A DNA stretch of 64,000 nt from Acutalibacteraceae bacterium (lineage in GTDB: Bacteria; Bacillota; Clostridia; Oscillospirales; Acutalibacteraceae): the NCBI GenBank assembly GCA_045638965.1, contig JAZUCC010000003.1, positions 65,558 through 129,557 on the forward strand, written 5' to 3'. A program made the translations under genes and the position numbers. The notes below the pieces were generated by a model that saw only the letters and a list, made by a program, of their open reading frames with translations, had not been told where the DNA came from and did no database searches. This document shows, piece after piece, positions 1 through 64,000 of this stretch. Position 1 is the stretch's first letter. Each line of letters begins with the position of its first letter.

Positions 1-2
1 CC

Positions 3-203
3 TTTGTCTATAACATAATAGGCATGTGGGGCATAAGAATTGTGGGAACCTTTATTTTTGTAAATTTCCTGTCAGGCGGTCTTGTGTCTGCATGGGGCTG
101 TATGATAGCTCACAACATGTTCCTTTTCACTTTGTATTTCATCCATTGGATAAGCGGAAAATGGAATCCCCTGAATCAGAAGAATAAGTCAGCCGTTGAA
201 TAA
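3..203 (+). CDS. C-terminal fragment of a polytopic membrane transporter (MATE efflux family-like); gene starts upstream of the window
   Basis: Frame open from window edge to TAA 201-203. Product ...IGMWGIRIVGTFIFVNFLSGGLVSAWGCMIAHNMFLFTLYFIHWISGKWNPLNQKN is hydrophobic helices plus a basic SGKW tail, as at MATE C-termini. Confidence 0.45.
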   Translation, partial: FVYNIIGMWGIRIVGTFIFVNFLSGGLVSAWGCMIAHNMFLFTLYFIHWISGKWNPLNQKNKSAVE

Positions 204-243
204 TTTCCATGTAAATGTAAAAACTACCCTCGGAGGTGTTTTT

Positions 244-597
244 ATGAATTACTTATGGGCATTTATTGTCGGAGGGCTTATATGCACTCTGGGGCAGGTT
301 CTTATAGACAAAACAAAGCTTACCCCTGCAAGGATTCTTGTGGGCTTCGTATGTGCGGGTGTTGTGCTTGGTGCGGTCGGTGTATATGACAGCCTTATTG
401 ATTTTGCAGGTGCGGGGGCAACTCTTCCCATATCGGGCTTCGGCTCTCTTCTTGCAAAAGGCACACGGGAAGCGGTGGACGAGCAGGGGCTTTTAGGGGT
501 ATTCACGGGTCCGCTTACTGCCGGCAGTGCGGGAATCATGGCGGCAGTGCTTTCGGGGCTTGTGCTTTCATTCGTAACTAAACCGAAGCCTAAATAA
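244..597 (+). CDS. spoVAE: Stage V sporulation protein AE (SpoVAC/SpoVAEB family small membrane protein)
   Basis: ORF 196-597. The ATG at 244 is preceded by GGAGGTG. MNYLWAFIVGGLICTLGQVLIDKTKLTPARIL...IDFAGAGATLPISGFG...AGSAGIMAA follows the conserved SpoVAE pattern. Confidence 0.8.
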   Translation: MNYLWAFIVGGLICTLGQVLIDKTKLTPARILVGFVCAGVVLGAVGVYDSLIDFAGAGATLPISGFGSLLAKGTREAVDEQGLLGVFTGPLTAGSAGIMAAVLSGLVLSFVTKPKPK

Positions 598-651
598 TTT
601 TGCCGTAAATGTTGCATATATATAAAATTTTGAGAAAAATTGCAAAACTTC

Positions 652-680
652 TTGTAATTTTTATATATGTGTGCTAATAT
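652..680 (+). promoter_or_regulatory. Sigma-A type promoter candidate for the 27-aa peptide gene
   Basis: TTGTAA (652-657), 17-nt spacer, then extended -10 TGcTAATAT (672-680). Confidence 0.5.
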
Positions 681-715
681 AATGTTGACTAAAAATATTT
701 GAGAGGTGAAAAACC

Positions 716-799
716 ATGACAGTAAACGAAATCATCGAAATCATCAAGGCTTTCTTCAACGCTATCCTTACAATCCTTGGCATGGAACCCATCGAATAA
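716..799 (+). CDS. Small ORF, 27-aa amphipathic peptide MTVNEIIEIIKAFFNAILTILGMEPIE (below the ORF-track cutoff)
   Basis: ATG 716 with GAGAGGTGA 7 nt upstream, TAA 797-799. Own promoter upstream and a strong terminator 20 nt downstream. Confidence 0.45.
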   Translation: MTVNEIIEIIKAFFNAILTILGMEPIE

Positions 800-820
800 G
801 AATAAGTTTTGAAAACTTGT

Positions 821-852
821 AAAAAAACCGACGGAAACGTCGGTTTTTTTTC
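821..852 (+). terminator. Rho-independent terminator
   Basis: ACCGACG-gaaa-CGTCGGT hairpin followed by a T8 run. Confidence 0.8.
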
Positions 853-945
853 TGCTTTTATTGGCTTAATTGAACATTAAATATTGCAAAACTGTGAATT
901 AAATGGTAAAATATTCACAAATAAGAAATATATGGAGGACTGAAT

Positions 946-2226
946 ATGAAAAAGCTTCTCTGCGTAATTCTCTCTTTTTCACTTTTGCTTTCATTACTTG
1001 TGCCCGCATTTGCAAGTGAAAACAAAGCATGGGACGACCTTACGGAAAACGAATATCCCTTTGTTTTTGTTCACGGCATGGGCGGCTGGGGTGCCTATGA
1101 AACAAACGCACCTATGCCTTACTGGGGTGGTATGAATTTTGAAGGACTTAAAATGTCCACCGACGATACAAATATTGTTGATATTCTCAATTCCTACGGC
1201 ATTGAAACCTATGAAGCATCCGTAGGTCCCTTCTCAAGTGCATGGGACAGAGCCTGCGAGCTTTATGCGCAGCTTACAGGTACAGTCACAGACTACGGTG
1301 AGGCTCATTCAAAGGCTCACAATCACGACAGATACGGCTACAGCTATGAGGGCAATGCTCTTATGGATGAAAGCTGGGATCTTACCACTCCCATAAACAT
1401 TATGGGACATTCCTTCGGCGGTCCCACAGTACGTCTTTTCGCTTCTCTCATGTATTACGGTGACGAGGCAGAAGTTGCCGCTACAGGTGAAGAAACATCT
1501 CCTCTTTTTACAGGCGGTCACGATGTTATCCACTCCGTAACAACCTTCTCAAGCCCCAATGACGGCACACCCATTGCAGATTTACTTGTAGATCTCAAGC
1601 TTATTTCTATTATCGGCTTCTTCGGTAATGTTCTCGGTGTTCTTTTCGGTGATGAAATGTCAATGTGGCATCTGCGCTTCGGTCACTTCGGTCTTACTGC
1701 AAAGCAGGATGAGGAAAGAGCACAGTTCAACCTTGCTAATGTTGTGAATTTCTACAATTCCGACGACAACTGCGGCTACGATATGACCATTGACGGTGCA
1801 AAGGAGCTTAATGCAAAAATAAAGCTTGTTCCCACCGCTTACTACTATTCCTACACTGCAATCGCAACCGAGGAAAATGCTGTCGGCATGCAGAAGCTTA
1901 CAACACCCTCCCTTTTCTCTTTCTCCTCCCTTGTGCTTGCTCTTTCAGAGGGCAAGACCATTGACGGTGTTGAAATGACAAAGGAATGGGCAATAAGTGA
2001 CGGCATCGTGCCCTATGCAAGCTCAAAGTGTCCCGCACAGGATGCGGCTACAGCAAGGTATTACACCGAGGCTGTAAATAACGGTGAGGAAATTGAGCCG
2101 GGCAGATGGTATATCATGGATTCGCTTCAGGATTTCCAGCATGCAAGCTTCATGGGTACAGTAGGCTGGCCCACAAGTGTTGAGGATTTCTATACCAATT
2201 TCATCAACACTGTAAACGCAAGATAA
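946..2226 (+). CDS. Secreted triacylglycerol lipase/esterase (alpha/beta hydrolase, staphylococcal/Bacillus lipase-like)
   Basis: GGAGG RBS and a signal peptide (MKKLLCVILSFSLLLSLLVPAFA). Oxyanion-type FVHGMGGWG and nucleophile elbow GHSFGG. Confidence 0.8.
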   Translation: MKKLLCVILSFSLLLSLLVPAFASENKAWDDLTENEYPFVFVHGMGGWGAYETNAPMPYWGGMNFEGLKMSTDDTNIVDILNSYGIETYEASVGPFSSAWDRACELYAQLTGTVTDYGEAHSKAHNHDRYGYSYEGNALMDESWDLTTPINIMGHSFGGPTVRLFASLMYYGDEAEVAATGEETSPLFTGGHDVIHSVTTFSSPNDGTPIADLLVDLKLISIIGFFGNVLGVLFGDEMSMWHLRFGHFGLTAKQDEERAQFNLANVVNFYNSDDNCGYDMTIDGAKELNAKIKLVPTAYYYSYTAIATEENAVGMQKLTTPSLFSFSSLVLALSEGKTIDGVEMTKEWAISDGIVPYASSKCPAQDAATARYYTEAVNNGEEIEPGRWYIMDSLQDFQHASFMGTVGWPTSVEDFYTNFINTVNAR

Positions 2227-2271
2227 ACTGCCCATAAGGGGAGTTGCGATAAAGGATTATTGCAACTCCCA

Positions 2272-2483
2272 ATGATATATTACCTGACAGTAATATGATA
2301 TATTTCGTAAATAAATATGATATATGCCCACAGGGCATATTATAAAATAAAAATACCTCTGCTTTTTTTGGAAGCGGAGATATTTTTTCCCTTAATATTT
2401 TCGCAGAAAATATATCATAGGCGAAGCCTATATCATACATCATCAGATGTATATCATAGATTTGCTTTGCAAATCTATATCAT
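2272..2483. repeat. Array of seven copies of a 9-10 bp motif (ATGATATAT x3 forward, TATATCAT(A) x4 reverse)
   Basis: Forward copies start at 2272, 2295 and 2317 (22-23 bp spacing). Reverse-complement copies start at 2410, 2428, 2449 and 2475. The array lies between the lipase stop and the esterase start. Confidence 0.7.
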
Positions 2484-2665
2484 TGCAGGTTGGGATTATC
2501 CCTAATCTCAACCTACTAAGGCACAGCTTTTATAAGCACAGAAAAAGAGGTAATGCGGATAAGTTTTTCGCATTATCTCCTGTTTTTATGTAATAAACCT
2601 TGAAAAAATCGGACAAAAAGGATATAATCGGTATAAAGAATTTATATAAATGGATGGTGCAGCCT

Positions 2666-3715
2666 ATGAAAAAGCTTATTTCCCTTATCCTTGCAGCTTT
2701 GTTGTTATCAGGAAGCCTCGGGCTTATTGCTTCTGCGGCGGGCAGAAAAAATGCTCTTCCCGTTTCAGCAGGCATTGAAGCCCTTCGTGATGAATTTTTT
2801 ATAGATACTGCCCCCAAGGCAGACGGCTATGCACTTGATTATGCCTGCTATTCTCCCGCTGCGGCAGGCGATACACAGAAATATCCGCTTGTAATATTCC
2901 TTCACGGTATAGGTCACGGAGATTATGCGGGCTCACAGCTTGACGACAGTGATTTTCCCTATTGGGCCTCCGAGGAGCTTCAGTCAAGATTCACCGAGGG
3001 CGGCGCATTTATTCTTCTTCCCCGTGCTCCCGAGCAGAAGCTTGTTTACTGGAGCAAGACCCTTATCCCTGCTCTTCGCAGTGTTATTGACGATGTGATA
3101 GAAAAATACGGAGATAATATTGATACCTCAAAAATTTTCATCGGCGGCTCCTCCGCAGGCGGTGAAATGACATGGGATATGATAGTAGCATTTCCCGAAT
3201 ATTTTGCAGGTGCTTTCCCCATTGCTGCAACAGGTACCGTAAGTGCTGCAGACACAAAAAAGTGCGCCGATGTTGCAATATGGATGATTTCAAGCACAAA
3301 GGACCCCGTAATCAGCTATATTGCCACAACAAAGCCGCTGTGGAACAATGTATGTAAGAATAATAACAATCCTGAAAAGTGCCGACTTACAAGCTTCGGT
3401 ACGGTTGTTGAGCCTGACGGAAGCAAGGCAAGCGGCAATCATCATATGGCAAAGACCGTTACCTTTGATATGCACATGCTCGACGGCAGTGCATATACCG
3501 ATGTAACCCATGTAAACGGACTGGGACAGGAGCTTTCACTCGTAAGTCCCGAGGGTATGATTTCATGGATGAACAGTATAGATTCTGCATACGGCGGTGA
3601 ATCAGGTGACGGCAGCGGTAATATAAATGTGAATTTCTTCACAAATATCGGTGATGCCATCAGAAATTTCTTCCTTAAAATTGTAAATCTTTTCCAGAGA
3701 CTTTTCGGACTTTAA
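2666..3715 (+). CDS. Secreted alpha/beta-hydrolase esterase (prolyl oligopeptidase/PHB-depolymerase-like carbohydrate esterase fold) with an amphipathic C-terminal tail
   Basis: ORF 2600-3715. The ATG at 2666 starts a signal peptide MKKLISLILAALLLSGSLGLIASA. Has FLHGIGH and the nucleophile motif GGSSAGG. Ends ...NFFTNIGDAIRNFFLKIVNLFQRLFGL. Confidence 0.7.
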   Translation: MKKLISLILAALLLSGSLGLIASAAGRKNALPVSAGIEALRDEFFIDTAPKADGYALDYACYSPAAAGDTQKYPLVIFLHGIGHGDYAGSQLDDSDFPYWASEELQSRFTEGGAFILLPRAPEQKLVYWSKTLIPALRSVIDDVIEKYGDNIDTSKIFIGGSSAGGEMTWDMIVAFPEYFAGAFPIAATGTVSAADTKKCADVAIWMISSTKDPVISYIATTKPLWNNVCKNNNNPEKCRLTSFGTVVEPDGSKASGNHHMAKTVTFDMHMLDGSAYTDVTHVNGLGQELSLVSPEGMISWMNSIDSAYGGESGDGSGNINVNFFTNIGDAIRNFFLKIVNLFQRLFGL

Positions 3716-3722
3716 TAAAAAT

Positions 3723-3748
3723 CAGGTTGTATCAGCTGATACAACCTG
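3723..3748. terminator. Bidirectional terminator (perfect 26-nt palindrome)
   Basis: CAGGTTGTATCAGCTGATACAACCTG flanked by an A-run and a T-run, between convergent genes. Confidence 0.8.
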
Positions 3749-3754
3749 TATTTT

Positions 3755-4750
3755 TTATGCCATTCTTTCAAGGGCTTCAAGTGTTATTTCGTACTGCGTT
3801 TCTTCTCCCTCAAGCATTTTTGCGAATTCATCCATCATGTAGTGTGCCATTCTCTGTGTTTCATTTCCCATGCTTCCTGCTATATGGGGAGTCAGAATTG
3901 CATTGTGACACCAGAAAAGGGGACTTGTAAAGGGGCGCAGCTCATTTTTCAGAACATCACCCACAAAGGTTATTGAGGGATTTCTGATAAGCCAGCGGGC
4001 AAGGTCGCCCTCCTTTATCTGATTTCCTCTGCCTGTGTTTATAAATACGGAGTGCTTTTTCATTCTGCTGAAAAGACTGTAGTTGAAAATGTTCTTAAGC
4101 TCCTTCTTGTCCGCAAGGTGGTTACTGATAACATCGCATTCGGAAAAAACAGTTTCCATATCAACGAGGGTCACACCGAGAGCCTTTGCAGTTTCTTCAG
4201 GCACAAAGGGGTCACAGGCAAGCACCTGTACCTCAAGCATCTGAAGCCGTTTTGCAACCTCCTTGCCGATAGCACCGAGACCTATAAGACCTACCTTTAT
4301 ACCGTAGTTGCCGGGAGCGGTCTTTGAATGCATAAAGGAGCGCAGAAGCAGGGGCTTATAGCATTTTGATGCCTGAAAAAAGCCCTTTGATGCAAGAATT
4401 ACCTGTGCCAGTGTGTATTCCGTAACGGGAACGGCATTTGCGGCAAATGCACTGAAAACCTTTATCCCCGATTCTAAAAAGGGGCGTGCGAAATACTGCA
4501 CCGTGCCTGCGGAATAGAAAACTGCCTTAAGGCGGGGCATATATTCCTTTATTTCCTCTTTTGTGAAGGCGGGCATTCCCCATGTGGAAAAGGCATATTC
4601 GCAGTCTGCGAGAAAATCCTTGTGATTTTTTACATTGCCCTTGTCAATAAGCGGTGACACCTCACCGAAGCTCTTCAGTCTTTCAAGCACCGAGGGGGTA
4701 TATACACTGTTGAATCTATGTTTATCCGAGCCGAAAATTGCGATTTTCAT
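3755..4750 (-). CDS. D-isomer specific 2-hydroxyacid dehydrogenase family, NAD-binding
   Basis: Rossmann motif GLIGLGAIGKEVAKRL; C-terminal ...TPHIAG catalytic-His region typical of the family. Confidence 0.85.
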   Translation of the reverse strand: MKIAIFGSDKHRFNSVYTPSVLERLKSFGEVSPLIDKGNVKNHKDFLADCEYAFSTWGMPAFTKEEIKEYMPRLKAVFYSAGTVQYFARPFLESGIKVFSAFAANAVPVTEYTLAQVILASKGFFQASKCYKPLLLRSFMHSKTAPGNYGIKVGLIGLGAIGKEVAKRLQMLEVQVLACDPFVPEETAKALGVTLVDMETVFSECDVISNHLADKKELKNIFNYSLFSRMKKHSVFINTGRGNQIKEGDLARWLIRNPSITFVGDVLKNELRPFTSPLFWCHNAILTPHIAGSMGNETQRMAHYMMDEFAKMLEGEETQYEITLEALERMA

Positions 4751-4789
4751 GTTGCCTCCGAAATATATTATTTATGCTGATATTCTACC

Positions 4790-4832
4790 ACAAAAAAGAA
4801 AAACAGGCAAACGGTTTTTCCCGTCTGCCTGT
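4790..4832 (-). terminator. Rho-independent terminator after the 79-aa gene
   Basis: On the minus strand: ACAGGCAGACGG-gaaaaa-CCGTTTGCCTGT followed by TTTTTCTTTTTT. Confidence 0.75.
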
Positions 4833-4840
4833 AGAAATTC

Positions 4841-5080
4841 TTAGTCGAGCTGTGCAAGCTTTTCCTTGAAATCTTCAATTCTTTCAGCAGTGTTTGTGAT
4901 TCCCATTGAATCAGCAATTGTTTCAATGAAGGGAAGAGCCTGCTCAAGAGTGAAGGGTCTGCCGATTTCAAGCATAGGATGATCCTTTGCTTCGGGAACG
5001 AGCTCGAAAAGGAATTCAGCAGTCTTGGGATTATCAAGAAGCTCGCCGATTGTTGTTTCTTCAAATGAGTACTTTGCCAT
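4841..5080 (-). CDS. Hypothetical 79-aa acidic protein, last gene of the acyl-CoA ligase unit
   Basis: AAGGAG RBS upstream; 18 nt after the ligase stop; followed by a terminator. No family recognised. Confidence 0.6.
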   Translation of the reverse strand: MAKYSFEETTIGELLDNPKTAEFLFELVPEAKDHPMLEIGRPFTLEQALPFIETIADSMGITNTAERIEDFKEKLAQLD

Positions 5081-5098
5081 GATTAAAATCTCCTTATT

Positions 5099-6757
5099 TT
5101 ACATTTTTTCTAATTTCATGAAGTCAACCTTTTCAAGGGGTGTGTGCGGAAGCTCATCCATGAAGATAATTTCTCTGGGAACGGAGAACTGATTGAGGTT
5201 CTTTGCACATGCCTCGGTGATGATTTTCTTGTATTCTTCCTCGTCGCCCTTTGTTTTAAGAGAAGCGTAAAGTCTTACAAGAACCTTGCCGTCAGCAGTT
5301 GTGCCTCTTACTGCACATGATTCCTTGATAAAGGGAAGTGTATCCATAAGATTTTCAATATCTACAGGATATACATTGTAGCCTGAAATAATGATGATTC
5401 TCTTTTTTCTGCCGTAGAAATAGAAGAAATCCTCATCATCCTGGTAACCGAGGTCACCTGAAAGCACCCAGGGGGTACCCTCTTCATCGTAATAAATACC
5501 TGCGTCCTTGGGACCGTCATCTGTAAGATAGCCCTCCATCATTGTGGAGCCTGAAATTACGATTTCGCCGACCTCACCGTTGGGAACTCTCTTGTGATCA
5601 TCGTCCCATATTTCCATGCGAAGACCCTCAAGAGGCTTACCGATGGAGCCGTCCTTATATACCCAGTTTGTGTTTACGCAGCAAACGGAGCCAACCTCTG
5701 TAAGACCGTAGCCCTGACGAAGACGGGCAGATGTTCCGTTTCTTTCAAGCATACCGTTGAAGGCTTCAAGGAATGCGGGTGAAAGGTCGTCACCGCCGAC
5801 AAACATCATACGGGTGTTCTTAAGGTGGGGTCCGTCAAAGCCGGGAGTGTTGTAGAGCTTCTTGAACATGTTGGGAATACCGCCGATGCCTACAATATTG
5901 TTTTTCTTATAGAGCTTGATAACAAGCTTTGCATCAAACTGCATGAGGGGAATGATTCGACCCGCATTGCAAAGAGCCATGTGACCTGCAACAACAAGAC
6001 CGAAGGCATGGAAGAAGGGAAGAATAATGATTTCAGCTTCTTCACCGGGATATTCAATGTGGTCTATGTAGCCCAGCTTATGAACATTTTCGTTGATAGC
6101 CTTGTTTGTAAGCTTGATTGTCTTGCTCTTTCCTGTTGTTCCGCCGCCGTTTAAGTAAACTGCAATGTCATCACAGTTGTTGACGCAGCCCTCAACGGTT
6201 CTGCCCTCATACTTCTTTACAACATCCTTGTAAAGAGTTGCATTCTTGTAGCCGAGAATTTTTTCAAGAAGGGCTTCACCTGCACCTGCTGCTGCCTTCT
6301 TTGCGGGAGATGCATAGTCGGAGCAACGGCAGAGAAGCACGGGAAGACCGAGTGAATTCACTGCATCGACATTGTGCTGCTTGAGTCCTAAAACACCAAG
6401 ACACATAATGCCCTTTGAGCCTGATTCCTTCACGGTTTCAATAAGCGCTTCATCGGGAAGCAGGGGATGAAGGAAGTTTACAATAACACCAAGCTTATTG
6501 AGAGCATAGAAGGCGGTGAAGCTTTCTATGTCCGAGGGAACGAATATGGAATAAACGTCGCCCTTTCTGAGTCCGAGCTCTTTGTGGAAGTATGTGGCAA
6601 GCGCTTCAATGTCACAGATGAACTTTGAACGCATAACCATTTCGTCCATGTGCTGAGCCTGCTTGTAGTCACCGTATTTTTCAGTGGCTGCGAGGTAGAA
6701 TTCATAACAGTTATAGTTTTTGGATTCTATCATGTTTGAAAAAGGTTCACTATTCAT
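5099..6757 (-). CDS. AMP-dependent synthetase/ligase (acyl-CoA synthetase family), paralog 1
   Basis: AMP-binding core YLNGGGTTGKSKTIKLT, GYGLTE, and the SGDLGY...GRKKRIIIISGYNVYP hinge/A8 region. Confidence 0.85.
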   Translation of the reverse strand: MNSEPFSNMIESKNYNCYEFYLAATEKYGDYKQAQHMDEMVMRSKFICDIEALATYFHKELGLRKGDVYSIFVPSDIESFTAFYALNKLGVIVNFLHPLLPDEALIETVKESGSKGIMCLGVLGLKQHNVDAVNSLGLPVLLCRCSDYASPAKKAAAGAGEALLEKILGYKNATLYKDVVKKYEGRTVEGCVNNCDDIAVYLNGGGTTGKSKTIKLTNKAINENVHKLGYIDHIEYPGEEAEIIILPFFHAFGLVVAGHMALCNAGRIIPLMQFDAKLVIKLYKKNNIVGIGGIPNMFKKLYNTPGFDGPHLKNTRMMFVGGDDLSPAFLEAFNGMLERNGTSARLRQGYGLTEVGSVCCVNTNWVYKDGSIGKPLEGLRMEIWDDDHKRVPNGEVGEIVISGSTMMEGYLTDDGPKDAGIYYDEEGTPWVLSGDLGYQDDEDFFYFYGRKKRIIIISGYNVYPVDIENLMDTLPFIKESCAVRGTTADGKVLVRLYASLKTKGDEEEYKKIITEACAKNLNQFSVPREIIFMDELPHTPLEKVDFMKLEKM

Positions 6758-6789
6758 TTTATCTTTTCTCTTCCTACTTTTTTTGTATA

Positions 6790-7110
6790 TCAGTCAGAAA
6801 TCTTGTGACCGTTCTTGAGGGGGATGTTTCTCTTCATGAAGGGAATGCGGAGAACACCCTCAAATGTGTCACCATTGAAGGTAACCTCTGCTTCAAGCTC
6901 CTTGCCGGGAAGCATTGTGATTTCGCCCTTACCCTTAAGGGTATTGCCGTTTTCAACGATGTCATAAGTTCTGATTTTAACATCCTTGAGCTTGTCGGGA
7001 AGCTGGAAGTCAATGTCGTACTGACCGTCCTTGTCAGCGATTACAACTGTAATATCGCCCTTGTAAATCATCATGTTGACTGATGTTACCCATGTACCTA
7101 AGCCTATCAT
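6790..7110 (-). CDS. Hypothetical 106-aa protein between the two ligase paralogs
   Basis: GGAGG RBS. Alternating polar/hydrophobic beta-strand-like sequence. No family recognised. Confidence 0.55.
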   Translation of the reverse strand: MIGLGTWVTSVNMMIYKGDITVVIADKDGQYDIDFQLPDKLKDVKIRTYDIVENGNTLKGKGEITMLPGKELEAEVTFNGDTFEGVLRIPFMKRNIPLKNGHKISD

Positions 7111-7145
7111 AGGAAAAACCTCCGATATGTTAATTTATTGATAAA

Positions 7146-7154
7146 ATTATATCA
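7146..7154 (-). promoter_or_regulatory. Extended -10 element (TGATATAAT on the minus strand) ahead of the 106-aa gene
   Basis: The reverse complement of 7146-7154 reads TGaTATAAT. It sits in the 110-bp gap after ligase paralog 2. Confidence 0.45.
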
Positions 7155-7220
7155 CTCTGTAAGATGAAGAATGTGAACAAATTGTTAAAAATGCCACTGA
7201 GTTGCGGAATAAATAACAAA

Positions 7221-8903
7221 TTATTTTTCAGCAAGCTTCTGTAATGCCATAAAGTCAACCTTTTCAAGGGGAGTATGGGGAAGCTCGTCCATAAATTCAA
7301 TAACTCTGGGAACAGAGAACTTGGAAAGATTCTTTTCGCAGGTTTCTGTGATAATCTTCTTGTATTCCTCCTCGTCGCCCTTTTCCTTGAGAGAAACATA
7401 GAGCTTTACAAGGGGCTTGCCGTCAATTGTGCCTCTTACTGCACAGGATTCCTTGATGAAGGGAAGTGTATCCATAAGATTTTCAACGTCAACGGGATAT
7501 ACGTTGTAGCCTGAGATAATGATAAGTCTCTTCTTTCTGCCTGCAAAGAAGAAGAAGCCGTCGTCATCCATGTAGCCGAGGTCGCCTGAACGCACCCACT
7601 TTACGCCGTTTTCATCGGTGTAAAGACCTGCATCCTCGGGACCGTCCTTTGTAAGGTAGCCTGCCATGATTGTGGGACCTGAAATTACGATTTCACCTAC
7701 AGTGCCGTTGGGAACCTTCTTGCAGTCATCATCCCAGATTTCCATTGTAACGCCTGCAAGGGGGATACCGATTGAATTGTCCTTGTTTGTAGTGTTTGTG
7801 TTTGCACAGCAAACGGAGCCTACCTCTGTAAGACCGTAGCCCTGACGAAGACGTGCCTTTGTGCCGTTCTTGTCAAGCATTTCGTTGAATTCCTGTAAGA
7901 ATGCGGGAGAAAGGTCGTCACCGCCTGCGAACATAAGACGGGTGTGCTTAAGGTGGGGACCGTCGAAGCCTTCTGTGTGGTAAAGCTTCTTGAACATTGC
8001 GGGAATACCGACGATACCTGAAATTCTGTTATTCTTGTAAAGCTTTACAACAAGCTTCTTGTCAAACTGAAGAAGGGGGATGATTCTTGCGGCATTACAC
8101 ATTGTCATGTGCATTGCAACAACAAGACCGAATGCATGGAAGAAGGGGAGAATAATGATTTCGCCTTCATCGCCGGGATCAATAATGTGGTCAATGTAGC
8201 CTAATGCATAAACATTTTCGTTGATAGCCTTGCTTGTAAGCTTGATGGTCTTGCTCTTGCCTGTTGTACCGCCGCCGTTTAAGTAAACTGCAATGTCGGA
8301 GCCGTTGTTCTTTATGCCCTCAACCTTCTTGCCTGCATATTTCTTTATAACATCCTTATAAAGAGTGGGCTCACGGTATTTGAGAATCTTTTCAAGAAGA
8401 GCCTCACCTGCACCTGCAGCAGCCTTCTTTGCGGGAGAAGCATAGTCGGAGCAGCGGCACAGAAGAATGGGAAGGCCTGTCTTGTTTACAGCCTCAACGT
8501 TGTGCTGCTTAAGACCGATAAGTCCGAGAACCATAATACCCTTTGAGTCTGATTCCTCAATTGTTTCAAAGAGAACCTCATCGGGAAGAAGGGGATGCAC
8601 AAAGTTTACGATAACGCCGATTTTGTTAAGTGCATAGAATGCTGCAATGCTTTCAACGTTTGTGGGAGTAAAGATTGTGTAAGCGTCGCCTCTTTTAAGA
8701 CCTACGTCATGTGTGAAATAGTATGCGAGTGCATCAATATCTCTTAAAAGATCGCTTCTCTTGCCTCTTTCGTCCATGTGCTGATAAGCATCATAGTCGC
8801 CGTACTTCTCGGTTGCGTTGACGAAGAATTCATAACAGTTGAGCTCTTCGGCTTTAATCATCATATTCTGTGCATTGTCTTCACGGAATTTGTTTTCAGT
8901 CAT
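7221..8903 (-). CDS. AMP-dependent synthetase/ligase (acyl-CoA synthetase family), paralog 2
   Basis: Same motifs as 5099-6757 (YLNGGGTTGKSKTIKLT, GYGLTEVGSVCC, GRKKRLIIISGYNVYP). Collinear over the full length, with roughly three quarters of positions identical by eye. Confidence 0.85.
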   Translation of the reverse strand: MTENKFREDNAQNMMIKAEELNCYEFFVNATEKYGDYDAYQHMDERGKRSDLLRDIDALAYYFTHDVGLKRGDAYTIFTPTNVESIAAFYALNKIGVIVNFVHPLLPDEVLFETIEESDSKGIMVLGLIGLKQHNVEAVNKTGLPILLCRCSDYASPAKKAAAGAGEALLEKILKYREPTLYKDVIKKYAGKKVEGIKNNGSDIAVYLNGGGTTGKSKTIKLTSKAINENVYALGYIDHIIDPGDEGEIIILPFFHAFGLVVAMHMTMCNAARIIPLLQFDKKLVVKLYKNNRISGIVGIPAMFKKLYHTEGFDGPHLKHTRLMFAGGDDLSPAFLQEFNEMLDKNGTKARLRQGYGLTEVGSVCCANTNTTNKDNSIGIPLAGVTMEIWDDDCKKVPNGTVGEIVISGPTIMAGYLTKDGPEDAGLYTDENGVKWVRSGDLGYMDDDGFFFFAGRKKRLIIISGYNVYPVDVENLMDTLPFIKESCAVRGTIDGKPLVKLYVSLKEKGDEEEYKKIITETCEKNLSKFSVPRVIEFMDELPHTPLEKVDFMALQKLAEK

Positions 8904-9177
8904 TTGGTTCAGTCCTTTTTTATATTACTTTATTATAGTATTTTACTAAACAGATGTCGGAAAATCAATAGAATATGTACATCTTGTACTAAAAATTTTT
9001 TTGTGGGGCTTATTCAACAAAATAAACAAAAATGTCTGAAAGTATCAGCTTAATTTGTTGACTTATACCGACACGGTGTATAAAAACGCGCAGCGCAATT
9101 CTTTAAGGGCAAAATAAAACAGGTAAAAGTGACGGAAAATGTGCCTGAAATACCGTTTTTATGTACGGGTGCGGGTG

Positions 9178-9206
9178 TTGACATAATTTTCGTCGGATAT
9201 TATAAT
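9178..9206 (+). promoter_or_regulatory. Consensus sigma-A promoter for the lipoprotein gene at 9269
   Basis: TTGACA (9178-9183), 17-nt spacer, TATAAT (9201-9206). Confidence 0.6.
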
Positions 9207-9268
9207 CGGTATATAAATATATATAGTCTGTCCCCCTTTTCAGGGGAGCATGAAATAAGGAGAAAATT

Positions 9269-10243
9269 ATGAAAGCCTGCAGAATTTTTATGGCGGCGGC
9301 ACTTGTGACTGCGCTCATTTTCAGCACATCCTGCTTTTCATATAAAAGCTTTGATGAGCTTGTAACCATGCATTCGGAGGAAACAACTGCATATTTTTAT
9401 GAAACACTTGCCGATGTGACAACCTCAATAGCTGTTGAAAATACTACCTCGATTATAGTTGAAAACACAACGGCGGCAATGACAACACAGCCTGCGGTAA
9501 CTCTGCCCGAGCAGACAACCGCAGCGGTACAGGTGCCTTCAACACAGCCTCAGCAGGAGACTACCACTGCAGCCGAGGTCACCACTGCACCTGTTGAATT
9601 ACCTGATTATTCATCATATTCAAAGCAGGAGATAATTGATACCTATACACAGGCACTCAATAAAACAAGAGCTTATACGGGTGCGCTTACCGTAAATCAT
9701 ACCGAAAGCTTTGATGCAAGCATCAAGGAGGCACATCCGGGCGGTGCGCTTACCCAGCTTCTTGCAGATAATATTGTAAAGCTTGTAGGCAGTGAGGGTC
9801 AGCAGACACTTGTTTTCAATAACGGTTATGCGGTAAATGCCGACGGTGAGACAATTCCCGTGCTTCTGCCACAGCGCTCTGCATTTTCTTTGCCCGCAGC
9901 GGGTGTCAGCTCTGCAACAATAAGTGCGACGGGTGACAAAACCAATATCAGAATTGTTCTTGTTCCCGAAACTGTTTCCATGGGAGAGGTGCCGCAGTAT
10001 AATTCCGATGCTATAGGCTATCTTGATACATCGGGAATGGATTTCAAGATTATAAAAATCAGCCGTGTTGATATTACTTATCCCGGCTCTGTTATAAATG
10101 CGGTTATAAGAAATGACGGCTATATTGAAAGTGTGACATATACAATAAACATGAGCACTTATGCCGAGCTTTCGGGCATGGGTATTTCGGGCTACGGCAC
10201 ACTTGAGGGTGCACAGACAGAGAAATGGCAGCTGGCATATTGA
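9269..10243 (+). CDS. Lipoprotein of unknown function, member of a three-copy family in this window
   Basis: Signal peptide plus lipobox (LIFSTSC), a Thr/Ala/Pro-rich linker, and a ~200-aa C-domain. The C-domain aligns with the products of 43258-44163 and 44331-45296 (ITYPGSVINAVIRNDGYIESV vs VTYSGCTAKAKISPDGKIEEY vs VNYKGYKIEAVMTPDGKLVSI). All three end in an aromatic-x-Y. Confidence 0.7.
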   Translation: MKACRIFMAAALVTALIFSTSCFSYKSFDELVTMHSEETTAYFYETLADVTTSIAVENTTSIIVENTTAAMTTQPAVTLPEQTTAAVQVPSTQPQQETTTAAEVTTAPVELPDYSSYSKQEIIDTYTQALNKTRAYTGALTVNHTESFDASIKEAHPGGALTQLLADNIVKLVGSEGQQTLVFNNGYAVNADGETIPVLLPQRSAFSLPAAGVSSATISATGDKTNIRIVLVPETVSMGEVPQYNSDAIGYLDTSGMDFKIIKISRVDITYPGSVINAVIRNDGYIESVTYTINMSTYAELSGMGISGYGTLEGAQTEKWQLAY

Positions 10244-10480
10244 ATCAGGCATCAGGCAATAGGCAATAGGCATCAGGCATCAGGAGACTTCGTGCGGGAG
10301 CACGGATAAAAAGTTTTTGTTAAGCTTAACAAAAGCTTATAGTTTTTGTAAGGGGCAGCTGCCGAAGCGCTGATTGCAGGCAGCGAAATCCCTTGATTGT
10401 CCGGGAATGCAGGAAAAGCTTGAAAAAACCACTGAAGGTGTTTTTTAAGTGTAAAGCACCAATCAGTATAACATTTTCTT

Positions 10481-10513
10481 AAAAAAAGGGTATCAACCGT
10501 GTGGCTGATACCC
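10481..10513 (-). terminator. Rho-independent terminator after murA
   Basis: GGGTATCA-10 nt-TGATACCC hairpin, followed by a T7 run on the minus strand. Confidence 0.7.
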
Positions 10514-10525
10514 TTCATTATTTAC

Positions 10526-12292
10526 TTAGCAGCAGCAATCCTTTTTCTCGTCAGGATATGTGCGTCTTTCAATTTTTGCGCCTACCAAAGTAAGCTTGTC
10601 AACAATGCTTTCATAGCCTCTGTCAATGTAGTGGATGTTACCGATTGCGGTTTCACCCTCTGCGCAGAGTCCTGCAATAATCATTGCCGCACCCGCTCTT
10701 AAGTCATCGGCTACAACATTTGTGCCCTTGAGTGTTTTTACACCCTCAACCACCGCAGCGGTGTTGCCTGATTCAACGGAAATGTTGGCACCCATCTTCT
10801 GAAGCTGCTGGGTGTATTTGAAGCGGTTGCCCCATATTGCATCGGTAACCTCGCTCTTGCCGTCGCAGATTGTAAGAAGTGTGGTGAACTGGGGCTGCAT
10901 GTCTGTGGGGAAGCCGGGATAGGGCTTTGTGCGGAGATTGCAGGCCTTAAGTCTGCCGTCGGAAATAACTCTTACGGAGTCACCGCCCTCTTCAACCTTA
11001 CAGCCGCATGCACGCAGGCGGTCTGCAATTGTATCAAGATGCTGGGGAACAACATTTACAATGGTGATGTCACCGCCTGTTGCGGCAGCGGCTACCATGT
11101 ATGTGCCTGCTTCTATCTGGTCGGGAATTACTTCATGGTTTATAACCTTGTTTTCCACATACTGAAGCTCGGGCTTACCGTAAATTTTAATGGTATCCGT
11201 ACCCGCACCTCTTATGGATGCACCCATACGGTTAAGGAAGTTTGCAAGGTCAACTATGTGAGGCTCACGGGCAGCATTGTTTATGGTTGTTGTACCCTCT
11301 GCAAGAACAGCCGCAAGCATGATATTTACCGTTGCACCGACTGAAACCGTGGTGAAGGTGAAGCTGCTGCCTATAAGCTCTTCAGCCTCAACGGAAACCA
11401 CACTGTAGTGGTCATTTCTCTTCTTGGGAGAAATTGTAACGGAGTTGTCGGGGCATATTGTAATCTGCTCACCCATGGAATTGAGATGCTCTGCAAGGCT
11501 TATAACCTCGTTGTCTGTAAGAGCGTTTCTGATAACAGTTCTGCTGTTTGAGTGAAGAGCAGTGAGAATGTGGTCTGCAGTGAGAAGCTTTGACTGGTCG
11601 TCGAAGATGATTTCCGATGAGAAATTGAAATCGTCACAGTCGGGAATGCAGCCGTCAATTGTTATAATGCGGTCATCCTCATCATATTCAATATCTGCCT
11701 TGTTGTTGCTGCGGAGAATTTTGAGAATATCCTTTATATGCTCGTCAATAAAAGCATTTCTGATAACCGTTGTACAGTTGGAGTTTATTGCAGTAAGAAC
11801 TGCATTGAGAGTTGATGCAAGTGAGGGCTGCTGAAGCTCAACCTCGATGCTGCCGAGAACAGAGGTCTTTGCGCCGAGGGTCTCAAAGCCGTCAAGGTGG
11901 AAGTTGATGGGGCGTCTGCCGCCGAAATTACAACCGCCGGGCATTGCAACACGGGCAAAGCGGAATCTGCCGAGCATTGAGCCTAAAAAGTAGTAGGATG
12001 CTCTGAGCTTTCTTGAAAATTCGTAGGGAATTTCCTTTGATTCAACATTTGTGGTATCTATCTCAAGTGTTCTTCTGTATTTACCTGTGGAGGTAGTCTT
12101 GACCTCGGCACCAAGGTAACGGAGAATGTCTATTATAACGGAAATATCGGCAATGTCGGGAACATTATCTATAAAATACTTGCCTTTTATAAGAACTGTA
12201 GCAGGGAGTATAGCTACAGCGGAGTTTTTAGCGCCGCTTATCTCTATTTCGCCGGAAAGACGTTGTTTGCCTGTAATAACATATTTTTCCAC
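10526..12292 (-). CDS. murA: UDP-N-acetylglucosamine 1-carboxyvinyltransferase (MurA) carrying a ~150-aa internal insertion
   Basis: SGAKNSAVAILPA, KLRASYYFLG and catalytic-loop PGGC, plus VSVGATVNIMLAAVLAEGTT, PDQIEAGTY, YPGFPTDMQ and DLRAGAAMIIAGL. The protein is 588 aa; B. subtilis MurAA, recalled from memory, is 436 aa. The extra segment is aa ~146-294. Confidence 0.85.
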   Translation of the reverse strand: MEKYVITGKQRLSGEIEISGAKNSAVAILPATVLIKGKYFIDNVPDIADISVIIDILRYLGAEVKTTSTGKYRRTLEIDTTNVESKEIPYEFSRKLRASYYFLGSMLGRFRFARVAMPGGCNFGGRRPINFHLDGFETLGAKTSVLGSIEVELQQPSLASTLNAVLTAINSNCTTVIRNAFIDEHIKDILKILRSNNKADIEYDEDDRIITIDGCIPDCDDFNFSSEIIFDDQSKLLTADHILTALHSNSRTVIRNALTDNEVISLAEHLNSMGEQITICPDNSVTISPKKRNDHYSVVSVEAEELIGSSFTFTTVSVGATVNIMLAAVLAEGTTTINNAAREPHIVDLANFLNRMGASIRGAGTDTIKIYGKPELQYVENKVINHEVIPDQIEAGTYMVAAAATGGDITIVNVVPQHLDTIADRLRACGCKVEEGGDSVRVISDGRLKACNLRTKPYPGFPTDMQPQFTTLLTICDGKSEVTDAIWGNRFKYTQQLQKMGANISVESGNTAAVVEGVKTLKGTNVVADDLRAGAAMIIAGLCAEGETAIGNIHYIDRGYESIVDKLTLVGAKIERRTYPDEKKDCCC

Positions 12293-12508
12293 GAAAGCAC
12301 TTCCTTAATTTTTTAGTTATATATAAAATGTAGCAATCATAAATTCAGCCGTCGGCAATGCTTCGTGCCGTCGGTAAAAATGGGTGTTTTTCTTTTTGTG
12401 TAGAAAAATACCCATATTTAACCTTATTATATCATATTAATTGTGAAAATCAAAGCATTTGCCGAAAAATATTCCGTTTTAATATTTTTTATCAGTATTT
12501 TACAAAAA

Positions 12509-14710
12509 TTATAAATCCAATTTGTTTATTCCTGTATTTAATGCAAATGTGGTACCGTTTATCTTTGCCACTGCTCTGGTGCCCTCGGGTACGGTGAAGG
12601 TGTAGGATACACCGTTTTCGGTTCTTTCCCATCTTGAAGCTACCGTGCCGTTAGCGGTTTCTATTGAGCCCTCTGCAAAGGTGAAGTGATTGCTGATAAC
12701 GGGGCTGAATACAACAGCGGTGAAGCCTGCAGTACCCTCTGCCTGTGTGATACCGCACATTTTTTCATAAATCCAGTCACCTACCGCACCGTATGCGTAG
12801 TGGTTGAAGGAGTTCATGTCGGGAGTCGCAAAGGTGCCGTCGGGCTTGTAGCCGTTCCAGCGCTCCCACATTGTGGTAGCACCCTGTGTTATGGGATAGC
12901 ACCATGAGGGGAATTCGTCTCTTAAAAGAAGCTTATAGGCAAGGTCATTTTCACCGATATCGGAAAGAACATGAAGAAGATAGGGTGTGCCTACAAAGCC
13001 TGTGGTAAGGTGTCCGAAGGAGTTTACAAGCTCTGTGAGCTGCTTTGCAACGGGAGCCTTGTCATTGTAAAGACCGAAATGAAGTGCAAGCACGCAGGCG
13101 GTCTGTGTATTGCAGTGCATTCTGCCGTTTTCGTCAATGAATCGTGCAATGAATGCCTTTTTGGTGTTTTTTGCAAGGTTCTTGTAATATCTGCAGTCAA
13201 TGCCCAGTACCTCGGATGCCTTTATGAGAAGATTTGTTGAGTAGTAGAAGAAGGCACAGCCTATGAGGTCCTTTTCCGTTGCACCCTCAACTGCTTCCTT
13301 GTTGGGAAGGTCAAGTGCAAGCCAGTCACCGAAGTGCCAGTGGCCCTCGTAAAGATAGGGATTTGTGGAGATGCCTTCATCGGGCTTCTTTTTAAGTGCC
13401 CATGCTCTCATGAAGTCAACCCACTTTTTCATGAGCGAATAGTTTTCGGCTAAAAGCTCGCGGTTTCCGTAGGTAAGATACATCTGCCAGGGAAGCACGG
13501 TTGCGATATCCGCCCATGCGGAGGAGCCGCCGTGGTCGTCATATTTTGTGGGAACGAAGGAGGGAATTGAGCCAGATTTCTTCTGCATTGCACGAAGGTC
13601 GCCCATCCACTTCTTAAAGAATTTCTCAACATTGTAGTTGTAGCTTGCAACCTTGCAGAATACCTGTGCGTCACCTGTCCAGCCGAGACGCTCGTCTCTC
13701 TGGGGGCAGTCGGTGGGAACATCAAGGAAATTGCCCTTCTGTCCCCAGATAATGTTATGGAAAAGCTGATTTATCATTTCGTTTGAGCATCTGAAATAGC
13801 CTGTTCTCTTCATGTCGGAGTGAACAACAATTGCCATTATTTCATCTGCGGAGTCAATTTTCATACCCTCAATTGCAATGTAGCGGAAGCCGTAGAAGGT
13901 GTAAACGGGCTTCACAAGATGGGTGCTGCCGTCGCATATCAGGGTGAATTCCTGCTTTGCAGAGCGGAGATTTTCGGTATATACATTACCGTCCCTTGTC
14001 AGCTTCTCAAAGTGCTTTACGGTAATCTTATCACCCTTTTTGCCCTTGATGTAGAAGGAAAGATAGCCTGTAAGCTCCTGACCGAAGTCAATTACGGTAT
14101 CTCCCTCGGGAGTGATAAGAAGCTGTTTACCTCTTATTTTTTCCTGCTCGGTGATAAATTCACCCTCCTGGGGGATAAGAGTATCCTTTGTATAAGGGAT
14201 GACGGTTACGGGGATGGGCTTTCCTGCCTTGAAATTATAATCCACGGTTTCACCGTTATACATGTGGTTATAGCGCACGCAGTTTTCTGTTGTTTTCCAG
14301 CTGTCATCGGTGATGATGGTTTCGCTTTCACCGTTTTCATATGTAAGAGTCAGTGCGGCAATAACTGCGGTTGTATGGGGAGCTACAATTTTTGAAGAAA
14401 GGTCATACCATCTGTGGAAGCGCCAGCCGATGCCTGTACCCACGGTAATGGTATTTTCAGCGGAAATCAGCTCTGTTACATCGTAGGTCTGATATTGAAT
14501 ACGGGTATTGTAGTCGGTCCATCCGGGATTCAGCACGGATGCGGTTACGGGACAGCCGTTGATTTTACAGTCATACACACCCAGTGCGCTTATCTGTAAA
14601 ACTGCCTTTACGGGGAAGGGCTTTGCAGTAAATTCCTTGATGAAATCCACACCCACATCCTTTTTCTGACGTGAGGGCTTTATCCATAATGCTTCAAAAA
14701 TCTTGTCCAT
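12509..14710 (-). CDS. Alpha-L-rhamnosidase, glycoside hydrolase family 78
   Basis: The DVPTDCPQRDERLGWTGDAQVF signature and the (alpha/alpha)6 region HFGDWL... typical of GH78. Confidence 0.85.
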   Translation of the reverse strand: MDKIFEALWIKPSRQKKDVGVDFIKEFTAKPFPVKAVLQISALGVYDCKINGCPVTASVLNPGWTDYNTRIQYQTYDVTELISAENTITVGTGIGWRFHRWYDLSSKIVAPHTTAVIAALTLTYENGESETIITDDSWKTTENCVRYNHMYNGETVDYNFKAGKPIPVTVIPYTKDTLIPQEGEFITEQEKIRGKQLLITPEGDTVIDFGQELTGYLSFYIKGKKGDKITVKHFEKLTRDGNVYTENLRSAKQEFTLICDGSTHLVKPVYTFYGFRYIAIEGMKIDSADEIMAIVVHSDMKRTGYFRCSNEMINQLFHNIIWGQKGNFLDVPTDCPQRDERLGWTGDAQVFCKVASYNYNVEKFFKKWMGDLRAMQKKSGSIPSFVPTKYDDHGGSSAWADIATVLPWQMYLTYGNRELLAENYSLMKKWVDFMRAWALKKKPDEGISTNPYLYEGHWHFGDWLALDLPNKEAVEGATEKDLIGCAFFYYSTNLLIKASEVLGIDCRYYKNLAKNTKKAFIARFIDENGRMHCNTQTACVLALHFGLYNDKAPVAKQLTELVNSFGHLTTGFVGTPYLLHVLSDIGENDLAYKLLLRDEFPSWCYPITQGATTMWERWNGYKPDGTFATPDMNSFNHYAYGAVGDWIYEKMCGITQAEGTAGFTAVVFSPVISNHFTFAEGSIETANGTVASRWERTENGVSYTFTVPEGTRAVAKINGTTFALNTGINKLDL

Positions 14711-14728
14711 AATGTTACTCCTTTTTAT

Positions 14729-16768
14729 TTATGATATGTCTGCAAAAAGAGCAGACTTCTTTTCCTTCAGAATTCTGTTTTCCGACTTTTCAAGATACGG
14801 GTCAGCGGCGAGAATTTTTTCCGCTTCATCCCGTGCGGCATAAAGTATTCTTGAATCGGTCATGAGAGATGCAATTTTAAGTGAGGGCAGACCGCTCTGA
14901 CGTGCGCCGAAGAAATCACCGGGTCCGCGAAGCTTCAGGTCCTCCTCGGATATTCTGAAGCCGTCATTGGTCTCGCAGAGAATTGAAAAGCGCTGTGCGG
15001 CCTCCTCGCCCTTTGCGTCACTTACAAGAACGCAGTGAGCTTCTGCACTGCCTCTGCCCACACGACCTCTTAACTGGTGAAGCTGTGAAAGACCGAAGCA
15101 CTCGGCATTTTCAATTACAATTATGTTTGCGTTGGGCACATCTATGCCGACTTCAATAACAACGGTGCATATAAGCACATCGGTATTGCCGTTTTTGAAC
15201 TCCTGCATTACCTCGTCTTTTCTGCTCTGCTTCATTTTACCGTGCAAAAGTGCGCACCGCAGGTCGGAAAATACGGTTTTTGAAAGAAGCTCATAATATT
15301 CCTCTGCCGATTTCCTGTCAGTTGTGAAATCCTCGTTTTCCTCTACCATGGGGCAGACGATGTAGCACTGATTGCCCTTTTTTACCTCTTTTTTAATGAA
15401 GCTGTAGAGCCTTTCGTGGTAGGTTGACGGCACCTTATATGTATTTATGTCCTTTCTTCCCTTTGGCTTTTCGTCAAGCACTGAAATTGCAAGATCCCCG
15501 TAAATTATCAGTGAAAGTGTGCGGGGAATCGGTGTTGCACTCATAACAAGCACATGGGGAGCCTTTCCCTTTTCGCGGAGTGCCGCCCGCTGATTCACAC
15601 CGAAGCGGTGCTGCTCGTCGGTTATGACAAGGGCAAGATTTCTGAATACCGTGTCCTCGGTTATAACTGCATGAGTGCCTATTACTATATCTGTGTTACC
15701 CGAAAGAATATCTTCCTTGATAAGTCTTTTGTTTTTTGCCGTGGTGCTTCCCGTGAGAAGGGAAATTTTCATGCCCGTACCCTTAAAAAAGCTGTTGAAG
15801 GTTTCCGCGTGCTGACGGGCAAGCACCTCTGTGGGTGCCATAAGCGCACACTGATAGCCGTTTTTTACCGCAGAATATATAAGTGCTGCGGCAACTGCGG
15901 TTTTACCTGAGCCCACATCGCCCTGAAGAAGTCTTCTCATGGGCGAATGCATTTTCATGTCAGCGGCACATTCCTTTATTGCCCGAAGCTGTGCATTTGT
16001 AAGAGTAAAGGGGAGCCGTGCGGTGAATTCGTCGGTGAAATCCTCTTTTATAACGTGCTGTGCTACCTCGGCGTCATCCTTACCGTGGGATAAAATTCCC
16101 AGCTGAAGCACAAGAAGCTCTTCATATATGAGCCTTCTGCGGGATGCCTTTATGTCCTCTTGGGTTTCGGGAAAATGAACGGACCACAGACTGTCACGCA
16201 GTCCCCGAAGCTTATATTTCAGAAGCTGCTCACCGGGCAGAGTTTCCGTGATTTTATCGGAAAATGTCTCAAGTGCGGTTTTTACAGCCTTGGCAATAGC
16301 CTTTGAATTAAGAGTAAGGGTCTGATTATAAACGGGGTGAAGATATTCTCCCTTTTCAGCCCTTTCATAGCGGGGCGAAAGCATTTCCTTTCCGCCCATG
16401 TCGTTTATTCTGATTTTGCCGAAGAAAATAAATTCCTCGTCCTCTTTCAGGTCATTCACAACATATTTATTGTTGAAAAAGGTCACATTCATCATACCCT
16501 TGCCGTCGGTGGCGCAGGTACGGTACATTATTTTCCCGCTCCTTGTCTTTATGGGCATGGGGCGGGCAACTATGATTGCTTTTATTGCAACGGTTTCATT
16601 TTCCCTGGCATCGGTAATTGTTACGGTATTCTTCCAGTCCTCATAGCCGCGGGGAAAGAAATAAAGCAGGTCACCTACCGTATTAATTCCCAGCTTCCTG
16701 AAGCCCTCTGCCTTTTTTTCACCGATACCCTTAAGAAAACGGATGTCCGTTTTCATGATATCATTCAT
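14729..16768 (-). CDS. recG: ATP-dependent DNA helicase RecG
   Basis: Wedge domain, Walker A GDVGSGKT, DEQHRFG, and QLHQLRGRVGRG motif VI. Confidence 0.9.
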   Translation of the reverse strand: MNDIMKTDIRFLKGIGEKKAEGFRKLGINTVGDLLYFFPRGYEDWKNTVTITDARENETVAIKAIIVARPMPIKTRSGKIMYRTCATDGKGMMNVTFFNNKYVVNDLKEDEEFIFFGKIRINDMGGKEMLSPRYERAEKGEYLHPVYNQTLTLNSKAIAKAVKTALETFSDKITETLPGEQLLKYKLRGLRDSLWSVHFPETQEDIKASRRRLIYEELLVLQLGILSHGKDDAEVAQHVIKEDFTDEFTARLPFTLTNAQLRAIKECAADMKMHSPMRRLLQGDVGSGKTAVAAALIYSAVKNGYQCALMAPTEVLARQHAETFNSFFKGTGMKISLLTGSTTAKNKRLIKEDILSGNTDIVIGTHAVITEDTVFRNLALVITDEQHRFGVNQRAALREKGKAPHVLVMSATPIPRTLSLIIYGDLAISVLDEKPKGRKDINTYKVPSTYHERLYSFIKKEVKKGNQCYIVCPMVEENEDFTTDRKSAEEYYELLSKTVFSDLRCALLHGKMKQSRKDEVMQEFKNGNTDVLICTVVIEVGIDVPNANIIVIENAECFGLSQLHQLRGRVGRGSAEAHCVLVSDAKGEEAAQRFSILCETNDGFRISEEDLKLRGPGDFFGARQSGLPSLKIASLMTDSRILYAARDEAEKILAADPYLEKSENRILKEKKSALFADIS

Positions 16769-16829
16769 AGATTGTTTCCTTTTATGAATAAAGTATGTGT
16801 TCTTACTGATAATATGTGGGGGTGGATTT

Positions 16830-17621
16830 ATGTTTGAAATAAAAATGAATGCAAGATATATTGTTCACAGGGGAGACATACCGCTGAAAAAGGCATATTA
16901 TGAGCCGAAGCTGATGCTTTTTGGTGCTGTCGTCTGCTTTCTCACGAGTGCGGGGCTTATTGCGGGAAATGAAAATCTTTTTTTCCGATATTTCCCGTTT
17001 CCTCTTCCCGTTATGTCAGCAATTGTCCTGCTTGCGGGAAGCTGCTTTTTGTATTTTTATTTTTCAGCAAGGCTTTATTTTCTTGCTTTTGTGCTTCATC
17101 TTGCGGATAAGGATTTTTCCCATCCCGCATCGCTTATGAAATTCACTTGTGTGGTGAAATATGGGGCATGCATGCTATGTGTACGCATCATAAGGCTTAT
17201 GTGGCGGTGCCTGTTTTTTTTACCCGCTGCGGTTATCGGGCTTCTTATTGTCCGTACCTTTGAAATGCACGGGCAGATGTCAGCTGTCACACTGCTTTCC
17301 CTTTGTGCCACTTTTTCTGCCCTTTTCATTACAGGTGCGGTGTATTATATTTCTGTACAGGGAAGATACACCATGTGTGAGCTGCTTTTTATACGAAGCC
17401 CCCGTCAGGGAATTTACGGTATTATAAAAAGCTCTGTGCAGATTTTTTCGGGAAATTCCGCTTTTCTTACACTCCTGAGCATACGAAAAAGGGTGTGCAT
17501 CACTCTTCTTGGGAAATGCATATATCCGCTTCTTCTTAAGGATGTTTTCTGCGGAAGAAGGCTTACGGGAAGACCTTCAGAGGGGGAAGCCCTTTATCAG
17601 TCCATGCCCAATGCATTCTGA
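16830..17621 (+). CDS. Hypothetical polytopic membrane protein
   Basis: ORF 16797-17621. The ATG at 16830 follows a GGGGGTGG RBS. Several hydrophobic helices. No family recognised. Confidence 0.45.
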   Translation: MFEIKMNARYIVHRGDIPLKKAYYEPKLMLFGAVVCFLTSAGLIAGNENLFFRYFPFPLPVMSAIVLLAGSCFLYFYFSARLYFLAFVLHLADKDFSHPASLMKFTCVVKYGACMLCVRIIRLMWRCLFFLPAAVIGLLIVRTFEMHGQMSAVTLLSLCATFSALFITGAVYYISVQGRYTMCELLFIRSPRQGIYGIIKSSVQIFSGNSAFLTLLSIRKRVCITLLGKCIYPLLLKDVFCGRRLTGRPSEGEALYQSMPNAF

Positions 17622-18418
17622 AGATTGCGGCCTAAAATACCGTCCTTTGCTTCCTCGGGAATGTCAAGCCTTTCAATTCTGTCAATTGCCTTTTTTATAT
17701 AGTCGGCACGGTTATAGGGGAAATCAAGACCGAAAATACTGCGGGTGTTTCCTGTCTGATGAATTACGGTACGAAGCTCATCATCGGTCAGCGACCACTT
17801 ACCCGGAAGACCGTTTTCACTCATTGCAATTGTGGTCCAGCCCGCAAATACGGTGTCATTATCCGAATTTCTTTCGGCATTGCACATAACTGCAAGCGCC
17901 TCACGGAAGAAGTGATAGCCGCCTATATGCTCCATGCTGAATTTCAGCTCGGGATAGCACCATGCAAGCTCATCAAATAAAAGAAGCTTATAGTCCTTTA
18001 TGGGATGCCAGTGAAAGCCTGTGTGGAAGGAAAGGAAAAGCCCCTCTCTTTCCGCTTTCTTATATACTCTCTGTGCCTTGAAGGACATTACATTTTCACC
18101 CTGGAATGCGGGGTGGATTTTTATTCCCTTAAAGCCGCAGTCAAGCATTTTGTCAATCTGATAATCAACATCATCATCCTCGAAATCAATAGTTCCGAAG
18201 CCTATAAGTGAGGGGTCATCCTTGATTTCGTTGTAAAGCCAGTCAATTCTGTCTCCGGGAAGCCCCGAGCGCGCAAACTGATCCTTGAAGCAGGTGAAGC
18301 AGACTGCCTTTTCAATACCGCACTCCGCCATTAATTCTTTAAGGTCCTGTACTGTAGCACCCGGTTTTGATTTTTCGGGAAAAACATGGGCATGATTCGC
18401 CCAGATATGCTCTCTCAT
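17597..18418 (-). CDS. Amidohydrolase-2 family metal-dependent hydrolase (TIM barrel)
   Basis: The ATG at 18418 follows GGAGG. N-terminal metal motif HAHVF, and later GFKGIKIHP and FGLDFPY, typical of the family. Confidence 0.7.
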   Translation of the reverse strand: MREHIWANHAHVFPEKSKPGATVQDLKELMAECGIEKAVCFTCFKDQFARSGLPGDRIDWLYNEIKDDPSLIGFGTIDFEDDDVDYQIDKMLDCGFKGIKIHPAFQGENVMSFKAQRVYKKAEREGLFLSFHTGFHWHPIKDYKLLLFDELAWCYPELKFSMEHIGGYHFFREALAVMCNAERNSDNDTVFAGWTTIAMSENGLPGKWSLTDDELRTVIHQTGNTRSIFGLDFPYNRADYIKKAIDRIERLDIPEEAKDGILGRNLQNALGMD

Positions 18419-18465
18419 AAATACCTCCTGAGCATAATTCAGCACAACTGAATTATGACTTATAC

Positions 18466-20184
18466 TTATATACGTATAATTTCTACGCTATCACATTCCT
18501 CGCCTGCGGAAACCTCAATTGTGTTGATATCCTTTTTGAGCTTCAGCTGGCGGAATACATAAACACCGTCGGTGATTTTTTCAGCCTTGTGCTTTTTGTC
18601 CTTGCCGTTGACTAAAATGCGCAGATTCTGGCAGTTTGTAATGCACTTTATGTCAATGAATTTATCAAAGGTCTCGTATGTGTCAAGCTCGCAGATTTTT
18701 ATGAAGCCCTTAACGGAGAACTGTGATTTATAGTACCAGAAAATATCGTAAAAGCGTGTTCTGTCACTGCTTATAAGGCCTCTTTTTGAATTGATTGCCT
18801 TTCCGTCACTGAGCAGTCCTCCGAAAAAGGCAACAATTTTCTGTCTGCAGAAGGTATTCCACATTCTTATGTGCCATTCACCCAGCTCCTCGGGAGTCTT
18901 ATCAGCCTTGTCGGGGCTTTCGGGAAGAACCGCAAAGCATTTGTCTGGATTGCTTTCCTGTAAATGTGAGAATCTGCCGTTGAAGGTGATGAAGGATTCG
19001 GGTGCACTTGTGCAGGGAATACGCAGAAGCACTGCCCTTGCCTTTTCGGGAACAGACTCGTCGTTGTCCTCAATGTCCTTTTCAAGGATGCTTATAAGGT
19101 CGGGGGCAAGCTTCTCAAGCAGAGAAGACATTTCGTTGAAATATGCATGGTCGCCCCTTTTGTCGAATACAACTGCGCAAAGGGAGGGATGATTTTTATA
19201 AAGTGCAATAAATTCCTTAAGGTGGGCTTTGTCGGTTTCGGTGTCGCCCGAGAAGGGAAGCATGAACCAGAAAAGCATGCCCGCATTGTCACAAACGGAA
19301 AGAAGATTTGTCTTTGACGGAAGAAGTGAGGACATCAGAAGATTACCGTCAAGCTTTTTCAGGTTTTCCATGTCACTTTTCACCGATGAGCAGTCGGTAA
19401 GCACCACACCGCTCAGGGGAAGCTTGAAGCCGTTGAGATATAAAAAGCCGTCAGCACCAAGCTGTGTTTCTCTTATGCCGAATACGGTCTCCACCTTATC
19501 AAGGCACTGTGAGTCACGGAGAAGCTTTGCTTCAAGTGTATAGGTGAATGCACCGCTCTGACCGTCCCACAGCTCATGGGCGGGAATGTCAATCACGGTG
19601 TCGGGGGAGGTGGGCTTGCAGGTTTTTGAAGCCACCGTGTCACCCTTCATGCCGTAAACAGTATAGGAAATAACATCATAATTGTTGGGACGGATAATAT
19701 TTGTTTTTATTTTAAGCTGTGCACCGCTTTTTTTATTTTCGGCAACCACATCAATTCCCCTGCCGAAATCGGTCATGTTGAAATGTGAGGAATCAACAAC
19801 AATGAGATTCACACCCGCAAAGGAAAAAAGACCGTCCTTACGGGGTGCGGGAGTAACCTTTACGCATATATCATAGGTTTCGTCAATTTTTGCATCAATT
19901 GTAAGCTGTGTGCGGAAGCTGCAGCTGCCCGATGAATGGGTGCAGAGAAGTCTGCCGCCGCTGTAAACCTCTGCCTTGCCGCTTATCTGTGAAAATTCAA
20001 GATAAACAGTCTTTCCCTCATGCTCCTCCCCGGCAGTCCAGCTTGTTATGAAGCTGCCCGTGGGCATTGTGTCAATGCTGTGGAAAAAGGGGAGATTCAC
20101 CGAGGAATCGGAAACGGGCTTCTCATCGTTTACACAGTCTGCACTGAAAAGCCAGCCTTTGTTGAGTTCAATTATATTTCTCAT
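18466..20184 (-). CDS. Glycoside hydrolase family 2-like protein (possibly catalytically degenerate)
   Basis: GH2-style N-terminus MRNIIELNKGWLF and sugar-binding/Ig-like regions. KNHPSL...FNE is present, but I could not find a clear nucleophile-Glu motif. Confidence 0.55.
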   Translation of the reverse strand: MRNIIELNKGWLFSADCVNDEKPVSDSSVNLPFFHSIDTMPTGSFITSWTAGEEHEGKTVYLEFSQISGKAEVYSGGRLLCTHSSGSCSFRTQLTIDAKIDETYDICVKVTPAPRKDGLFSFAGVNLIVVDSSHFNMTDFGRGIDVVAENKKSGAQLKIKTNIIRPNNYDVISYTVYGMKGDTVASKTCKPTSPDTVIDIPAHELWDGQSGAFTYTLEAKLLRDSQCLDKVETVFGIRETQLGADGFLYLNGFKLPLSGVVLTDCSSVKSDMENLKKLDGNLLMSSLLPSKTNLLSVCDNAGMLFWFMLPFSGDTETDKAHLKEFIALYKNHPSLCAVVFDKRGDHAYFNEMSSLLEKLAPDLISILEKDIEDNDESVPEKARAVLLRIPCTSAPESFITFNGRFSHLQESNPDKCFAVLPESPDKADKTPEELGEWHIRMWNTFCRQKIVAFFGGLLSDGKAINSKRGLISSDRTRFYDIFWYYKSQFSVKGFIKICELDTYETFDKFIDIKCITNCQNLRILVNGKDKKHKAEKITDGVYVFRQLKLKKDINTIEVSAGEECDSVEIIRI

Positions 20185-20188
20185 AAGC

Positions 20189-20956
20189 TTACACCTTCAA
20201 GTCAATTATAAGTTCTACGGGGCAGTGGTCGGAGCCGAAAATTTCCTGATGGATTGATGCCGACGAAAGCTTTTCATCAAGTGCCTTTGAGGTCACAAAA
20301 TAGTCAATTCTCCAGCCTGCATTGTTCGCTCTTGCATTATAGCGGTAGGACCACCATGAATATTCTGCCTCTTTATCGGGGTAGAAATAGCGGAAGGTAT
20401 CAGTAAAGCCCGAATTGAGAAGGGTGGTGAATTTTTCTCTTTCCTCATCCGTAAAGCCCGCCTTACCGCGGTTTGGCTTGGGATTTTTAAGGTCAATTTC
20501 CTTGTGTGCCACATTAAGGTCACCGCAGAAAATAACAGGCCTTGTCTCTTCAAGTCTTTTAAGATGCTTAAGAAAGGCATCCTCCCAGTCCTGTCTGTAT
20601 GAAAGCCTTGAAAGGTCCTCCTTTGCATTGGGAGTGTAAACCGTTACAAGGTGAAATCCGGGGTAGGTGAGTGTAATTACTCTGCCCTCATTATCAAATT
20701 CGGGGACACCTATTCCGTAGGATACATTTTCGGGTGTGTGGCGGGTGAAAATTGCAGTACCCGAATAGCCCTTCTTTTCTGCATAATTCCAGTAGCTTTC
20801 ATAGCCCTCAAAGGTAAGGTCTATCTGTCCTGCCTGAAGCTTTGTTTCCTGAAGACAGAAAAAATCTGCCTGAAGCTCCCTGAAAGCCTCGGGAAATATT
20901 CCTTTATTTGTTACGGCTCTGAGGCCGTTTACATTCCAAGATATAAATTTCAGCAT
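20189..20956 (-). CDS. xth: Exodeoxyribonuclease III
   Basis: MLKFISWNVNGLRA, CLQETK, GDLNVAH and SDHCPV motifs of the EEP/ExoIII family. Confidence 0.9.
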   Translation of the reverse strand: MLKFISWNVNGLRAVTNKGIFPEAFRELQADFFCLQETKLQAGQIDLTFEGYESYWNYAEKKGYSGTAIFTRHTPENVSYGIGVPEFDNEGRVITLTYPGFHLVTVYTPNAKEDLSRLSYRQDWEDAFLKHLKRLEETRPVIFCGDLNVAHKEIDLKNPKPNRGKAGFTDEEREKFTTLLNSGFTDTFRYFYPDKEAEYSWWSYRYNARANNAGWRIDYFVTSKALDEKLSSASIHQEIFGSDHCPVELIIDLKV

Positions 20957-21125
20957 ATATTGTTCTCCGACAAGTTAAAGTTAATTTAATTGTATCATAT
21001 TATAATAAGAATAGCAATAAATTTCGGACGCGTAAAGGTTAATTTTGACACTTGAAACAAAGTGCGATATATGGTATTATAAATCGGTATTCCCTCATTT
21101 TATAAAGACAGGCAGGTGACAGGAC

Positions 21126-22814
21126 ATGTATGGCGGAAATTCCGTTTTTTCTTCATTTTTTAATATGATTTCCGCTTTCGGCGAGGTATATTCCGAGGCG
21201 GTTATTATGTTCTGCAATTCTGTTTTCATCCGTCCCCTGCTTTTTATTTTCAGAAGAATAAAAAGATTTCTGCGCTTTTTCTTCCGCCTTGTCGTAATGT
21301 TCTTTTCTCCTGCAGGCGTACCTTCACGTGATTATGCCGATGATGTGACAAGAGCGGGAAAGCAGTGCCTGAAAACACTTTTCACTCATCCCTTCTCATT
21401 GCCCTCGGTTCTTTTTTACTATATGAAAAAGGCGGCGGGACGCTATGAGTTTTCCTTGAAAAATATGGCATTGTGGGTGCTTCCCCTTGTGCTTGCCCTT
21501 GTACTTACTGCAGGTGCGGGAGTCATGTCACACAAAACTCTGTGCCTTGAAATTTCCGCAGACGGAGAAACTCTCGGCTATGTTACAGACGAAAATGCAT
21601 ATATAGAAGCAAAAAACAGTGCAAGACAGAAGCTTTCCTTTGCGGGAAAGCAGGCGGAGCTTCCCGCGGTTTCCTATTCACTTGCCATTACGGATAAAAG
21701 CCGTGTTACCGATAATGAAAGTCTTTGCGATGTGCTTGTTGAAAAAAGCGGTACTGCCGCATCGGATGCATGCGGAGTGTTTATTGACGGTGAGCTTTTT
21801 GCAGTTATCGGCAGTGAAGAGGAGGGCAGAAGCGTACTCGATAAAATACTGTCCTCTTACGAAAGTGAAGAAAAATTTGTTGTTTCCTTTGCTGAAGAAA
21901 TTGAATTCCGACAGGGACTTTACACTGCGGACAGTGTAATTACAAAAAATGAATTTGAAAAGGCTCTTCTTCAGGGCGAAAAGACAGTCGCTTCATATAT
22001 TGTCCTTGAAAATGATACAATGCTAAGCATTGCTTCGGCACATTCAATGACCATTGAGCAGCTTTATGAATTGAATTCACTTGATGAGGAAAGCAGTCTT
22101 CAGGCAGGGCAGCTTCTTAATGTATATGAAACCGCAGCCTCACTTACGATAAAAGAGGTAAAGGCGGAGATTACCGCACAAGAGGTTGATTACGAAAAGA
22201 TAGAAATAAAAACAAATGCTCTTTACAGCGGTACCTCCCGTGTGCTTTTAGAGGGTAAAAAGGGCTATGACCAGGTAACAAGCCTTGTGACTTATATCGG
22301 CGGAGAAAAGACCTCGGTGACCGAGGCGGGCCGCCTTACAGTGTCAAAGCCTGTTGCCGAAAGAATACAGGTAGGCACAAAGCCCCTTGACGAGGCATAT
22401 TCAAACTCAATGGGCGGCATTTTCCTGTGGCCCATTATCGGTGCATACGGAATAAATTCCGACTACGGCTGGCGCTGGGGTAAGCTTCATGCAGGCATTG
22501 ACCTTGGCATGGGAAATGAGCCGGGTACAAGTCTCGGTAAAACAATTATAGCGGTGGCACAGGGTACGGTAATTGTTGCGGGTACACATTCAAGCTACGG
22601 CTACTATGTAATAATCGATCACGGCGGCGGACTGCAGACTCTTTATGCACACTGCCTTGCAAATTCTCTTATGGTAGTTCCGGGGCAGATTGTTGCCGCG
22701 GGTGAGCCTATTGCCCGTGTCGGCTCAACAGGCTATTCAACAGGTCCTCACCTTCATTTTGAGGTAAGAGTAAACGGTAACCGTGTAAATCCCAGACCGT
22801 ATTTAGGAATATAA
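21126..22814 (+). CDS. M23 family metallopeptidase with LysM and G5-like domains
   Basis: LysM (YIVLENDTMLSIASAHSMTIEQLYELN), a G5-like segment (EVDYEKIEIKTNALYSG...IQVGTK), and M23 motifs HAGIDLG and GPHLHFEV. Confidence 0.85.
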   Translation: MYGGNSVFSSFFNMISAFGEVYSEAVIMFCNSVFIRPLLFIFRRIKRFLRFFFRLVVMFFSPAGVPSRDYADDVTRAGKQCLKTLFTHPFSLPSVLFYYMKKAAGRYEFSLKNMALWVLPLVLALVLTAGAGVMSHKTLCLEISADGETLGYVTDENAYIEAKNSARQKLSFAGKQAELPAVSYSLAITDKSRVTDNESLCDVLVEKSGTAASDACGVFIDGELFAVIGSEEEGRSVLDKILSSYESEEKFVVSFAEEIEFRQGLYTADSVITKNEFEKALLQGEKTVASYIVLENDTMLSIASAHSMTIEQLYELNSLDEESSLQAGQLLNVYETAASLTIKEVKAEITAQEVDYEKIEIKTNALYSGTSRVLLEGKKGYDQVTSLVTYIGGEKTSVTEAGRLTVSKPVAERIQVGTKPLDEAYSNSMGGIFLWPIIGAYGINSDYGWRWGKLHAGIDLGMGNEPGTSLGKTIIAVAQGTVIVAGTHSSYGYYVIIDHGGGLQTLYAHCLANSLMVVPGQIVAAGEPIARVGSTGYSTGPHLHFEVRVNGNRVNPRPYLGI

Positions 22815-22830
22815 GAACGGAGATATAATA

Positions 22831-23655
22831 ATGGATTCAATGAGAAGAGAAGACAATCCCCTTCTTGATAATGCCGGTATTTACAGAGAACAGCTTGAAG
22901 CAAGAATGAGACAGGAAAGAAAGAACAGATTCAGCTTTGTTTTCGGTCTTCTTACGGTGATTTTTTCACTTATCGGTTTTTTCGGCTGTATTCTTTTCGG
23001 TATAAATTTCTTCAGGGAAAAAACTCTTGAAAAGAAAACACAGGATTTTGAAAGCTATAATGAGCTGCTTGTGGCTGTTGCTGCGGTTGACCCCGCCCCC
23101 TTTGATGATATCACGGGTGCTGCCATGGAGGAGCTTATAGAAATTGCGGTGTGGAGCATTATAGGTGCAGACCTCGAGCCTGATAAATATGACTATTCCT
23201 CGGGTGAGCTTGCAATTCCCGTGGGTGAGGTTGAAACGGCATATACAAAATATTTCGGTACGGACAAGCCTATTGTCCACACAAGTGTAACAGGCTACGG
23301 CTATGAATTTTCATATAATGCGGAGCTTGGCTGCTACTATATCCCCCTTACAACCATTGAACCCTTCTATACGCCCGATGTTACCGAGGCACAGGTAAAG
23401 GGTGACACAGTAACACTTACCGTCGGACTTATCAATGCAAATGCATGGAAGCAGGACTCAAAAACAGGTGCAGTATCAAAGCCCGACCCCGATAAATTCA
23501 TAAAGGTAACAATGAGAAGCTCGGGCTCAGCCTCATATATCGGTGCAATAAGAACCTCGGCACTGCCCGAAACCGCTCTTGTGCAGGTGTTCACAACAAA
23601 TGCACCCGAAGAAACAACCGTTGCCGAGGAGACCACAGCGGCAGCAGTGCAATAA
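22831..23655 (+). CDS. N-terminally membrane-anchored hypothetical protein with a Thr/Ala/Glu-rich C-terminus
   Basis: GGAG RBS, a single TM (FSFVFGLLTVIFSLIGFFGCILFGINFF), and the end ...APEETTVAEETTAAAVQ. Confidence 0.6.
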   Translation: MDSMRREDNPLLDNAGIYREQLEARMRQERKNRFSFVFGLLTVIFSLIGFFGCILFGINFFREKTLEKKTQDFESYNELLVAVAAVDPAPFDDITGAAMEELIEIAVWSIIGADLEPDKYDYSSGELAIPVGEVETAYTKYFGTDKPIVHTSVTGYGYEFSYNAELGCYYIPLTTIEPFYTPDVTEAQVKGDTVTLTVGLINANAWKQDSKTGAVSKPDPDKFIKVTMRSSGSASYIGAIRTSALPETALVQVFTTNAPEETTVAEETTAAAVQ

Positions 23656-23661
23656 AAATTT

Positions 23662-23695
23662 CCCCACGGATTTTTCCGTGGGGATTAATTTTTTT
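23662..23695. terminator. Bidirectional terminator
   Basis: CCCCACGGA-tttt-TCCGTGGGG with flanking A and T runs, between convergent genes. Confidence 0.75.
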
Positions 23696-24551
23696 ATTCA
23701 GCCTTAAGTGTCACGAAAATAAGCTCGGGACGATTATTTATTCTTATGGGGAAGGAGCTGTTTCCTATGCCTCGGCTCACAACCATGGTTGTGCCGTCCT
23801 CGGTGTGAACACCCTGCCAGTACTTGGGGAAGAAGCCCTCGGTGGGCATGTAAAGTCCTCCAAGCCCCGGAATCACAAACTGTCCGCCGTGAAGATGTCC
23901 CGAAAATACCATGTCCTGTTGCTTTTCTGTGTAAACAGAGAAAAGCTCGGGTCGGTGCGACAGTGTGATAGTAAACAGGCTTCTGTTATAGTCTATTTCA
24001 TCAAGCACCCGTGCCGCTACAAGATATTTATTTTCCTTGCCGTAAAAGGTTGCATCATCAGCACCTATTATATTTATCTGACTGTTGCCTCTGCTGATGG
24101 TCTCGCAGGAATTGCGAAGCACATGCACTCCGATTTCGCGAAGCTCCTCTTCAAAGGGCTCATATATCTCGGGGATTCTTGCCTCATGGTTACCGGGGGC
24201 AAAATATACGGGTGCTATGGCAACAAGCTCTTTTGCAAATTCAAGGGAAATTTCAGGCTTTGGCCGTCTTGAATCTATAAAATCTCCCGTGAGTACAATT
24301 ATTTCGGGCATAAGCTCCTTAATTGCAGCAAGAACACTTTCACGCAGAAATTCCGAGCGGGGGTTATGAAAATCGGAAACCTGCGCAACCGTAAGCCCGT
24401 CGAATTCCTCGGGAAGCTTGCCGTGTGTGATTTCATATTCCGTCACAGTCAGCATGTTGTTCTGATAAATACAGTAAACGGAAAACAGAACAAGAAAAAC
24501 GAAGGTAAGCACGGAAAGTGCGATTTTTTTGTTTTTTGAAAGCGTTTTCAT
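23694..24551 (-). CDS. Membrane-anchored metallophosphoesterase (YkuE/calcineurin-like)
   Basis: VSDFH, LTGDFID, GNHE and SGHLHGG motifs. Its start overlaps the nadC stop (TGATG). Confidence 0.8.
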   Translation of the reverse strand: MKTLSKNKKIALSVLTFVFLVLFSVYCIYQNNMLTVTEYEITHGKLPEEFDGLTVAQVSDFHNPRSEFLRESVLAAIKELMPEIIVLTGDFIDSRRPKPEISLEFAKELVAIAPVYFAPGNHEARIPEIYEPFEEELREIGVHVLRNSCETISRGNSQINIIGADDATFYGKENKYLVAARVLDEIDYNRSLFTITLSHRPELFSVYTEKQQDMVFSGHLHGGQFVIPGLGGLYMPTEGFFPKYWQGVHTEDGTTMVVSRGIGNSSFPIRINNRPELIFVTLKAE

Positions 24552-25387
24552 CAGTCAATTCTCATTGAGATATCAAATGCCTGTACGGAGTGAGTGAGAG
24601 CTCCCATGGAAATGATATCAACACCTGAAAGTGCCTTTTCTTTTATGTTTTCTGCGGTGATGTTGCCCGAAGCCTCTGTAAGAGCTCTGCCGTCGATGTA
24701 ATCAACTGCTTCCTTCATCTGTGAAGCGGTCATATTGTCAAGCATAATGATGTCTGCACCCGCAGAAACTGCTTCTTTTACCTCGTCCATGTTGCGGGTT
24801 TCAACCTCAATTTTTACGGTGTGACCGATTTTTTCACGAAGAGCCTTTACCGTTGCGGTGATGCCGCCGCCTGCATCAATGTGATTATCCTTGAGCATTG
24901 CGCAGTCGGAAAGATTGAAGCGGTGATTCTTGCCGCCGCCGCAGGTAACTGCATATTTCTGAATTGCACGAAGTCCCGGAAGAGTCTTTCTTGTATCTGC
25001 AATGCTTACATTTGTACCCTTTACAAGCTCAACGCATTCATTTGTAGCCGAAGCAATGCCCGACATGTGCTGTAAAAGGTTAAGGGCAGTTCTTTCACCC
25101 TGTAAAAGCATGGATGCCCTGCCCTTCATTGTTGCAATGAGGTCACCCTTCTCAATTCTGTCACCGTCTTTTTTGTAAAGGGTATAGTCAACATCGGGAT
25201 CAAGCAGTGTGAACACACGCATGGCAACCTCAATGCCGCAAAGCACACCCTCTGCCTTTGAAATGAATTTTGCTGTTGTCAGAGTATCCTCGGGAATAAC
25301 ATAAGCCGTTGCGGTATCAAGATAGTTTATGTCTTCCTTAAGGGCATTTTTTATAATATCGTCAATATAAAACTGGGGTAAAAGCAT
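24551..25387 (-). CDS. nadC: Nicotinate-nucleotide pyrophosphorylase (carboxylating)
   Basis: ORF 24551-25453. The likely start is MLLPQFYIDDIIKNALKEDI at 25387, after AAAGGAG. Has the TRKT..GLR and DNHI regions of QPRTase. Confidence 0.9.
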   Translation of the reverse strand: MLLPQFYIDDIIKNALKEDINYLDTATAYVIPEDTLTTAKFISKAEGVLCGIEVAMRVFTLLDPDVDYTLYKKDGDRIEKGDLIATMKGRASMLLQGERTALNLLQHMSGIASATNECVELVKGTNVSIADTRKTLPGLRAIQKYAVTCGGGKNHRFNLSDCAMLKDNHIDAGGGITATVKALREKIGHTVKIEVETRNMDEVKEAVSAGADIIMLDNMTASQMKEAVDYIDGRALTEASGNITAENIKEKALSGVDIISMGALTHSVQAFDISMRID

Positions 25388-25568
25388 GATATTTTTTCTC
25401 CTTTTGTTTTTTTCCGTAATGGCTGTAAAATGAAGCCGTTTGACGAAAAACAAGCGCCTTAAAACTGTTTGCGTGGCAATAATAACAGATTTTAATAAAT
25501 GCCTGTTTGTGTCTCAATCCAAACATTTCTGACCGTGCGTCAAAGACGTCGGTTTGTGACACTTTGCA

Positions 25569-27035
25569 CTATATGTTTTCTTCTGCTTCTTTTAAGATAA
25601 TGTATGCGCAGGTTGCAAGGGAAAGTGCTTCAAGGTACTTTGTTGTGTGGGCATATTTTGCGCCCTTGAGTCTTTTTAAGATGTTGTCAATCTGCTTGAG
25701 ACCGAAGCGGATTGCACCTGCATCGGGAAGCACGAAATATGCGCTTTGCATAATGCTTCTGATTTCCGTGCGAAGCCCTTCGGGAAGGGGAGCACCCGAA
25801 AAATCAAGGCTTACGGGAAGCTCGCTTACCTTTGCAAAGCCGTTTGCCATGCATCTTTTTATATCCTCTGCAGCTCTTCTTGAAAATACGAGTGCTTCAA
25901 GAAGAGAATTACTTGCAAGTCTGTTCTTTCCGTGAACACCCGTGTTTGCACATTCACCGCAGGCATAAAGGCGGGGAACAGTGGTCTTTGAGTCAATGTC
26001 AACCTCAATTCCGCCCATAAGGTAGTGCTGACAGGGGAAAACGGGGATAAGGTCCTTTGTGATGTCAACTCCGTACTGTGCACAGCCCTCGGAGATTGCA
26101 GGGAAGCGTTCTCTTAAGAAATCCGCATCCTCATGTGTGATATCAAGGTAGAAATTATTACTGCCCGTGCGTCTGCTTTCAAGAATAATTGACTTTGAAA
26201 CAACATCACGGGGGGCTAATTCAAGTCGGTCGTCATATCTGTCCATGAAGCGCTGCTTGTGGCAGTTGAGAAGATATGCACCCTCGCCTCTTACGGATTC
26301 GCTTATAAGGAACTGCTCGCCGTTTTCGGAGTTGAAGGCAGTGGGATGGAACTGAATGTAGCTTAAGGTTTTTATTTTTGCACCAAGCTCATAAGCAATT
26401 CTGATGCCGTCGCCCGTTGCGGATTTCGGGTTTGTGGTGTATTTATATACACGACCCACACCGCCTGTGCAGAGCATGCAGTAGCTGCAGAAAACACTGT
26501 AATATTCACCGTCCTGCAGAAGGTCGGCACGGAAGCCGCTTCTGACACGTACAAGACGTACAAGCACGGTGTTTTCCTTATATATGATGTTTTCCCTTTT
26601 CTCAACCTCCTGAAGAAGTCCTCTTACCATTTCCGCACCTGTGCAGTCCTTGTAGTGAACAATTCTTCTCTTGCAGTGACCACCCTCAAGAGTCATGTCA
26701 AGCCCGCCCTCGGCATTTCTGTCGAAGCGCACACCCATTTCCATGATTTTTCTTACATCGTCGGGGCCCTCGCTTACAAGCACCTCAACGCTTTCGGGGT
26801 CGTTTTCGTGGCGCCCTGCAATAAAGGTATCCTTTATATGAAGCTCAAAGCTGTCATCCTCAAGGTTGAGCACCGCCGCAACACCGCCCTGTGCAAGGTT
26901 GGAGTTTGAGGTGGTCTTTGAATACTTTGAAAGTATCATAACGCTTGTGTCTGCATCAAACTGAAGCGCGCCGTACATACCGGCAATGCCCGAGCCTACA
27001 ACAAGCACATCAACAACAGTTGTCTTGTTTTCCAT
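25569..27035 (-). CDS. nadB: L-aspartate oxidase
   Basis: FAD motif VLVVGSGIAGM, and QFHPT and GECANTGVHGKNRLASNSLLE typical of NadB. Confidence 0.9.
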   Translation of the reverse strand: MENKTTVVDVLVVGSGIAGMYGALQFDADTSVMILSKYSKTTSNSNLAQGGVAAVLNLEDDSFELHIKDTFIAGRHENDPESVEVLVSEGPDDVRKIMEMGVRFDRNAEGGLDMTLEGGHCKRRIVHYKDCTGAEMVRGLLQEVEKRENIIYKENTVLVRLVRVRSGFRADLLQDGEYYSVFCSYCMLCTGGVGRVYKYTTNPKSATGDGIRIAYELGAKIKTLSYIQFHPTAFNSENGEQFLISESVRGEGAYLLNCHKQRFMDRYDDRLELAPRDVVSKSIILESRRTGSNNFYLDITHEDADFLRERFPAISEGCAQYGVDITKDLIPVFPCQHYLMGGIEVDIDSKTTVPRLYACGECANTGVHGKNRLASNSLLEALVFSRRAAEDIKRCMANGFAKVSELPVSLDFSGAPLPEGLRTEIRSIMQSAYFVLPDAGAIRFGLKQIDNILKRLKGAKYAHTTKYLEALSLATCAYIILKEAEENI

Positions 27036-27047
27036 ATTATCAGCTCC

Positions 27048-27959
27048 TTAGCCGAGTCTTAACATCTCATCAATGCTGTGTCTTGCATTGCTTATAAGCT
27101 CTTCGGAAAGCTCAATTTTTTCTCCGCCCTCACCCTTGAGTGCCTTCAGTATGCTTTCGGGCGTGGTATATTTCATATCCTTGCAGGTGAGCTTTTCGGG
27201 ACAGAGGTGATAGAATTTCTTGTCGGGATTATTGGGAATAAGATAGTCTGCAACACCGCGCTCCGTGCCGATGATGACAGGCTTGTCGCTTTTGAGTGCA
27301 AAATCAATTATGTCTGCGGTGGAGCCTGCCATGTCGGCATGCTTCACAACATCCTTTTCACATTCGGGATGCACTGCAAGAAGAGCCTCGGGATGCTCTG
27401 CCTTTGCTTTAAGAATGTCATCCTCGGTAAGTTTGGCATGAATAGGGCAGTAGCCGTCCCACAGAACAATGTTCTTTTCAGGGAAATGCTCCTTTACGAA
27501 TGAGCCGAGATTCTTGTCGGGAATGAAGAGAATTTCCGGTGCATCAAGCTGACCTACGATTTTAAGCGCACTTGATGAGGTAACGCATACATCACATTCA
27601 GCCTTGAGTGCGGCGGTGGTGTTTATATATGCCACAACCACTGCGTCGGGATTTTCTTCCTTATATTTTCTTACTCTTTCGGGGCTTATCATTTCTGCCA
27701 TGGGGCAGGTAGCCTCGGGCACGGGAAGAATTACTTCTGTGTCGGGAGAAAGAATCTTCACACTTTCCGCCATGAATCTTACACCGCACATGATAACCCT
27801 TTTTGCACCTGCGGCAAGGCTTTTCTTTGCAAGTGCAAAGGAGTCGCCCGTGATGTCCGCAAGCTCAATAATTTCGGGATTCTGATAGGTGTGGGCAAGA
27901 ATTACCGTGCCTGTTTCTTCCTTGAGTCTTCTGATTTCATTGATAATTTCTTTATTCAT
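27048..27959 (-). CDS. nadA: Quinolinate synthase
   Basis: ORF 27048-27974. The ATG at 27959 has the AAGGTGA RBS. VILAHTYQ, MAE and HPEC regions of NadA. Confidence 0.9.
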   Translation of the reverse strand: MNKEIINEIRRLKEETGTVILAHTYQNPEIIELADITGDSFALAKKSLAAGAKRVIMCGVRFMAESVKILSPDTEVILPVPEATCPMAEMISPERVRKYKEENPDAVVVAYINTTAALKAECDVCVTSSSALKIVGQLDAPEILFIPDKNLGSFVKEHFPEKNIVLWDGYCPIHAKLTEDDILKAKAEHPEALLAVHPECEKDVVKHADMAGSTADIIDFALKSDKPVIIGTERGVADYLIPNNPDKKFYHLCPEKLTCKDMKYTTPESILKALKGEGGEKIELSEELISNARHSIDEMLRLG

Positions 27960-27970
27960 AATAATCACCT

Positions 27971-29320
27971 TCATTGAGAAGCATTGAGTTTTATAACAAG
28001 TGTGAAAACACCGTCCTCGAATTTTGTAAGCATCTCACCGTCATATTTTTTTGCGGTGCTTTCAATGCTTTTAAGACCGAAGCCGTGATTTTCCATGTCC
28101 TTTTTCGAGGTAAGATATGATTTCCCGAGTGTTCTTGCGGGAGCGGAAAGGGCAGGATTTGTAACAGAAATAACACTGAAATTATGGTTACCGTGCATTT
28201 TGAGCTTTATGAATCTCTTTTCGGGATCCTCAATCCTGCGGTTTGCTTCAATTGCGTTGTCAAGGGCATTTGACAGAATTATGCACATATCAACAGGCTT
28301 TATGCTGTTTTTTTCCATGTTCATAACATCATAGTTCGTTGTAATGCTGTCTGACTGTGCCGCATAGAGCTTTTCGTTGAGAATTGCATCAACTGCGGAA
28401 ATGCCTGTTATTCTTATATACGATGATTCATCAATTATTCCGTTCATTTCACGGATATATTTTTTTATCTCTTCAATATTTCCGCTTTCTGCAAGTATGC
28501 TCATTGTAAGCATGTGATTTTTTATGTCGTGGCGGAAATGTCTTGTGCGGTTATAGGCATTTTCAAGATTTTTTATGGAGACCTCCTGTGCATATATCTG
28601 TGCCGTAAGAAGGTCATTCTCTCTTTTTATGCCAAGCTGTCGCTGATTGAACCAGAAAAGCACGAAAACCACAACATTTATTATGATAATTCCGATGCAT
28701 GAAAGGTAGATTGCGGTTTTTATCTGATTGTTCAGCTCATAGGTTTCAATGATATACTGGAAAACAGAGAAGGTTATAAGAGTTACTGCGGGGACAAGAA
28801 GAAGGCTTATCCATATTCTGAAAGCGGCACTGCCCTTTGAAAAGCCCTTGAGAATTACACTTACAAGCACCGCAAGGGGTATCATTGTGACATTTGAAAG
28901 GGTGATTTTCAGCAGTGCATCAAAGGAGGTTGCTGTCTCGGGAAGAAGTCCCATCTGCTTTGTGATAACTGAAAACAGTATGCTTGAAATAAAAACGGAC
29001 ACGGCAAGAATACCCGAAAATACGGCAATTGCCTCTGCCTTATATTTCAGCTTGCCCTGATACATGAAAATAAGAAGCAGTGCAAGAAGCACACACTCAA
29101 CTATGTATTTATAGTAGCCTATGTCCGTATATTCCTGTAAGAATATGACGAAGGTGGCAATTATCACATAAGCGATATAGTCAAGCTTTTTTGCCTTGGG
29201 GCGCGGCTTGAAAAAATTGTTTACGAGAAGAAATGCGAGCATAATTTCAAACACCGAAGAGAAGATTCTTGCGGTGTTGAGAATTATATCCTGATAGTTT
29301 TCTGAAATCATTTCAAGCAT
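27971..29320 (-). CDS. Sensor histidine kinase, AgrC/ComD-like (HPK10, GHKL ATPase) with a polytopic N-terminal domain
   Basis: About six N-terminal TM helices, H-box FRHDIKNH, and N/G boxes LSNALDNAIEA and GFGLKSIE. Confidence 0.8.
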   Translation of the reverse strand: MLEMISENYQDIILNTARIFSSVFEIMLAFLLVNNFFKPRPKAKKLDYIAYVIIATFVIFLQEYTDIGYYKYIVECVLLALLLIFMYQGKLKYKAEAIAVFSGILAVSVFISSILFSVITKQMGLLPETATSFDALLKITLSNVTMIPLAVLVSVILKGFSKGSAAFRIWISLLLVPAVTLITFSVFQYIIETYELNNQIKTAIYLSCIGIIIINVVVFVLFWFNQRQLGIKRENDLLTAQIYAQEVSIKNLENAYNRTRHFRHDIKNHMLTMSILAESGNIEEIKKYIREMNGIIDESSYIRITGISAVDAILNEKLYAAQSDSITTNYDVMNMEKNSIKPVDMCIILSNALDNAIEANRRIEDPEKRFIKLKMHGNHNFSVISVTNPALSAPARTLGKSYLTSKKDMENHGFGLKSIESTAKKYDGEMLTKFEDGVFTLVIKLNASQ

Positions 29321-29326
29321 GGCTTT

Positions 29327-30046
29327 TTATCTCATAGCCCATAAAAAGGCTTCGTTTGTTTCCTTTGCCCTGCGCTTGCTTACGGGCAGAGTCTGTGAAT
29401 TTGTGAGTGTCAGCTCATTCATTTTTACGGAGGAAATTTTCCTTGCGTTTACAAGAAAGGACTGATGGCAGCGGACAAAATCCTGTTTTTTCAGCTGCTG
29501 CTCAATGTCATCAAGCTTTCCGTAAAATGAATATTCCTCGGTGTTTGTGATTATGTTGATAATTCTTTTGTCGCTTTCAAAATATATTATGTCGCGAAGA
29601 GGTATGCTTACGGTTTCCGATGCTTTCTGGAAGGTGAAGCGCACCTCGTTTGACTTGGTAAGCTCCTGAAGACATTCCTTGAAAACTCCCGCAAAGCCGT
29701 GAAGCAGCTCCGGCTTGAGAATGTAGCGGAAGGCTCTTACCTCATAGCCCGAAAAAACAAATTCGGCAGAGGAGGTAACGAAAACTATCATGACCTTGCT
29801 GTCGTAAGCACGTATGCGCTTTGCCGCAGTCATGCCGTCGCATTTTTTCATTGTAATGTCAAGCAGAATAAGGTCAAAGCCTGCTTTTCCCTGCTCATAC
29901 AGCTCAACAAGGGGCTGACCGTCATCAAAGACCGTGATGCTGCCCTCAAGGTCTGCCTTTGCAAGGCAATCGGTTACGGAGCTTCTGAGAAAATCGCATA
30001 TATATTTTTCGTCATCGCAGATAGCAATGTTAAGCATTTTCATCAA
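29327..30046 (-). CDS. LytTR/AlgR family response regulator
   Basis: Receiver domain (IAICDDE...DLILLDITM), and a C-terminal LytTR domain (IIYFESDKR...FVRCHQSFLVN). Confidence 0.85.
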   Translation of the reverse strand: MMKMLNIAICDDEKYICDFLRSSVTDCLAKADLEGSITVFDDGQPLVELYEQGKAGFDLILLDITMKKCDGMTAAKRIRAYDSKVMIVFVTSSAEFVFSGYEVRAFRYILKPELLHGFAGVFKECLQELTKSNEVRFTFQKASETVSIPLRDIIYFESDKRIINIITNTEEYSFYGKLDDIEQQLKKQDFVRCHQSFLVNARKISSVKMNELTLTNSQTLPVSKRRAKETNEAFLWAMR

Positions 30047-30579
30047 CCTTTTTTACGGAAAATTACAAGCTTGCTTGCAACATAATTGAAAATAACAACA
30101 AATACCGCAATTATGAGCTTTGCGACAATATCATTGAGTGAAAGAAGACTTACAAGAAGTGCAAATACAAGCTCTTCAAAAACAAGGAAGGAAATAACAC
30201 GGGCTCCTATGAAGGAGAAAAGCTCGGTGAAAAATACATTTCCCTTCCATGAGCTGCTTTCAAAAACAAAGAGCTTGTTTGTGATGAAGGCAAAAAGCAC
30301 GGAAACAATCCATGCCACTGCATTCATAAAAAGAATCAGCTGAATATCAAGCTCACCTATGCTGAAAAGCACCTTTTCCTCATAGTTTTCACCTGCAAAA
30401 ATTCCCATAATCATATAGGTGACGAAGTTTACCGCAGTGGTAAGCACTCCGAAAACAAGATAGGAGATAACCTCATACTGCAAAAGCTTTTCTGCCATGG
30501 GGATTTTAAGAATCAGGCTGAAGGGCTTTATTGAAAATATTCTGCTGTAAAGCTTTTCATAAAGGGCTTTTAATTTCAT
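30043..30579 (-). CDS. GtrA family membrane protein
   Basis: Four TM helices with the GtrA-like VISYLVFGVLTTAVNFVTY start. Its stop overlaps the response-regulator start. Confidence 0.7.
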   Translation of the reverse strand: MKLKALYEKLYSRIFSIKPFSLILKIPMAEKLLQYEVISYLVFGVLTTAVNFVTYMIMGIFAGENYEEKVLFSIGELDIQLILFMNAVAWIVSVLFAFITNKLFVFESSSWKGNVFFTELFSFIGARVISFLVFEELVFALLVSLLSLNDIVAKLIIAVFVVIFNYVASKLVIFRKKG

Positions 30580-30622
30580 TGTCTTTTCCTCTTTTTAAGG
30601 GGAGATAATCTCCCCCCTGCAA

Positions 30623-33097
30623 TTATTTACGCTTTGCGGCTGCCTTTTCAGCCTTGATTTTTTCTGCTTCAGCTCTTTCCTGTGCAAGCTTTGCCTCATG
30701 TCTTGCCTTTGCACCCTCGTACTTTTCGGCAATTTCATCAAAGTGTCTGTAGTTTTCAGCCTGCTTTATAAGCTTTTCTGCATCAACGAAGGGCTTTGCT
30801 GCACGGTTGAAGTATGCGTGACGGTTCATTTCGTCCTTTACAGACTTCTGGATATCCTTCTTTTCAGCCTTAAGAGAAGCAATTTTCTGTCTGATTTCAG
30901 CCTTTTCTACAGAGTCCTTGCCCTTTGATGCATAAAGCTGCTTCATTTCGGCATTGATTTCATCCTCGCGCTCATAAAGACCGTCAAGAGCGGTGAAGTC
31001 GGGCTGAATAAGCTCATGAGTATCCTTGAAATATTTCTTTACGGAAGCTGTTGCAGTGATTTTCTTCTTTGCATTTTCAATTGCAATTTTTCTCATTTCC
31101 TTTTCAGCGGCATTGTTTCTTGACATAAGCTTTGCTTCCTTAAGCTCTGCCTTTGCAGAAGCCTTATCTGTTGAAAGGATTGCATTTATACCCTGTGAAT
31201 ATACGGCATTTGCCTGTGCTACCTCGAAAATGCCTGCTTCCGAATTGAAGCGGTCAAGCTCATCGCATACGAATTTTGCGATTTCAATTTCTGTGTTGTA
31301 TGCCTTTGCCTCATTGAAGGCCTTCTTGGCAGCCTTCTTTGAAGCCTTGTCATTTGCTGACTTATAGGCCTTCTTGTTGATTTCCTTGGGCTCGGCATTG
31401 CAGAGCTCACGGGATTTTCTGATGATTTCAATACCGTCAACAACACTTTCGTCATTTGTGATGTTGTTGCCGTAGTCCTCAAACATAGCTCTTACCTTAA
31501 GCACACGGACAACGGACTTCTGCTTGATTTCATTGAAATCGTACCAGATATAAGGAACAACATTCATTGCAGCACCGAAGGCGGCAAGAATAATGAGAAC
31601 ATGAAGAAGACTTAAGAGAATTTCGGGGTCATAAAGAGCAGAGGATGCGTTGGAGTAGTTATCCTGACCGTTGGCAAGCTGATTTGCAAGCATTTCGCCG
31701 ACGGTGGTCTTGCCGTCACCTAAAAGTCTTGAAAGAATTGTGGGGTCAGAGGTTACCTTAAGGGCTGTTTCCTTTGTAACACCGTTCTGCTTGTAAACAA
31801 AGGGAAGCACACTGGAGGTTGCAAGGGTGATAACCGTACCGATTGTTGCAACTGCGGAGAACATGCCGTCGATTCTTTCGCCTGTCTTGTACTGCTGATA
31901 GTCACGGATGTCTGCCTGAATTGCAGGGTTCAGGATATGTGCAAAGGAGCCCATAAGTGCATTGAACCATAAGCATCCCATAACAAGCCATATCGTAGCC
32001 TTCGTAATATCCTGACAGGAGGGCAGCAGAAGAAGAATGAAAAGAATATTAAACATATTTGTTACTACGAGAACTGCCTTTTTGCCCCATTTCTTGATGG
32101 CAAAGGGAGCAAGAAGCATACCCCACAGGGATGCATTACCGTAAACGGTGGTGATAAGAGCATATTCGTTGCCGTCGCAGGCACCGCCGTAGTTATAAAG
32201 CCAGGAAAGAATGTTTGCATAGGAGGATTCAAGGAAGCCTACCCAGCCTGCAAGGGAAATAATCCAGAAATACTTGTTCTTTGCAACCGCTCTCAATGCG
32301 TCAGAGAACTTAATCTGTACAACGTGGGTTCTTGCCTGAACGATTTTTTCCTCTGTATTCTTATAAACCACAATGCAAAGCAGGAAGCCGAGCACGGTAA
32401 GAATGGGATATAAAAGTCTGTAAACACGGATATCTGTTGAGTTTGTGTGGAAAAGATTTTCCGCTATAAGGGGAGTGAAAAGGTTTGTGAGTGTGGGTGC
32501 AAGAGAATAAACAACACTCTTTACGGATGCCACATTCGCTCTTTCCTGTGAATCGGGCGAAAGCACATGGATGAGGTTTTCATAAGCATCGTAGAAGAAA
32601 TAGTGGAAGAAGTGGAGAAGGAGGTTGAGCACCATGATAATGGCACATTTTACAACATAAGCCCTTGTCTGTCCGAAAAGAGTTCCCTGAAGGAAGGACA
32701 TTTCATTCAGTATGTTGTACGGGAACCAGACCATCGTAAGACAGATAATTGCCGTGGGCAAAGCCATGGTCAGGATATAAGGACGGTATTTACCCTCTTT
32801 GTTACGGGTGTTGTCAATGATGTTTGCACGGATGCCCGTAAGCGGAATGTTTGCAAGAACTGCAATAACATACATTATGTATGTGTGAGTGGGGTCAACA
32901 CCGAGAGTCATTGTAAGAAGGGTGTTGTTTGCCGAAAGAAGACAGGCATTACCGAGGGTGATTATCATGTAAGCACCGATGCCGCCTACCGAGTAGCCGA
33001 AAATACCCTTATAGGGAATGTATTTTCCCTCGGGAGGTGTCTTCCAGAATGAGAAAACATCTGAAACCAGACTTTTTGCTTTGCTTATGAGTTGCAT
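30623..33097 (-). CDS. GPH/MFS-type glycoside-cation symporter-like transporter fused to a ~300-aa Lys/Glu/Ala-rich helical C-terminal tail
   Basis: The N-terminal ~520 aa is polytopic, with GPH-like KGIFGYSVGG and DNTRNKEGKYRPYIL motifs. The C-terminal aa ~525-824 is low-complexity and charged (…KKAAKKAFNEAKAYN…AKLAQERAEAEKIKAEKAAAKRK). Confidence 0.7.
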   Translation of the reverse strand: MQLISKAKSLVSDVFSFWKTPPEGKYIPYKGIFGYSVGGIGAYMIITLGNACLLSANNTLLTMTLGVDPTHTYIMYVIAVLANIPLTGIRANIIDNTRNKEGKYRPYILTMALPTAIICLTMVWFPYNILNEMSFLQGTLFGQTRAYVVKCAIIMVLNLLLHFFHYFFYDAYENLIHVLSPDSQERANVASVKSVVYSLAPTLTNLFTPLIAENLFHTNSTDIRVYRLLYPILTVLGFLLCIVVYKNTEEKIVQARTHVVQIKFSDALRAVAKNKYFWIISLAGWVGFLESSYANILSWLYNYGGACDGNEYALITTVYGNASLWGMLLAPFAIKKWGKKAVLVVTNMFNILFILLLLPSCQDITKATIWLVMGCLWFNALMGSFAHILNPAIQADIRDYQQYKTGERIDGMFSAVATIGTVITLATSSVLPFVYKQNGVTKETALKVTSDPTILSRLLGDGKTTVGEMLANQLANGQDNYSNASSALYDPEILLSLLHVLIILAAFGAAMNVVPYIWYDFNEIKQKSVVRVLKVRAMFEDYGNNITNDESVVDGIEIIRKSRELCNAEPKEINKKAYKSANDKASKKAAKKAFNEAKAYNTEIEIAKFVCDELDRFNSEAGIFEVAQANAVYSQGINAILSTDKASAKAELKEAKLMSRNNAAEKEMRKIAIENAKKKITATASVKKYFKDTHELIQPDFTALDGLYEREDEINAEMKQLYASKGKDSVEKAEIRQKIASLKAEKKDIQKSVKDEMNRHAYFNRAAKPFVDAEKLIKQAENYRHFDEIAEKYEGAKARHEAKLAQERAEAEKIKAEKAAAKRK

Positions 33098-33243
33098 AAC
33101 AATACTCCTTATAATTATAATTATTTTAATAATAGCATAACAATCCGCTTAATTCAATTGTTTATAAAATAAAAAAAATTATTTTTTGCAGTTTTTTGTC
33201 TTTTAATTGAATATGTTTTGTGTTAAGATTACATTGGTGATGT

Positions 33244-34281
33244 ATGATGTTCAGAAAATATGCAGAATTTGCAACCGAAATGGCTTGTAAAATTTTAGCA
33301 ATTGATTCCCCCACGGGATATACGAAAGCTGCCGCCGAATTTGTAAAAAGCGAATTTGAGAAAATCGGCTGTCCCGCCTTCATAACAACAAAGGGCGGTG
33401 TTGCGGTTGACCTTGGCGGTAAGGATGAAAAAAATGCACTTCTTCTTGAAGCACATCTTGATACCCTCGGCGGTATGGTAGCCGAGATAAAAGGAAACGG
33501 CAGGCTCCGCATAACTCCTCTCGGAGGTCTCAACGGCTTCAATACCGAGGGCGAAAACTGCCGTGTCATCACAAGAAGCGGTGATATTTTTGACGGCACC
33601 TTCCTTCTTAACAATCCCTCAATTCATGTAAACGGTGAATTCAGCAAAACCGACCGAAGCTTCTCTAACATGGAGGTTGTGCTTGACGAGGATGTAAAAG
33701 CTGCCGAGGATGTAAAAGGGCTCGGTATCGGAAACGGTGACATCGTGGCATTTGACACAAGAACGGTTGTCACAAAATCCGGCTACATAAAAAGCCGTTT
33801 TCTTGATGATAAGTTAAGTGTTGCGGCAATACTCGGCTTTGCAAGGCTTCTTAAGGATGAAGCTCTCATTCCCGAAAGAAAAATATATCTTCACATAACC
33901 GTGTATGAGGAGGTAGGCCACGGAGCTGCTGCAGTCCCCTTTGAGGGCATCACCGAGGTGCTTTCGGTGGATATGGGCTGTATCGGTGACGGACTTTCCT
34001 GTACTGAAAAGCAGGTTTCAATCTGCGCAAAGGATTCGGGCGGTCCCTACAGCTACGATATGACAACAAGGCTTATCGAAGCAGCGAAAAAGACAGGCGC
34101 CGACTATGCGGTTGACGTCTATCCTCATTACGGCAGTGATGCCGAGGCAACTCTTCGCGGCGGACACGATTTCCGCCACGGACTTATAGGTCCCGGTGTG
34201 TATTCCTCACACGGCTACGAAAGAAGTCACATTGAGGGAGTGGAAAACACAATACGAATCCTGCACGGATTTGTATTGTGA
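33244..34281 (+). CDS. M42 family metallopeptidase (FrvX/glutamyl aminopeptidase-like)
   Basis: SPTGY, AHLDTLG, the RFLDDK... region and EEVGHGAA are typical of M42. Confidence 0.8.
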   Translation: MMFRKYAEFATEMACKILAIDSPTGYTKAAAEFVKSEFEKIGCPAFITTKGGVAVDLGGKDEKNALLLEAHLDTLGGMVAEIKGNGRLRITPLGGLNGFNTEGENCRVITRSGDIFDGTFLLNNPSIHVNGEFSKTDRSFSNMEVVLDEDVKAAEDVKGLGIGNGDIVAFDTRTVVTKSGYIKSRFLDDKLSVAAILGFARLLKDEALIPERKIYLHITVYEEVGHGAAAVPFEGITEVLSVDMGCIGDGLSCTEKQVSICAKDSGGPYSYDMTTRLIEAAKKTGADYAVDVYPHYGSDAEATLRGGHDFRHGLIGPGVYSSHGYERSHIEGVENTIRILHGFVL

Positions 34282-34318
34282 AATTAAGAATTATAATTTG
34301 CAGAAAGCGAAAGATTTT

Positions 34319-35434
34319 ATGAATATCAACTTCTGTGTTCCTTGTCTTCTGGGGCTTGAAGGTCTTATTGCCGACGAGCTTCGTGAGATGGGGGCTGAAA
34401 ATGTAAATGCCGAAAACGGCAGAGTGCTTTTCTCGGGTGATGAGCACATACTTGCAAGAGCGAATATCTGCTCTCGCTTTTCCGAAAGAATTCTTATAAT
34501 GGTGGGTACCTTTGAGGCTCATACCTTTGAGGAGCTTTTTCAGGGTACAAAGCGTCTTCCCTGGGAGCAGTGGATAGGCAAGAAGGACCGCTTCCCCGTA
34601 AAGGGCTATTCTCTCAACTCTGACCTTTTCAGTGTAAGTGACTGTCAGTCAATTATCAAAAAGGCGGTTGTTGAAAGACTCAAAACAAAATATACAATTC
34701 CGTGGTTTGAGGAAACGGGTGCATTATATCAGATTCAGTTTTCAATTATGAAAAATCAGGTTTCCGTATTTATTGACACCTCGGGCAGAGGTCTTCACAA
34801 GCGCGGCTACCGTCCCGATGCAAATGCCGCTCCTCTTAAGGAAACCCTTGCGGCATCTCTCTGCCGTATTTCCCAGCTTCGCCATTACCACACTCTTTAC
34901 GATCCCATGTGCGGCTCGGGTACAATTCTCATTGAGGGCGCTCTCATGGCACTCAATATTGCTCCCGGTCTTTACAGACGCTTTACCGCAGAAACCTGGA
35001 GTCAGTTCCCTCAGGAAATCTGGCAGGAGGAAAGAAGAAGAGCAGTAAGCCTTCAGCGCAAGGACATTGACTTCCATGGCTACGGCTACGATATTGACCC
35101 CGAGGCTCTTAAAATTGCAAAAGAAAACGCAAGAAAGGCAGGGGTTGACAAATACCTCACCTTCATTCAGCGCGATGTAAAGGACTTTGAGCCCGAAACC
35201 GAGCGTGCTACGGTTATCGTGAATCCCCCCTACGGTGAAAGACTTCTTGATATCGACAATGCAAGAAAGCTTTATAAGACAATGGGTGACAGATTCAGAC
35301 CCATGAAGGGCAGAAGCTATACCGTTATCACTGCCGACGAGGAATTTGAAAAAGCCTTCGGCAGAAAAGCGGACAAGCGCAGAAAGCTTTACAACGGCAT
35401 GATAAAATGTCAGGTATATATGTACTTTAAGTAA
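34319..35434 (+). CDS. THUMP-domain class I SAM-dependent RNA methyltransferase (RlmL/YpsC-like)
   Basis: ORF 34196-35434; true ATG at 34319 (MNINFCVPCLLGLEGL). SAM motif DPMCGSGTILIEGA and catalytic NPPYGERL. Confidence 0.85.
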   Translation: MNINFCVPCLLGLEGLIADELREMGAENVNAENGRVLFSGDEHILARANICSRFSERILIMVGTFEAHTFEELFQGTKRLPWEQWIGKKDRFPVKGYSLNSDLFSVSDCQSIIKKAVVERLKTKYTIPWFEETGALYQIQFSIMKNQVSVFIDTSGRGLHKRGYRPDANAAPLKETLAASLCRISQLRHYHTLYDPMCGSGTILIEGALMALNIAPGLYRRFTAETWSQFPQEIWQEERRRAVSLQRKDIDFHGYGYDIDPEALKIAKENARKAGVDKYLTFIQRDVKDFEPETERATVIVNPPYGERLLDIDNARKLYKTMGDRFRPMKGRSYTVITADEEFEKAFGRKADKRRKLYNGMIKCQVYMYFK

Positions 35435-35453
35435 GTAACGGAGTGTGAAATAA

Positions 35454-37232
35454 ATGGATACAACACAGATTATTACATCGGTTGTGCAGATGCTTTTAGG
35501 ACTTGCATTCTTCCTTTTCGGTATGAATGTAATGTCAGGCGATCTTGAAAAGCTTGCAGGCGGAAAGCTTGAAGGGCTTCTCAGAAAGGTTACGAAGAAT
35601 CCTTTACTTGCAATTTGTCTCGGCACGGTTATTACGATGGCAATTCAGTCATCCTCTGCAGTAACTGTTATGCTTGTAGGTCTTGTAAACTCGGGAATTA
35701 TGGTGTTCTCGCAGACCATATTTATTATCTTCGGTGCAAACATCGGTACTACATTTACCGCGTGGCTGCTTTCGCTTTCAGGTATTGAAAGTGACAGCAT
35801 CGGTATGATGATGCTGAAGCCCGAAAATTTCTCTCCCATACTTGCATTTATCGGCGTTATGTTTGTAATGTTCTCCAAAAATTCCAAGAGAAAGAGTCTT
35901 GGTACGGTTTTTGTAGGCTTTGCGGTGCTTATGTACGGTATGGAATTTATGGGTGAGGCTATGGATCCCATAAAGGAAATTCCCGGTATTGAAAATATAT
36001 TCATAAAGTTCAGCAATCCTGTCCTCGGTGTTCTTGTAGGTGCTGTAATAACTGCAGTTATTCAGTCCTCCTCTGCATCTGTGGGTATGCTTCAGGCTCT
36101 TGCTCTTACAGGACTTCTTGATATCGGAATGGTAATCCCCATTGTTATGGGTCAGAATATCGGTACCTGTGTTTCTGCTGTTATCTCCGCAATCGGTACA
36201 AGCTCAAAGGCAAGGAGAGTTGCCTTCTTACATACAGCCCTTAATGTTATCGGCACGGTGCTTTTCCTTACCGTATTCATTATCGCAGATACAGCCTTTG
36301 ATATTCCTCTTTTCAGCGAGCCTGCCACAGTATGGACTATTGCACTTATTCACTCCATTTTCAATGTATTCATCACAGTTGTTCTTTCACCCTTCGCAAA
36401 GCCTCTCATAAAGCTTACAGAGCTCTGCGTCAAGGACAAGGACGCGGAAAAAAAGAACAATGTTCATCTTTTCTCAATGGACGAAAGACTTCTTGCAACA
36501 CCCTCTGTTGCTATCAGCGAATGTGATAATGTTACCGTCAAGATGGCAGAAACCGCAAAGCAGATGATTCTTACATCATTCGCGTCCCTTTGTGAATATG
36601 ATAAGGAAACAGAGGAATGGCTTCTTCTTCAGGAGGAAATTCTTGATGCTTACGAAGACGACATCGGCTCCTTCCTTGTCAAGGCAACCGCACTTTCACT
36701 TTCGGAAAGCGATTCAAGAAAGGCAGGCCGCATGCTTCATTCAATCGGCAACTTCGAGCGCCTCGGCGACCATGCACTCAATCTTCTTGAATCAGGTAAG
36801 GAAATGGCTGCAAAGAATATAACCTTCTCCGAGCAGGCTTATTCAGAGCTTACCGTGCTTACCGACGCTCTTATCGAAATTATGACTCTTACAAACAAGG
36901 CTTATGCTGAAAATGACCTGGAGCTTGCATCCCGTGTTGAGCCTCTCGAGCAGGTTATTGACCGCATCACCGAAAAGGTCAGAAAGAGACATATCGACCG
37001 TCTTAAGGCGGGTGAATGTACAATTGAGCTGGGCTTCATTCTTTCGGATATCCTTAATGACTGTGAAAGAATTTCCGACCATTGCTCAAACATCGCAGTT
37101 GCGGTTATCGAGTCTGCAACCGACGGCTATGATGCCCACAATTACTTAAGCTCAGTCAAGTCAGGCAATGACAGCTTCGACGAGGAGTACAGGCAGTACA
37201 AAGAAAAATACAGATTGCAGAAAAACGCATAA
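35454..37232 (+). CDS. Na/Pi cotransporter family protein with a PhoU-like C-terminal domain
   Basis: Duplicated QSSSA motifs (AIQSSSAVTVMLVG and VIQSSSASVGMLQA) and a C-terminal PhoU-like helical repeat (ERLGDHALN..., ERISDHCSN). Confidence 0.85.
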   Translation: MDTTQIITSVVQMLLGLAFFLFGMNVMSGDLEKLAGGKLEGLLRKVTKNPLLAICLGTVITMAIQSSSAVTVMLVGLVNSGIMVFSQTIFIIFGANIGTTFTAWLLSLSGIESDSIGMMMLKPENFSPILAFIGVMFVMFSKNSKRKSLGTVFVGFAVLMYGMEFMGEAMDPIKEIPGIENIFIKFSNPVLGVLVGAVITAVIQSSSASVGMLQALALTGLLDIGMVIPIVMGQNIGTCVSAVISAIGTSSKARRVAFLHTALNVIGTVLFLTVFIIADTAFDIPLFSEPATVWTIALIHSIFNVFITVVLSPFAKPLIKLTELCVKDKDAEKKNNVHLFSMDERLLATPSVAISECDNVTVKMAETAKQMILTSFASLCEYDKETEEWLLLQEEILDAYEDDIGSFLVKATALSLSESDSRKAGRMLHSIGNFERLGDHALNLLESGKEMAAKNITFSEQAYSELTVLTDALIEIMTLTNKAYAENDLELASRVEPLEQVIDRITEKVRKRHIDRLKAGECTIELGFILSDILNDCERISDHCSNIAVAVIESATDGYDAHNYLSSVKSGNDSFDEEYRQYKEKYRLQKNA

Positions 37233-37247
37233 ACCCTTGAAAAATAA

Positions 37248-37290
37248 GGCTTCGCAACCGATGTAAACTTTAGTTGCGAAGCCATTTTTT
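37248..37290. terminator. Bidirectional terminator
   Basis: GGCTTCGCAAC-14 nt-GTTGCGAAGCC followed by T6, between convergent genes. Confidence 0.75.
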
Positions 37291-37296
37291 ATGTAT

Positions 37297-38013
37297 TTAT
37301 TGAGCTTTACGAAAGCTGACAAACCAGTAATAGGCAGGGATGGCGAGGAATACAAGCCAGGTCGGATGCCATATGTTAAGTAAAAGTCCGAAAAGTAGGA
37401 ACACTATTATCGCATAAAGATAAACAGGCTGCAGCAGAAGCATTTTCTTTTCTGTTTTCTGCATAAAGGAAATCGCGCACAGATAGTATGCAGGAATTGT
37501 GAGAAAAATAAGCCATGTGGGGTGCCACAGCTTTATTGAAAAGCCGATGGCAAGATAGCCGATTACAGCAATAAGGAAGAAGGGGAAGCGCAGCATTTTT
37601 CTGCCGAGTGCCGGCAGGTCTGCGGTTTCTCTTTTTATTATTTCCGCTATTTTTTCTGATGTGGCGGAATCGGTATTTCTGCTGACGGGTGCGTTTTTTT
37701 CTTCGCTGAAAAGTATTGCCTGTGCTTTGCTTTCAGCGGGGTATTCCTGTGCTTCCGCTTCACTCTCTTCTGCGGAAGATATCTGAATTGCGCAAAGAAG
37801 CTCATCGGCGGTTTTTTCACCTAAAAGGTCATCAAGTGAAACAGAATATATCTTTGAAAGTGAGAGCAGATTTTCCGTATCGGGTGAGGCTTCACCGCGT
37901 TCCCATTTTGAAATTGCCTGACGGCTGACACCTATTTTTTCGGCAAGAGCCTCCTGTGAAAGTCCGTTATGCTTGCGAAGAGCAGTTAATTTTTTTGCGG
38001 TAAAAAGGTCCAT
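37297..38013 (-). CDS. XRE-family helix-turn-helix regulator with a C-terminal four-helix membrane domain
   Basis: HTH LSQEALAEKIGVSRQAISKWERG, an acidic linker, and two copies of the TM motif WHPTWL[IV]FL[TA]IPAYY. Confidence 0.75.
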   Translation of the reverse strand: MDLFTAKKLTALRKHNGLSQEALAEKIGVSRQAISKWERGEASPDTENLLSLSKIYSVSLDDLLGEKTADELLCAIQISSAEESEAEAQEYPAESKAQAILFSEEKNAPVSRNTDSATSEKIAEIIKRETADLPALGRKMLRFPFFLIAVIGYLAIGFSIKLWHPTWLIFLTIPAYYLCAISFMQKTEKKMLLLQPVYLYAIIVFLLFGLLLNIWHPTWLVFLAIPAYYWFVSFRKAQ

Positions 38014-38212
38014 ATTTCTCCTCCGTGAATTGATTTTTGTACGGTTGCCGTCGGTTGCGGCATAAAATGTAAACTGAAGTATATATTGAAAAGCTGAAAT
38101 GTAAAGTGCAGTTGGTGTTTTTTTGTCTTCTCACGGGGTAAACTGATATTGTAACAGGCGCAGTGCCTGTGAGCACAATAATAACAGAATTACTTTAACA
38201 GGAGAATATGAA

Positions 38213-39145
38213 ATGAATCTTAAAAACACAGAACACTTCGGAATACAGAGAAAAATCGTAGCAAACATGACAAGCGAAAGCTGGAGAAGCATCCCGCATG
38301 TATCATATATCTATGAGGCGGATGTAACGGAGCTTTTCTCATACTACAGGGAAATGAATTCGGAATATAATACGAAGGTTACCTTCAATACACTTATTCT
38401 GAAAATCATAACCGAGGGACTTAAAGCCGCCCCTGAAATGAATTCCCATATCAATTTTAACAGAAGACTTGTCAGAGGTCAAATAAATACTTTTGAAAAC
38501 ATCAATATTTCTATGCCCACTATTCTGCCCGACGGAAAAATGATGACAATCAATTTAAGAAATTTTGAAAACCGCAATCTCGATGAAATGACGGCTTATA
38601 TTAATGATGTAACAAGAAGAGCGGAAAATACCGATCTTACCGAGGCACTTTTTTCCGTATCGCTCAATGATACTCTCAAGGCTCTTAAAAGGGGACATCT
38701 GCTGAAAACAATTTACCGGCTTGTAGGCTCAAAGACAGGCAAGCACAGGGTAAAGACCTTATCGGGAAAAGCAAAAAAGGAATATGAAGCCATTCCCGAA
38801 ACCGAGCGCCTTACCTACCGTGATCTGGAGCAGGGAACAGTTACCGTTTCAAATATCGGTTCAACCTGGCTCGGTCAGAAGGGTGCAATGTCACTTCTTG
38901 AAATTGTGCCTCCTCAGGTATGTGCATTCGGTGTGGGTGCCGTGCAGAAAAAACCTGCCGTGACAGCGGATAATAAAATTGAAATCAGACAGATTCTTCC
39001 CATCTGCATCGCCTTTGACCACCGTGCTCTCGACTTCGGTGAAATCACTCCCTTTATGAAAAGGCTTGAGGATATTTTTGAAAACCCCGAAATCATCTTC
39101 AGCTGGAGAAGCGAAAAGAGAAATCTCAAGCGCATCAGTGCATAA
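38213..39145 (+). CDS. 2-oxoacid dehydrogenase E2-type acyltransferase catalytic domain, stand-alone (no lipoyl or E3-binding domains)
   Basis: CAT-like fold signature, with PHVSYIYEADVTEL near the N-terminus and catalytic AFDHRALDFG near the C-terminus. Confidence 0.7.
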   Translation: MNLKNTEHFGIQRKIVANMTSESWRSIPHVSYIYEADVTELFSYYREMNSEYNTKVTFNTLILKIITEGLKAAPEMNSHINFNRRLVRGQINTFENINISMPTILPDGKMMTINLRNFENRNLDEMTAYINDVTRRAENTDLTEALFSVSLNDTLKALKRGHLLKTIYRLVGSKTGKHRVKTLSGKAKKEYEAIPETERLTYRDLEQGTVTVSNIGSTWLGQKGAMSLLEIVPPQVCAFGVGAVQKKPAVTADNKIEIRQILPICIAFDHRALDFGEITPFMKRLEDIFENPEIIFSWRSEKRNLKRISA

Positions 39146-39150
39146 AAAAT

Positions 39151-39188
39151 CAGGGTATCGCCTTTGTGACGATACCCTGTATTTTTTT
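39151..39188. terminator. Bidirectional terminator
   Basis: CAGGGTATCG-9 nt-CGATACCCTG with an A6 run before and a T7 run after. Confidence 0.8.
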
Positions 39189-40008
39189 AATTGAACCGTG
39201 TAGCATACTGACAGCGTGAGCATAAATCCTCTGTGCATCTGCCCTCGGAAAAGCCGTTATAAATTGCCCTTGCCCTTTCACAGCTCATTATTTCTTCAAG
39301 ACTGCTGCTGAAGAGATTTCCCAGCGGAATGCTCCCGTCTGCATCAAGACAGCAGGGAACAACCGTACCGTCCGACAGCACGCCTATCTGATCCCGCAGT
39401 CCCATACAGAAATGAACCTCCTGCTTATCGGCAGTCTTGTCGGGCCATATAAAGCGGTCGGCAAATTCAAGATAGATTTTCTCCGAAAGCCTGTAGCCCC
39501 TTCTGTTTTCGCTGAATGAGAAATGATTTTTCAGCATGGTGAGAATATTATCGTTGAGAAGATTTTCTCCGCCGCCGTTCCAAAGACGAAGCACACATAT
39601 TGTGCCGAGCTTTTCCGCCTTTTTGCAGAAAGCAATAATCGGCTCAATATATTCCCCGGCGGAAATGTCCGTTTCGTTTGCTTCATAGGAGTGCAGTGAA
39701 AATGTCACCTTGTAGGGCGGTGTGTCATAAAGCTCTTCTGCCCGCTTTTTAATAAGGAAACCGTTGGTTGCGACGGTTATCTTAAAGCCCTCTTCGGTTG
39801 CCATTTTAAGAAAATCCCCGAAATGCGGATGCAAAAGCGGCTCACCCATAAGATGAAAATAAAGATAGTCCGTGTGCGGCCGTATCTTCTTTATAAGAAC
39901 GGAAAATTCCCCGTCCGACAGAAATTTTTTCTCTCTTTTTGTCTTATGGCAGAAGCTGCAGTCAAGATTGCAGACATTGGTTATTTCAAGATAAGCTTTT
40001 CTTAACAT
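39187..40008 (-). CDS. Radical SAM protein with a C-terminal SPASM-type Cys cluster
   Basis: CNLDCSFCH (CxxxCxxC) at aa 13-21. C-terminal GTVVPCCLDADGSIPLGN...CTEDLCSRC. Confidence 0.8.
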   Translation of the reverse strand: MLRKAYLEITNVCNLDCSFCHKTKREKKFLSDGEFSVLIKKIRPHTDYLYFHLMGEPLLHPHFGDFLKMATEEGFKITVATNGFLIKKRAEELYDTPPYKVTFSLHSYEANETDISAGEYIEPIIAFCKKAEKLGTICVLRLWNGGGENLLNDNILTMLKNHFSFSENRRGYRLSEKIYLEFADRFIWPDKTADKQEVHFCMGLRDQIGVLSDGTVVPCCLDADGSIPLGNLFSSSLEEIMSCERARAIYNGFSEGRCTEDLCSRCQYATRFN

Positions 40009-40010
40009 TA

Positions 40011-40322
40011 TCAGTCAACAAAATTGAAATTGTCCTTGTTTTCTTCCATGAACTTTGCATAAACCTTGTCAACAAGCTCCTGGTCGTCAATTCCGAGATA
40101 TGTATCATATTCGCTGTCAAGCTCCTCAACAACCTCGAGAATGTGTACCTGTGAATCGTCGCTTTCGGGAAGAAGAGCTACATAGTCACTGCCCTCAAAT
40201 TCAACAAAGCCGAGAATTTCAAACTTTTCAACGTTGCCCTCTTCGTCAACGAATTCAAAAAATTCTACCTCTTCGGGTGCGGGAGTGTTGCTCTTATTGT
40301 TGTTTTTGTTGTTCTTGCTCAT
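40011..40322 (-). CDS. DUF1292 family acidic protein
   Basis: FEFVDEEGNVEKFEILGFVEFEGSDYVALLPE matches the DUF1292 core pattern. Confidence 0.7.
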   Translation of the reverse strand: MSKNNKNNNKSNTPAPEEVEFFEFVDEEGNVEKFEILGFVEFEGSDYVALLPESDDSQVHILEVVEELDSEYDTYLGIDDQELVDKVYAKFMEENKDNFNFVD

Positions 40323-40341
40323 AATAAAAAAATCCTTTCGG

Positions 40342-41850
40342 TTATTGATTTACTGTTATATAAAGATTCTGCAGACCTACTGCGGCACGAAGAATAAGTC
40401 TTGCATCGGCAGAGGTGATTTTATTGTCCCTGTCGGCATCTGCGGCAAAAAATGTCATTCCCGCGAGAGAAACAAGACCTACTGCGGCACGAAGCGCAGT
40501 TCTTGCATCACTCGCGTCGGGCTTGCCGCTGCCGTCAATGTCGCCCTTGCTGAAATAGGGTGAAATATTTATTGTGAATACCTCGGAGAATTCCTTGTGG
40601 ATAACTGTAATGTGCTGTGTGCCCTTTACTGCGGGATTCGGGGTGCTCATTCTGAAATCGGTGACATATTCGGATGTGCCGTCGGTATAAGCAAGCTTGA
40701 CCTTTATTCCCGAAAGGTCAATCACCTCACCGTAAAGGAAATTCAGGCGGAGGTCAGCGGGGTAAACAAGCACAATTTTTTCGGGGGATGCAATAGAATA
40801 TCGGAATTCTATTGTCACATAAAGTCCGCCGAAATATACCCTGACCTTGTTTCCCGGACCAATTATGAAGTCGGAGGGGGTGCACACCGCTTCGCAATTC
40901 TGATGATATACCTCTTCCTTTTCGCCGTTGTCGTAAACTGCTTCAAGCACAAGTCCGTCAATGGCGGGGATGTCGGTATTGTTGTAAACGGTGAGATTAT
41001 CGGGCTGCTTTTTCACTGAAATTGAAACAAGCCTTCTCGGAGTTACATTCACAGTGAAATCCGCATAAATGTCGGAATATTTATATGCTATCCTGAATGT
41101 GTGCTGACCCTTTGAAAGAGCAGTGCCGTGAGCCTCGTCATGGCATGAGGTGATTGTGAAATCGGCATCATTTTTTATCTGCTCATAGGTATATGATTTT
41201 TTTGTTGAATCCCTGAAGCTTAAGGTAACCGTAAGCCCCGATAAATCAAGAGCCTGATTTTCCATGTATGCCGCGGCGGGCATTTTTGTTATTGAGATGC
41301 TCTGCACGGGAAGCCTTGTTACCGTTACTGAAAATACGGCTGAATATGTGTTTACATTGTCGGGTGTATAGGTGATTTTGATTTCCTTTGTACCGGGTAC
41401 CTTCATTTCGGGTGCATAAACATTATAGCCCGTAAGTGTCGCTTCCCTGCCGTTTTTATCTGTGCTTACAACTGAAAGCCCCGTAAGGTCAAGCTCCTCG
41501 GTGCCGTCAACATAAGAAAGCTTTTTCGGAAGTGTCTTTATTTTTATTCCCGTGATATTCTTGTTTTCTGCAGGAGTGGAAACCACCTCAAGGGCACCCA
41601 TCTGCACCCAGCCTGTAATGCCGTCCTTTGCAAGATAGATTTTTCCGAAGGTGTCATTTCTTATTTCGGTTACATCAATAAATGTATCCTTTGTTATTTC
41701 AGCAAGCTTTTTTCCTGTAATACTGGGAGACGCATATACGCCTGTCACATCCTTTGTGACAATATATTTTCCCGTTTTCAGCGCAAGGCATAAGGGGGAA
41801 AAGGAAAGAAGCATTGCTGCAATCAGAAGAATGGAAAGAAATTTTTTCAT
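40342..41850 (-). CDS. Secreted SH3b + four Big_3-like Ig repeats + C-terminal dockerin protein
   Basis: Signal peptide and an SH3b-like domain (GVYASPSITGKKLAEI...GWVQMGALE). Repeated ...P.K..Y..G..LDLSGL.V... units. Dockerin duplicates DIDGSGKPDASDARTALRAAVGL / DADRDNKITSADARLILRAAVGL. Confidence 0.75.
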   Translation of the reverse strand: MKKFLSILLIAAMLLSFSPLCLALKTGKYIVTKDVTGVYASPSITGKKLAEITKDTFIDVTEIRNDTFGKIYLAKDGITGWVQMGALEVVSTPAENKNITGIKIKTLPKKLSYVDGTEELDLTGLSVVSTDKNGREATLTGYNVYAPEMKVPGTKEIKITYTPDNVNTYSAVFSVTVTRLPVQSISITKMPAAAYMENQALDLSGLTVTLSFRDSTKKSYTYEQIKNDADFTITSCHDEAHGTALSKGQHTFRIAYKYSDIYADFTVNVTPRRLVSISVKKQPDNLTVYNNTDIPAIDGLVLEAVYDNGEKEEVYHQNCEAVCTPSDFIIGPGNKVRVYFGGLYVTIEFRYSIASPEKIVLVYPADLRLNFLYGEVIDLSGIKVKLAYTDGTSEYVTDFRMSTPNPAVKGTQHITVIHKEFSEVFTINISPYFSKGDIDGSGKPDASDARTALRAAVGLVSLAGMTFFAADADRDNKITSADARLILRAAVGLQNLYITVNQ

Positions 41851-41871
41851 TTTCACCAATCCGTTAATTTT

Positions 41872-43092
41872 TTAGGGAAGAAGACCGTTTTCAAGAAGTA
41901 TGTCGTAAAGATTATCAAGCCCTACTGCAATGCGCAGGGTTGTTCTTGCGTTGTCCGAGGAAATTTTACCGTTGTTGAAGAAATCCACACGGCGCAGTCT
42001 TTCATAGTCAGGCTCTTCAATGCCTACAGCCGCACGAAGCACATAGCGGGCATCCGCGGCAGTTGTAGCTCCGTCGCCGTCGGGGTCGCCAAGCTTCTTA
42101 TCGGCTATATATTGCATACGCTCACGGTATTTTTCCTGTGCGGTTTCCTCGTCGGAAATCCACCTTGCATAGAAAAGCTTCACGCCTGTTTCCCAAGGGG
42201 CTATAGCAGTGATTTTTTCACCTGAAAAATCGGGAGTGGCATACCATCCGCCGAAGCTGTAGCCCACAACGGGAGACTTTATTGAAAGAAGCCTTGTTCC
42301 GGTGCCTACCTCATATTCGATGGGATTTTTTGTGTTGTCCGCTCTGCCGAAGGGGTAGGAGATATCGGTTGTAAGCACATAGTTTATCTCATAAACCATA
42401 GGAATGAAATGAGCCTTGAGAAGCATTTCCTTTGTTCCCGCGGGGACAGCGCTTATTCTTATATCGTTTTCAGCTGACCAGCCGTCAAAGGTATAGCCTT
42501 TTACAGACGGAGTGAAAAGGGGGAGACTGTTCTGTAAAGGCCCGGCAAATATGAGTCTTGCATCCGTGGGGATAACAGAGCCGTCGGCAGATATGTAAGC
42601 GGTAACAGTGTCGGAGGGCGCATATATATATACCTTTTGGGTACCCTCGGTGTAGCTGTTTTCCGAAGCAAGGCATATTCTCATGAACACGCGGGATGAA
42701 TTGCTTTTTTGTGCAAAAGCCGTAATTTCGTCACGGGTGATTGTGAATGAGCCTTCAGCAAGCTCCCTGATGCAGCTCCAGTTGAAGGAATCGCCGCTCA
42801 TTTCAAGAAAGAGCTTTGTTTTACAGGCAAGATAATACTCTGGAGAGGCAAGAAGTGCCTGCTGAGACTTATAGCTTTCAAGTGCCAGCTCATATACCAT
42901 TTCCCGCAGCTGCTCTGCATCGGCAAGGGAATGGGAAAATTCAACAAGGAAGGCGGACATGTCACTGTCAGCGGTAAGTGACAGTATTTCGGGCGGGGGA
43001 GTAAGCTTGTTCTGCGACTGGACCGCGTATGCGGGCATGATAAATGAAAATACAAGCACAAGACACAGCAACAAGGATAAAAGCCTTTTCAT
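41872..43092 (-). CDS. Secreted Listeria-Bacteroides repeat (Flg_new) protein with a C-terminal dockerin
   Basis: ATG at 43092 after GGAGGTG, and signal peptide MKRLLSLLLCLVLVFSFIMPAYA. Has GYTFDGWS and GYSFGGWY repeats. Dockerin DPDGDGATTAADARYVLRAAVGI / NNGKISSDNARTTLRIAVGL. Confidence 0.7.
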   Translation of the reverse strand: MKRLLSLLLCLVLVFSFIMPAYAVQSQNKLTPPPEILSLTADSDMSAFLVEFSHSLADAEQLREMVYELALESYKSQQALLASPEYYLACKTKLFLEMSGDSFNWSCIRELAEGSFTITRDEITAFAQKSNSSRVFMRICLASENSYTEGTQKVYIYAPSDTVTAYISADGSVIPTDARLIFAGPLQNSLPLFTPSVKGYTFDGWSAENDIRISAVPAGTKEMLLKAHFIPMVYEINYVLTTDISYPFGRADNTKNPIEYEVGTGTRLLSIKSPVVGYSFGGWYATPDFSGEKITAIAPWETGVKLFYARWISDEETAQEKYRERMQYIADKKLGDPDGDGATTAADARYVLRAAVGIEEPDYERLRRVDFFNNGKISSDNARTTLRIAVGLDNLYDILLENGLLP

Positions 43093-43257
43093 TTGTTCAC
43101 CTCCGCAATATACTAATGTAATTATATATATAAAAGCCATTTTCGTCAACAAAAAATATTTTCCTTGCTATCCACTTAATACCACGGCTTTTATGTTGAC
43201 AAAAAAACACTTTTATTGTATTTTGGAAATAAGAAAACTGCTGAAAGGAAAAGTAAT

Positions 43258-44163
43258 ATGAAAAAGTTTACTGCATTGCTTATTGCTTGTTCGCTTGTGC
43301 TTTCACTCGCATCCTGCATGAAGGTACATATAGTTCTTCCCGAGACAAATATCGGTGTAAACGGCACCGTTGAAAATACCACAAGAGCTCCCGAGCCTGT
43401 TGTGACACTCCCCGAAATCACAACCGCAGCAGTTGAGCAGACCACTGCCGCACCCGTTACCGAGCAGACCACTGCCGCACCCGTTATTGAGCAGCCCACC
43501 TCCTCTGCACAGAAAACTCCTCTTGAAATGTCAAAGCATGAGCTTCTTGATTGGTTCAATCTTAATCTTAACAATGTCAAGGAGGGCATGCCCGCCTTTG
43601 ACCGTGCAAAGCAGTCCACTGTTGCTGATATCGTTCTTTCAAATCAGCTTGCAAACGCCCTTGTCGGCTTTGTGAAGGGAATGCTTCTTTCCGAAGAGGT
43701 TGAAACCATGTCCGCAGCCAAGGGACAGTCCTGCGTTGAAATAATGACTCCCACAGGTGAAAGATATGTTTCACAGCTCGGTGCAGCCGACATAAAGGAT
43801 ATCTCCGTTGTGTCACAGGGTACAAGCTATGTTGTTACCGTTACAATGCCTGATGCGGTGAATCCCACAAAGGATGAAAGTGCATATGCTAAAATTTTCA
43901 ACTTCATCACCGTTGACGATGTTATGAATACCTATGCTCCTAAGGTAGGCGCTACCGTTGACAGAAATAATGTAAAGGTAACATATTCCGGCTGTACCGC
44001 AAAGGCAAAAATTTCTCCCGACGGAAAAATTGAGGAATACGGCACCTATGTCACCTGTGTTGTGTCCCTCAAGGAAGCCTCTATCAAAAAGGGTGTAACA
44101 ATCAGCACGGATGTTGAGTTTACTCTCGTATCAACAACCGATTTTACAAATTTCTCATATTAA
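43258..44163 (+). CDS. Lipoprotein paralog (same family as 9269-10243)
   Basis: Lipobox LSLASC, a TTAAP linker encoded by 27-bp tandem repeats (43435-43500), and the conserved C-domain, ending FTNFSY. Confidence 0.7.
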   Translation: MKKFTALLIACSLVLSLASCMKVHIVLPETNIGVNGTVENTTRAPEPVVTLPEITTAAVEQTTAAPVTEQTTAAPVIEQPTSSAQKTPLEMSKHELLDWFNLNLNNVKEGMPAFDRAKQSTVADIVLSNQLANALVGFVKGMLLSEEVETMSAAKGQSCVEIMTPTGERYVSQLGAADIKDISVVSQGTSYVVTVTMPDAVNPTKDESAYAKIFNFITVDDVMNTYAPKVGATVDRNNVKVTYSGCTAKAKISPDGKIEEYGTYVTCVVSLKEASIKKGVTISTDVEFTLVSTTDFTNFSY

Positions 44164-44218
44164 TTCACGAAAATTACAAAATTGTATTTTTTATGCAGAT
44201 TAATTTTGATAAAGTCAC

Positions 44219-44247
44219 TTGACAATTGTTGTCCGATGTTGTAAATT
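44219..44247 (+). promoter_or_regulatory. Sigma-A promoter candidate for 44331 lipoprotein gene
   Basis: TTGACA (44219-44224), 17-nt spacer, TAAATT (44242-44247). Confidence 0.45.
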
Positions 44248-44330
44248 ATGTATGTATTGCATACTGATTTACTATGTATGCAGAACATTATAACGGCTGA
44301 TGCCGTATCATTGAAAGGGGTACAAACCTA

Positions 44331-45296
44331 ATGAAGAAAAATGCTTTCAGAGTAATTGCACTTGCTCTTGTTGCAGCAATGCTTTTCGCATTCGCTTCCT
44401 GCACACAGGAAATTCACGTTCGTTTTGTTGACAAAGACGGTAACGATGTTGACATCAGCGGTCTTGTAGGCGGCGTTCAGAACGTTGGCGGCTCAACAAA
44501 TACTCCCGTTGTTGAAAACACAACAGCTGCTCCCGTACAGCAGACACCCTCACAGACAGAAGCTACAACAGCTGCTCCTTCAACAGAAGCTACAACAGCT
44601 GCTCCCTCAGGTGAAGCTACAACAGCTGCTCCCGCTCCCGCAGGCGCTCTTTCAGAAAACATGTCTTCTGCAGACGTAGTTGCTGCTTACAAGAAGGCTG
44701 TTGACGATGTAAGAGCAGGCGCTGCAGGCTACACAAAGAAGGAATGGCAGAATGTTGACGCAGTTAACATCGGTGGTTCCGCAGTTAACGCCGCTGTTAC
44801 ATCAGTTCTCGGCTCATTCATGACAGTTGAAGCTGACGCTTCAGAACAGGTTAACGCAAAGGGCTCAGAGGATGCTGCAAATAGAATCAATCCTTGGGTT
44901 CTTACAGACCTTTCAAAGGTTGCTTCCGCTACATGCGCAAAGGACGGCTCCAACTATAAGCTCACAATCATCATGAAGGATGAAGACACACCCAAGAAGG
45001 AAGGCTCAGTTCTCGGACAGGTTACAGGCGCACTTCTTTACTGGGAAGATATTGAAAAGACACTCACAGAGGATCCCACAGTTACAAAGATCCTTACAGA
45101 GTTCTCTGACATTCATGTTAACTACAAGGGCTACAAGATTGAAGCAGTTATGACTCCCGACGGAAAGCTCGTTTCTATCGACCACACAGCTGACGTTGAT
45201 ATTCTTATCGGTCACGCAAAGATCCTTGTATTCAATGTTGACAACAAGTCAGGTCACATGTGGAACTACTGTAAGTTCTACAACTTCACATATTAA
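44331..45296 (+). CDS. Lipoprotein paralog (same family as 9269-10243)
   Basis: Lipobox FAFASC, three 27-bp tandem repeats GAAGCTACAACAGCTGCTCC... (44559-44639) encoding EATTAAPS, and the conserved C-domain, ending FYNFTY. Confidence 0.7.
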   Translation: MKKNAFRVIALALVAAMLFAFASCTQEIHVRFVDKDGNDVDISGLVGGVQNVGGSTNTPVVENTTAAPVQQTPSQTEATTAAPSTEATTAAPSGEATTAAPAPAGALSENMSSADVVAAYKKAVDDVRAGAAGYTKKEWQNVDAVNIGGSAVNAAVTSVLGSFMTVEADASEQVNAKGSEDAANRINPWVLTDLSKVASATCAKDGSNYKLTIIMKDEDTPKKEGSVLGQVTGALLYWEDIEKTLTEDPTVTKILTEFSDIHVNYKGYKIEAVMTPDGKLVSIDHTADVDILIGHAKILVFNVDNKSGHMWNYCKFYNFTY

Positions 45297-45331
45297 GTTG
45301 TAGCTTACATAAGCCAATAACAAATAAATTG

Positions 45332-45358
45332 CGGTGCAGGTTTTCCTGCACCGTTTTT
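45332..45358 (+). terminator. Rho-independent terminator
   Basis: CGGTGCAGG-tttt-CCTGCACCG followed by T5. Confidence 0.8.
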
Positions 45359-45909
45359 CATTTTGTCTTAAAATTGAAATCTACGTTTGTGAAAAAGCAA
45401 TCTTTTTCCCATGTTACAGGATTACCGTCTATGTAATTCCATATGTTATCAAAATCTTTATCGTTTCGCACAACATGATCATAGTAAGAACGTTGAAAAA
45501 GCTTTTTGCCGCATTCTTTGTTTATGAGTCTTTTCAGGGATGATACATATTTGGGGATTATGGCATTTGGACCGATAGATTGATTATTGTTATTGTTTAC
45601 ATATATCAACAAGTGTATATGGTTGGGCATGATAACGTAATGTTCAACTTCAATATCGGGATTTTGCGTATTTGTTGAGGTTATATATTTTTGGGCAATT
45701 TCCCCGATTTCACTGAGGCTAATTTCTGCTGCGACAGGAACTGCTTTATTGGCAGATAATGTAGTATCTGTAATGACTTTCTTTGATATTTTGCCGAAGA
45801 TGCACTCTTTATCTTTAGTACACAATGTTAAAAAGTATGAGCTTTGCCAATTGTAATTATAACCTTTTAATCTTGTTGGTTTTCTGACGGGCTTTTCGGA
45901 ACTGTCCAT
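45358..45909 (-). CDS. IS200/IS605-type Y1 (HUH) transposase-like protein, REP-associated tyrosine transposase (RayT)-like
   Basis: HUH motif MPNHIHLLIY and the downstream FQRSYYDHVVRN (catalytic Tyr region). Local AT-rich composition. An inverted REP-like pair lies immediately upstream. Confidence 0.75.
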   Translation of the reverse strand: MDSSEKPVRKPTRLKGYNYNWQSSYFLTLCTKDKECIFGKISKKVITDTTLSANKAVPVAAEISLSEIGEIAQKYITSTNTQNPDIEVEHYVIMPNHIHLLIYVNNNNNQSIGPNAIIPKYVSSLKRLINKECGKKLFQRSYYDHVVRNDKDFDNIWNYIDGNPVTWEKDCFFTNVDFNFKTK

Positions 45910-45992
45910 TATTCATCACCTTTATTTTAATTGTAAGCTATTTTCGCTGATTATACAACCTGAAATTTCCGTTTATTGTAAATATACCGTCT

Positions 45993-46020
45993 GTAGGGGA
46001 CGGCATCCCTGACGTCCCGC
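45993..46020. repeat. REP-like imperfect palindrome, copy 1
   Basis: GTAGGGGACGGCATCCCTGACGTCCCGC, with an internal GGGACG...CGTCCC stem. Confidence 0.7.
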
Positions 46021-46109
46021 CGCAGATAATAAGAAAACAGATGTTTCGTTCCGTTGATGCACGTAATATGTTCCACGGAAACAATGATGAGATTTTTTAA
46101 TTTACCGAT

Positions 46110-46137
46110 GCGGGACGTATAGGAATCCGTCCCCTAC
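46110..46137. repeat. REP-like imperfect palindrome, copy 2 (inverted relative to copy 1)
   Basis: GCGGGACGTATAGGAATCCGTCCCCTAC. The reverse complement of copy 1 is GCGGGACGTCAGGGATGCCGTCCCCTAC. Confidence 0.7.
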
Positions 46138-46447
46138 AAACTGAAGGGTGATTTTGTGTGTTTTTGAACATAATTAATTCTGTTTATATATTTCATACAA
46201 AAATATCATGAATATTTTGGCGGGGGTTTTGGGGTGTAGGGCTTGAAAATACTGGTACATAATGTTATATTAAAATCGTATATGTGTTTATATATATTAT
46301 ATCGGGGGAGGTCAGCCTGATTTATGTATAAAATTGACATATTTACAAGGGAAAATAAAAAATTTGCCGTGAAAACGGTGGCGGAGAACACTCCGCAGCT
46401 GTGTGAGCCGCGGCTCATGCAAATATCATAAAGGAGATGATTTTTTA

Positions 46448-49400
46448 ATGCATAAAACTAATTTCAAAAAGGTTTTATCAGTTTTCCTTTCATTTTTAAT
46501 GATTCTTTCATGTTGGGTGTGGGTTGCACCTGATACACATACACATGCTGAGGCTGCAGGATATGCAGTTGAATATTACTATTCCTCCGGTACAACCTTC
46601 CTTACTGATCTGGCAGTTTCTGCAAGACAGTATCAATTCTTGGCTGGTGGTAGAGCGGACGCAGCAAAAGGTTATTTGACTAATGCCGGGTACACTGTTT
46701 TGAATCAGGACCTTAATGCCGGTAAAAATAGCTACTTTACTTTTATGGGTTACAAAATGGGTACTGATGAGAGTAAGGCTATAAGAGCTTTCGGCCTTTA
46801 TAATAGCCCCGGTGATGCACCTTCTTCACTTTCGTATACAATCGACGGCCGTGCTTGTACATTTTATCCTGTAACTACATCTTTTGTGGATAGTGGTACG
46901 AGTACGGGAAATGTTCTTGACCTTAATAAAGGTTGCGGTGGTGGAACAGATACTATTTATCTTTACTATTCTACAGACCCCAATGCCGGACAGCTTATTA
47001 CAAAGATCGACTGGCAAGATGGTACCACAAATGACCAGGCCGATGTTCAGACCCCTGTTGTTTGGTTAAATACAAACGGTGACCGTAAAGCAGGTGATAT
47101 AGCTGACTTTAACAGAGGTGTTTCCGGAAGTGACGATATTTTCTTCTTCTATAATCGTATCGGAACACAGGTAACAACAACAGAGCTTAGAACTGCCGTA
47201 GACGCAGCTAAAGTTAAACTTGATAACAAGTCAAACTATACGGATGCAACTATAGAAACTTTGCAGAAGGCATACAATACAGGTAAAGCAATTGTTGATG
47301 ACTATAACTCATATGGTCTTTCCGGTGCGTATGATCAGAATGCAATTGATAGCGCAAAGAATGCTATTAATAATGCTATCAATGCTCTCAGAACAACTGC
47401 AACACTTAATTTTAACTATACAGGAAGCTCTCCTGATGTTCCGATTGAGTATGAGGTCGGTGCAGCAACAACATATACTTATGCTGTTCATGATTTTGTA
47501 GGTGAACGCGCAGGCTATACATTCACGGGTTGGTCTACATCTTCATCCGCAACAAGCGGTTCAAAATCAACTGTAACAGCAGGTCTTAAGCCCACATTCT
47601 ATGCGATTTGGCAAGCAAACAAATATAATGTGTTGTTTGACAACCTTATTGATTACAATGAATGGAAGTCAATGATTACATCAGACAAGGCAAACGCAAT
47701 TTCACTTGTTGAGGGCGGTTTTGCTATTACAAATACAAAAGACGAAGGTGAATTTACATTTGCATCTCCCTTCTTCCCTGTAGACCCCGGAAAACAGTAT
47801 AAAATTGACATCAATTTTGAAGGTGTAGCTTGGGATGTTTATATCTTCTTCTGCGATGCAAACGGTACTTGGATTGATTTTGCGGACGGTCCCACAAACA
47901 GATTTTCAGCCGGAGCAACAACGGGTATTCCTGCAGATAATGCTGTATTTACAGCGCCCGATAAGTCAGAGGTTGTGAAGGCACAGATTCGTCTTGATTC
48001 AAATAACCCCGGCGGAAAGGTTACCTTTAGTAACATTCGTGTTTACGAAGTTAATTCAGTAGAGAACGGAGTTTCCTATACTGATCCTGTTACTGTAACT
48101 TATGATTCGACCTACGGTACTCTTCCCTCTCCCACAAGAGATGGTTATGAGTTCCTTGGCTGGTATGATGCAAACGGCACAAAGGTTAATTCATCTGATA
48201 CCGTAAAAATTACAGCTGATACAACTTTATATTCCAGATGGAAACAGCTTGGTTATACAATCACATGGGTTGACGGTAATGGTGCTACATTAAAGACTGA
48301 GCTTGTAAATAAAGGTGTAACTCCCTCTTATTCAGGTTCAACACCCACAAAGCAGGTTGATGCTACAAATCATTATATATTTAATGGAAAGTGGTCTCCT
48401 GCAGTTGTGGCTGCATCAGCAAATGCAACATATACTGCACAGTTTGATGCAGTTGCTCATACTTTCACATGGACAACAATAACTCCCGCAACCTGTATTG
48501 CAGCAGGTGCAAAGAAGGGTGTTTGCTCCTACTGTGGTTATGAAACAACAGCCGAAATCCCTGCAACAAATACACACAGCTATACAGTATTTGTAGAAAC
48601 TGTTGCTCCCTCATGTACTGCAGGCGGTTACGACACATATAAGTGCGCAACCTGTGATGCAAAGCAGAAGAGAAATGAAACATCTGCTACACCTCACACT
48701 GCAGCTACAAGAGAAGAAAACCGTGTTGAAGCAACATGTGCTGTTCCCGGTTCATATGTACTTGTAACATATTGCTCCAAGTGTAATAATGAACTCAACA
48801 GAGAAAACAAGATAATTCCCGCTACAAACGCACATAGCTATACTGTATTTGTAAATAAGGTTGAATCCACATGTACAACAGACGGTTATGATGTATATAA
48901 GTGTGCAACCTGTAATGCAACACAGAATCAGAACATAGTTGCCGCTCATCACACGCTTACAACCGTAGCTGCAAAGCCCGCTACCTGCGGTGAAGACGGC
49001 TGGAATGCTTATGAGTACTGTACAGAGTGTACTCACACCACAAAGGTAACTATCCCTGCAACAGGCGCTCATGTTTATGAGTACGCACAGAATGCAGACA
49101 AGAAGACACATACAGGTACATGTACAGGCTGCGGTGCTACAACAAGCGGCATCTGCGCAGGCGACAATGCAACATGTACAGACGATGCTATCTGTAATAC
49201 ATGTAACAGTGTATATCAGGGAAAGCTCGGCCACAGCTTCACAGATTATAAGTCAAACGGCGACGCAACATGTACTGCAGACGGCACAAAGACCGCAAAG
49301 TGCGACCGTTGCGATGCAAAAGAAACAGTTACAGATAAGGGCTCTGCAAAGGGTCACACATGGCAGGATGCAGATTGCACAACACCCAAGACATGTTCAG

Positions 49401-52400
49401 TCTGTGGTGCAACAGAGGGTGAAGAGCTCGGTCACAGCTTCACAGATTATAAGTCAAACGGCGATGCAACATGTACTGCCGACGGTACAAAGACCGCAAA
49501 GTGCGACCGTTGTACTGTGACATCAACAGTTACTGATACAGGCTCTGCAAAGGGTCACACACCCGCTGCAGCGGTTGAAGAAAATATTGTTAAGGCTTCC
49601 TGTACAGCAGCAGGCTCATACGATTCAGTAGTTTATTGCTCAATTTCAACATGTAAGGCTGAAATCAGCAGAACTGAACAGACTATTGCAAAGCGTGAGC
49701 ACGTATACGGCGACGAATGGGAAGTTGTAACTCCTCCCACACATACAACAGAGGGTCTTGAAAAGAAGACATGTACCCGTGAGGCAGACAAGTACTATGA
49801 GGCTTGCTCACACGAAATCACACAGGTTATTCCTGTTGTGACAGACACAACAGCTCCCGAAGTAACACTTACTATTGATGAAAGCACATGGAACAAGTTC
49901 CTTACTGCTATCTCATTCGGTACTTATGTAAGCAAGGAGCTTCAGCTTGAAATTGAAGCCTCCGACGCAGAAACAGACATCAAGTCAATTGAATATTACA
50001 TTTCCGCAACAGCTCTCACAGAAGAAGAGGTAAAGGCTGTTACCGAATGGACTGCATACGAAGGTAAGGTTGCTATCTCAAGAGCAGATGCTGCAAAGAT
50101 GGTAGTTTATGTAAAGGCTGTAAACGGACAGAATGTTGCAGCTTATGTAAGCTCCGACGGTTATACATTTGACCTTTCCAAGCCTGTAATTACAGTTGAA
50201 AAGAACTGTACAACAGCAATAATCACAGTAACAGAAACAAACCTTGACACTGTTAAGGTTGATGATGCAGCTGTTACACTTACAGACGGCGCATATACAA
50301 TTGAGGGTGCCGGCACTTATGTTGTAGTGGCTGCTGACAAGGCAGGCAACACAACAACCGAAACAATCACAATCAACGGACATCAGGAAAAGATTCTTGA
50401 TGCTAAAGAGGAAACCTGTACAACAACAGGTCTTACAGAAGGAAAGATCTGCTCCGTTTGTAACACAGTTCTTCTTAAGCAGAATACAATTGATGCAACA
50501 GGTCACAGCTTCGTAAACGAGGTTGAGGCAAATGATGCAACATGTACTGCTGACGGAAACAAGGCTTACAAGCAGTGCGAAAACTGTAATAAGTTCTTCG
50601 CTGCAGCAGAAGGCGAATATTCCGAAAATGCAAAGGATAGTGCAGATGCATTTGTAATCGCTTCTCCCGGTCACGATTTCGCTGATGAATTCACAGTTGA
50701 TCTCAAGGCAACATGTGACACAGCGGGCTCAAAGTCAAGACATTGTTCTGCATGTGATGAAGTAACAGACACTACAGAAATTCCCGTAAGAGCTCATACA
50801 ATTGTTGACACAACAGTAGCAACTGCTGCAACATGTACTGTTGACGGTGTAATGAATCAGAAGTGCTCAAATGAAGCAACTGATGAATATGAGGCTTGCG
50901 CATACACAACAACAAGAGTAATTCCTGCAACAGGTCACACAGAAATCACACTTGACGCAGTTGATAGCACCTGTACCGAAACAGGTCTTACAGAAGGTAA
51001 GAAGTGTACAGTCTGCGGTACTGTAACAGTCAAGCAGGAAGTAACTGAAAAACTCGGTCACAATCATGTTGCAACAGTTACAGATCCCACATGTAATGAC
51101 AGAGGTTTCACAACTCACGTATGTTCAAGATGTAACGATACATATGTTGACACATATGTAGATGCACTCGGACATAACTACAGCACAGAAAACGCAACAG
51201 ACAACAACAACGGTACTCATACATTAGCATGTACAAGATGTGCTGAAGGCACAACAGGTCATTTCGAGATTGTTGCATGTGAATATAAGGATGTTGAAAC
51301 TGCTCCCTCCTGTACAGCACAGGGCTACACAACACATATCTGTACTGTATGCGGATATTCATATGCAGATACATATGTAAGCGCAACAGGACATACATGG
51401 GGCAAGTGGACTGTGGCAGGCAACGGTACTCATACAAGAGAATGTACTGTTTGTCAGAATGAAGCAGGCAGAACAGAAACTGCTGCTTGTACCTACGGTG
51501 ACTGGACACAGACAGTAGCTCCCAAGTGTGAAGAAGACGGTGAAAAGGCTCACACCTGTACAGTATGTAACGATACTGTAACAGCTGTTGTTCCCCAGAC
51601 TGGTCACGCATGGGATGACGGTGTAATCACTGAAGCATCAAGCTGTACAGTAGCGGGTACAATAACCTACACATGTCAGAATGATAATTCTCACACATAC
51701 ACAGAGGATGCTCCTTTAGCTCCCCATGATTGGATGGGTGCTGACTGTAACAATCCCTCAACATGTAGAGCCTGCGGCGCTGCATCCGGCTCTGCAATCG
51801 GTCATACCTTCACAAACTTTGTCGAAACTGTTGACTATACATGTACTGAACAGGGCTACACCGTTTATGATTGTATCCGTTGTGAAGAAACAGAAAAGAG
51901 AGACTTCGTTGATCCGGCTCACAGATTTGCAGAAGCCTTCACTATTGATGATGCCGCAACCTGTGACAAGGACGGTCTTAAATCAAGACACTGTACAGAA
52001 TGTACTGCTGTTATTGATGAAACAGTTATCAAGGCAAGAGGTCACAAGCTTGTTGATACAACAGTAGCAATTGCTGCAACATGTAAAGAAACAGGTATCA
52101 TGAATCAGGCTTGCTCAAATACAGCTACTGATGAATATGAGGCTTGTGCATACACAACAACAAGAGTTATTGATATTGATCCCGAGGCTCACAATTGGGA
52201 AGATAATTACACAGTAGATACAAAGGCTACATGTGAAGCAAACGGCACAAAGACAATCCATTGTGAATATTGCGATACCAAGAAGCCCGCTTCTGCAGTT
52301 GTTATCAACAAGAGAGACCATGTCTATGCAGAAAACGGTGTAGCAATTCCTGCTACATGTACAGCAGACGGTGTTATGAACCTTATCTGTACAAATGATG

Positions 52401-55400
52401 AAACTGAAGAATATGCACAGTGCAGACATGAATCCACTACTGCTATTTCCGCAACAGGTCACATCTTCGGCACAGTAACAGCTGCAACTGAAGCTACATG
52501 TACCACTGCAGGTAACAGTGCATACAAGCAGTGCGCAAACTGCTCCAAGTTCTTCGCTGCAGATGCAGACAACAAGTCAACAGCTGCAAAGGACAGCGCA
52601 GAAGCATTCACAATCAAGGCTCTTGACCACGATTTCGCAGAAAGCTTCACTGTTGACAAGAAGGCTACCTGTGAAGAAAACGGCTCAAAGTCAAGACATT
52701 GCTCACGTTGTTCAGCGGTTACCGAGGTAACTGTTATCAGCAAGAGAGCACATAACTACGTTGATACATCAGTTGCACAGGATGCAACATGTACTGCAGA
52801 GGGTGTTATGAACACTATCTGTACAAATGTTGAGACAGATACACATGAAGCTTGCTCAGACGTATCCACAAGAGTAATTGAAATCAAGCCCGATGCTCAC
52901 TCCTTCACAGCTTACATTTCCGATAACAACGCAACCTGCTACAGCAACTGCACAGAAACAGCAACCTGTGACAACGGCTGCGGCAATACAGATACAAAGG
53001 AAATTGCAGATTCCAAGGCAGCACATAACTACACCGGCTATGTAGCAAATGGCGATGCAACATGTCAGAAGAACGGAACTGAAACCGGCACATGTTCATT
53101 TGGTTGCGGTGCAAAAGACACAAGAGTAATTGAAAACTCCACAGTAGGTCATAAGTTCACAAGCTACACAGGAAAAGGCGATGCAACCTGTCAGAAGAAC
53201 GAAACAGAGACAGCATCCTGTGATTACGGCTGCGGACAGACTAATTCAAGAGAAATTGCAAACTCCACAGTACCTCACAACTATGTTGACTACACAGAAA
53301 ACAATGATGCAACATGTCAGAGGAATGAAACCGAAACAGCTTCCTGCTCATTCGGCTGCGGACAGACTCATACAAGAGAGATTGCAGACTCCACAGTACC
53401 TCACAACTATGTTGACTACACAGAAAACAATGATGCAACATGTCAGAGAAATGAAACCGAAACTGCATCCTGTGAATACGGTTGCGGCACAACTGACACA
53501 AGAGACATTGCAAACTCCAAGGTAGAGCATAAGTTTGAAAGCTACACAGCAAACGGTGAAGCAACATGTAAGGACAATGATACAGAAACAGCATCCTGTG
53601 CTTACGGTTGCGGACAGACTCATACAAGAGAAATCGCAGATTCCACAGTAGGTCATAAGTTCACAAGCTACACAGGAAACGGCGATGCAACATGTAGCAA
53701 GAACGAAACAGAGACAGCATTCTGTGATTACGGCTGCGGACAGACTAATTCAAGAGAAATTGCAGACTCCACAGTACCTCACAATTATGTTGACTACATA
53801 GAAAACAACGATGCAACATGTCAGAGAAACGAAACCGAAACAGCTTCCTGCTCATTCGGCTGCGGTGAGACTCATACAAGAGAAATTGCAGATTCCAAGG
53901 TAGCTCACAACTATGTAAACTATGTAGCTAACAACGATGCAACCTGTCAGAAGAACAGAACTGAAACCGGCACATGTTCATACGGCTGCGGTGCAACTGA
54001 CACAAGAGATATTGCAGACTCCAAGGTAGAGCATAAGTTTGAAAGCTACACAGCAAACGGTGAAGCAACATGTCAGGACAATGATACAGAAACAGCATCC
54101 TGTGCTTACGGTTGCGGTCAGACTCATACAAGAGAAATCGCAGATTCCACAGTAGATCATAAGTATGAGACTTATGTATCAAACAACAATGCAACCTGTA
54201 AGGATAATGCAACCGAAACAGCATCCTGTGAATATGGTTGCGGTGCAACTGACACAAGAGTAATTGCAAACTCCACAGTACCTCACAACTATGTTGACTA
54301 CACAGAAAACAATGATGCAACATGTCAGAGAAATGAAACCGAAACAGCTTCCTGCGCATTCGGCTGCGGACAGACTCATACAAGAGAAATTGCAAACTCC
54401 AAGGTAGGCCATAATTTTGAAACCTACACAGGAAACGGCGATGCAACCTGTCAGAGAAACGAAACCGAAACAGCTGCTTGTGCATACGGCTGCGGTGCAA
54501 CTGACACAAGAGAAATTGCAGACTCCAAGGCAGATCACACAAGAGTTGAAATTCCTGCAGTTGCTGCAACATGTCAGGCAACAGGTCTTACAGCAGGTGT
54601 CAAGTGTTCAGTATGCAGCACTATCCTTGTTGAACAGACAGTAACAGCAAAGACTGATCATGCAGAGGTTATTGATGCAGCTGTAGCTCCCGGATGTGAA
54701 ACAACAGGTCTCACAGAAGGTAAGCATTGCTCATTCTGCGGTACTGTAATTAAGGCACAGACAACAGTAAACGCTACAGGTCATGACTTTGATATGTCAA
54801 AGGCTACTCTTACAAGACCCACACAGAAGGCAAACGGCACATGGACAGACGGTTATTACTCATACACATGTAAGAACGACAAGTCCCATACAAAGCAGGA
54901 AACTGTAAAGAGAGCTGATTATGCAGCTTACGATGCAATTATTGAATCTGTGAATACTCTTCTTAAGGAAGACCTTCCCGAAGAGGATATTATAAAGCTC
55001 CAGAAGCTTCTCAATAACACAATTGCACAGAATCTTATTGCAGATGAACAGGCTAATGTTGATGCAGAGGTTGAAAAGATCAACGATGTTATCACTGCTG
55101 TATATCCTGATGCAGGTCTTTCACTTGTAATCAGAGGCGCAGATACATTCTATGCAGGTACAGTAATTGACCTTTCAGTATTCAAGGTAAATGAAAATAT
55201 CAGCATTGAAGCAACCAATGTTAACTGGACCTGCTCCGAAGAAAATACAGTATTCTTTGCAAACGGCAGACTTCTTGCCGTAAGCACAGGTACAGTAACT
55301 CTTACCGCTAAATCAGGTCTTCTTACCGCTACAAAGACAATCAACATTGTTGAAGGCGGCAATGTAAGAATTATCAGATTCAATGCTATGAATCAGATGC

Positions 55401-55729
55401 ACTACATTATTGAAGACAGCTTTGCAGTATATAATTCAGGTAACCTTTACTGGTCAAACGACCACGATATCCGCTTCAGAGTTTATACAAACAGCTCCTT
55501 CACATTTGAAACTCACATGGTTTATCTGAATGGTGTTGCTGTTGAGCCTGATGCACAGGGTTACTACACAATCCCCGCAGGTGTCGGTGATGTAAGAGTC
55601 AATGTTGCAGGCGCAGTTTATGACGAAGATGATGAAGGCAACAGAACCAAGTTCAATTTCTGGGAGTGGCTCGTTGCACTCTTCAGAAGGATTATCAACT
55701 TCTTCAAGAGCATTTTCGGCATAGCATAA
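46448..55729 (+). CDS. Giant secreted/cell-surface protein (3093 aa). In order: signal peptide, threefold beta-prism-like N-domain, FIVAR-like helices, Flg_new repeats, jelly-roll CBM-like domain, ~45 Cys-triad modules (including 13 tandem 42-aa repeats) interrupted by an Ig-like block, FIVAR-like segment, Big_2-like domain, amphipathic C-terminal tail
   Basis: AAAGGAG RBS before the ATG at 46448, and signal peptide MHKTNFKKVLSVFLSFLMILSCWVWVAPDTHTHAEA. An uninterrupted 9.3 kb frame. Has GYTFTGWS and GYEFLGWYDANG repeats. Recurrent ATC-x2-G-x5-7-C-x2-C modules. The terminator at 55751-55785 follows. Confidence 0.85.
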   Translation: MHKTNFKKVLSVFLSFLMILSCWVWVAPDTHTHAEAAGYAVEYYYSSGTTFLTDLAVSARQYQFLAGGRADAAKGYLTNAGYTVLNQDLNAGKNSYFTFMGYKMGTDESKAIRAFGLYNSPGDAPSSLSYTIDGRACTFYPVTTSFVDSGTSTGNVLDLNKGCGGGTDTIYLYYSTDPNAGQLITKIDWQDGTTNDQADVQTPVVWLNTNGDRKAGDIADFNRGVSGSDDIFFFYNRIGTQVTTTELRTAVDAAKVKLDNKSNYTDATIETLQKAYNTGKAIVDDYNSYGLSGAYDQNAIDSAKNAINNAINALRTTATLNFNYTGSSPDVPIEYEVGAATTYTYAVHDFVGERAGYTFTGWSTSSSATSGSKSTVTAGLKPTFYAIWQANKYNVLFDNLIDYNEWKSMITSDKANAISLVEGGFAITNTKDEGEFTFASPFFPVDPGKQYKIDINFEGVAWDVYIFFCDANGTWIDFADGPTNRFSAGATTGIPADNAVFTAPDKSEVVKAQIRLDSNNPGGKVTFSNIRVYEVNSVENGVSYTDPVTVTYDSTYGTLPSPTRDGYEFLGWYDANGTKVNSSDTVKITADTTLYSRWKQLGYTITWVDGNGATLKTELVNKGVTPSYSGSTPTKQVDATNHYIFNGKWSPAVVAASANATYTAQFDAVAHTFTWTTITPATCIAAGAKKGVCSYCGYETTAEIPATNTHSYTVFVETVAPSCTAGGYDTYKCATCDAKQKRNETSATPHTAATREENRVEATCAVPGSYVLVTYCSKCNNELNRENKIIPATNAHSYTVFVNKVESTCTTDGYDVYKCATCNATQNQNIVAAHHTLTTVAAKPATCGEDGWNAYEYCTECTHTTKVTIPATGAHVYEYAQNADKKTHTGTCTGCGATTSGICAGDNATCTDDAICNTCNSVYQGKLGHSFTDYKSNGDATCTADGTKTAKCDRCDAKETVTDKGSAKGHTWQDADCTTPKTCSVCGATEGEELGHSFTDYKSNGDATCTADGTKTAKCDRCTVTSTVTDTGSAKGHTPAAAVEENIVKASCTAAGSYDSVVYCSISTCKAEISRTEQTIAKREHVYGDEWEVVTPPTHTTEGLEKKTCTREADKYYEACSHEITQVIPVVTDTTAPEVTLTIDESTWNKFLTAISFGTYVSKELQLEIEASDAETDIKSIEYYISATALTEEEVKAVTEWTAYEGKVAISRADAAKMVVYVKAVNGQNVAAYVSSDGYTFDLSKPVITVEKNCTTAIITVTETNLDTVKVDDAAVTLTDGAYTIEGAGTYVVVAADKAGNTTTETITINGHQEKILDAKEETCTTTGLTEGKICSVCNTVLLKQNTIDATGHSFVNEVEANDATCTADGNKAYKQCENCNKFFAAAEGEYSENAKDSADAFVIASPGHDFADEFTVDLKATCDTAGSKSRHCSACDEVTDTTEIPVRAHTIVDTTVATAATCTVDGVMNQKCSNEATDEYEACAYTTTRVIPATGHTEITLDAVDSTCTETGLTEGKKCTVCGTVTVKQEVTEKLGHNHVATVTDPTCNDRGFTTHVCSRCNDTYVDTYVDALGHNYSTENATDNNNGTHTLACTRCAEGTTGHFEIVACEYKDVETAPSCTAQGYTTHICTVCGYSYADTYVSATGHTWGKWTVAGNGTHTRECTVCQNEAGRTETAACTYGDWTQTVAPKCEEDGEKAHTCTVCNDTVTAVVPQTGHAWDDGVITEASSCTVAGTITYTCQNDNSHTYTEDAPLAPHDWMGADCNNPSTCRACGAASGSAIGHTFTNFVETVDYTCTEQGYTVYDCIRCEETEKRDFVDPAHRFAEAFTIDDAATCDKDGLKSRHCTECTAVIDETVIKARGHKLVDTTVAIAATCKETGIMNQACSNTATDEYEACAYTTTRVIDIDPEAHNWEDNYTVDTKATCEANGTKTIHCEYCDTKKPASAVVINKRDHVYAENGVAIPATCTADGVMNLICTNDETEEYAQCRHESTTAISATGHIFGTVTAATEATCTTAGNSAYKQCANCSKFFAADADNKSTAAKDSAEAFTIKALDHDFAESFTVDKKATCEENGSKSRHCSRCSAVTEVTVISKRAHNYVDTSVAQDATCTAEGVMNTICTNVETDTHEACSDVSTRVIEIKPDAHSFTAYISDNNATCYSNCTETATCDNGCGNTDTKEIADSKAAHNYTGYVANGDATCQKNGTETGTCSFGCGAKDTRVIENSTVGHKFTSYTGKGDATCQKNETETASCDYGCGQTNSREIANSTVPHNYVDYTENNDATCQRNETETASCSFGCGQTHTREIADSTVPHNYVDYTENNDATCQRNETETASCEYGCGTTDTRDIANSKVEHKFESYTANGEATCKDNDTETASCAYGCGQTHTREIADSTVGHKFTSYTGNGDATCSKNETETAFCDYGCGQTNSREIADSTVPHNYVDYIENNDATCQRNETETASCSFGCGETHTREIADSKVAHNYVNYVANNDATCQKNRTETGTCSYGCGATDTRDIADSKVEHKFESYTANGEATCQDNDTETASCAYGCGQTHTREIADSTVDHKYETYVSNNNATCKDNATETASCEYGCGATDTRVIANSTVPHNYVDYTENNDATCQRNETETASCAFGCGQTHTREIANSKVGHNFETYTGNGDATCQRNETETAACAYGCGATDTREIADSKADHTRVEIPAVAATCQATGLTAGVKCSVCSTILVEQTVTAKTDHAEVIDAAVAPGCETTGLTEGKHCSFCGTVIKAQTTVNATGHDFDMSKATLTRPTQKANGTWTDGYYSYTCKNDKSHTKQETVKRADYAAYDAIIESVNTLLKEDLPEEDIIKLQKLLNNTIAQNLIADEQANVDAEVEKINDVITAVYPDAGLSLVIRGADTFYAGTVIDLSVFKVNENISIEATNVNWTCSEENTVFFANGRLLAVSTGTVTLTAKSGLLTATKTINIVEGGNVRIIRFNAMNQMHYIIEDSFAVYNSGNLYWSNDHDIRFRVYTNSSFTFETHMVYLNGVAVEPDAQGYYTIPAGVGDVRVNVAGAVYDEDDEGNRTKFNFWEWLVALFRRIINFFKSIFGIA
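52895..54532 (+). repeat. 13 tandem in-frame 126-bp (42-aa) repeats inside the giant gene
   Basis: The unit resembles PHNYVDYTENNDATCQRNETETASCSFGCGQTHTREIADSTV. Copies start every 126 nt from 52895. Several copies share long identical nucleotide runs (for example around 53262, 53388 and 54270). Confidence 0.9.
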
Positions 55730-55750
55730 TTCAGTAAAATTTCCCGTTAA

Positions 55751-55785
55751 TGCGGAGTGTCCGAAAGGGCACTCCGCAGTTTTTT
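55751..55785 (+). terminator. Rho-independent terminator of the giant gene
   Basis: GCGGAGTG-tccgaaaggg-CACTCCGC followed by T7. Confidence 0.8.
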
Positions 55786-55911
55786 TGGTCACTTGCAGGT
55801 CCGCAGCCGCGGGACGGGATTTTTATACTATGATTTCAGTCATGATTTTCTTGACATATATTGTTATTGATATTAAAATGTACTATATATAACTATATGT
55901 GGAGAATTGCC

Positions 55912-56988
55912 ATGAAATATGCTCTCGTCGGATGCGGCAGGGTAGCTCCGAGCCATATAAAGGCTGCCGTGCAGAACAAATTTGATATAACAGCAGTGTG
56001 CGATATTGATTTTTCGCACATAGATGAGCTGTTTTCCTGTGTACCCTCATGCAACAGTGAAGGCATCAGGAGATATTCCGATTACTGTGAAATGTTCGAT
56101 GCGGAAAAGCCCGAGCTTGTGAGCATTGCTCTTCCCAGCGGTCTTCATGCCGAGGCGGCAATTGCAGCCATTAAAAGGGGCATTAATGTAATTATAGAAA
56201 AGCCTATGGCTATGAGCATTGAGGATGCGGATGAAATTATCCGTCTTGCAAGAAAGCATAATGTCAAGGTGTCTGCCTGCCATCAGAACCGCTTCAATGT
56301 TGCGGTGCAGGAAATGCGGGCCGCTCTTGAAAAGGGACGCTTCGGAAAGCTTTCCCACGGTGCAATCACGGTGCGCTGGGGCAGAGATAAGGAATATTAT
56401 GACCAGGCCCAATGGCGCGGAAAATTTGCTTCTGACGGTGGTGCTCTCATGAATCAGAGCATCCACGGAATAGACCTTCTTGTGTGGATGTGCGGCGGTG
56501 AGCTTAAAAAGGTGTATGCCGCAACAAGAAGACAATATCACCCCTATATTGAGGCAGAGGACATCGGCTGTGCAGTGCTTGAATTTGAAAGCGGTGTTAT
56601 CGCAACCGTAGAGGGTACTGTGAATGTACCCGGCGAAAGCCTTGAGGAGCATCTTACCCTTATAGGTAACGGCGGTGTTGTAAAGCTGGGCGGTACAAGT
56701 GCCAATTCAATTGATGTATGGCGTTTTACCGATAATCCCGAGGACAGCAAGGATGGCTACCATGAAAAAACAGTTAATGTTTACGGTAACGGTCACACAA
56801 GCCTTTTCGAGGATGTTGCACAAGCAATAAGAGAGGACAGAGAGCCCTATGTTGATGCCGTTGCAGGCAAGAAGGCTCTTGAAACAGTGCTTGCAATCTA
56901 TAAGTCCTCCTACACGGGGCTTCCCGTAAGCCTGCCCCTTGAAAATGTTGCGGGAATAGATTTTGAGGATATGTTCAAAAATGATTAA
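55912..56988 (+). CDS. Gfo/Idh/MocA family NAD(P)-dependent oxidoreductase
   Basis: ATG at 55912 after GGAG. N-terminal Rossmann MKYALVGCGRVA and the EKPMA motif. Confidence 0.8.
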   Translation: MKYALVGCGRVAPSHIKAAVQNKFDITAVCDIDFSHIDELFSCVPSCNSEGIRRYSDYCEMFDAEKPELVSIALPSGLHAEAAIAAIKRGINVIIEKPMAMSIEDADEIIRLARKHNVKVSACHQNRFNVAVQEMRAALEKGRFGKLSHGAITVRWGRDKEYYDQAQWRGKFASDGGALMNQSIHGIDLLVWMCGGELKKVYAATRRQYHPYIEAEDIGCAVLEFESGVIATVEGTVNVPGESLEEHLTLIGNGGVVKLGGTSANSIDVWRFTDNPEDSKDGYHEKTVNVYGNGHTSLFEDVAQAIREDREPYVDAVAGKKALETVLAIYKSSYTGLPVSLPLENVAGIDFEDMFKND

Positions 56989-57658
56989 AGCTGTTATATT
57001 TGACCTTGACCACACTCTTTTTGACCGTCACGCTACGCTTAAAAGCCTTGTACCCGCATTAAGAAGGGAATTTTCGGTAAACAGGGAAATGTCCGATGAG
57101 GAAATCGGAAATCACTGGTGCTATGCTGACGACCATCTGGTTTATTCGGGCTGGGAGTACATCCATGAATATCTTATAAAAAACGGTATTTTTGATGAGC
57201 CGCCTACCTTTGAGGCTTACCGTGACTTTGTATTCAGATATTTTAAGATAACCGCAGTGCCGTTCCCCGAAACCGTACCAATGCTTGAGCGTCTTCGCAG
57301 TATGGGCTATAAAACAGGACTTATCACAAACGGATATCCCTACCTGCAGTATGCAAAGGTTGACATGCTGGGGCTGCGCTTACATTTCGATGAAATAATT
57401 GTGACGGGAGATTACGGCATACACAAGCCCGACCGCGGGATTTTTGATATTATGGCAGATATGCTTTCCTTGTCTCCCGATGAAATGGTTTATGTAGGGG
57501 ATAACCCCATAAATGATATTGAGGGCGCAAGAGGCGCAGGCTGGAAAACCGTATGGATGAAATCCACGGGCTTCTGGGACGAAAAAACAGAAAAAGCCGA
57601 CAGAGAGGTATTTACCGTCGGCGAAGTAATTGATGCAGTATTAAGCTTGGAGGAATAA
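56981..57658 (+). CDS. HAD superfamily hydrolase (subfamily IA)
   Basis: The ATG at 56981 overlaps the upstream stop (ATGATTAA). Has DxDxT motif VIFDLDHTLF, plus GLITNG and VGDNPINDIEGA. Confidence 0.8.
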   Translation: MIKAVIFDLDHTLFDRHATLKSLVPALRREFSVNREMSDEEIGNHWCYADDHLVYSGWEYIHEYLIKNGIFDEPPTFEAYRDFVFRYFKITAVPFPETVPMLERLRSMGYKTGLITNGYPYLQYAKVDMLGLRLHFDEIIVTGDYGIHKPDRGIFDIMADMLSLSPDEMVYVGDNPINDIEGARGAGWKTVWMKSTGFWDEKTEKADREVFTVGEVIDAVLSLEE

Positions 57659-57661
57659 ATT

Positions 57662-59431
57662 ATGGAAAAATTGTACACACGCTGGGGCAGAGAGCTGAAT
57701 AAGGAAATGCCCCTTTCTGAATATCCCCGTCCCCAGATGGTGAGAGATTCTTTTATCTGCCTTAACGGTATGTGGGATTATGCTATTTATCCCTCTGTTA
57801 AGAGCTTTAACGGTTACGAGGGTGAAATCTGCGTTCCCTTCAGCCCCGAATGTCTTTTAAGCGGTGTTGAAAGAAATGTTACTCCCGAGGATACCTTATA
57901 CTACAGAAAGAAATTCACTTTCACAAAGACAAATGACAGAGTTCTTCTTCACTTCGGTGCAGTTGACTATAAATGCGAGGTAACCGTAAACGGCGTATGC
58001 TTCGGTACTCACACAGGCGGTTATTTCCCCTTTGAGGTTGATATCACAAAGGCTGTAAAGGACGGCGAAAATGAAATTACCCTTAAGGTAACAGACCCCT
58101 CTGAAATGGGCTCACAGGCTTCAGGTAAGCAGACCTCCGCAAGAGGAAATATCTGGTACACACCCCAGTCAGGTATCTGGCAGACTGTATGGCTTGAAGA
58201 GGTTCCCGCAAGCTACATCAAGTCAGTAAAGCTTACTCCCGATATCGACAGTGATACACTTAAGGTTGAGGTAATGGGCGAGGGTGACATCGGTGAAATC
58301 ACAGTAACCGCTCTTGACGGTGAAAATGTACTCTGCTCTGTTTGCTCTTCAGCAGACACAGTAAGCCTTAAAATCAGCTCCTATGAGAAGTGGACTCCCG
58401 AGAATCCCCGTCTTTATGACCTTGTTATAAAAACAAAGACCGACGAGGTAAGAAGCTATTTCGGTATGAGAAAGTTCTCTGTCGGCAAGGACAGCAAGGG
58501 TGTTTCCCGTCTTATGCTCAACAACGAGCCCTATTTCCACAACGGACTTCTTGACCAGGGCTACTGGAGTGACGGTATGTACACCGCTCCCTCCGATGAA
58601 GCACTTATTTACGATATTCAGACAATGAAGGATATGGGCTTCAACATGCTTCGTAAGCACATCAAGATTGAGCCCCTTCGTTGGTATTATCATTGCGACA
58701 GACTCGGCATGCTCGTATGGCAGGATATGATAAACGGCGGTGATATATATAATCAGGCCGCTACAACAATTCTTCCCGCTTTCGGTCTTGCAACAGGTCT
58801 TAAAAAGACCTTCGGTGTAAAGGATACAAGTGTGAACTACAAGCTTTTCTCACGTCTTGATAAGAAGGGCAGAGAAGAATACTATGTTGATGCCGAAAGA
58901 ATGATAAATACCCTTTACAATGCAGTTTCAATCTGCCTTTGGGTTCCCTTCAATGAGGGCTGGGGACAGTTTGATTCCGTAAAGGCTACAGAATTCTTCC
59001 GCGAAAAGGACCCCACAAGAATCATTGACCACGCTTCAGGCTGGCACGATCAGGGCGCAGGTGACCTTAACAGCTTCCACATCTATTTTACTCCCTTCTT
59101 CTTCCCCAAATACGGTCTTAATGATGACAGAGTTATAGCTCTTACCGAATTCGGCGGATATTCAATGTCCATTGACGGTCACCGCTTCAATACTGAAAAG
59201 ACCTTCGGCTACAGAATCTATAAGTCCAAGGATGCACTTGAAAAGGCTCTTGAAACACTTTATGTAAAGAGACTTCAGCCCCTCATTGGAAAGAAGGGTC
59301 TTTCCGCTCTTGTTTATACCGAGGTCAGCGACGTTGAGGACGAGACAAACGGTCTTCTTACCTACGACCGTGAAATCATAAAGGTTGATGTTGATTTTAT
59401 GAAGAAAATCAACGAAAATATGAAGCTTTGA
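57662..59431 (+). CDS. Glycoside hydrolase family 2 enzyme
   Basis: The YPRPQMVRDSFICLNGMWDY N-terminus, acid/base WVPFNEGWG, and the nucleophile region ALTEFGGYS. Confidence 0.8.
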   Translation: MEKLYTRWGRELNKEMPLSEYPRPQMVRDSFICLNGMWDYAIYPSVKSFNGYEGEICVPFSPECLLSGVERNVTPEDTLYYRKKFTFTKTNDRVLLHFGAVDYKCEVTVNGVCFGTHTGGYFPFEVDITKAVKDGENEITLKVTDPSEMGSQASGKQTSARGNIWYTPQSGIWQTVWLEEVPASYIKSVKLTPDIDSDTLKVEVMGEGDIGEITVTALDGENVLCSVCSSADTVSLKISSYEKWTPENPRLYDLVIKTKTDEVRSYFGMRKFSVGKDSKGVSRLMLNNEPYFHNGLLDQGYWSDGMYTAPSDEALIYDIQTMKDMGFNMLRKHIKIEPLRWYYHCDRLGMLVWQDMINGGDIYNQAATTILPAFGLATGLKKTFGVKDTSVNYKLFSRLDKKGREEYYVDAERMINTLYNAVSICLWVPFNEGWGQFDSVKATEFFREKDPTRIIDHASGWHDQGAGDLNSFHIYFTPFFFPKYGLNDDRVIALTEFGGYSMSIDGHRFNTEKTFGYRIYKSKDALEKALETLYVKRLQPLIGKKGLSALVYTEVSDVEDETNGLLTYDREIIKVDVDFMKKINENMKL

Positions 59432-59446
59432 TATCGGAGAAAAATT

Positions 59447-60013
59447 ATGTTGACTATTGAAAAAGCAAAAGAGCTTCTTGCGACCACCACAACAGAAGAG
59501 CATCTTTTTCTTCATGCAAAAAATGTTTCCGTGGCTATGGGCGGTATGGCAAAGCATTTCGGTGAGGATGCATCCCACTGGCAGGCAATAGGCTATCTTC
59601 ACGATTACGATTATGAGCAGCACCCTGACGAGCATCTTCAGCACACTGAAGCACCCCTTAAGGATGCGGGACTTTCCGACTATGAAATAAGAGCAATTCT
59701 TGCACACGGCTTCGGTCACTGCAATGATGTTGAACCGCTCAATAACATTGAAAAATCTCTTTATACCGTGGATGAGCTTACGGGTATTATTCAGGCGGCA
59801 GCAAGAATGAGACCTATGGGTATTACCGACATGGAAATCGGCAGCTTCATGAAGAAGTTCAAGGACAAGAAATTTGCCGCCAAGTGCGACAGAGATGTCA
59901 TTAAAAAGGGCTGTGAAATGCTCGGAATGGAAGTTAAGCAGGTTGCCGAAATCTGCATCGAGGCTATGAAGGAATACGCCGACGACCTCTGCATCGGTGT
60001 AAAAGAAGCATAA
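59447..60013 (+). CDS. HD-domain metal-dependent phosphohydrolase
   Basis: H...HD pattern (LFLHAKNV..., IGYLHDYDY). Confidence 0.7.
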   Translation: MLTIEKAKELLATTTTEEHLFLHAKNVSVAMGGMAKHFGEDASHWQAIGYLHDYDYEQHPDEHLQHTEAPLKDAGLSDYEIRAILAHGFGHCNDVEPLNNIEKSLYTVDELTGIIQAAARMRPMGITDMEIGSFMKKFKDKKFAAKCDRDVIKKGCEMLGMEVKQVAEICIEAMKEYADDLCIGVKEA

Positions 60014-60025
60014 ACTGATTTATAA

Positions 60026-60066
60026 AAGCATAAGCTTGTTAAAAAAACAGACTTATGCTTTTTTTT
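60026..60066 (+). terminator. Rho-independent terminator
   Basis: AAGCATAAG-17 nt-CTTATGCTT followed by T6. Confidence 0.65.
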
Positions 60067-60138
60067 GTCACTAAATGAAGTTTTATATCATTATGATTTG
60101 CTTGACGGATTGATATATTTATTGTAAAATAATTTTAT

Positions 60139-60215
60139 CCGCTCGTGGCGCAGCTGGATAACGCAGCAGATTCCGATTCTGAAGATCGGGGGTTCGAATC
60201 CCTTCGAGCGGGCCA
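60139..60215 (+). tRNA. tRNA-Arg (anticodon CCG), CCA encoded
   Basis: Manual cloverleaf fold. Acceptor CCGCTCG/CGAGCGG. D-arm GCGC-AGCTGGATAA-CGC. Anticodon arm (G)CAGA-TTCCGAT-TCTG(A). T-arm GGGGG-TTCGAAT-CCCTT. Discriminator G plus CCA. A few non-canonical pairs (13:22, 27:43, two G-U). Confidence 0.75.
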
Positions 60216-60221
60216 GAAAAA

Positions 60222-60254
60222 AGAGTATCGACCTTGTGTCGATGCTCTTTTTTT
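60222..60254 (+). terminator. Rho-independent terminator after the tRNA
   Basis: AGAGTATCGAC-cttgt-GTCGATGCTCT followed by T6. Confidence 0.8.
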
Positions 60255-60255
60255 G

Positions 60256-60274
60256 CTTGAAGGGATTCGAACCC
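60256..60274 (-). repeat. Inverted partial copy of the tRNA T-arm/acceptor
   Basis: The reverse complement GGGTTCGAATCCCTTCAAG matches tRNA 60190-60208 GGGTTCGAATCCCTTCGAG with one mismatch. Confidence 0.8.
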
Positions 60275-60380
60275 TGAGAGGGTGAGAGACGTGAAGAAAA
60301 CAGTCCGGTGGACTGTTTTTAGTCTCGAAGTCCGAAGTGGCAACGGCACGAGGACAGATGGCGCAAGGAAATGCGACATC

Positions 60381-60398
60381 ATCCCTTCGAGCGGGCCA
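60381..60398 (+). repeat. Direct 18-nt copy of the tRNA 3' end
   Basis: ATCCCTTCGAGCGGGCCA is identical to 60198-60215. Confidence 0.9.
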
Positions 60399-60402
60399 AA
60401 AA

Positions 60403-60436
60403 AATACCACTCACACTTTTGTGTGGGTGGTATTTT
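60403..60436 (+). terminator. Second terminator-like hairpin after the duplicated tRNA end
   Basis: AATACCACTCACAC-tttt-GTGTGGGTGGTATT (14 bp) followed by a short T tail. Confidence 0.55.
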
Positions 60437-60552
60437 GCATTTCAGGAAAAGATTTCCCGTTATTGAAGTGGCGGATGCTTTGTGATATAATAGTGAACAG
60501 AACATAAACAAAATATAAACAAATGCTAATAAAAAGCTTGTCGGAGGGTTAT

Positions 60553-62013
60553 ATGGATAAAGAACAGATTCATTCTGTTGTTGAAGCGCAGAGACGATTT
60601 TTTGATTCGGGGGCAACAAGAATTGTTGCTTCAAGAATCACTTATCTTAAAAAAATAAAAGAGTACATTGTAAAGAATGAAAGCATTCTTTCCGATGCAT
60701 TGAAATCTGACCTCGGCAAGAGTGCCTATGAGTCATATATGTGCGAAATTTCCGTTGTGCTTGCGGAAGTAAACTATATACTTTCCAATATCAGAAAGCT
60801 TACAAAAAACAAGAGGGTTGCCACTCCCTTCGGTCAGCAGCTGTCACGCAGTTATATAAGACCCACACCCTATGGTGTAACACTTATTATGAGTCCGTGG
60901 AATTACCCGCTTATGCTGACTCTGCCTCCTGTTATATCGGCAATTGCGGCAGGTAACACCTGTGTTGTTAAAACAAGTGCCTATTCAAAGGCAACAAGTA
61001 AGGCTATTGCTGATATGTTAGGGGAGATTTTTCCGCCCGAATATGTTGCCGTTATTTCCGGCGGAAGAGAAGAAAATCAGCATCTGCTTGACGAAAAGTT
61101 TGATTATATTTTCTTTACGGGCGGTAAAAATGTGGGTAAAACCGTTCTTAAAAAGGCGGCAGATAATCTCACTCCCGTAACCCTTGAGCTTGGCGGAAAA
61201 AGCCCCGCAATAGTTGACGAAACCGCAAAGCTCCGTCTTGCCGCAAGAAGACTTGTTTTCGGCAAGGGCTTCAATGTGGGACAGACCTGTGTTGCGCCCG
61301 ACTATGTTTATGTTCATTCAGACATCAAGAATGAATTTGTTGAACTGCTTAAGGAGGAAATTTCCCGTCAGTTCGGAGACTGCCTTAATAATGATGACTA
61401 CGGCTGTATTATCAATGAAAAGCATTTCGAGCGGTTATGCACTCTTATTGACCCTGAAAAAGCCGTGTTCGGAGGAAAGGGTGACCCTGCTACACGAAAG
61501 CTGCAGATGACGGTTATGGATAATGTAACATGGGATGATGCCGTTATGCAGGAAGAAATTTTCGGACCAATACTTCCCGTGCTTTCATACGACAGCCTCG
61601 ATGATGTTATCGCAGAAATAAAAAGACATGACAAGCCCCTTGCTTTTTATGTTTTTTCGCAAAGCAAGGAAAATATTGAAAAGCTTCATTCCTCATGTCA
61701 GTTCGGCGGCGGCTGTGTGAACGAAACCGATGTGCATGTTATAACAACCGCTATGGGCTTCGGCGGTATCGGTGAAAGCGGTATGGGGCAGTATCACGGT
61801 AAAGCGGGCTTTGACACCTTTACCCATTACACAAGCATTGTGAACAAAAGCACCTTTATTGATCTTGAGCAGAGATATCAGCCCTATAATAAGATTGATG
61901 TATTTCTTGCAAGAAATCTGAACTTCGGCTCATGTCTTCGTACAAGGCTTAAAACTGGCTATAAAATGTTTTCGGGCAAGCTGCCTATAGGCATATATTT
62001 CGGCAAAAAATAA
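60553..62013 (+). CDS. Aldehyde dehydrogenase family protein (class 3-like)
   Basis: ATG at 60553 after GGAGGG. Has ELGGKSP and the catalytic Cys region GQTCVAPDY, plus EEIFGP. Confidence 0.85.
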   Translation: MDKEQIHSVVEAQRRFFDSGATRIVASRITYLKKIKEYIVKNESILSDALKSDLGKSAYESYMCEISVVLAEVNYILSNIRKLTKNKRVATPFGQQLSRSYIRPTPYGVTLIMSPWNYPLMLTLPPVISAIAAGNTCVVKTSAYSKATSKAIADMLGEIFPPEYVAVISGGREENQHLLDEKFDYIFFTGGKNVGKTVLKKAADNLTPVTLELGGKSPAIVDETAKLRLAARRLVFGKGFNVGQTCVAPDYVYVHSDIKNEFVELLKEEISRQFGDCLNNDDYGCIINEKHFERLCTLIDPEKAVFGGKGDPATRKLQMTVMDNVTWDDAVMQEEIFGPILPVLSYDSLDDVIAEIKRHDKPLAFYVFSQSKENIEKLHSSCQFGGGCVNETDVHVITTAMGFGGIGESGMGQYHGKAGFDTFTHYTSIVNKSTFIDLEQRYQPYNKIDVFLARNLNFGSCLRTRLKTGYKMFSGKLPIGIYFGKK

Positions 62014-62019
62014 TAATAA

Positions 62020-62050
62020 AACGGGGAGAGGATATTAAATTCTCCCCGTT
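62020..62050 (+). terminator. Terminator-like hairpin
   Basis: AACGGGGAGA-11 nt-TCTCCCCGTT with a weak T tail. Confidence 0.5.
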
Positions 62051-62145
62051 GATCTGTTTGTGAGTTAAAATAATACAGCTATATTCTTGCACAACTATTT
62101 TTTTTGTTGTATTATATAAATATATATTTTCAGGAGGTAAACATC

Positions 62146-62694
62146 ATGACAGTATGGAATCTTAAATATCGTGTTACCGAGCAGGAGCATATTGATTTCA
62201 ATACTCACTATCTGTTGAAAACTCCCGCCGGAAAAAAATCTATCCGCCCCTTAAGGTACACCGCTCCCATTGTTTTTATTCCCGCTCTTATATTCTTTTA
62301 CATAAATGACGGTAATATAACAGGTCTTGTCATCCGCTTTGTTTTCTATACTGCGATTGCGGTTGTCATGGGGGTTATGGCTGACAGGCTGGTTGTAGCC
62401 TCCGCAAACCGGAATATCCGCAGAAAGGTAAAGAAAAATCCCGACCTGTTCAAGGATGAGGGTGAGTCAACCTTTGATTTTGAAAACGGTATTATCATAT
62501 CCCGCGGCAGGCTTGAAGAGGTAAAGGTCCGCTTTGAAAGCGTGACGAAAATGTATGAGGATCAGCGTGCATTTTATCTTTACTATTCGGTCGGAAAGGC
62601 AATTGTGATTCCCTACAGTGCATTTGAAACTGCCGAGGAATTTGCGCAGTTCCGCGAGCTTCTTCGCAATGCCTTCCCCACAGAAAATAAATAA
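62146..62694 (+). CDS. YcxB-like small membrane protein (hypothetical)
   Basis: ATG at 62146 after AGGAGG. Two central TM helices, and a C-terminal beta-rich region with ...RAFYLYYSVGKAIVIPYSAF, as in YcxB-type proteins. Confidence 0.5.
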   Translation: MTVWNLKYRVTEQEHIDFNTHYLLKTPAGKKSIRPLRYTAPIVFIPALIFFYINDGNITGLVIRFVFYTAIAVVMGVMADRLVVASANRNIRRKVKKNPDLFKDEGESTFDFENGIIISRGRLEEVKVRFESVTKMYEDQRAFYLYYSVGKAIVIPYSAFETAEEFAQFRELLRNAFPTENK

Positions 62695-62710
62695 TCATAC
62701 GGAGATTCCT

Positions 62711-63019
62711 ATGGCTGAAATACTCGAAATTGTAATGATACTTTCCTTTGGTGCTTCATGGCCCCTCAATGTTATAAAATCCTATAAGGCAAGAACGACC
62801 AAGGGAAAAAGTCTTCCCTTTCTTCTTCTCATTTTCTTCGGTTATATTGCAGGCATCGCTTCAAAATTCATGAATGAAGCCTACATGGCAGAATTCTCCG
62901 AAAAATGGTATGTTCTGTTTTTCTATTTCCTCAATATAACAATGGTGGGAACAGACCTTATCATGTATGTAAGAAACAGTAAGCTTGATAAAAAAAGAGA
63001 AGCAGGGGAGGAGATATAA
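62711..63019 (+). CDS. PQ-loop/SemiSWEET-like three-helix membrane protein
   Basis: ATG at 62711 after GGAG. About 100 aa and 3 TM. TM1 motif GASWPLNVIKSYKARTTKGKSL resembles the PQ-loop signature. Confidence 0.55.
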   Translation: MAEILEIVMILSFGASWPLNVIKSYKARTTKGKSLPFLLLIFFGYIAGIASKFMNEAYMAEFSEKWYVLFFYFLNITMVGTDLIMYVRNSKLDKKREAGEEI

Positions 63020-63020
63020 T

Positions 63021-63893
63021 ATGAAAATCGGTTTTATCGGTCTTGGCATAATGGGTGAAAGCATGTGCGAGAACATCGTAAAAAAGCATGATGACACCGT
63101 TTACTGCAATGACCATAAGGATGCACAGATAAAAAAGCTTGAGTCCTTCGGCTGTGTGGGTTGTTACTCAAATCTTGAAATTGCCGAAAAATCGGATATC
63201 ATAATCACAATGATTCCCACAGGTGAGCATGTGAAAAAGGCTTATAATGAAATGCTCCCCGCACTTAAGACAGGAAAAATCTGTATTGATATGTCCACAA
63301 TTGAGCCGTGGGTATCCGTTGAGGTTGCCCGTGAGGTCAGAAAAACAGGTGCGCAGTTTGCCGATTGTCCCGTTGTACGCTCAAAGGCAGATGCAATAAA
63401 GGGTACTCTCGGTGTGCTTGCAGGCTGTGACAAGGAGCTTTTCCCCGTAATTGAGCCTATTCTTTCCTATATGGGTCAGAAGGTTATTTACATGGGTGAA
63501 AACGGCAAGGGGCTTTGTGCAAAAATCTGTCATAATACCCTTGTTGCTGAAATTCAGAACGGTGTGAATGAAACTCTTCTTCTTGCACAAAGACTCGGAA
63601 TTTCCGTTGATAATTTTGCCGATGCCGTAGCCGCAGGCGGTGCAAATAATTCCTATATGGCAGTCCAGCGTGAAAAACTTAAGAATGAGGACTGGACAAC
63701 GGCATTTTCAATGGAAAACATGTATAAGGATATTTCAATCTGCAATAAAATTGCCGAGGCAGAGGATTTTTATATGCCGGGAATGATGGCTGCCCGCGCC
63801 AGCCTCGGCAAGGGTGTTGAAAATGGCTGGGCAAAGGACGATTTCAGAAAAACTTATCTTATTGTTAAAAACGGTGAAACAAGAGAAGATTAA
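63021..63893 (+). CDS. NAD(P)-dependent 3-hydroxyisobutyrate/6-phosphogluconate dehydrogenase-like oxidoreductase
   Basis: ATG at 63021 after GGGGAGGAG. Rossmann MKIGFIGLGIMGESM, and a central GxGxxxKxxxN-like GKGLCAKICHN. Confidence 0.8.
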   Translation: MKIGFIGLGIMGESMCENIVKKHDDTVYCNDHKDAQIKKLESFGCVGCYSNLEIAEKSDIIITMIPTGEHVKKAYNEMLPALKTGKICIDMSTIEPWVSVEVAREVRKTGAQFADCPVVRSKADAIKGTLGVLAGCDKELFPVIEPILSYMGQKVIYMGENGKGLCAKICHNTLVAEIQNGVNETLLLAQRLGISVDNFADAVAAGGANNSYMAVQREKLKNEDWTTAFSMENMYKDISICNKIAEAEDFYMPGMMAARASLGKGVENGWAKDDFRKTYLIVKNGETRED

Positions 63894-63914
63894 TTTTGAA
63901 AGGATTTTACACTG

Positions 63915-64000
63915 ATGAGTAAAGTAAAGGATTTTACCGATAAAATATGGTACGGTACGGGTGCGGTAGGACTTGACCTCAGCTACGGCATGTTCAACGG
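63915..64000 (+). CDS. 5' fragment of a GPH/MFS-type sugar-cation symporter (continues beyond the window)
   Basis: MSKVKDFTDKIWYGTGAVGLDLSYGMFN... is a typical GPH family N-terminus. Confidence 0.5.
   Translation, partial: MSKVKDFTDKIWYGTGAVGLDLSYGMFN

Follow-up and report, generated by a model that had tools for sequence, protein, structure and literature searches.

What is the Cys- and His-rich body of a 3093-residue surface protein made of, and what does it do for the cell? The question is raised by an open reading frame in a 64,000-nucleotide stretch of DNA (hereafter, the window) from an Acutalibacteraceae bacterium, a member of the Clostridia from the gut or rumen.

The gene encoding the 3093-residue protein

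The gene is defined by the following features.

46243..46363, + strand: two sigma-70-like promoter candidates, 46243-46271 (with a TG extension) and 46334-46363, by consensus match only
46431..46437, + strand: Shine-Dalgarno sequence AAGGAGA, read from the sequence, ~11 nt 5' of the start codon
46448..55729 (including the stop codon), + strand: coding sequence of the surface protein, 3093 aa, start ATG at 46448
46448..46552, + strand: Sec-type signal peptide (MHKTNFKK, hydrophobic core, THA/EA), read from the sequence
55751..55788, + strand: intrinsic terminator, a 12-bp stem (8 GC pairs) with a T-run downstream

The number of promoter candidates upstream of the reading frame is not above the shuffle expectation. 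The product is 100% identical to an NCBI protein (P0121). Neighboring genes carry dockerins, and an IS200-like transposase is located just 5' of the gene.

Several features point to an intact gene: the Shine-Dalgarno sequence and the terminator are in place, the repeats have diverged, and the GC content resembles that of the flanks. A long and repetitive gene from an uncultured organism, with a transposase just upstream, could be misassembled, chimeric, or no longer functional, but this is extremely improbable. The frame is open over 9.3 kb without interruption, is preceded by a Shine-Dalgarno sequence, begins with a signal peptide, and is followed by a strong terminator; the GC content runs on unchanged into the flanks; and the architecture of head, modules, and tail is common to the homologues. 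In addition, the repeats are only 61-89% identical in DNA, so that assembly collapse or mis-joining is unlikely.

The signal peptide, already recognized in the preliminary description, does not contain a twin arginine, and a homologue (L002) has a similar N-terminus. Therefore, the protein would be exported unfolded, and only a simple ion could be loaded outside the cell.

The module array

The region between the N- and C-terminal parts of the protein is divided as follows.

48455..49837, + strand: module block 1, M1-M12, aa 670-1130
49838..50377, + strand: ~180-aa block between module blocks 1 and 2
50378..52894, + strand: module block 2, M13-M32, aa 1311-2149
52895..54532, + strand: C-x9-C-x3-C variant array, 13 modules, M33-M45
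54533..54922, + strand: M46, M47, and the degenerate last module M48 (H2779, C2808, H2814)

The tandem Cys/His modules first described at 48458-54907 (aa 671-2820) are real: 142 of the 147 Cys residues of the protein fall within aa 683-2808, and Cys content is 6.5% in this middle region versus 0.6% and 0.4% in the flanks. Mapping by hand from the Cys positions, followed by alignment, gives 47 complete four-ligand modules and one degenerate module, slightly more than the roughly 45 estimated by eye; HMMER likewise counts 48 stretches. The modules range from 26 to 56 aa, and the 48 align to the consensus xHxxxxxxxxxxATCxxxGxxxxxCxxCx12, in which His2, Cys25, and Cys28 are conserved at 90% or more and the first Cys at 70% or more.

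Block 1 contains several variants (M6, His2Cys2; M7, short Cys4; M9, short, 26 aa; M12, His-Cys2-His). Block 2 contains the duplicated three-module supermodules (M14-16, M26-27, M28-29, and M30-32). In agreement with the duplication noticed earlier, M14-16 aligns with M30-32 over 141 aa at 59% identity (E 2e-49), and a DNA repeat family is found at 50658, 51906, and 52614. The second variant, C-x9-C-x3-C, also stands and accounts for M33-M45, the last twelve of which have an exact period of 42 aa (126 nt; TRF period 126 nt, 11.7 copies). M48 carries the motif GYYxxxCKxDxSH, which is kept in homologues.

The 126-nt copies are 67-78% identical in DNA, and the closest repeat pair in the gene is 89% identical. 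The repeats of periscope proteins, in contrast, are near-identical in DNA, permitting length variation; a strict, length-variable periscope protein is thus rejected.

The middle region is rich in Thr (16.4%) and poor in Leu (1.5%), Met (0.3%), Trp (0.6%), and Phe (1.9%), a composition that would suit coreless single-layer sheets. The structure prediction proposed for consecutive modules was carried out on three C-x9-C-x3-C modules: the AF2 model is all-beta, with ~3 strands per module and a mean pLDDT of 77.8, and is of moderate confidence (pTM 0.38; pLDDT > 70 in just one of five models). Foldseek comparison of this model with the PDB returns nothing at E <= 1e-3.

Candidate metal ligands

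The candidate ligand sets of the 47 complete modules are His-Cys3 in 39, Cys4 in three, His2Cys2 in three, and His-Cys2-His in two; the pattern of three Cys and one His proposed earlier thus applies to 39 of the 48 modules and gives way to other sets elsewhere. Among the 142 Cys residues of aa 683-2808, 141 are within modules and 140 are at predicted ligand positions, the remaining two being C2168 (an extra residue of M33) and C1254 (interrupting block).

Ligands are exchanged at fixed spacing. Three modules are without the first Cys, and each of them has a His exactly four residues before the CxxC (H888, H1591, and H1662), a feature of none of the 45 others; the same H-x3-C-x2-C variant is present in a homologue (P0012). 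The leading His is replaced by Cys with the spacing kept (C903-x6-C910 versus H970-x6-C977; C1681-x12-C1694 versus H929-x12-C942), and M12, M23, and M48 have a His where the other modules have the last Cys. The first module after each interruption starts with His (H671 and H1312), and the final module ahead of the interrupting block has no trailing GH and retains four ligands. No CxxCH is present among the 27 CxxC motifs, which excludes a multihaem c-type cytochrome.

Given that Cys and His are swapped without a change of spacing, that the number of Cys is odd, that core hydrophobics are few, and that homologous modules are modelled with tetrahedral Cys/His sites, the best reading of these patterns, as the preliminary description suggested, is one predicted four-ligand structural metal site per module rather than intramodule disulfides. 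Covalently cross-linked repeats without metal, disulfide-stabilized in the manner of EGF or midkine or otherwise, might be expected of an extracellular protein rich in Cys, and the weak Foldseek matches of the three-module model include the disulfide-rich midkine and pleiotrophin (E 1.4-1.5). Such repeats are nevertheless very unlikely here: 39 modules contain three Cys, an odd number, a conserved His belongs to the pattern, and interchange of His and Cys at fixed positions would be pointless for disulfides. Furthermore, the homologous IgA protease showed no disulfides despite 24 Cys residues (PMC12237041), and the relatives bearing organism names are all from gut anaerobes. Membership of the EGF-like repeats is also rejected, as the modules mostly have three Cys, with Cys/His interchange, and not an even invariant set.

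Relationship to the IgA protease of Thomasclavelia ramosa

When a single-module profile is searched against PDB sequences, the only significant match is 9qa6_A (E 1.2e-8, three stretches), and a tri-module profile again matches 9qa6_A only (E 0.014). The modules thus have a described homologue, the domains termed ZBD1/ZBD2, CTD2/CTD4, or beta3/4/6 of the T. ramosa M64 IgA protease (UniProt Q9AES2; PMC12237041, PMC12415215, PMC12402451). They entered the literature in 2025 as periscope domains with putative zinc binding, so the module is not the undescribed one that had been suggested; the check for a described repeat family of known structure turned up a family, and the module resembles no solved fold. 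In a BLASTP comparison of a ZBD1 fragment with the array (E 7e-13), the best match is M14-M15.

The modules of the protease are known from AlphaFold models and SAXS alone. AlphaFold3 models show tetrahedral Cys/His sites, and the module stretches form an extended rod by SAXS, for which they were termed "metal-associated periscope domains" (PMC12415215). Subdomain I has a distant resemblance to the TFIIS zinc ribbon (PMC12237041).

The two proteins are alike in several respects. Both have subdomains of ~30-55 aa, predicted to be small beta-sheets, with four candidate Cys/His ligands (47 of the 48 modules in the present protein); these subdomains lack a hydrophobic core and resemble no solved structure. 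Both share a long-insert subtype (ATCTTAGNSAYYTCDGCDKWFADA in the protease, ATCTADGNKAYKQCENCNKFFAAA in the 3093-aa protein), both have an Ig-like domain (a putative one in the 3093-aa protein) set between two module blocks, and in both the modules are extracellular, in a Firmicute surface protein, between a head and an anchor, which in the 3093-aa protein are candidates. The differences are mainly of scale and subtype. The protease has 3 + 2 modules with mainly His2Cys2 sites, whereas the 3093-aa protein has 47 with mainly His-Cys3 sites; for the first ZBD1 subdomain our ligand rule gives His-Cys3, whereas the PLoS Pathogens paper assigns His2Cys2 to all three ZBD1 sites. Subtypes present in the giant protein beyond those of the protease are the short 26-aa modules, C-x9-C-x10-C, and the 13-module C-x9-C-x3-C array; the giant protein has neither a protease domain nor a sortase motif and ends in an amphipathic tail. 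By homology, it adds an extreme example to a stalk-module family that was noticed recently and is poorly characterized.

Distribution of the module

In line with the earlier failure to assign the module to a named domain family, Pfam, NCBIfam, and PDB fold searches give no match to it. No zinc-finger or zinc-ribbon family of Pfam or NCBIfam scores above cut-off on the 3093-aa protein, on which Flg_new/TIGR02543 is the only family to do so. Homologues give sub-threshold matches to C1_1, zf-BED, and Zn_ribbon_NUD; such families pass in homologues only as summed short knuckle matches, with no single stretch significant.

The module is not unique to this locus. The distribution survey finds it in tens of thousands of proteins (56,451 representative proteins). 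Its arrays reach 90 modules and in most cases separate a head domain from a dockerin, SLH, or transmembrane anchor. The modules are located between cohesin and dockerin in P0073, after a GH53 domain in P0083, before SLH in P0036, and before a transmembrane anchor in P0012; P0133 and P0137 are giant module arrays with a dockerin at the end. Since the same modules occur in such different contexts, a generic spacer is suggested.

There is a small chance that the module represents perhaps the largest unrecognized extracellular metal-binding family of anaerobic Firmicutes and that the giant-array stalk is an environmental switch or metal reservoir. If so, the reduced, zinc-loaded stalk would be a stiff fibre of ~0.15 um, and oxidation or zinc starvation by the host would lead to collapse, cross-linking, or metal release.

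Regions flanking and interrupting the array

46553..47182, + strand: N-terminal domain, aa 36-245
47180..47623, + strand: weak FIVAR-like helical segment (aa 245-314), then the first Listeria-Bacteroides repeat (Flg_new, aa ~330-392)
47624..48454, + strand: beta domain (aa 393-532), Flg_new (aa 533-595), and Flg_new-like repeat (aa 597-668)
54923..55651, + strand: C-terminal cassette, a helical segment then two beta domains, conserved
55652..55726, + strand: aromatic/basic amphipathic C-terminal tail FNFWEWLVALFRRIINFFKSIFGIA, conserved in five homologues

The domain of aa 36-245 has no Pfam match, PDB match, or detected homologue. The region 47624..48454 is a candidate binding head, 51% identical to L002 over 271 aa (E 2e-80); within it, the conserved domain of aa 393-532, for which Pfam gives no match, looks like a carbohydrate-binding module (CBM). 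The C-terminal cassette matches no Pfam family and is 48-60% identical to five homologues. The tail FNFWEWLVALFRRIINFFKSIFGIA, an analogue of which is carried by L002, is a candidate envelope anchor or sorting signal and is not a recognized anchor type.

The block between module blocks 1 and 2, described earlier as an Ig-like break at 49838-50380, gives weak matches to Big_13 and Glucodextran_B, under the curated cut-offs, and a single-sequence AF2 model with a mean pLDDT of 47.5. The last ~65 aa model as all-beta, with top Foldseek matches that are all Ig/PKD/Big (E >= 0.035), and look like an Ig/PKD-like beta sandwich. The break thus holds, and the Ig-like character is weakly supported, for these ~65 aa rather than for the ~115 aa before them.

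A proposed extracellular stalk

The protein is arranged as head, modules, and conserved C-terminal tail, where homologues have dockerin, SLH, or transmembrane anchors. We consider it probable that the head-to-tail chain of metal-stapled modules is a long, thin, semi-rigid stalk, and a long metal-stabilized stalk is the most likely role for the array. Each module would be a small antiparallel beta-sheet, almost without a hydrophobic core, held by a single structural metal ion in tetrahedral coordination; the ion is most likely Zn2+, picked up in anoxic surroundings once the Sec pathway has exported the protein. The putative ligands are the His (or Cys) that opens the module, one Cys at the foot of a beta-hairpin, and the residues of a CxxC-type knuckle. 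This opening ligand comes immediately after the final strand of the module before it, so that the metal would also stiffen each joint; with modules held and joints stiffened the chain would therefore form the stalk. Scaled from the IgA-protease model (~110 A per three modules), the stalk would be ~150-175 nm long when fully extended. It would hold the N-terminal head (the aa 36-245 domain, the Listeria-Bacteroides repeats, and the CBM-like beta domain) far from the cell, with the C-terminal cassette and the amphipathic tail staying at the envelope, an orientation that is assumed. The analysis itself establishes the anatomy of the modules, their ligand pattern with its swaps, the homology to the IgA-protease domains, the all-beta prediction, the absence of a solved fold, and the size of the family with its placement between head and anchor domains in other proteins; the identity and occupancy of the metal, the rigidity and length of the stalk, its anchored end, and the ligand of the head are inferred. 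Two IgA-protease papers report, by SAXS, that ZBD1, the barrel domain, and ZBD2 are joined by flexible hinges, and given these a chain of 47 modules might deviate widely from a straight rod.

SasG and Aap of staphylococci, with their G5-E stalks, and periscope proteins also present an N-terminal functional domain on an elongated, coreless, single-layer beta-sheet stalk, and Aap shares the link to zinc. However, the folds of SasG and Aap are unrelated to that of the module, and zinc bridges two Aap molecules via His/Asp/Glu and water, whereas the module sites are predicted intramolecular Cys/His staples. The zinc-dependent behavior of these stalks is a precedent for another reading, in which the metal sites are real and the array itself is functional, either as an extracellular buffer or scavenger of zinc (or Fe/Ni/Co) or as an element gated by zinc or redox state, which might alter its stiffness, length, or self-association in response to the environment. 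The 47 predicted sites in each molecule and the oxidation sensitivity of Cys-rich sites favor such a function, which we regard as rather unlikely. Fully coordinated Cys/His sites typically hold structural, non-exchanging zinc, the same modules occur in enzymes, scaffoldins, and SLH proteins, and no zinc-uptake or regulator genes are identified among the neighboring genes scanned.

Repeats bind ligands in many fibrillar adhesins, and distinct module subtypes are retained in fixed order as supermodules, as might be expected if the modules were not a stalk but the ligand-binding repeats of an adhesin that attaches multivalently to host glycans, plant polymers, or other cells. This is less probable still. 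Beyond the ligands and one Gly, little of the module surface is conserved; identity to L002 is ~36% for the modules versus 51% for the CBM-like head; and in the IgA protease the module domains are dispensable for substrate recognition and catalysis.

As staples of a stalk, the predicted sites recall zinc ribbons and knuckles (the TFIIS C-terminal domain, rubredoxin-like), with which they share a CxxC knuckle on a beta-hairpin and further Cys/His ligands. A zinc ribbon is not among the Foldseek matches of the three-module model, and the modules are extracellular, tandem, and structural rather than intracellular binders of nucleic acid or protein. A spacer role is shared with the linkers and X-modules of cellulosomal scaffoldins, and the modules are often found between cohesin and dockerin. 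In contrast to the Pro/Thr-rich linkers and the Ig-like X-modules, the module is a folded Cys/His domain; the dockerins in the neighboring genes are a further point in common with cellulosomal systems.

Anatomy of the module array

The modules occupy aa 671–2820 of the 3093-aa giant protein. Cysteine makes up 6.5% of this middle region versus 0.6% and 0.4% of the flanks, and 142 of the 147 Cys residues fall within aa 683–2808. Modules were mapped by hand with the Cys positions as anchors, the ligands were counted by hand, and the result was checked with MAFFT. This yields 48 modules (M1–M48), 12 before an interruption at aa 1131–1310 and 36 after it; HMMER independently counts 48 stretches. 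The MAFFT alignment of the 48 modules gives the consensus xHxxxxxxxxxxATCxxxGxxxxxCxxCx12, in which at least 90% of the modules keep the His and both final Cys and at least 70% keep the first Cys.

The preliminary description had reported a variant with the spacing C-x9-C-x3-C as well as duplicated supermodules, and both are present. The variant forms a block of 13 modules (M33–M45), the final twelve of which keep an exact 42-aa period (TRF, 126 nt, 11.7 copies); the 126-nt copies are 67–78% identical to each other at the DNA level. M14–M16 and M30–M32 share 59% identity across 141 aa (E 2e-49), and a three-copy DNA repeat family lies at 50658, 51906, and 52614. The twelve near-regular repeats, together with the other subtypes, offer clean material for solving a structure, determining the metal stoichiometry, and measuring single-molecule mechanics.

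It is extremely improbable that the giant ORF is an artefact or a dead gene. Every DNA repeat pair is at most 89% identical, so that assembly collapse or chimerism is unlikely, and an assembly artefact was rejected because the repeats are too diverged.

One putative metal per module

Read module by module, 47 of the 48 modules carry four candidate metal ligands, M48 being degenerate.

Candidate ligand sets of the modules
39 modules: His-Cys3
3 modules (M7, M20, M22): Cys4
3 modules (M6, M19, M21): His2Cys2
2 modules (M12, M23): His-Cys2-His

Among the Cys residues of the array region, 141/142 are inside modules and 140/142 occupy predicted ligand sites; of the other two, C1254 lies in the interrupting block and C2168 is a surplus Cys within M33.

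The first Cys is absent in three modules. In all three, a His precedes the CxxC by exactly four residues, a position at which none of the remaining 45 modules has one. P0012, an unrelated homologue, also has this H-x3-C-x2-C variant. In modules that lack the leading His, a Cys is positioned at equal spacing (C903-x6-C910 versus H970-x6-C977; C1681-x12-C1694 versus H929-x12-C942), and where the last Cys is absent, a His follows (C1120-x-H1122, C1743-x5-H1749). A metal site accepts Cys and His interchangeably; a disulfide does not. Because the swaps are compensated, and because the two residues are interchangeable only as metal ligands, a metal is favoured over a disulfide. If the modules were disulfide-stabilised repeats, the odd number of Cys per module would be unexplained and the swaps would make no sense; this alternative is very improbable, and EGF-like disulfide repeats in particular were rejected as a reading of the modules.

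The array region has hardly any hydrophobic residues from which to build a core (Leu 1.5%, Met 0.3%, Trp 0.6%; Thr is 16.4%), and the modules contain no CxxCH motif. The ligand swaps, the odd Cys count, the lack of CxxCH, and the composition are all consistent with a single tetrahedral structural metal in each module, as predicted from sequence. A multihaem cytochrome was rejected for want of CxxCH. An Fe-S cluster protein was rejected as well, since the N-terminus reads as a Sec-type signal peptide without twin arginine and the spacing is unlike that of CDGSH.

The first module after each interruption opens with a His (H671, H1312), and the module immediately preceding the interrupting block lacks a trailing His yet carries four ligands. 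Therefore, the leading His probably belongs to the module that follows it.

Relationship to an IgA protease

Searches of the giant protein against Pfam and NCBIfam return two Listeria-Bacteroides repeats and a weak FIVAR segment, all in the N-terminal part, and zero matches within the modules. The apparent matches of homologues to the C1_1, zf-BED, Zn_ribbon_NUD, and RING families add up many short knuckle hits, each of which is insignificant by itself. Single-sequence searches of the PDB with the module blocks, the interrupting block, and the N-terminal 634 aa were empty. The 48-module profile, in contrast to single sequences, has one significant match among PDB sequences, a chain named "IgA protease" (9qa6_A, E 1.2e-8), which the module matches three times over its full length; a tri-module profile finds the same chain as its sole match (E 0.014). 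By BLASTP, residues 854–975 of 9qa6_A match the array with E 7e-13, the top alignment, with M14–M15, being ATCTTAGNSAYYTCDGCDKWFADA versus ATCTADGNKAYKQCENCNKFFAAA.

This protein, the M64 IgA protease of Thomasclavelia ramosa, is treated in three 2025 papers (PMC12237041, PMC12415215, PMC12402451). Its isolated CTD2, which corresponds to the putative zinc-binding module ZBD1, is an extended rod by SAXS, and the C-terminal domains have been proposed to hold the protease out at a distance from the cell (PMC12415215). The same domains appear in PMC12402451 as β-sheet domains only, with no significant effect on catalytic efficiency. Since these papers cover the homologous domains of 9qa6_A, the module is already described. 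The preliminary description picked out a feature that is real and striking, and it read the putative metal chemistry and the likely role correctly, but its claim of an undescribed module does not hold. Searches of the literature on cellulosome, zinc, periscope, and zinc-ribbon themes found the module described only in the IgA-protease papers. The family is known but barely characterised, with no experimental structure, no Pfam or NCBIfam model, and a metal that is only putative.

The likeness extends to the architecture. In the IgA protease, an Ig-like barrel separates the two module blocks, and the giant protein is also interrupted by a partly Ig-like block. This block (49838–50377), previously described as Ig-like, was modelled by single-sequence AF2 at low confidence: the last ~65 aa model as a β sandwich whose top fold matches, though not significant, are all Ig, PKD, or Big domains, but the first ~115 aa give no fold assignment.

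His2Cys2 is given for all three ZBD1 sites in PMC12237041. The ligand rule from the giant protein predicts His-Cys3 (H, C, C-x2-C) for the first ZBD1 subdomain (9qa6_A residues 854–882), and the published assignment may deserve a second look.

Predicted structure and proposed mechanism

Three consecutive 42-aa modules (aa 2234–2362) were modelled by AF2 from an alignment of 20 in-register three-module stretches, all from the giant protein. The model is all-β with about three strands in each small module (mean pLDDT 77.8), but pTM is only 0.38. Foldseek finds no match to it in the PDB at E ≤ 1e-3, the best (0.26) being chains of Ig domains. The model, itself of moderate confidence, agrees with the published picture of the IgA-protease modules.

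After Sec export, each module would take up one metal ion and fold around it. The ion is most likely Zn2+, and Fe2+, Co2+, or Ni2+ are also possible in the anoxic gut. It would link the incoming strand to the CxxC knuckle and the base of the hairpin, substituting for a hydrophobic core and stiffening the joint to the preceding module. At ~3.7 nm per unit, by analogy with ZBD1, 47 units would make a filament of ~150–175 nm bearing an N-terminal head; its length, rigidity, metal identity, and orientation are inferred.

Other Gram-positive stalks rely on isopeptide, disulfide, or hydrophobic-core strategies. If the modules are indeed stapled by metal, anoxic-gut bacteria build their surface fibres and cellulosome-like scaffolds from an extracellular module that resembles a zinc finger, a solution distinct from all three.

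A very large module family

A word-indexed search with aa 671–1125 retrieves 3401 proteins. The few that are named come from Clostridia or Firmicutes MAGs, and cohesin, dockerin, SLH, BspA-type LRR, or glycoside hydrolase domains are often added. An exhaustive search of 1.84 billion representatives with the module profile retrieves 56,451 proteins at E ≤ 1e-3; the number is 31,955 at E ≤ 1e-10 and 9,198 at E ≤ 1e-30. Arrays of 40–90 modules are found in proteins that reach 7,583 aa in length. Judged by these matches, the giant protein is one among very many module-bearing proteins.

Architectures of module-bearing homologues
P0073: cohesin, modules, dockerin
P0083: GH53, modules
P0036: modules, SLH
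P0012: modules, TM anchor
P0133 and P0137: giant arrays, dockerin at end

A spacer role is suggested chiefly by the recurrent position of the modules between a functional domain and an anchor. That the array is an active zinc- or redox-responsive or metal-buffering element is unlikely, and that the modules are ligand-binding repeats is quite improbable.

P0012 has ~14 consecutive minimal 26-aa modules (GHxWxxAxCTAPKTCSVCxATEGxALGH) followed by the transmembrane anchor and is a convenient minimal system for structural work.

A GTDB genome scan with the giant protein finds nine distant loci. The species-representative genomes of the relatives are MAGs of Acutalibacteraceae, Lachnospiraceae, Eubacteriales, and unclassified Clostridia; where the record gives an origin, it is deer cecum or colon. 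The giant protein is a good entry point to this family, and a domain model built from its modules could provide annotation for tens of thousands of gut and rumen metagenome proteins now labelled "hypothetical".

Candidate head and tail

The N-terminal domain (aa 36–245; 46553–47182) has no homologues in a word-indexed search of 5.8 billion proteins, in Pfam, or in the PDB sequence set.

A 2335-aa homologue at a distant locus (L002, ORF 733–7740) is 51% identical over aa 393–663 (E 2e-80), whereas its modules are only ~36% identical to those of the giant protein, indicating that this region is more constrained than the modules. Aa 393–668 (47624–48454) comprise a β domain (FAITNTKDEGEFTFASPFFPVDPGKQYKIDINFEG...IRLDSNNPGGKVTFSNIRVYE) flanked by Flg_new repeats and are far better kept than the modules or the N-terminal domain. 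The region is likely a binding head. Its β domain has no match in Pfam, looks CBM-like, and may represent a new CBM-like family.

The C-terminal 268 aa are kept at 48–60% in five homologues, including the last 25 residues, FNFWEWLVALFRRIINFFKSIFGIA. This aromatic/basic amphipathic tail (aa 3069–3093; 55652–55726) is nearly invariant in the five (K[FW][NS]FWEWL...FRKI..FFK.LFGI), and the L002 homologue ends in an analogous aromatic/basic helix, WFIKFIYSIVRFFWKLFRV. The giant protein has no LPXTG motif, SLH domain, or dockerin, and the tail may serve as an envelope anchor or a sorting signal of a kind not yet recognised.

The giant gene and its surroundings

In the mechanical ORF list, a single plus-strand ORF (46403..55729) encloses the giant-protein region. 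The likely start is ATG 46448, with AAGGAG ~11 nt before it.

Features of the giant gene and downstream
5′ of the giant gene, +: two promoter-like sites, preceding ATG 46448
55751–55788, +: strong terminator (hairpin and T-run), 3′ of the giant gene
60139–60215, +: tRNA-Arg(CCG)

A cluster look-up finds an identical NCBI protein (P0121). The GC content of the gene runs on evenly from the flanks, and the other genes of the window are those of an ordinary chromosome (RecG, EPSP synthase, rhamnosidase, GH2, aldehyde dehydrogenase, and two dockerin-bearing secreted proteins). The latter two (40342–41859 and 41872–43152, both on the minus strand) between them contain Big_3 repeats and Flg_new, and both end in dockerin-like duplicated calcium-binding segments. 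Therefore, the organism appears to use cohesin–dockerin assembly; no cohesin was identified among the scanned ORFs of the window.

Directly upstream of the giant gene is an IS200-like Y1 transposase gene (45358–45909, minus strand). The intergenic region between the two (~45990–46140) contains hairpin-like GGGACG...CGTCCC repeats, which could be the ends of the IS200-like element.
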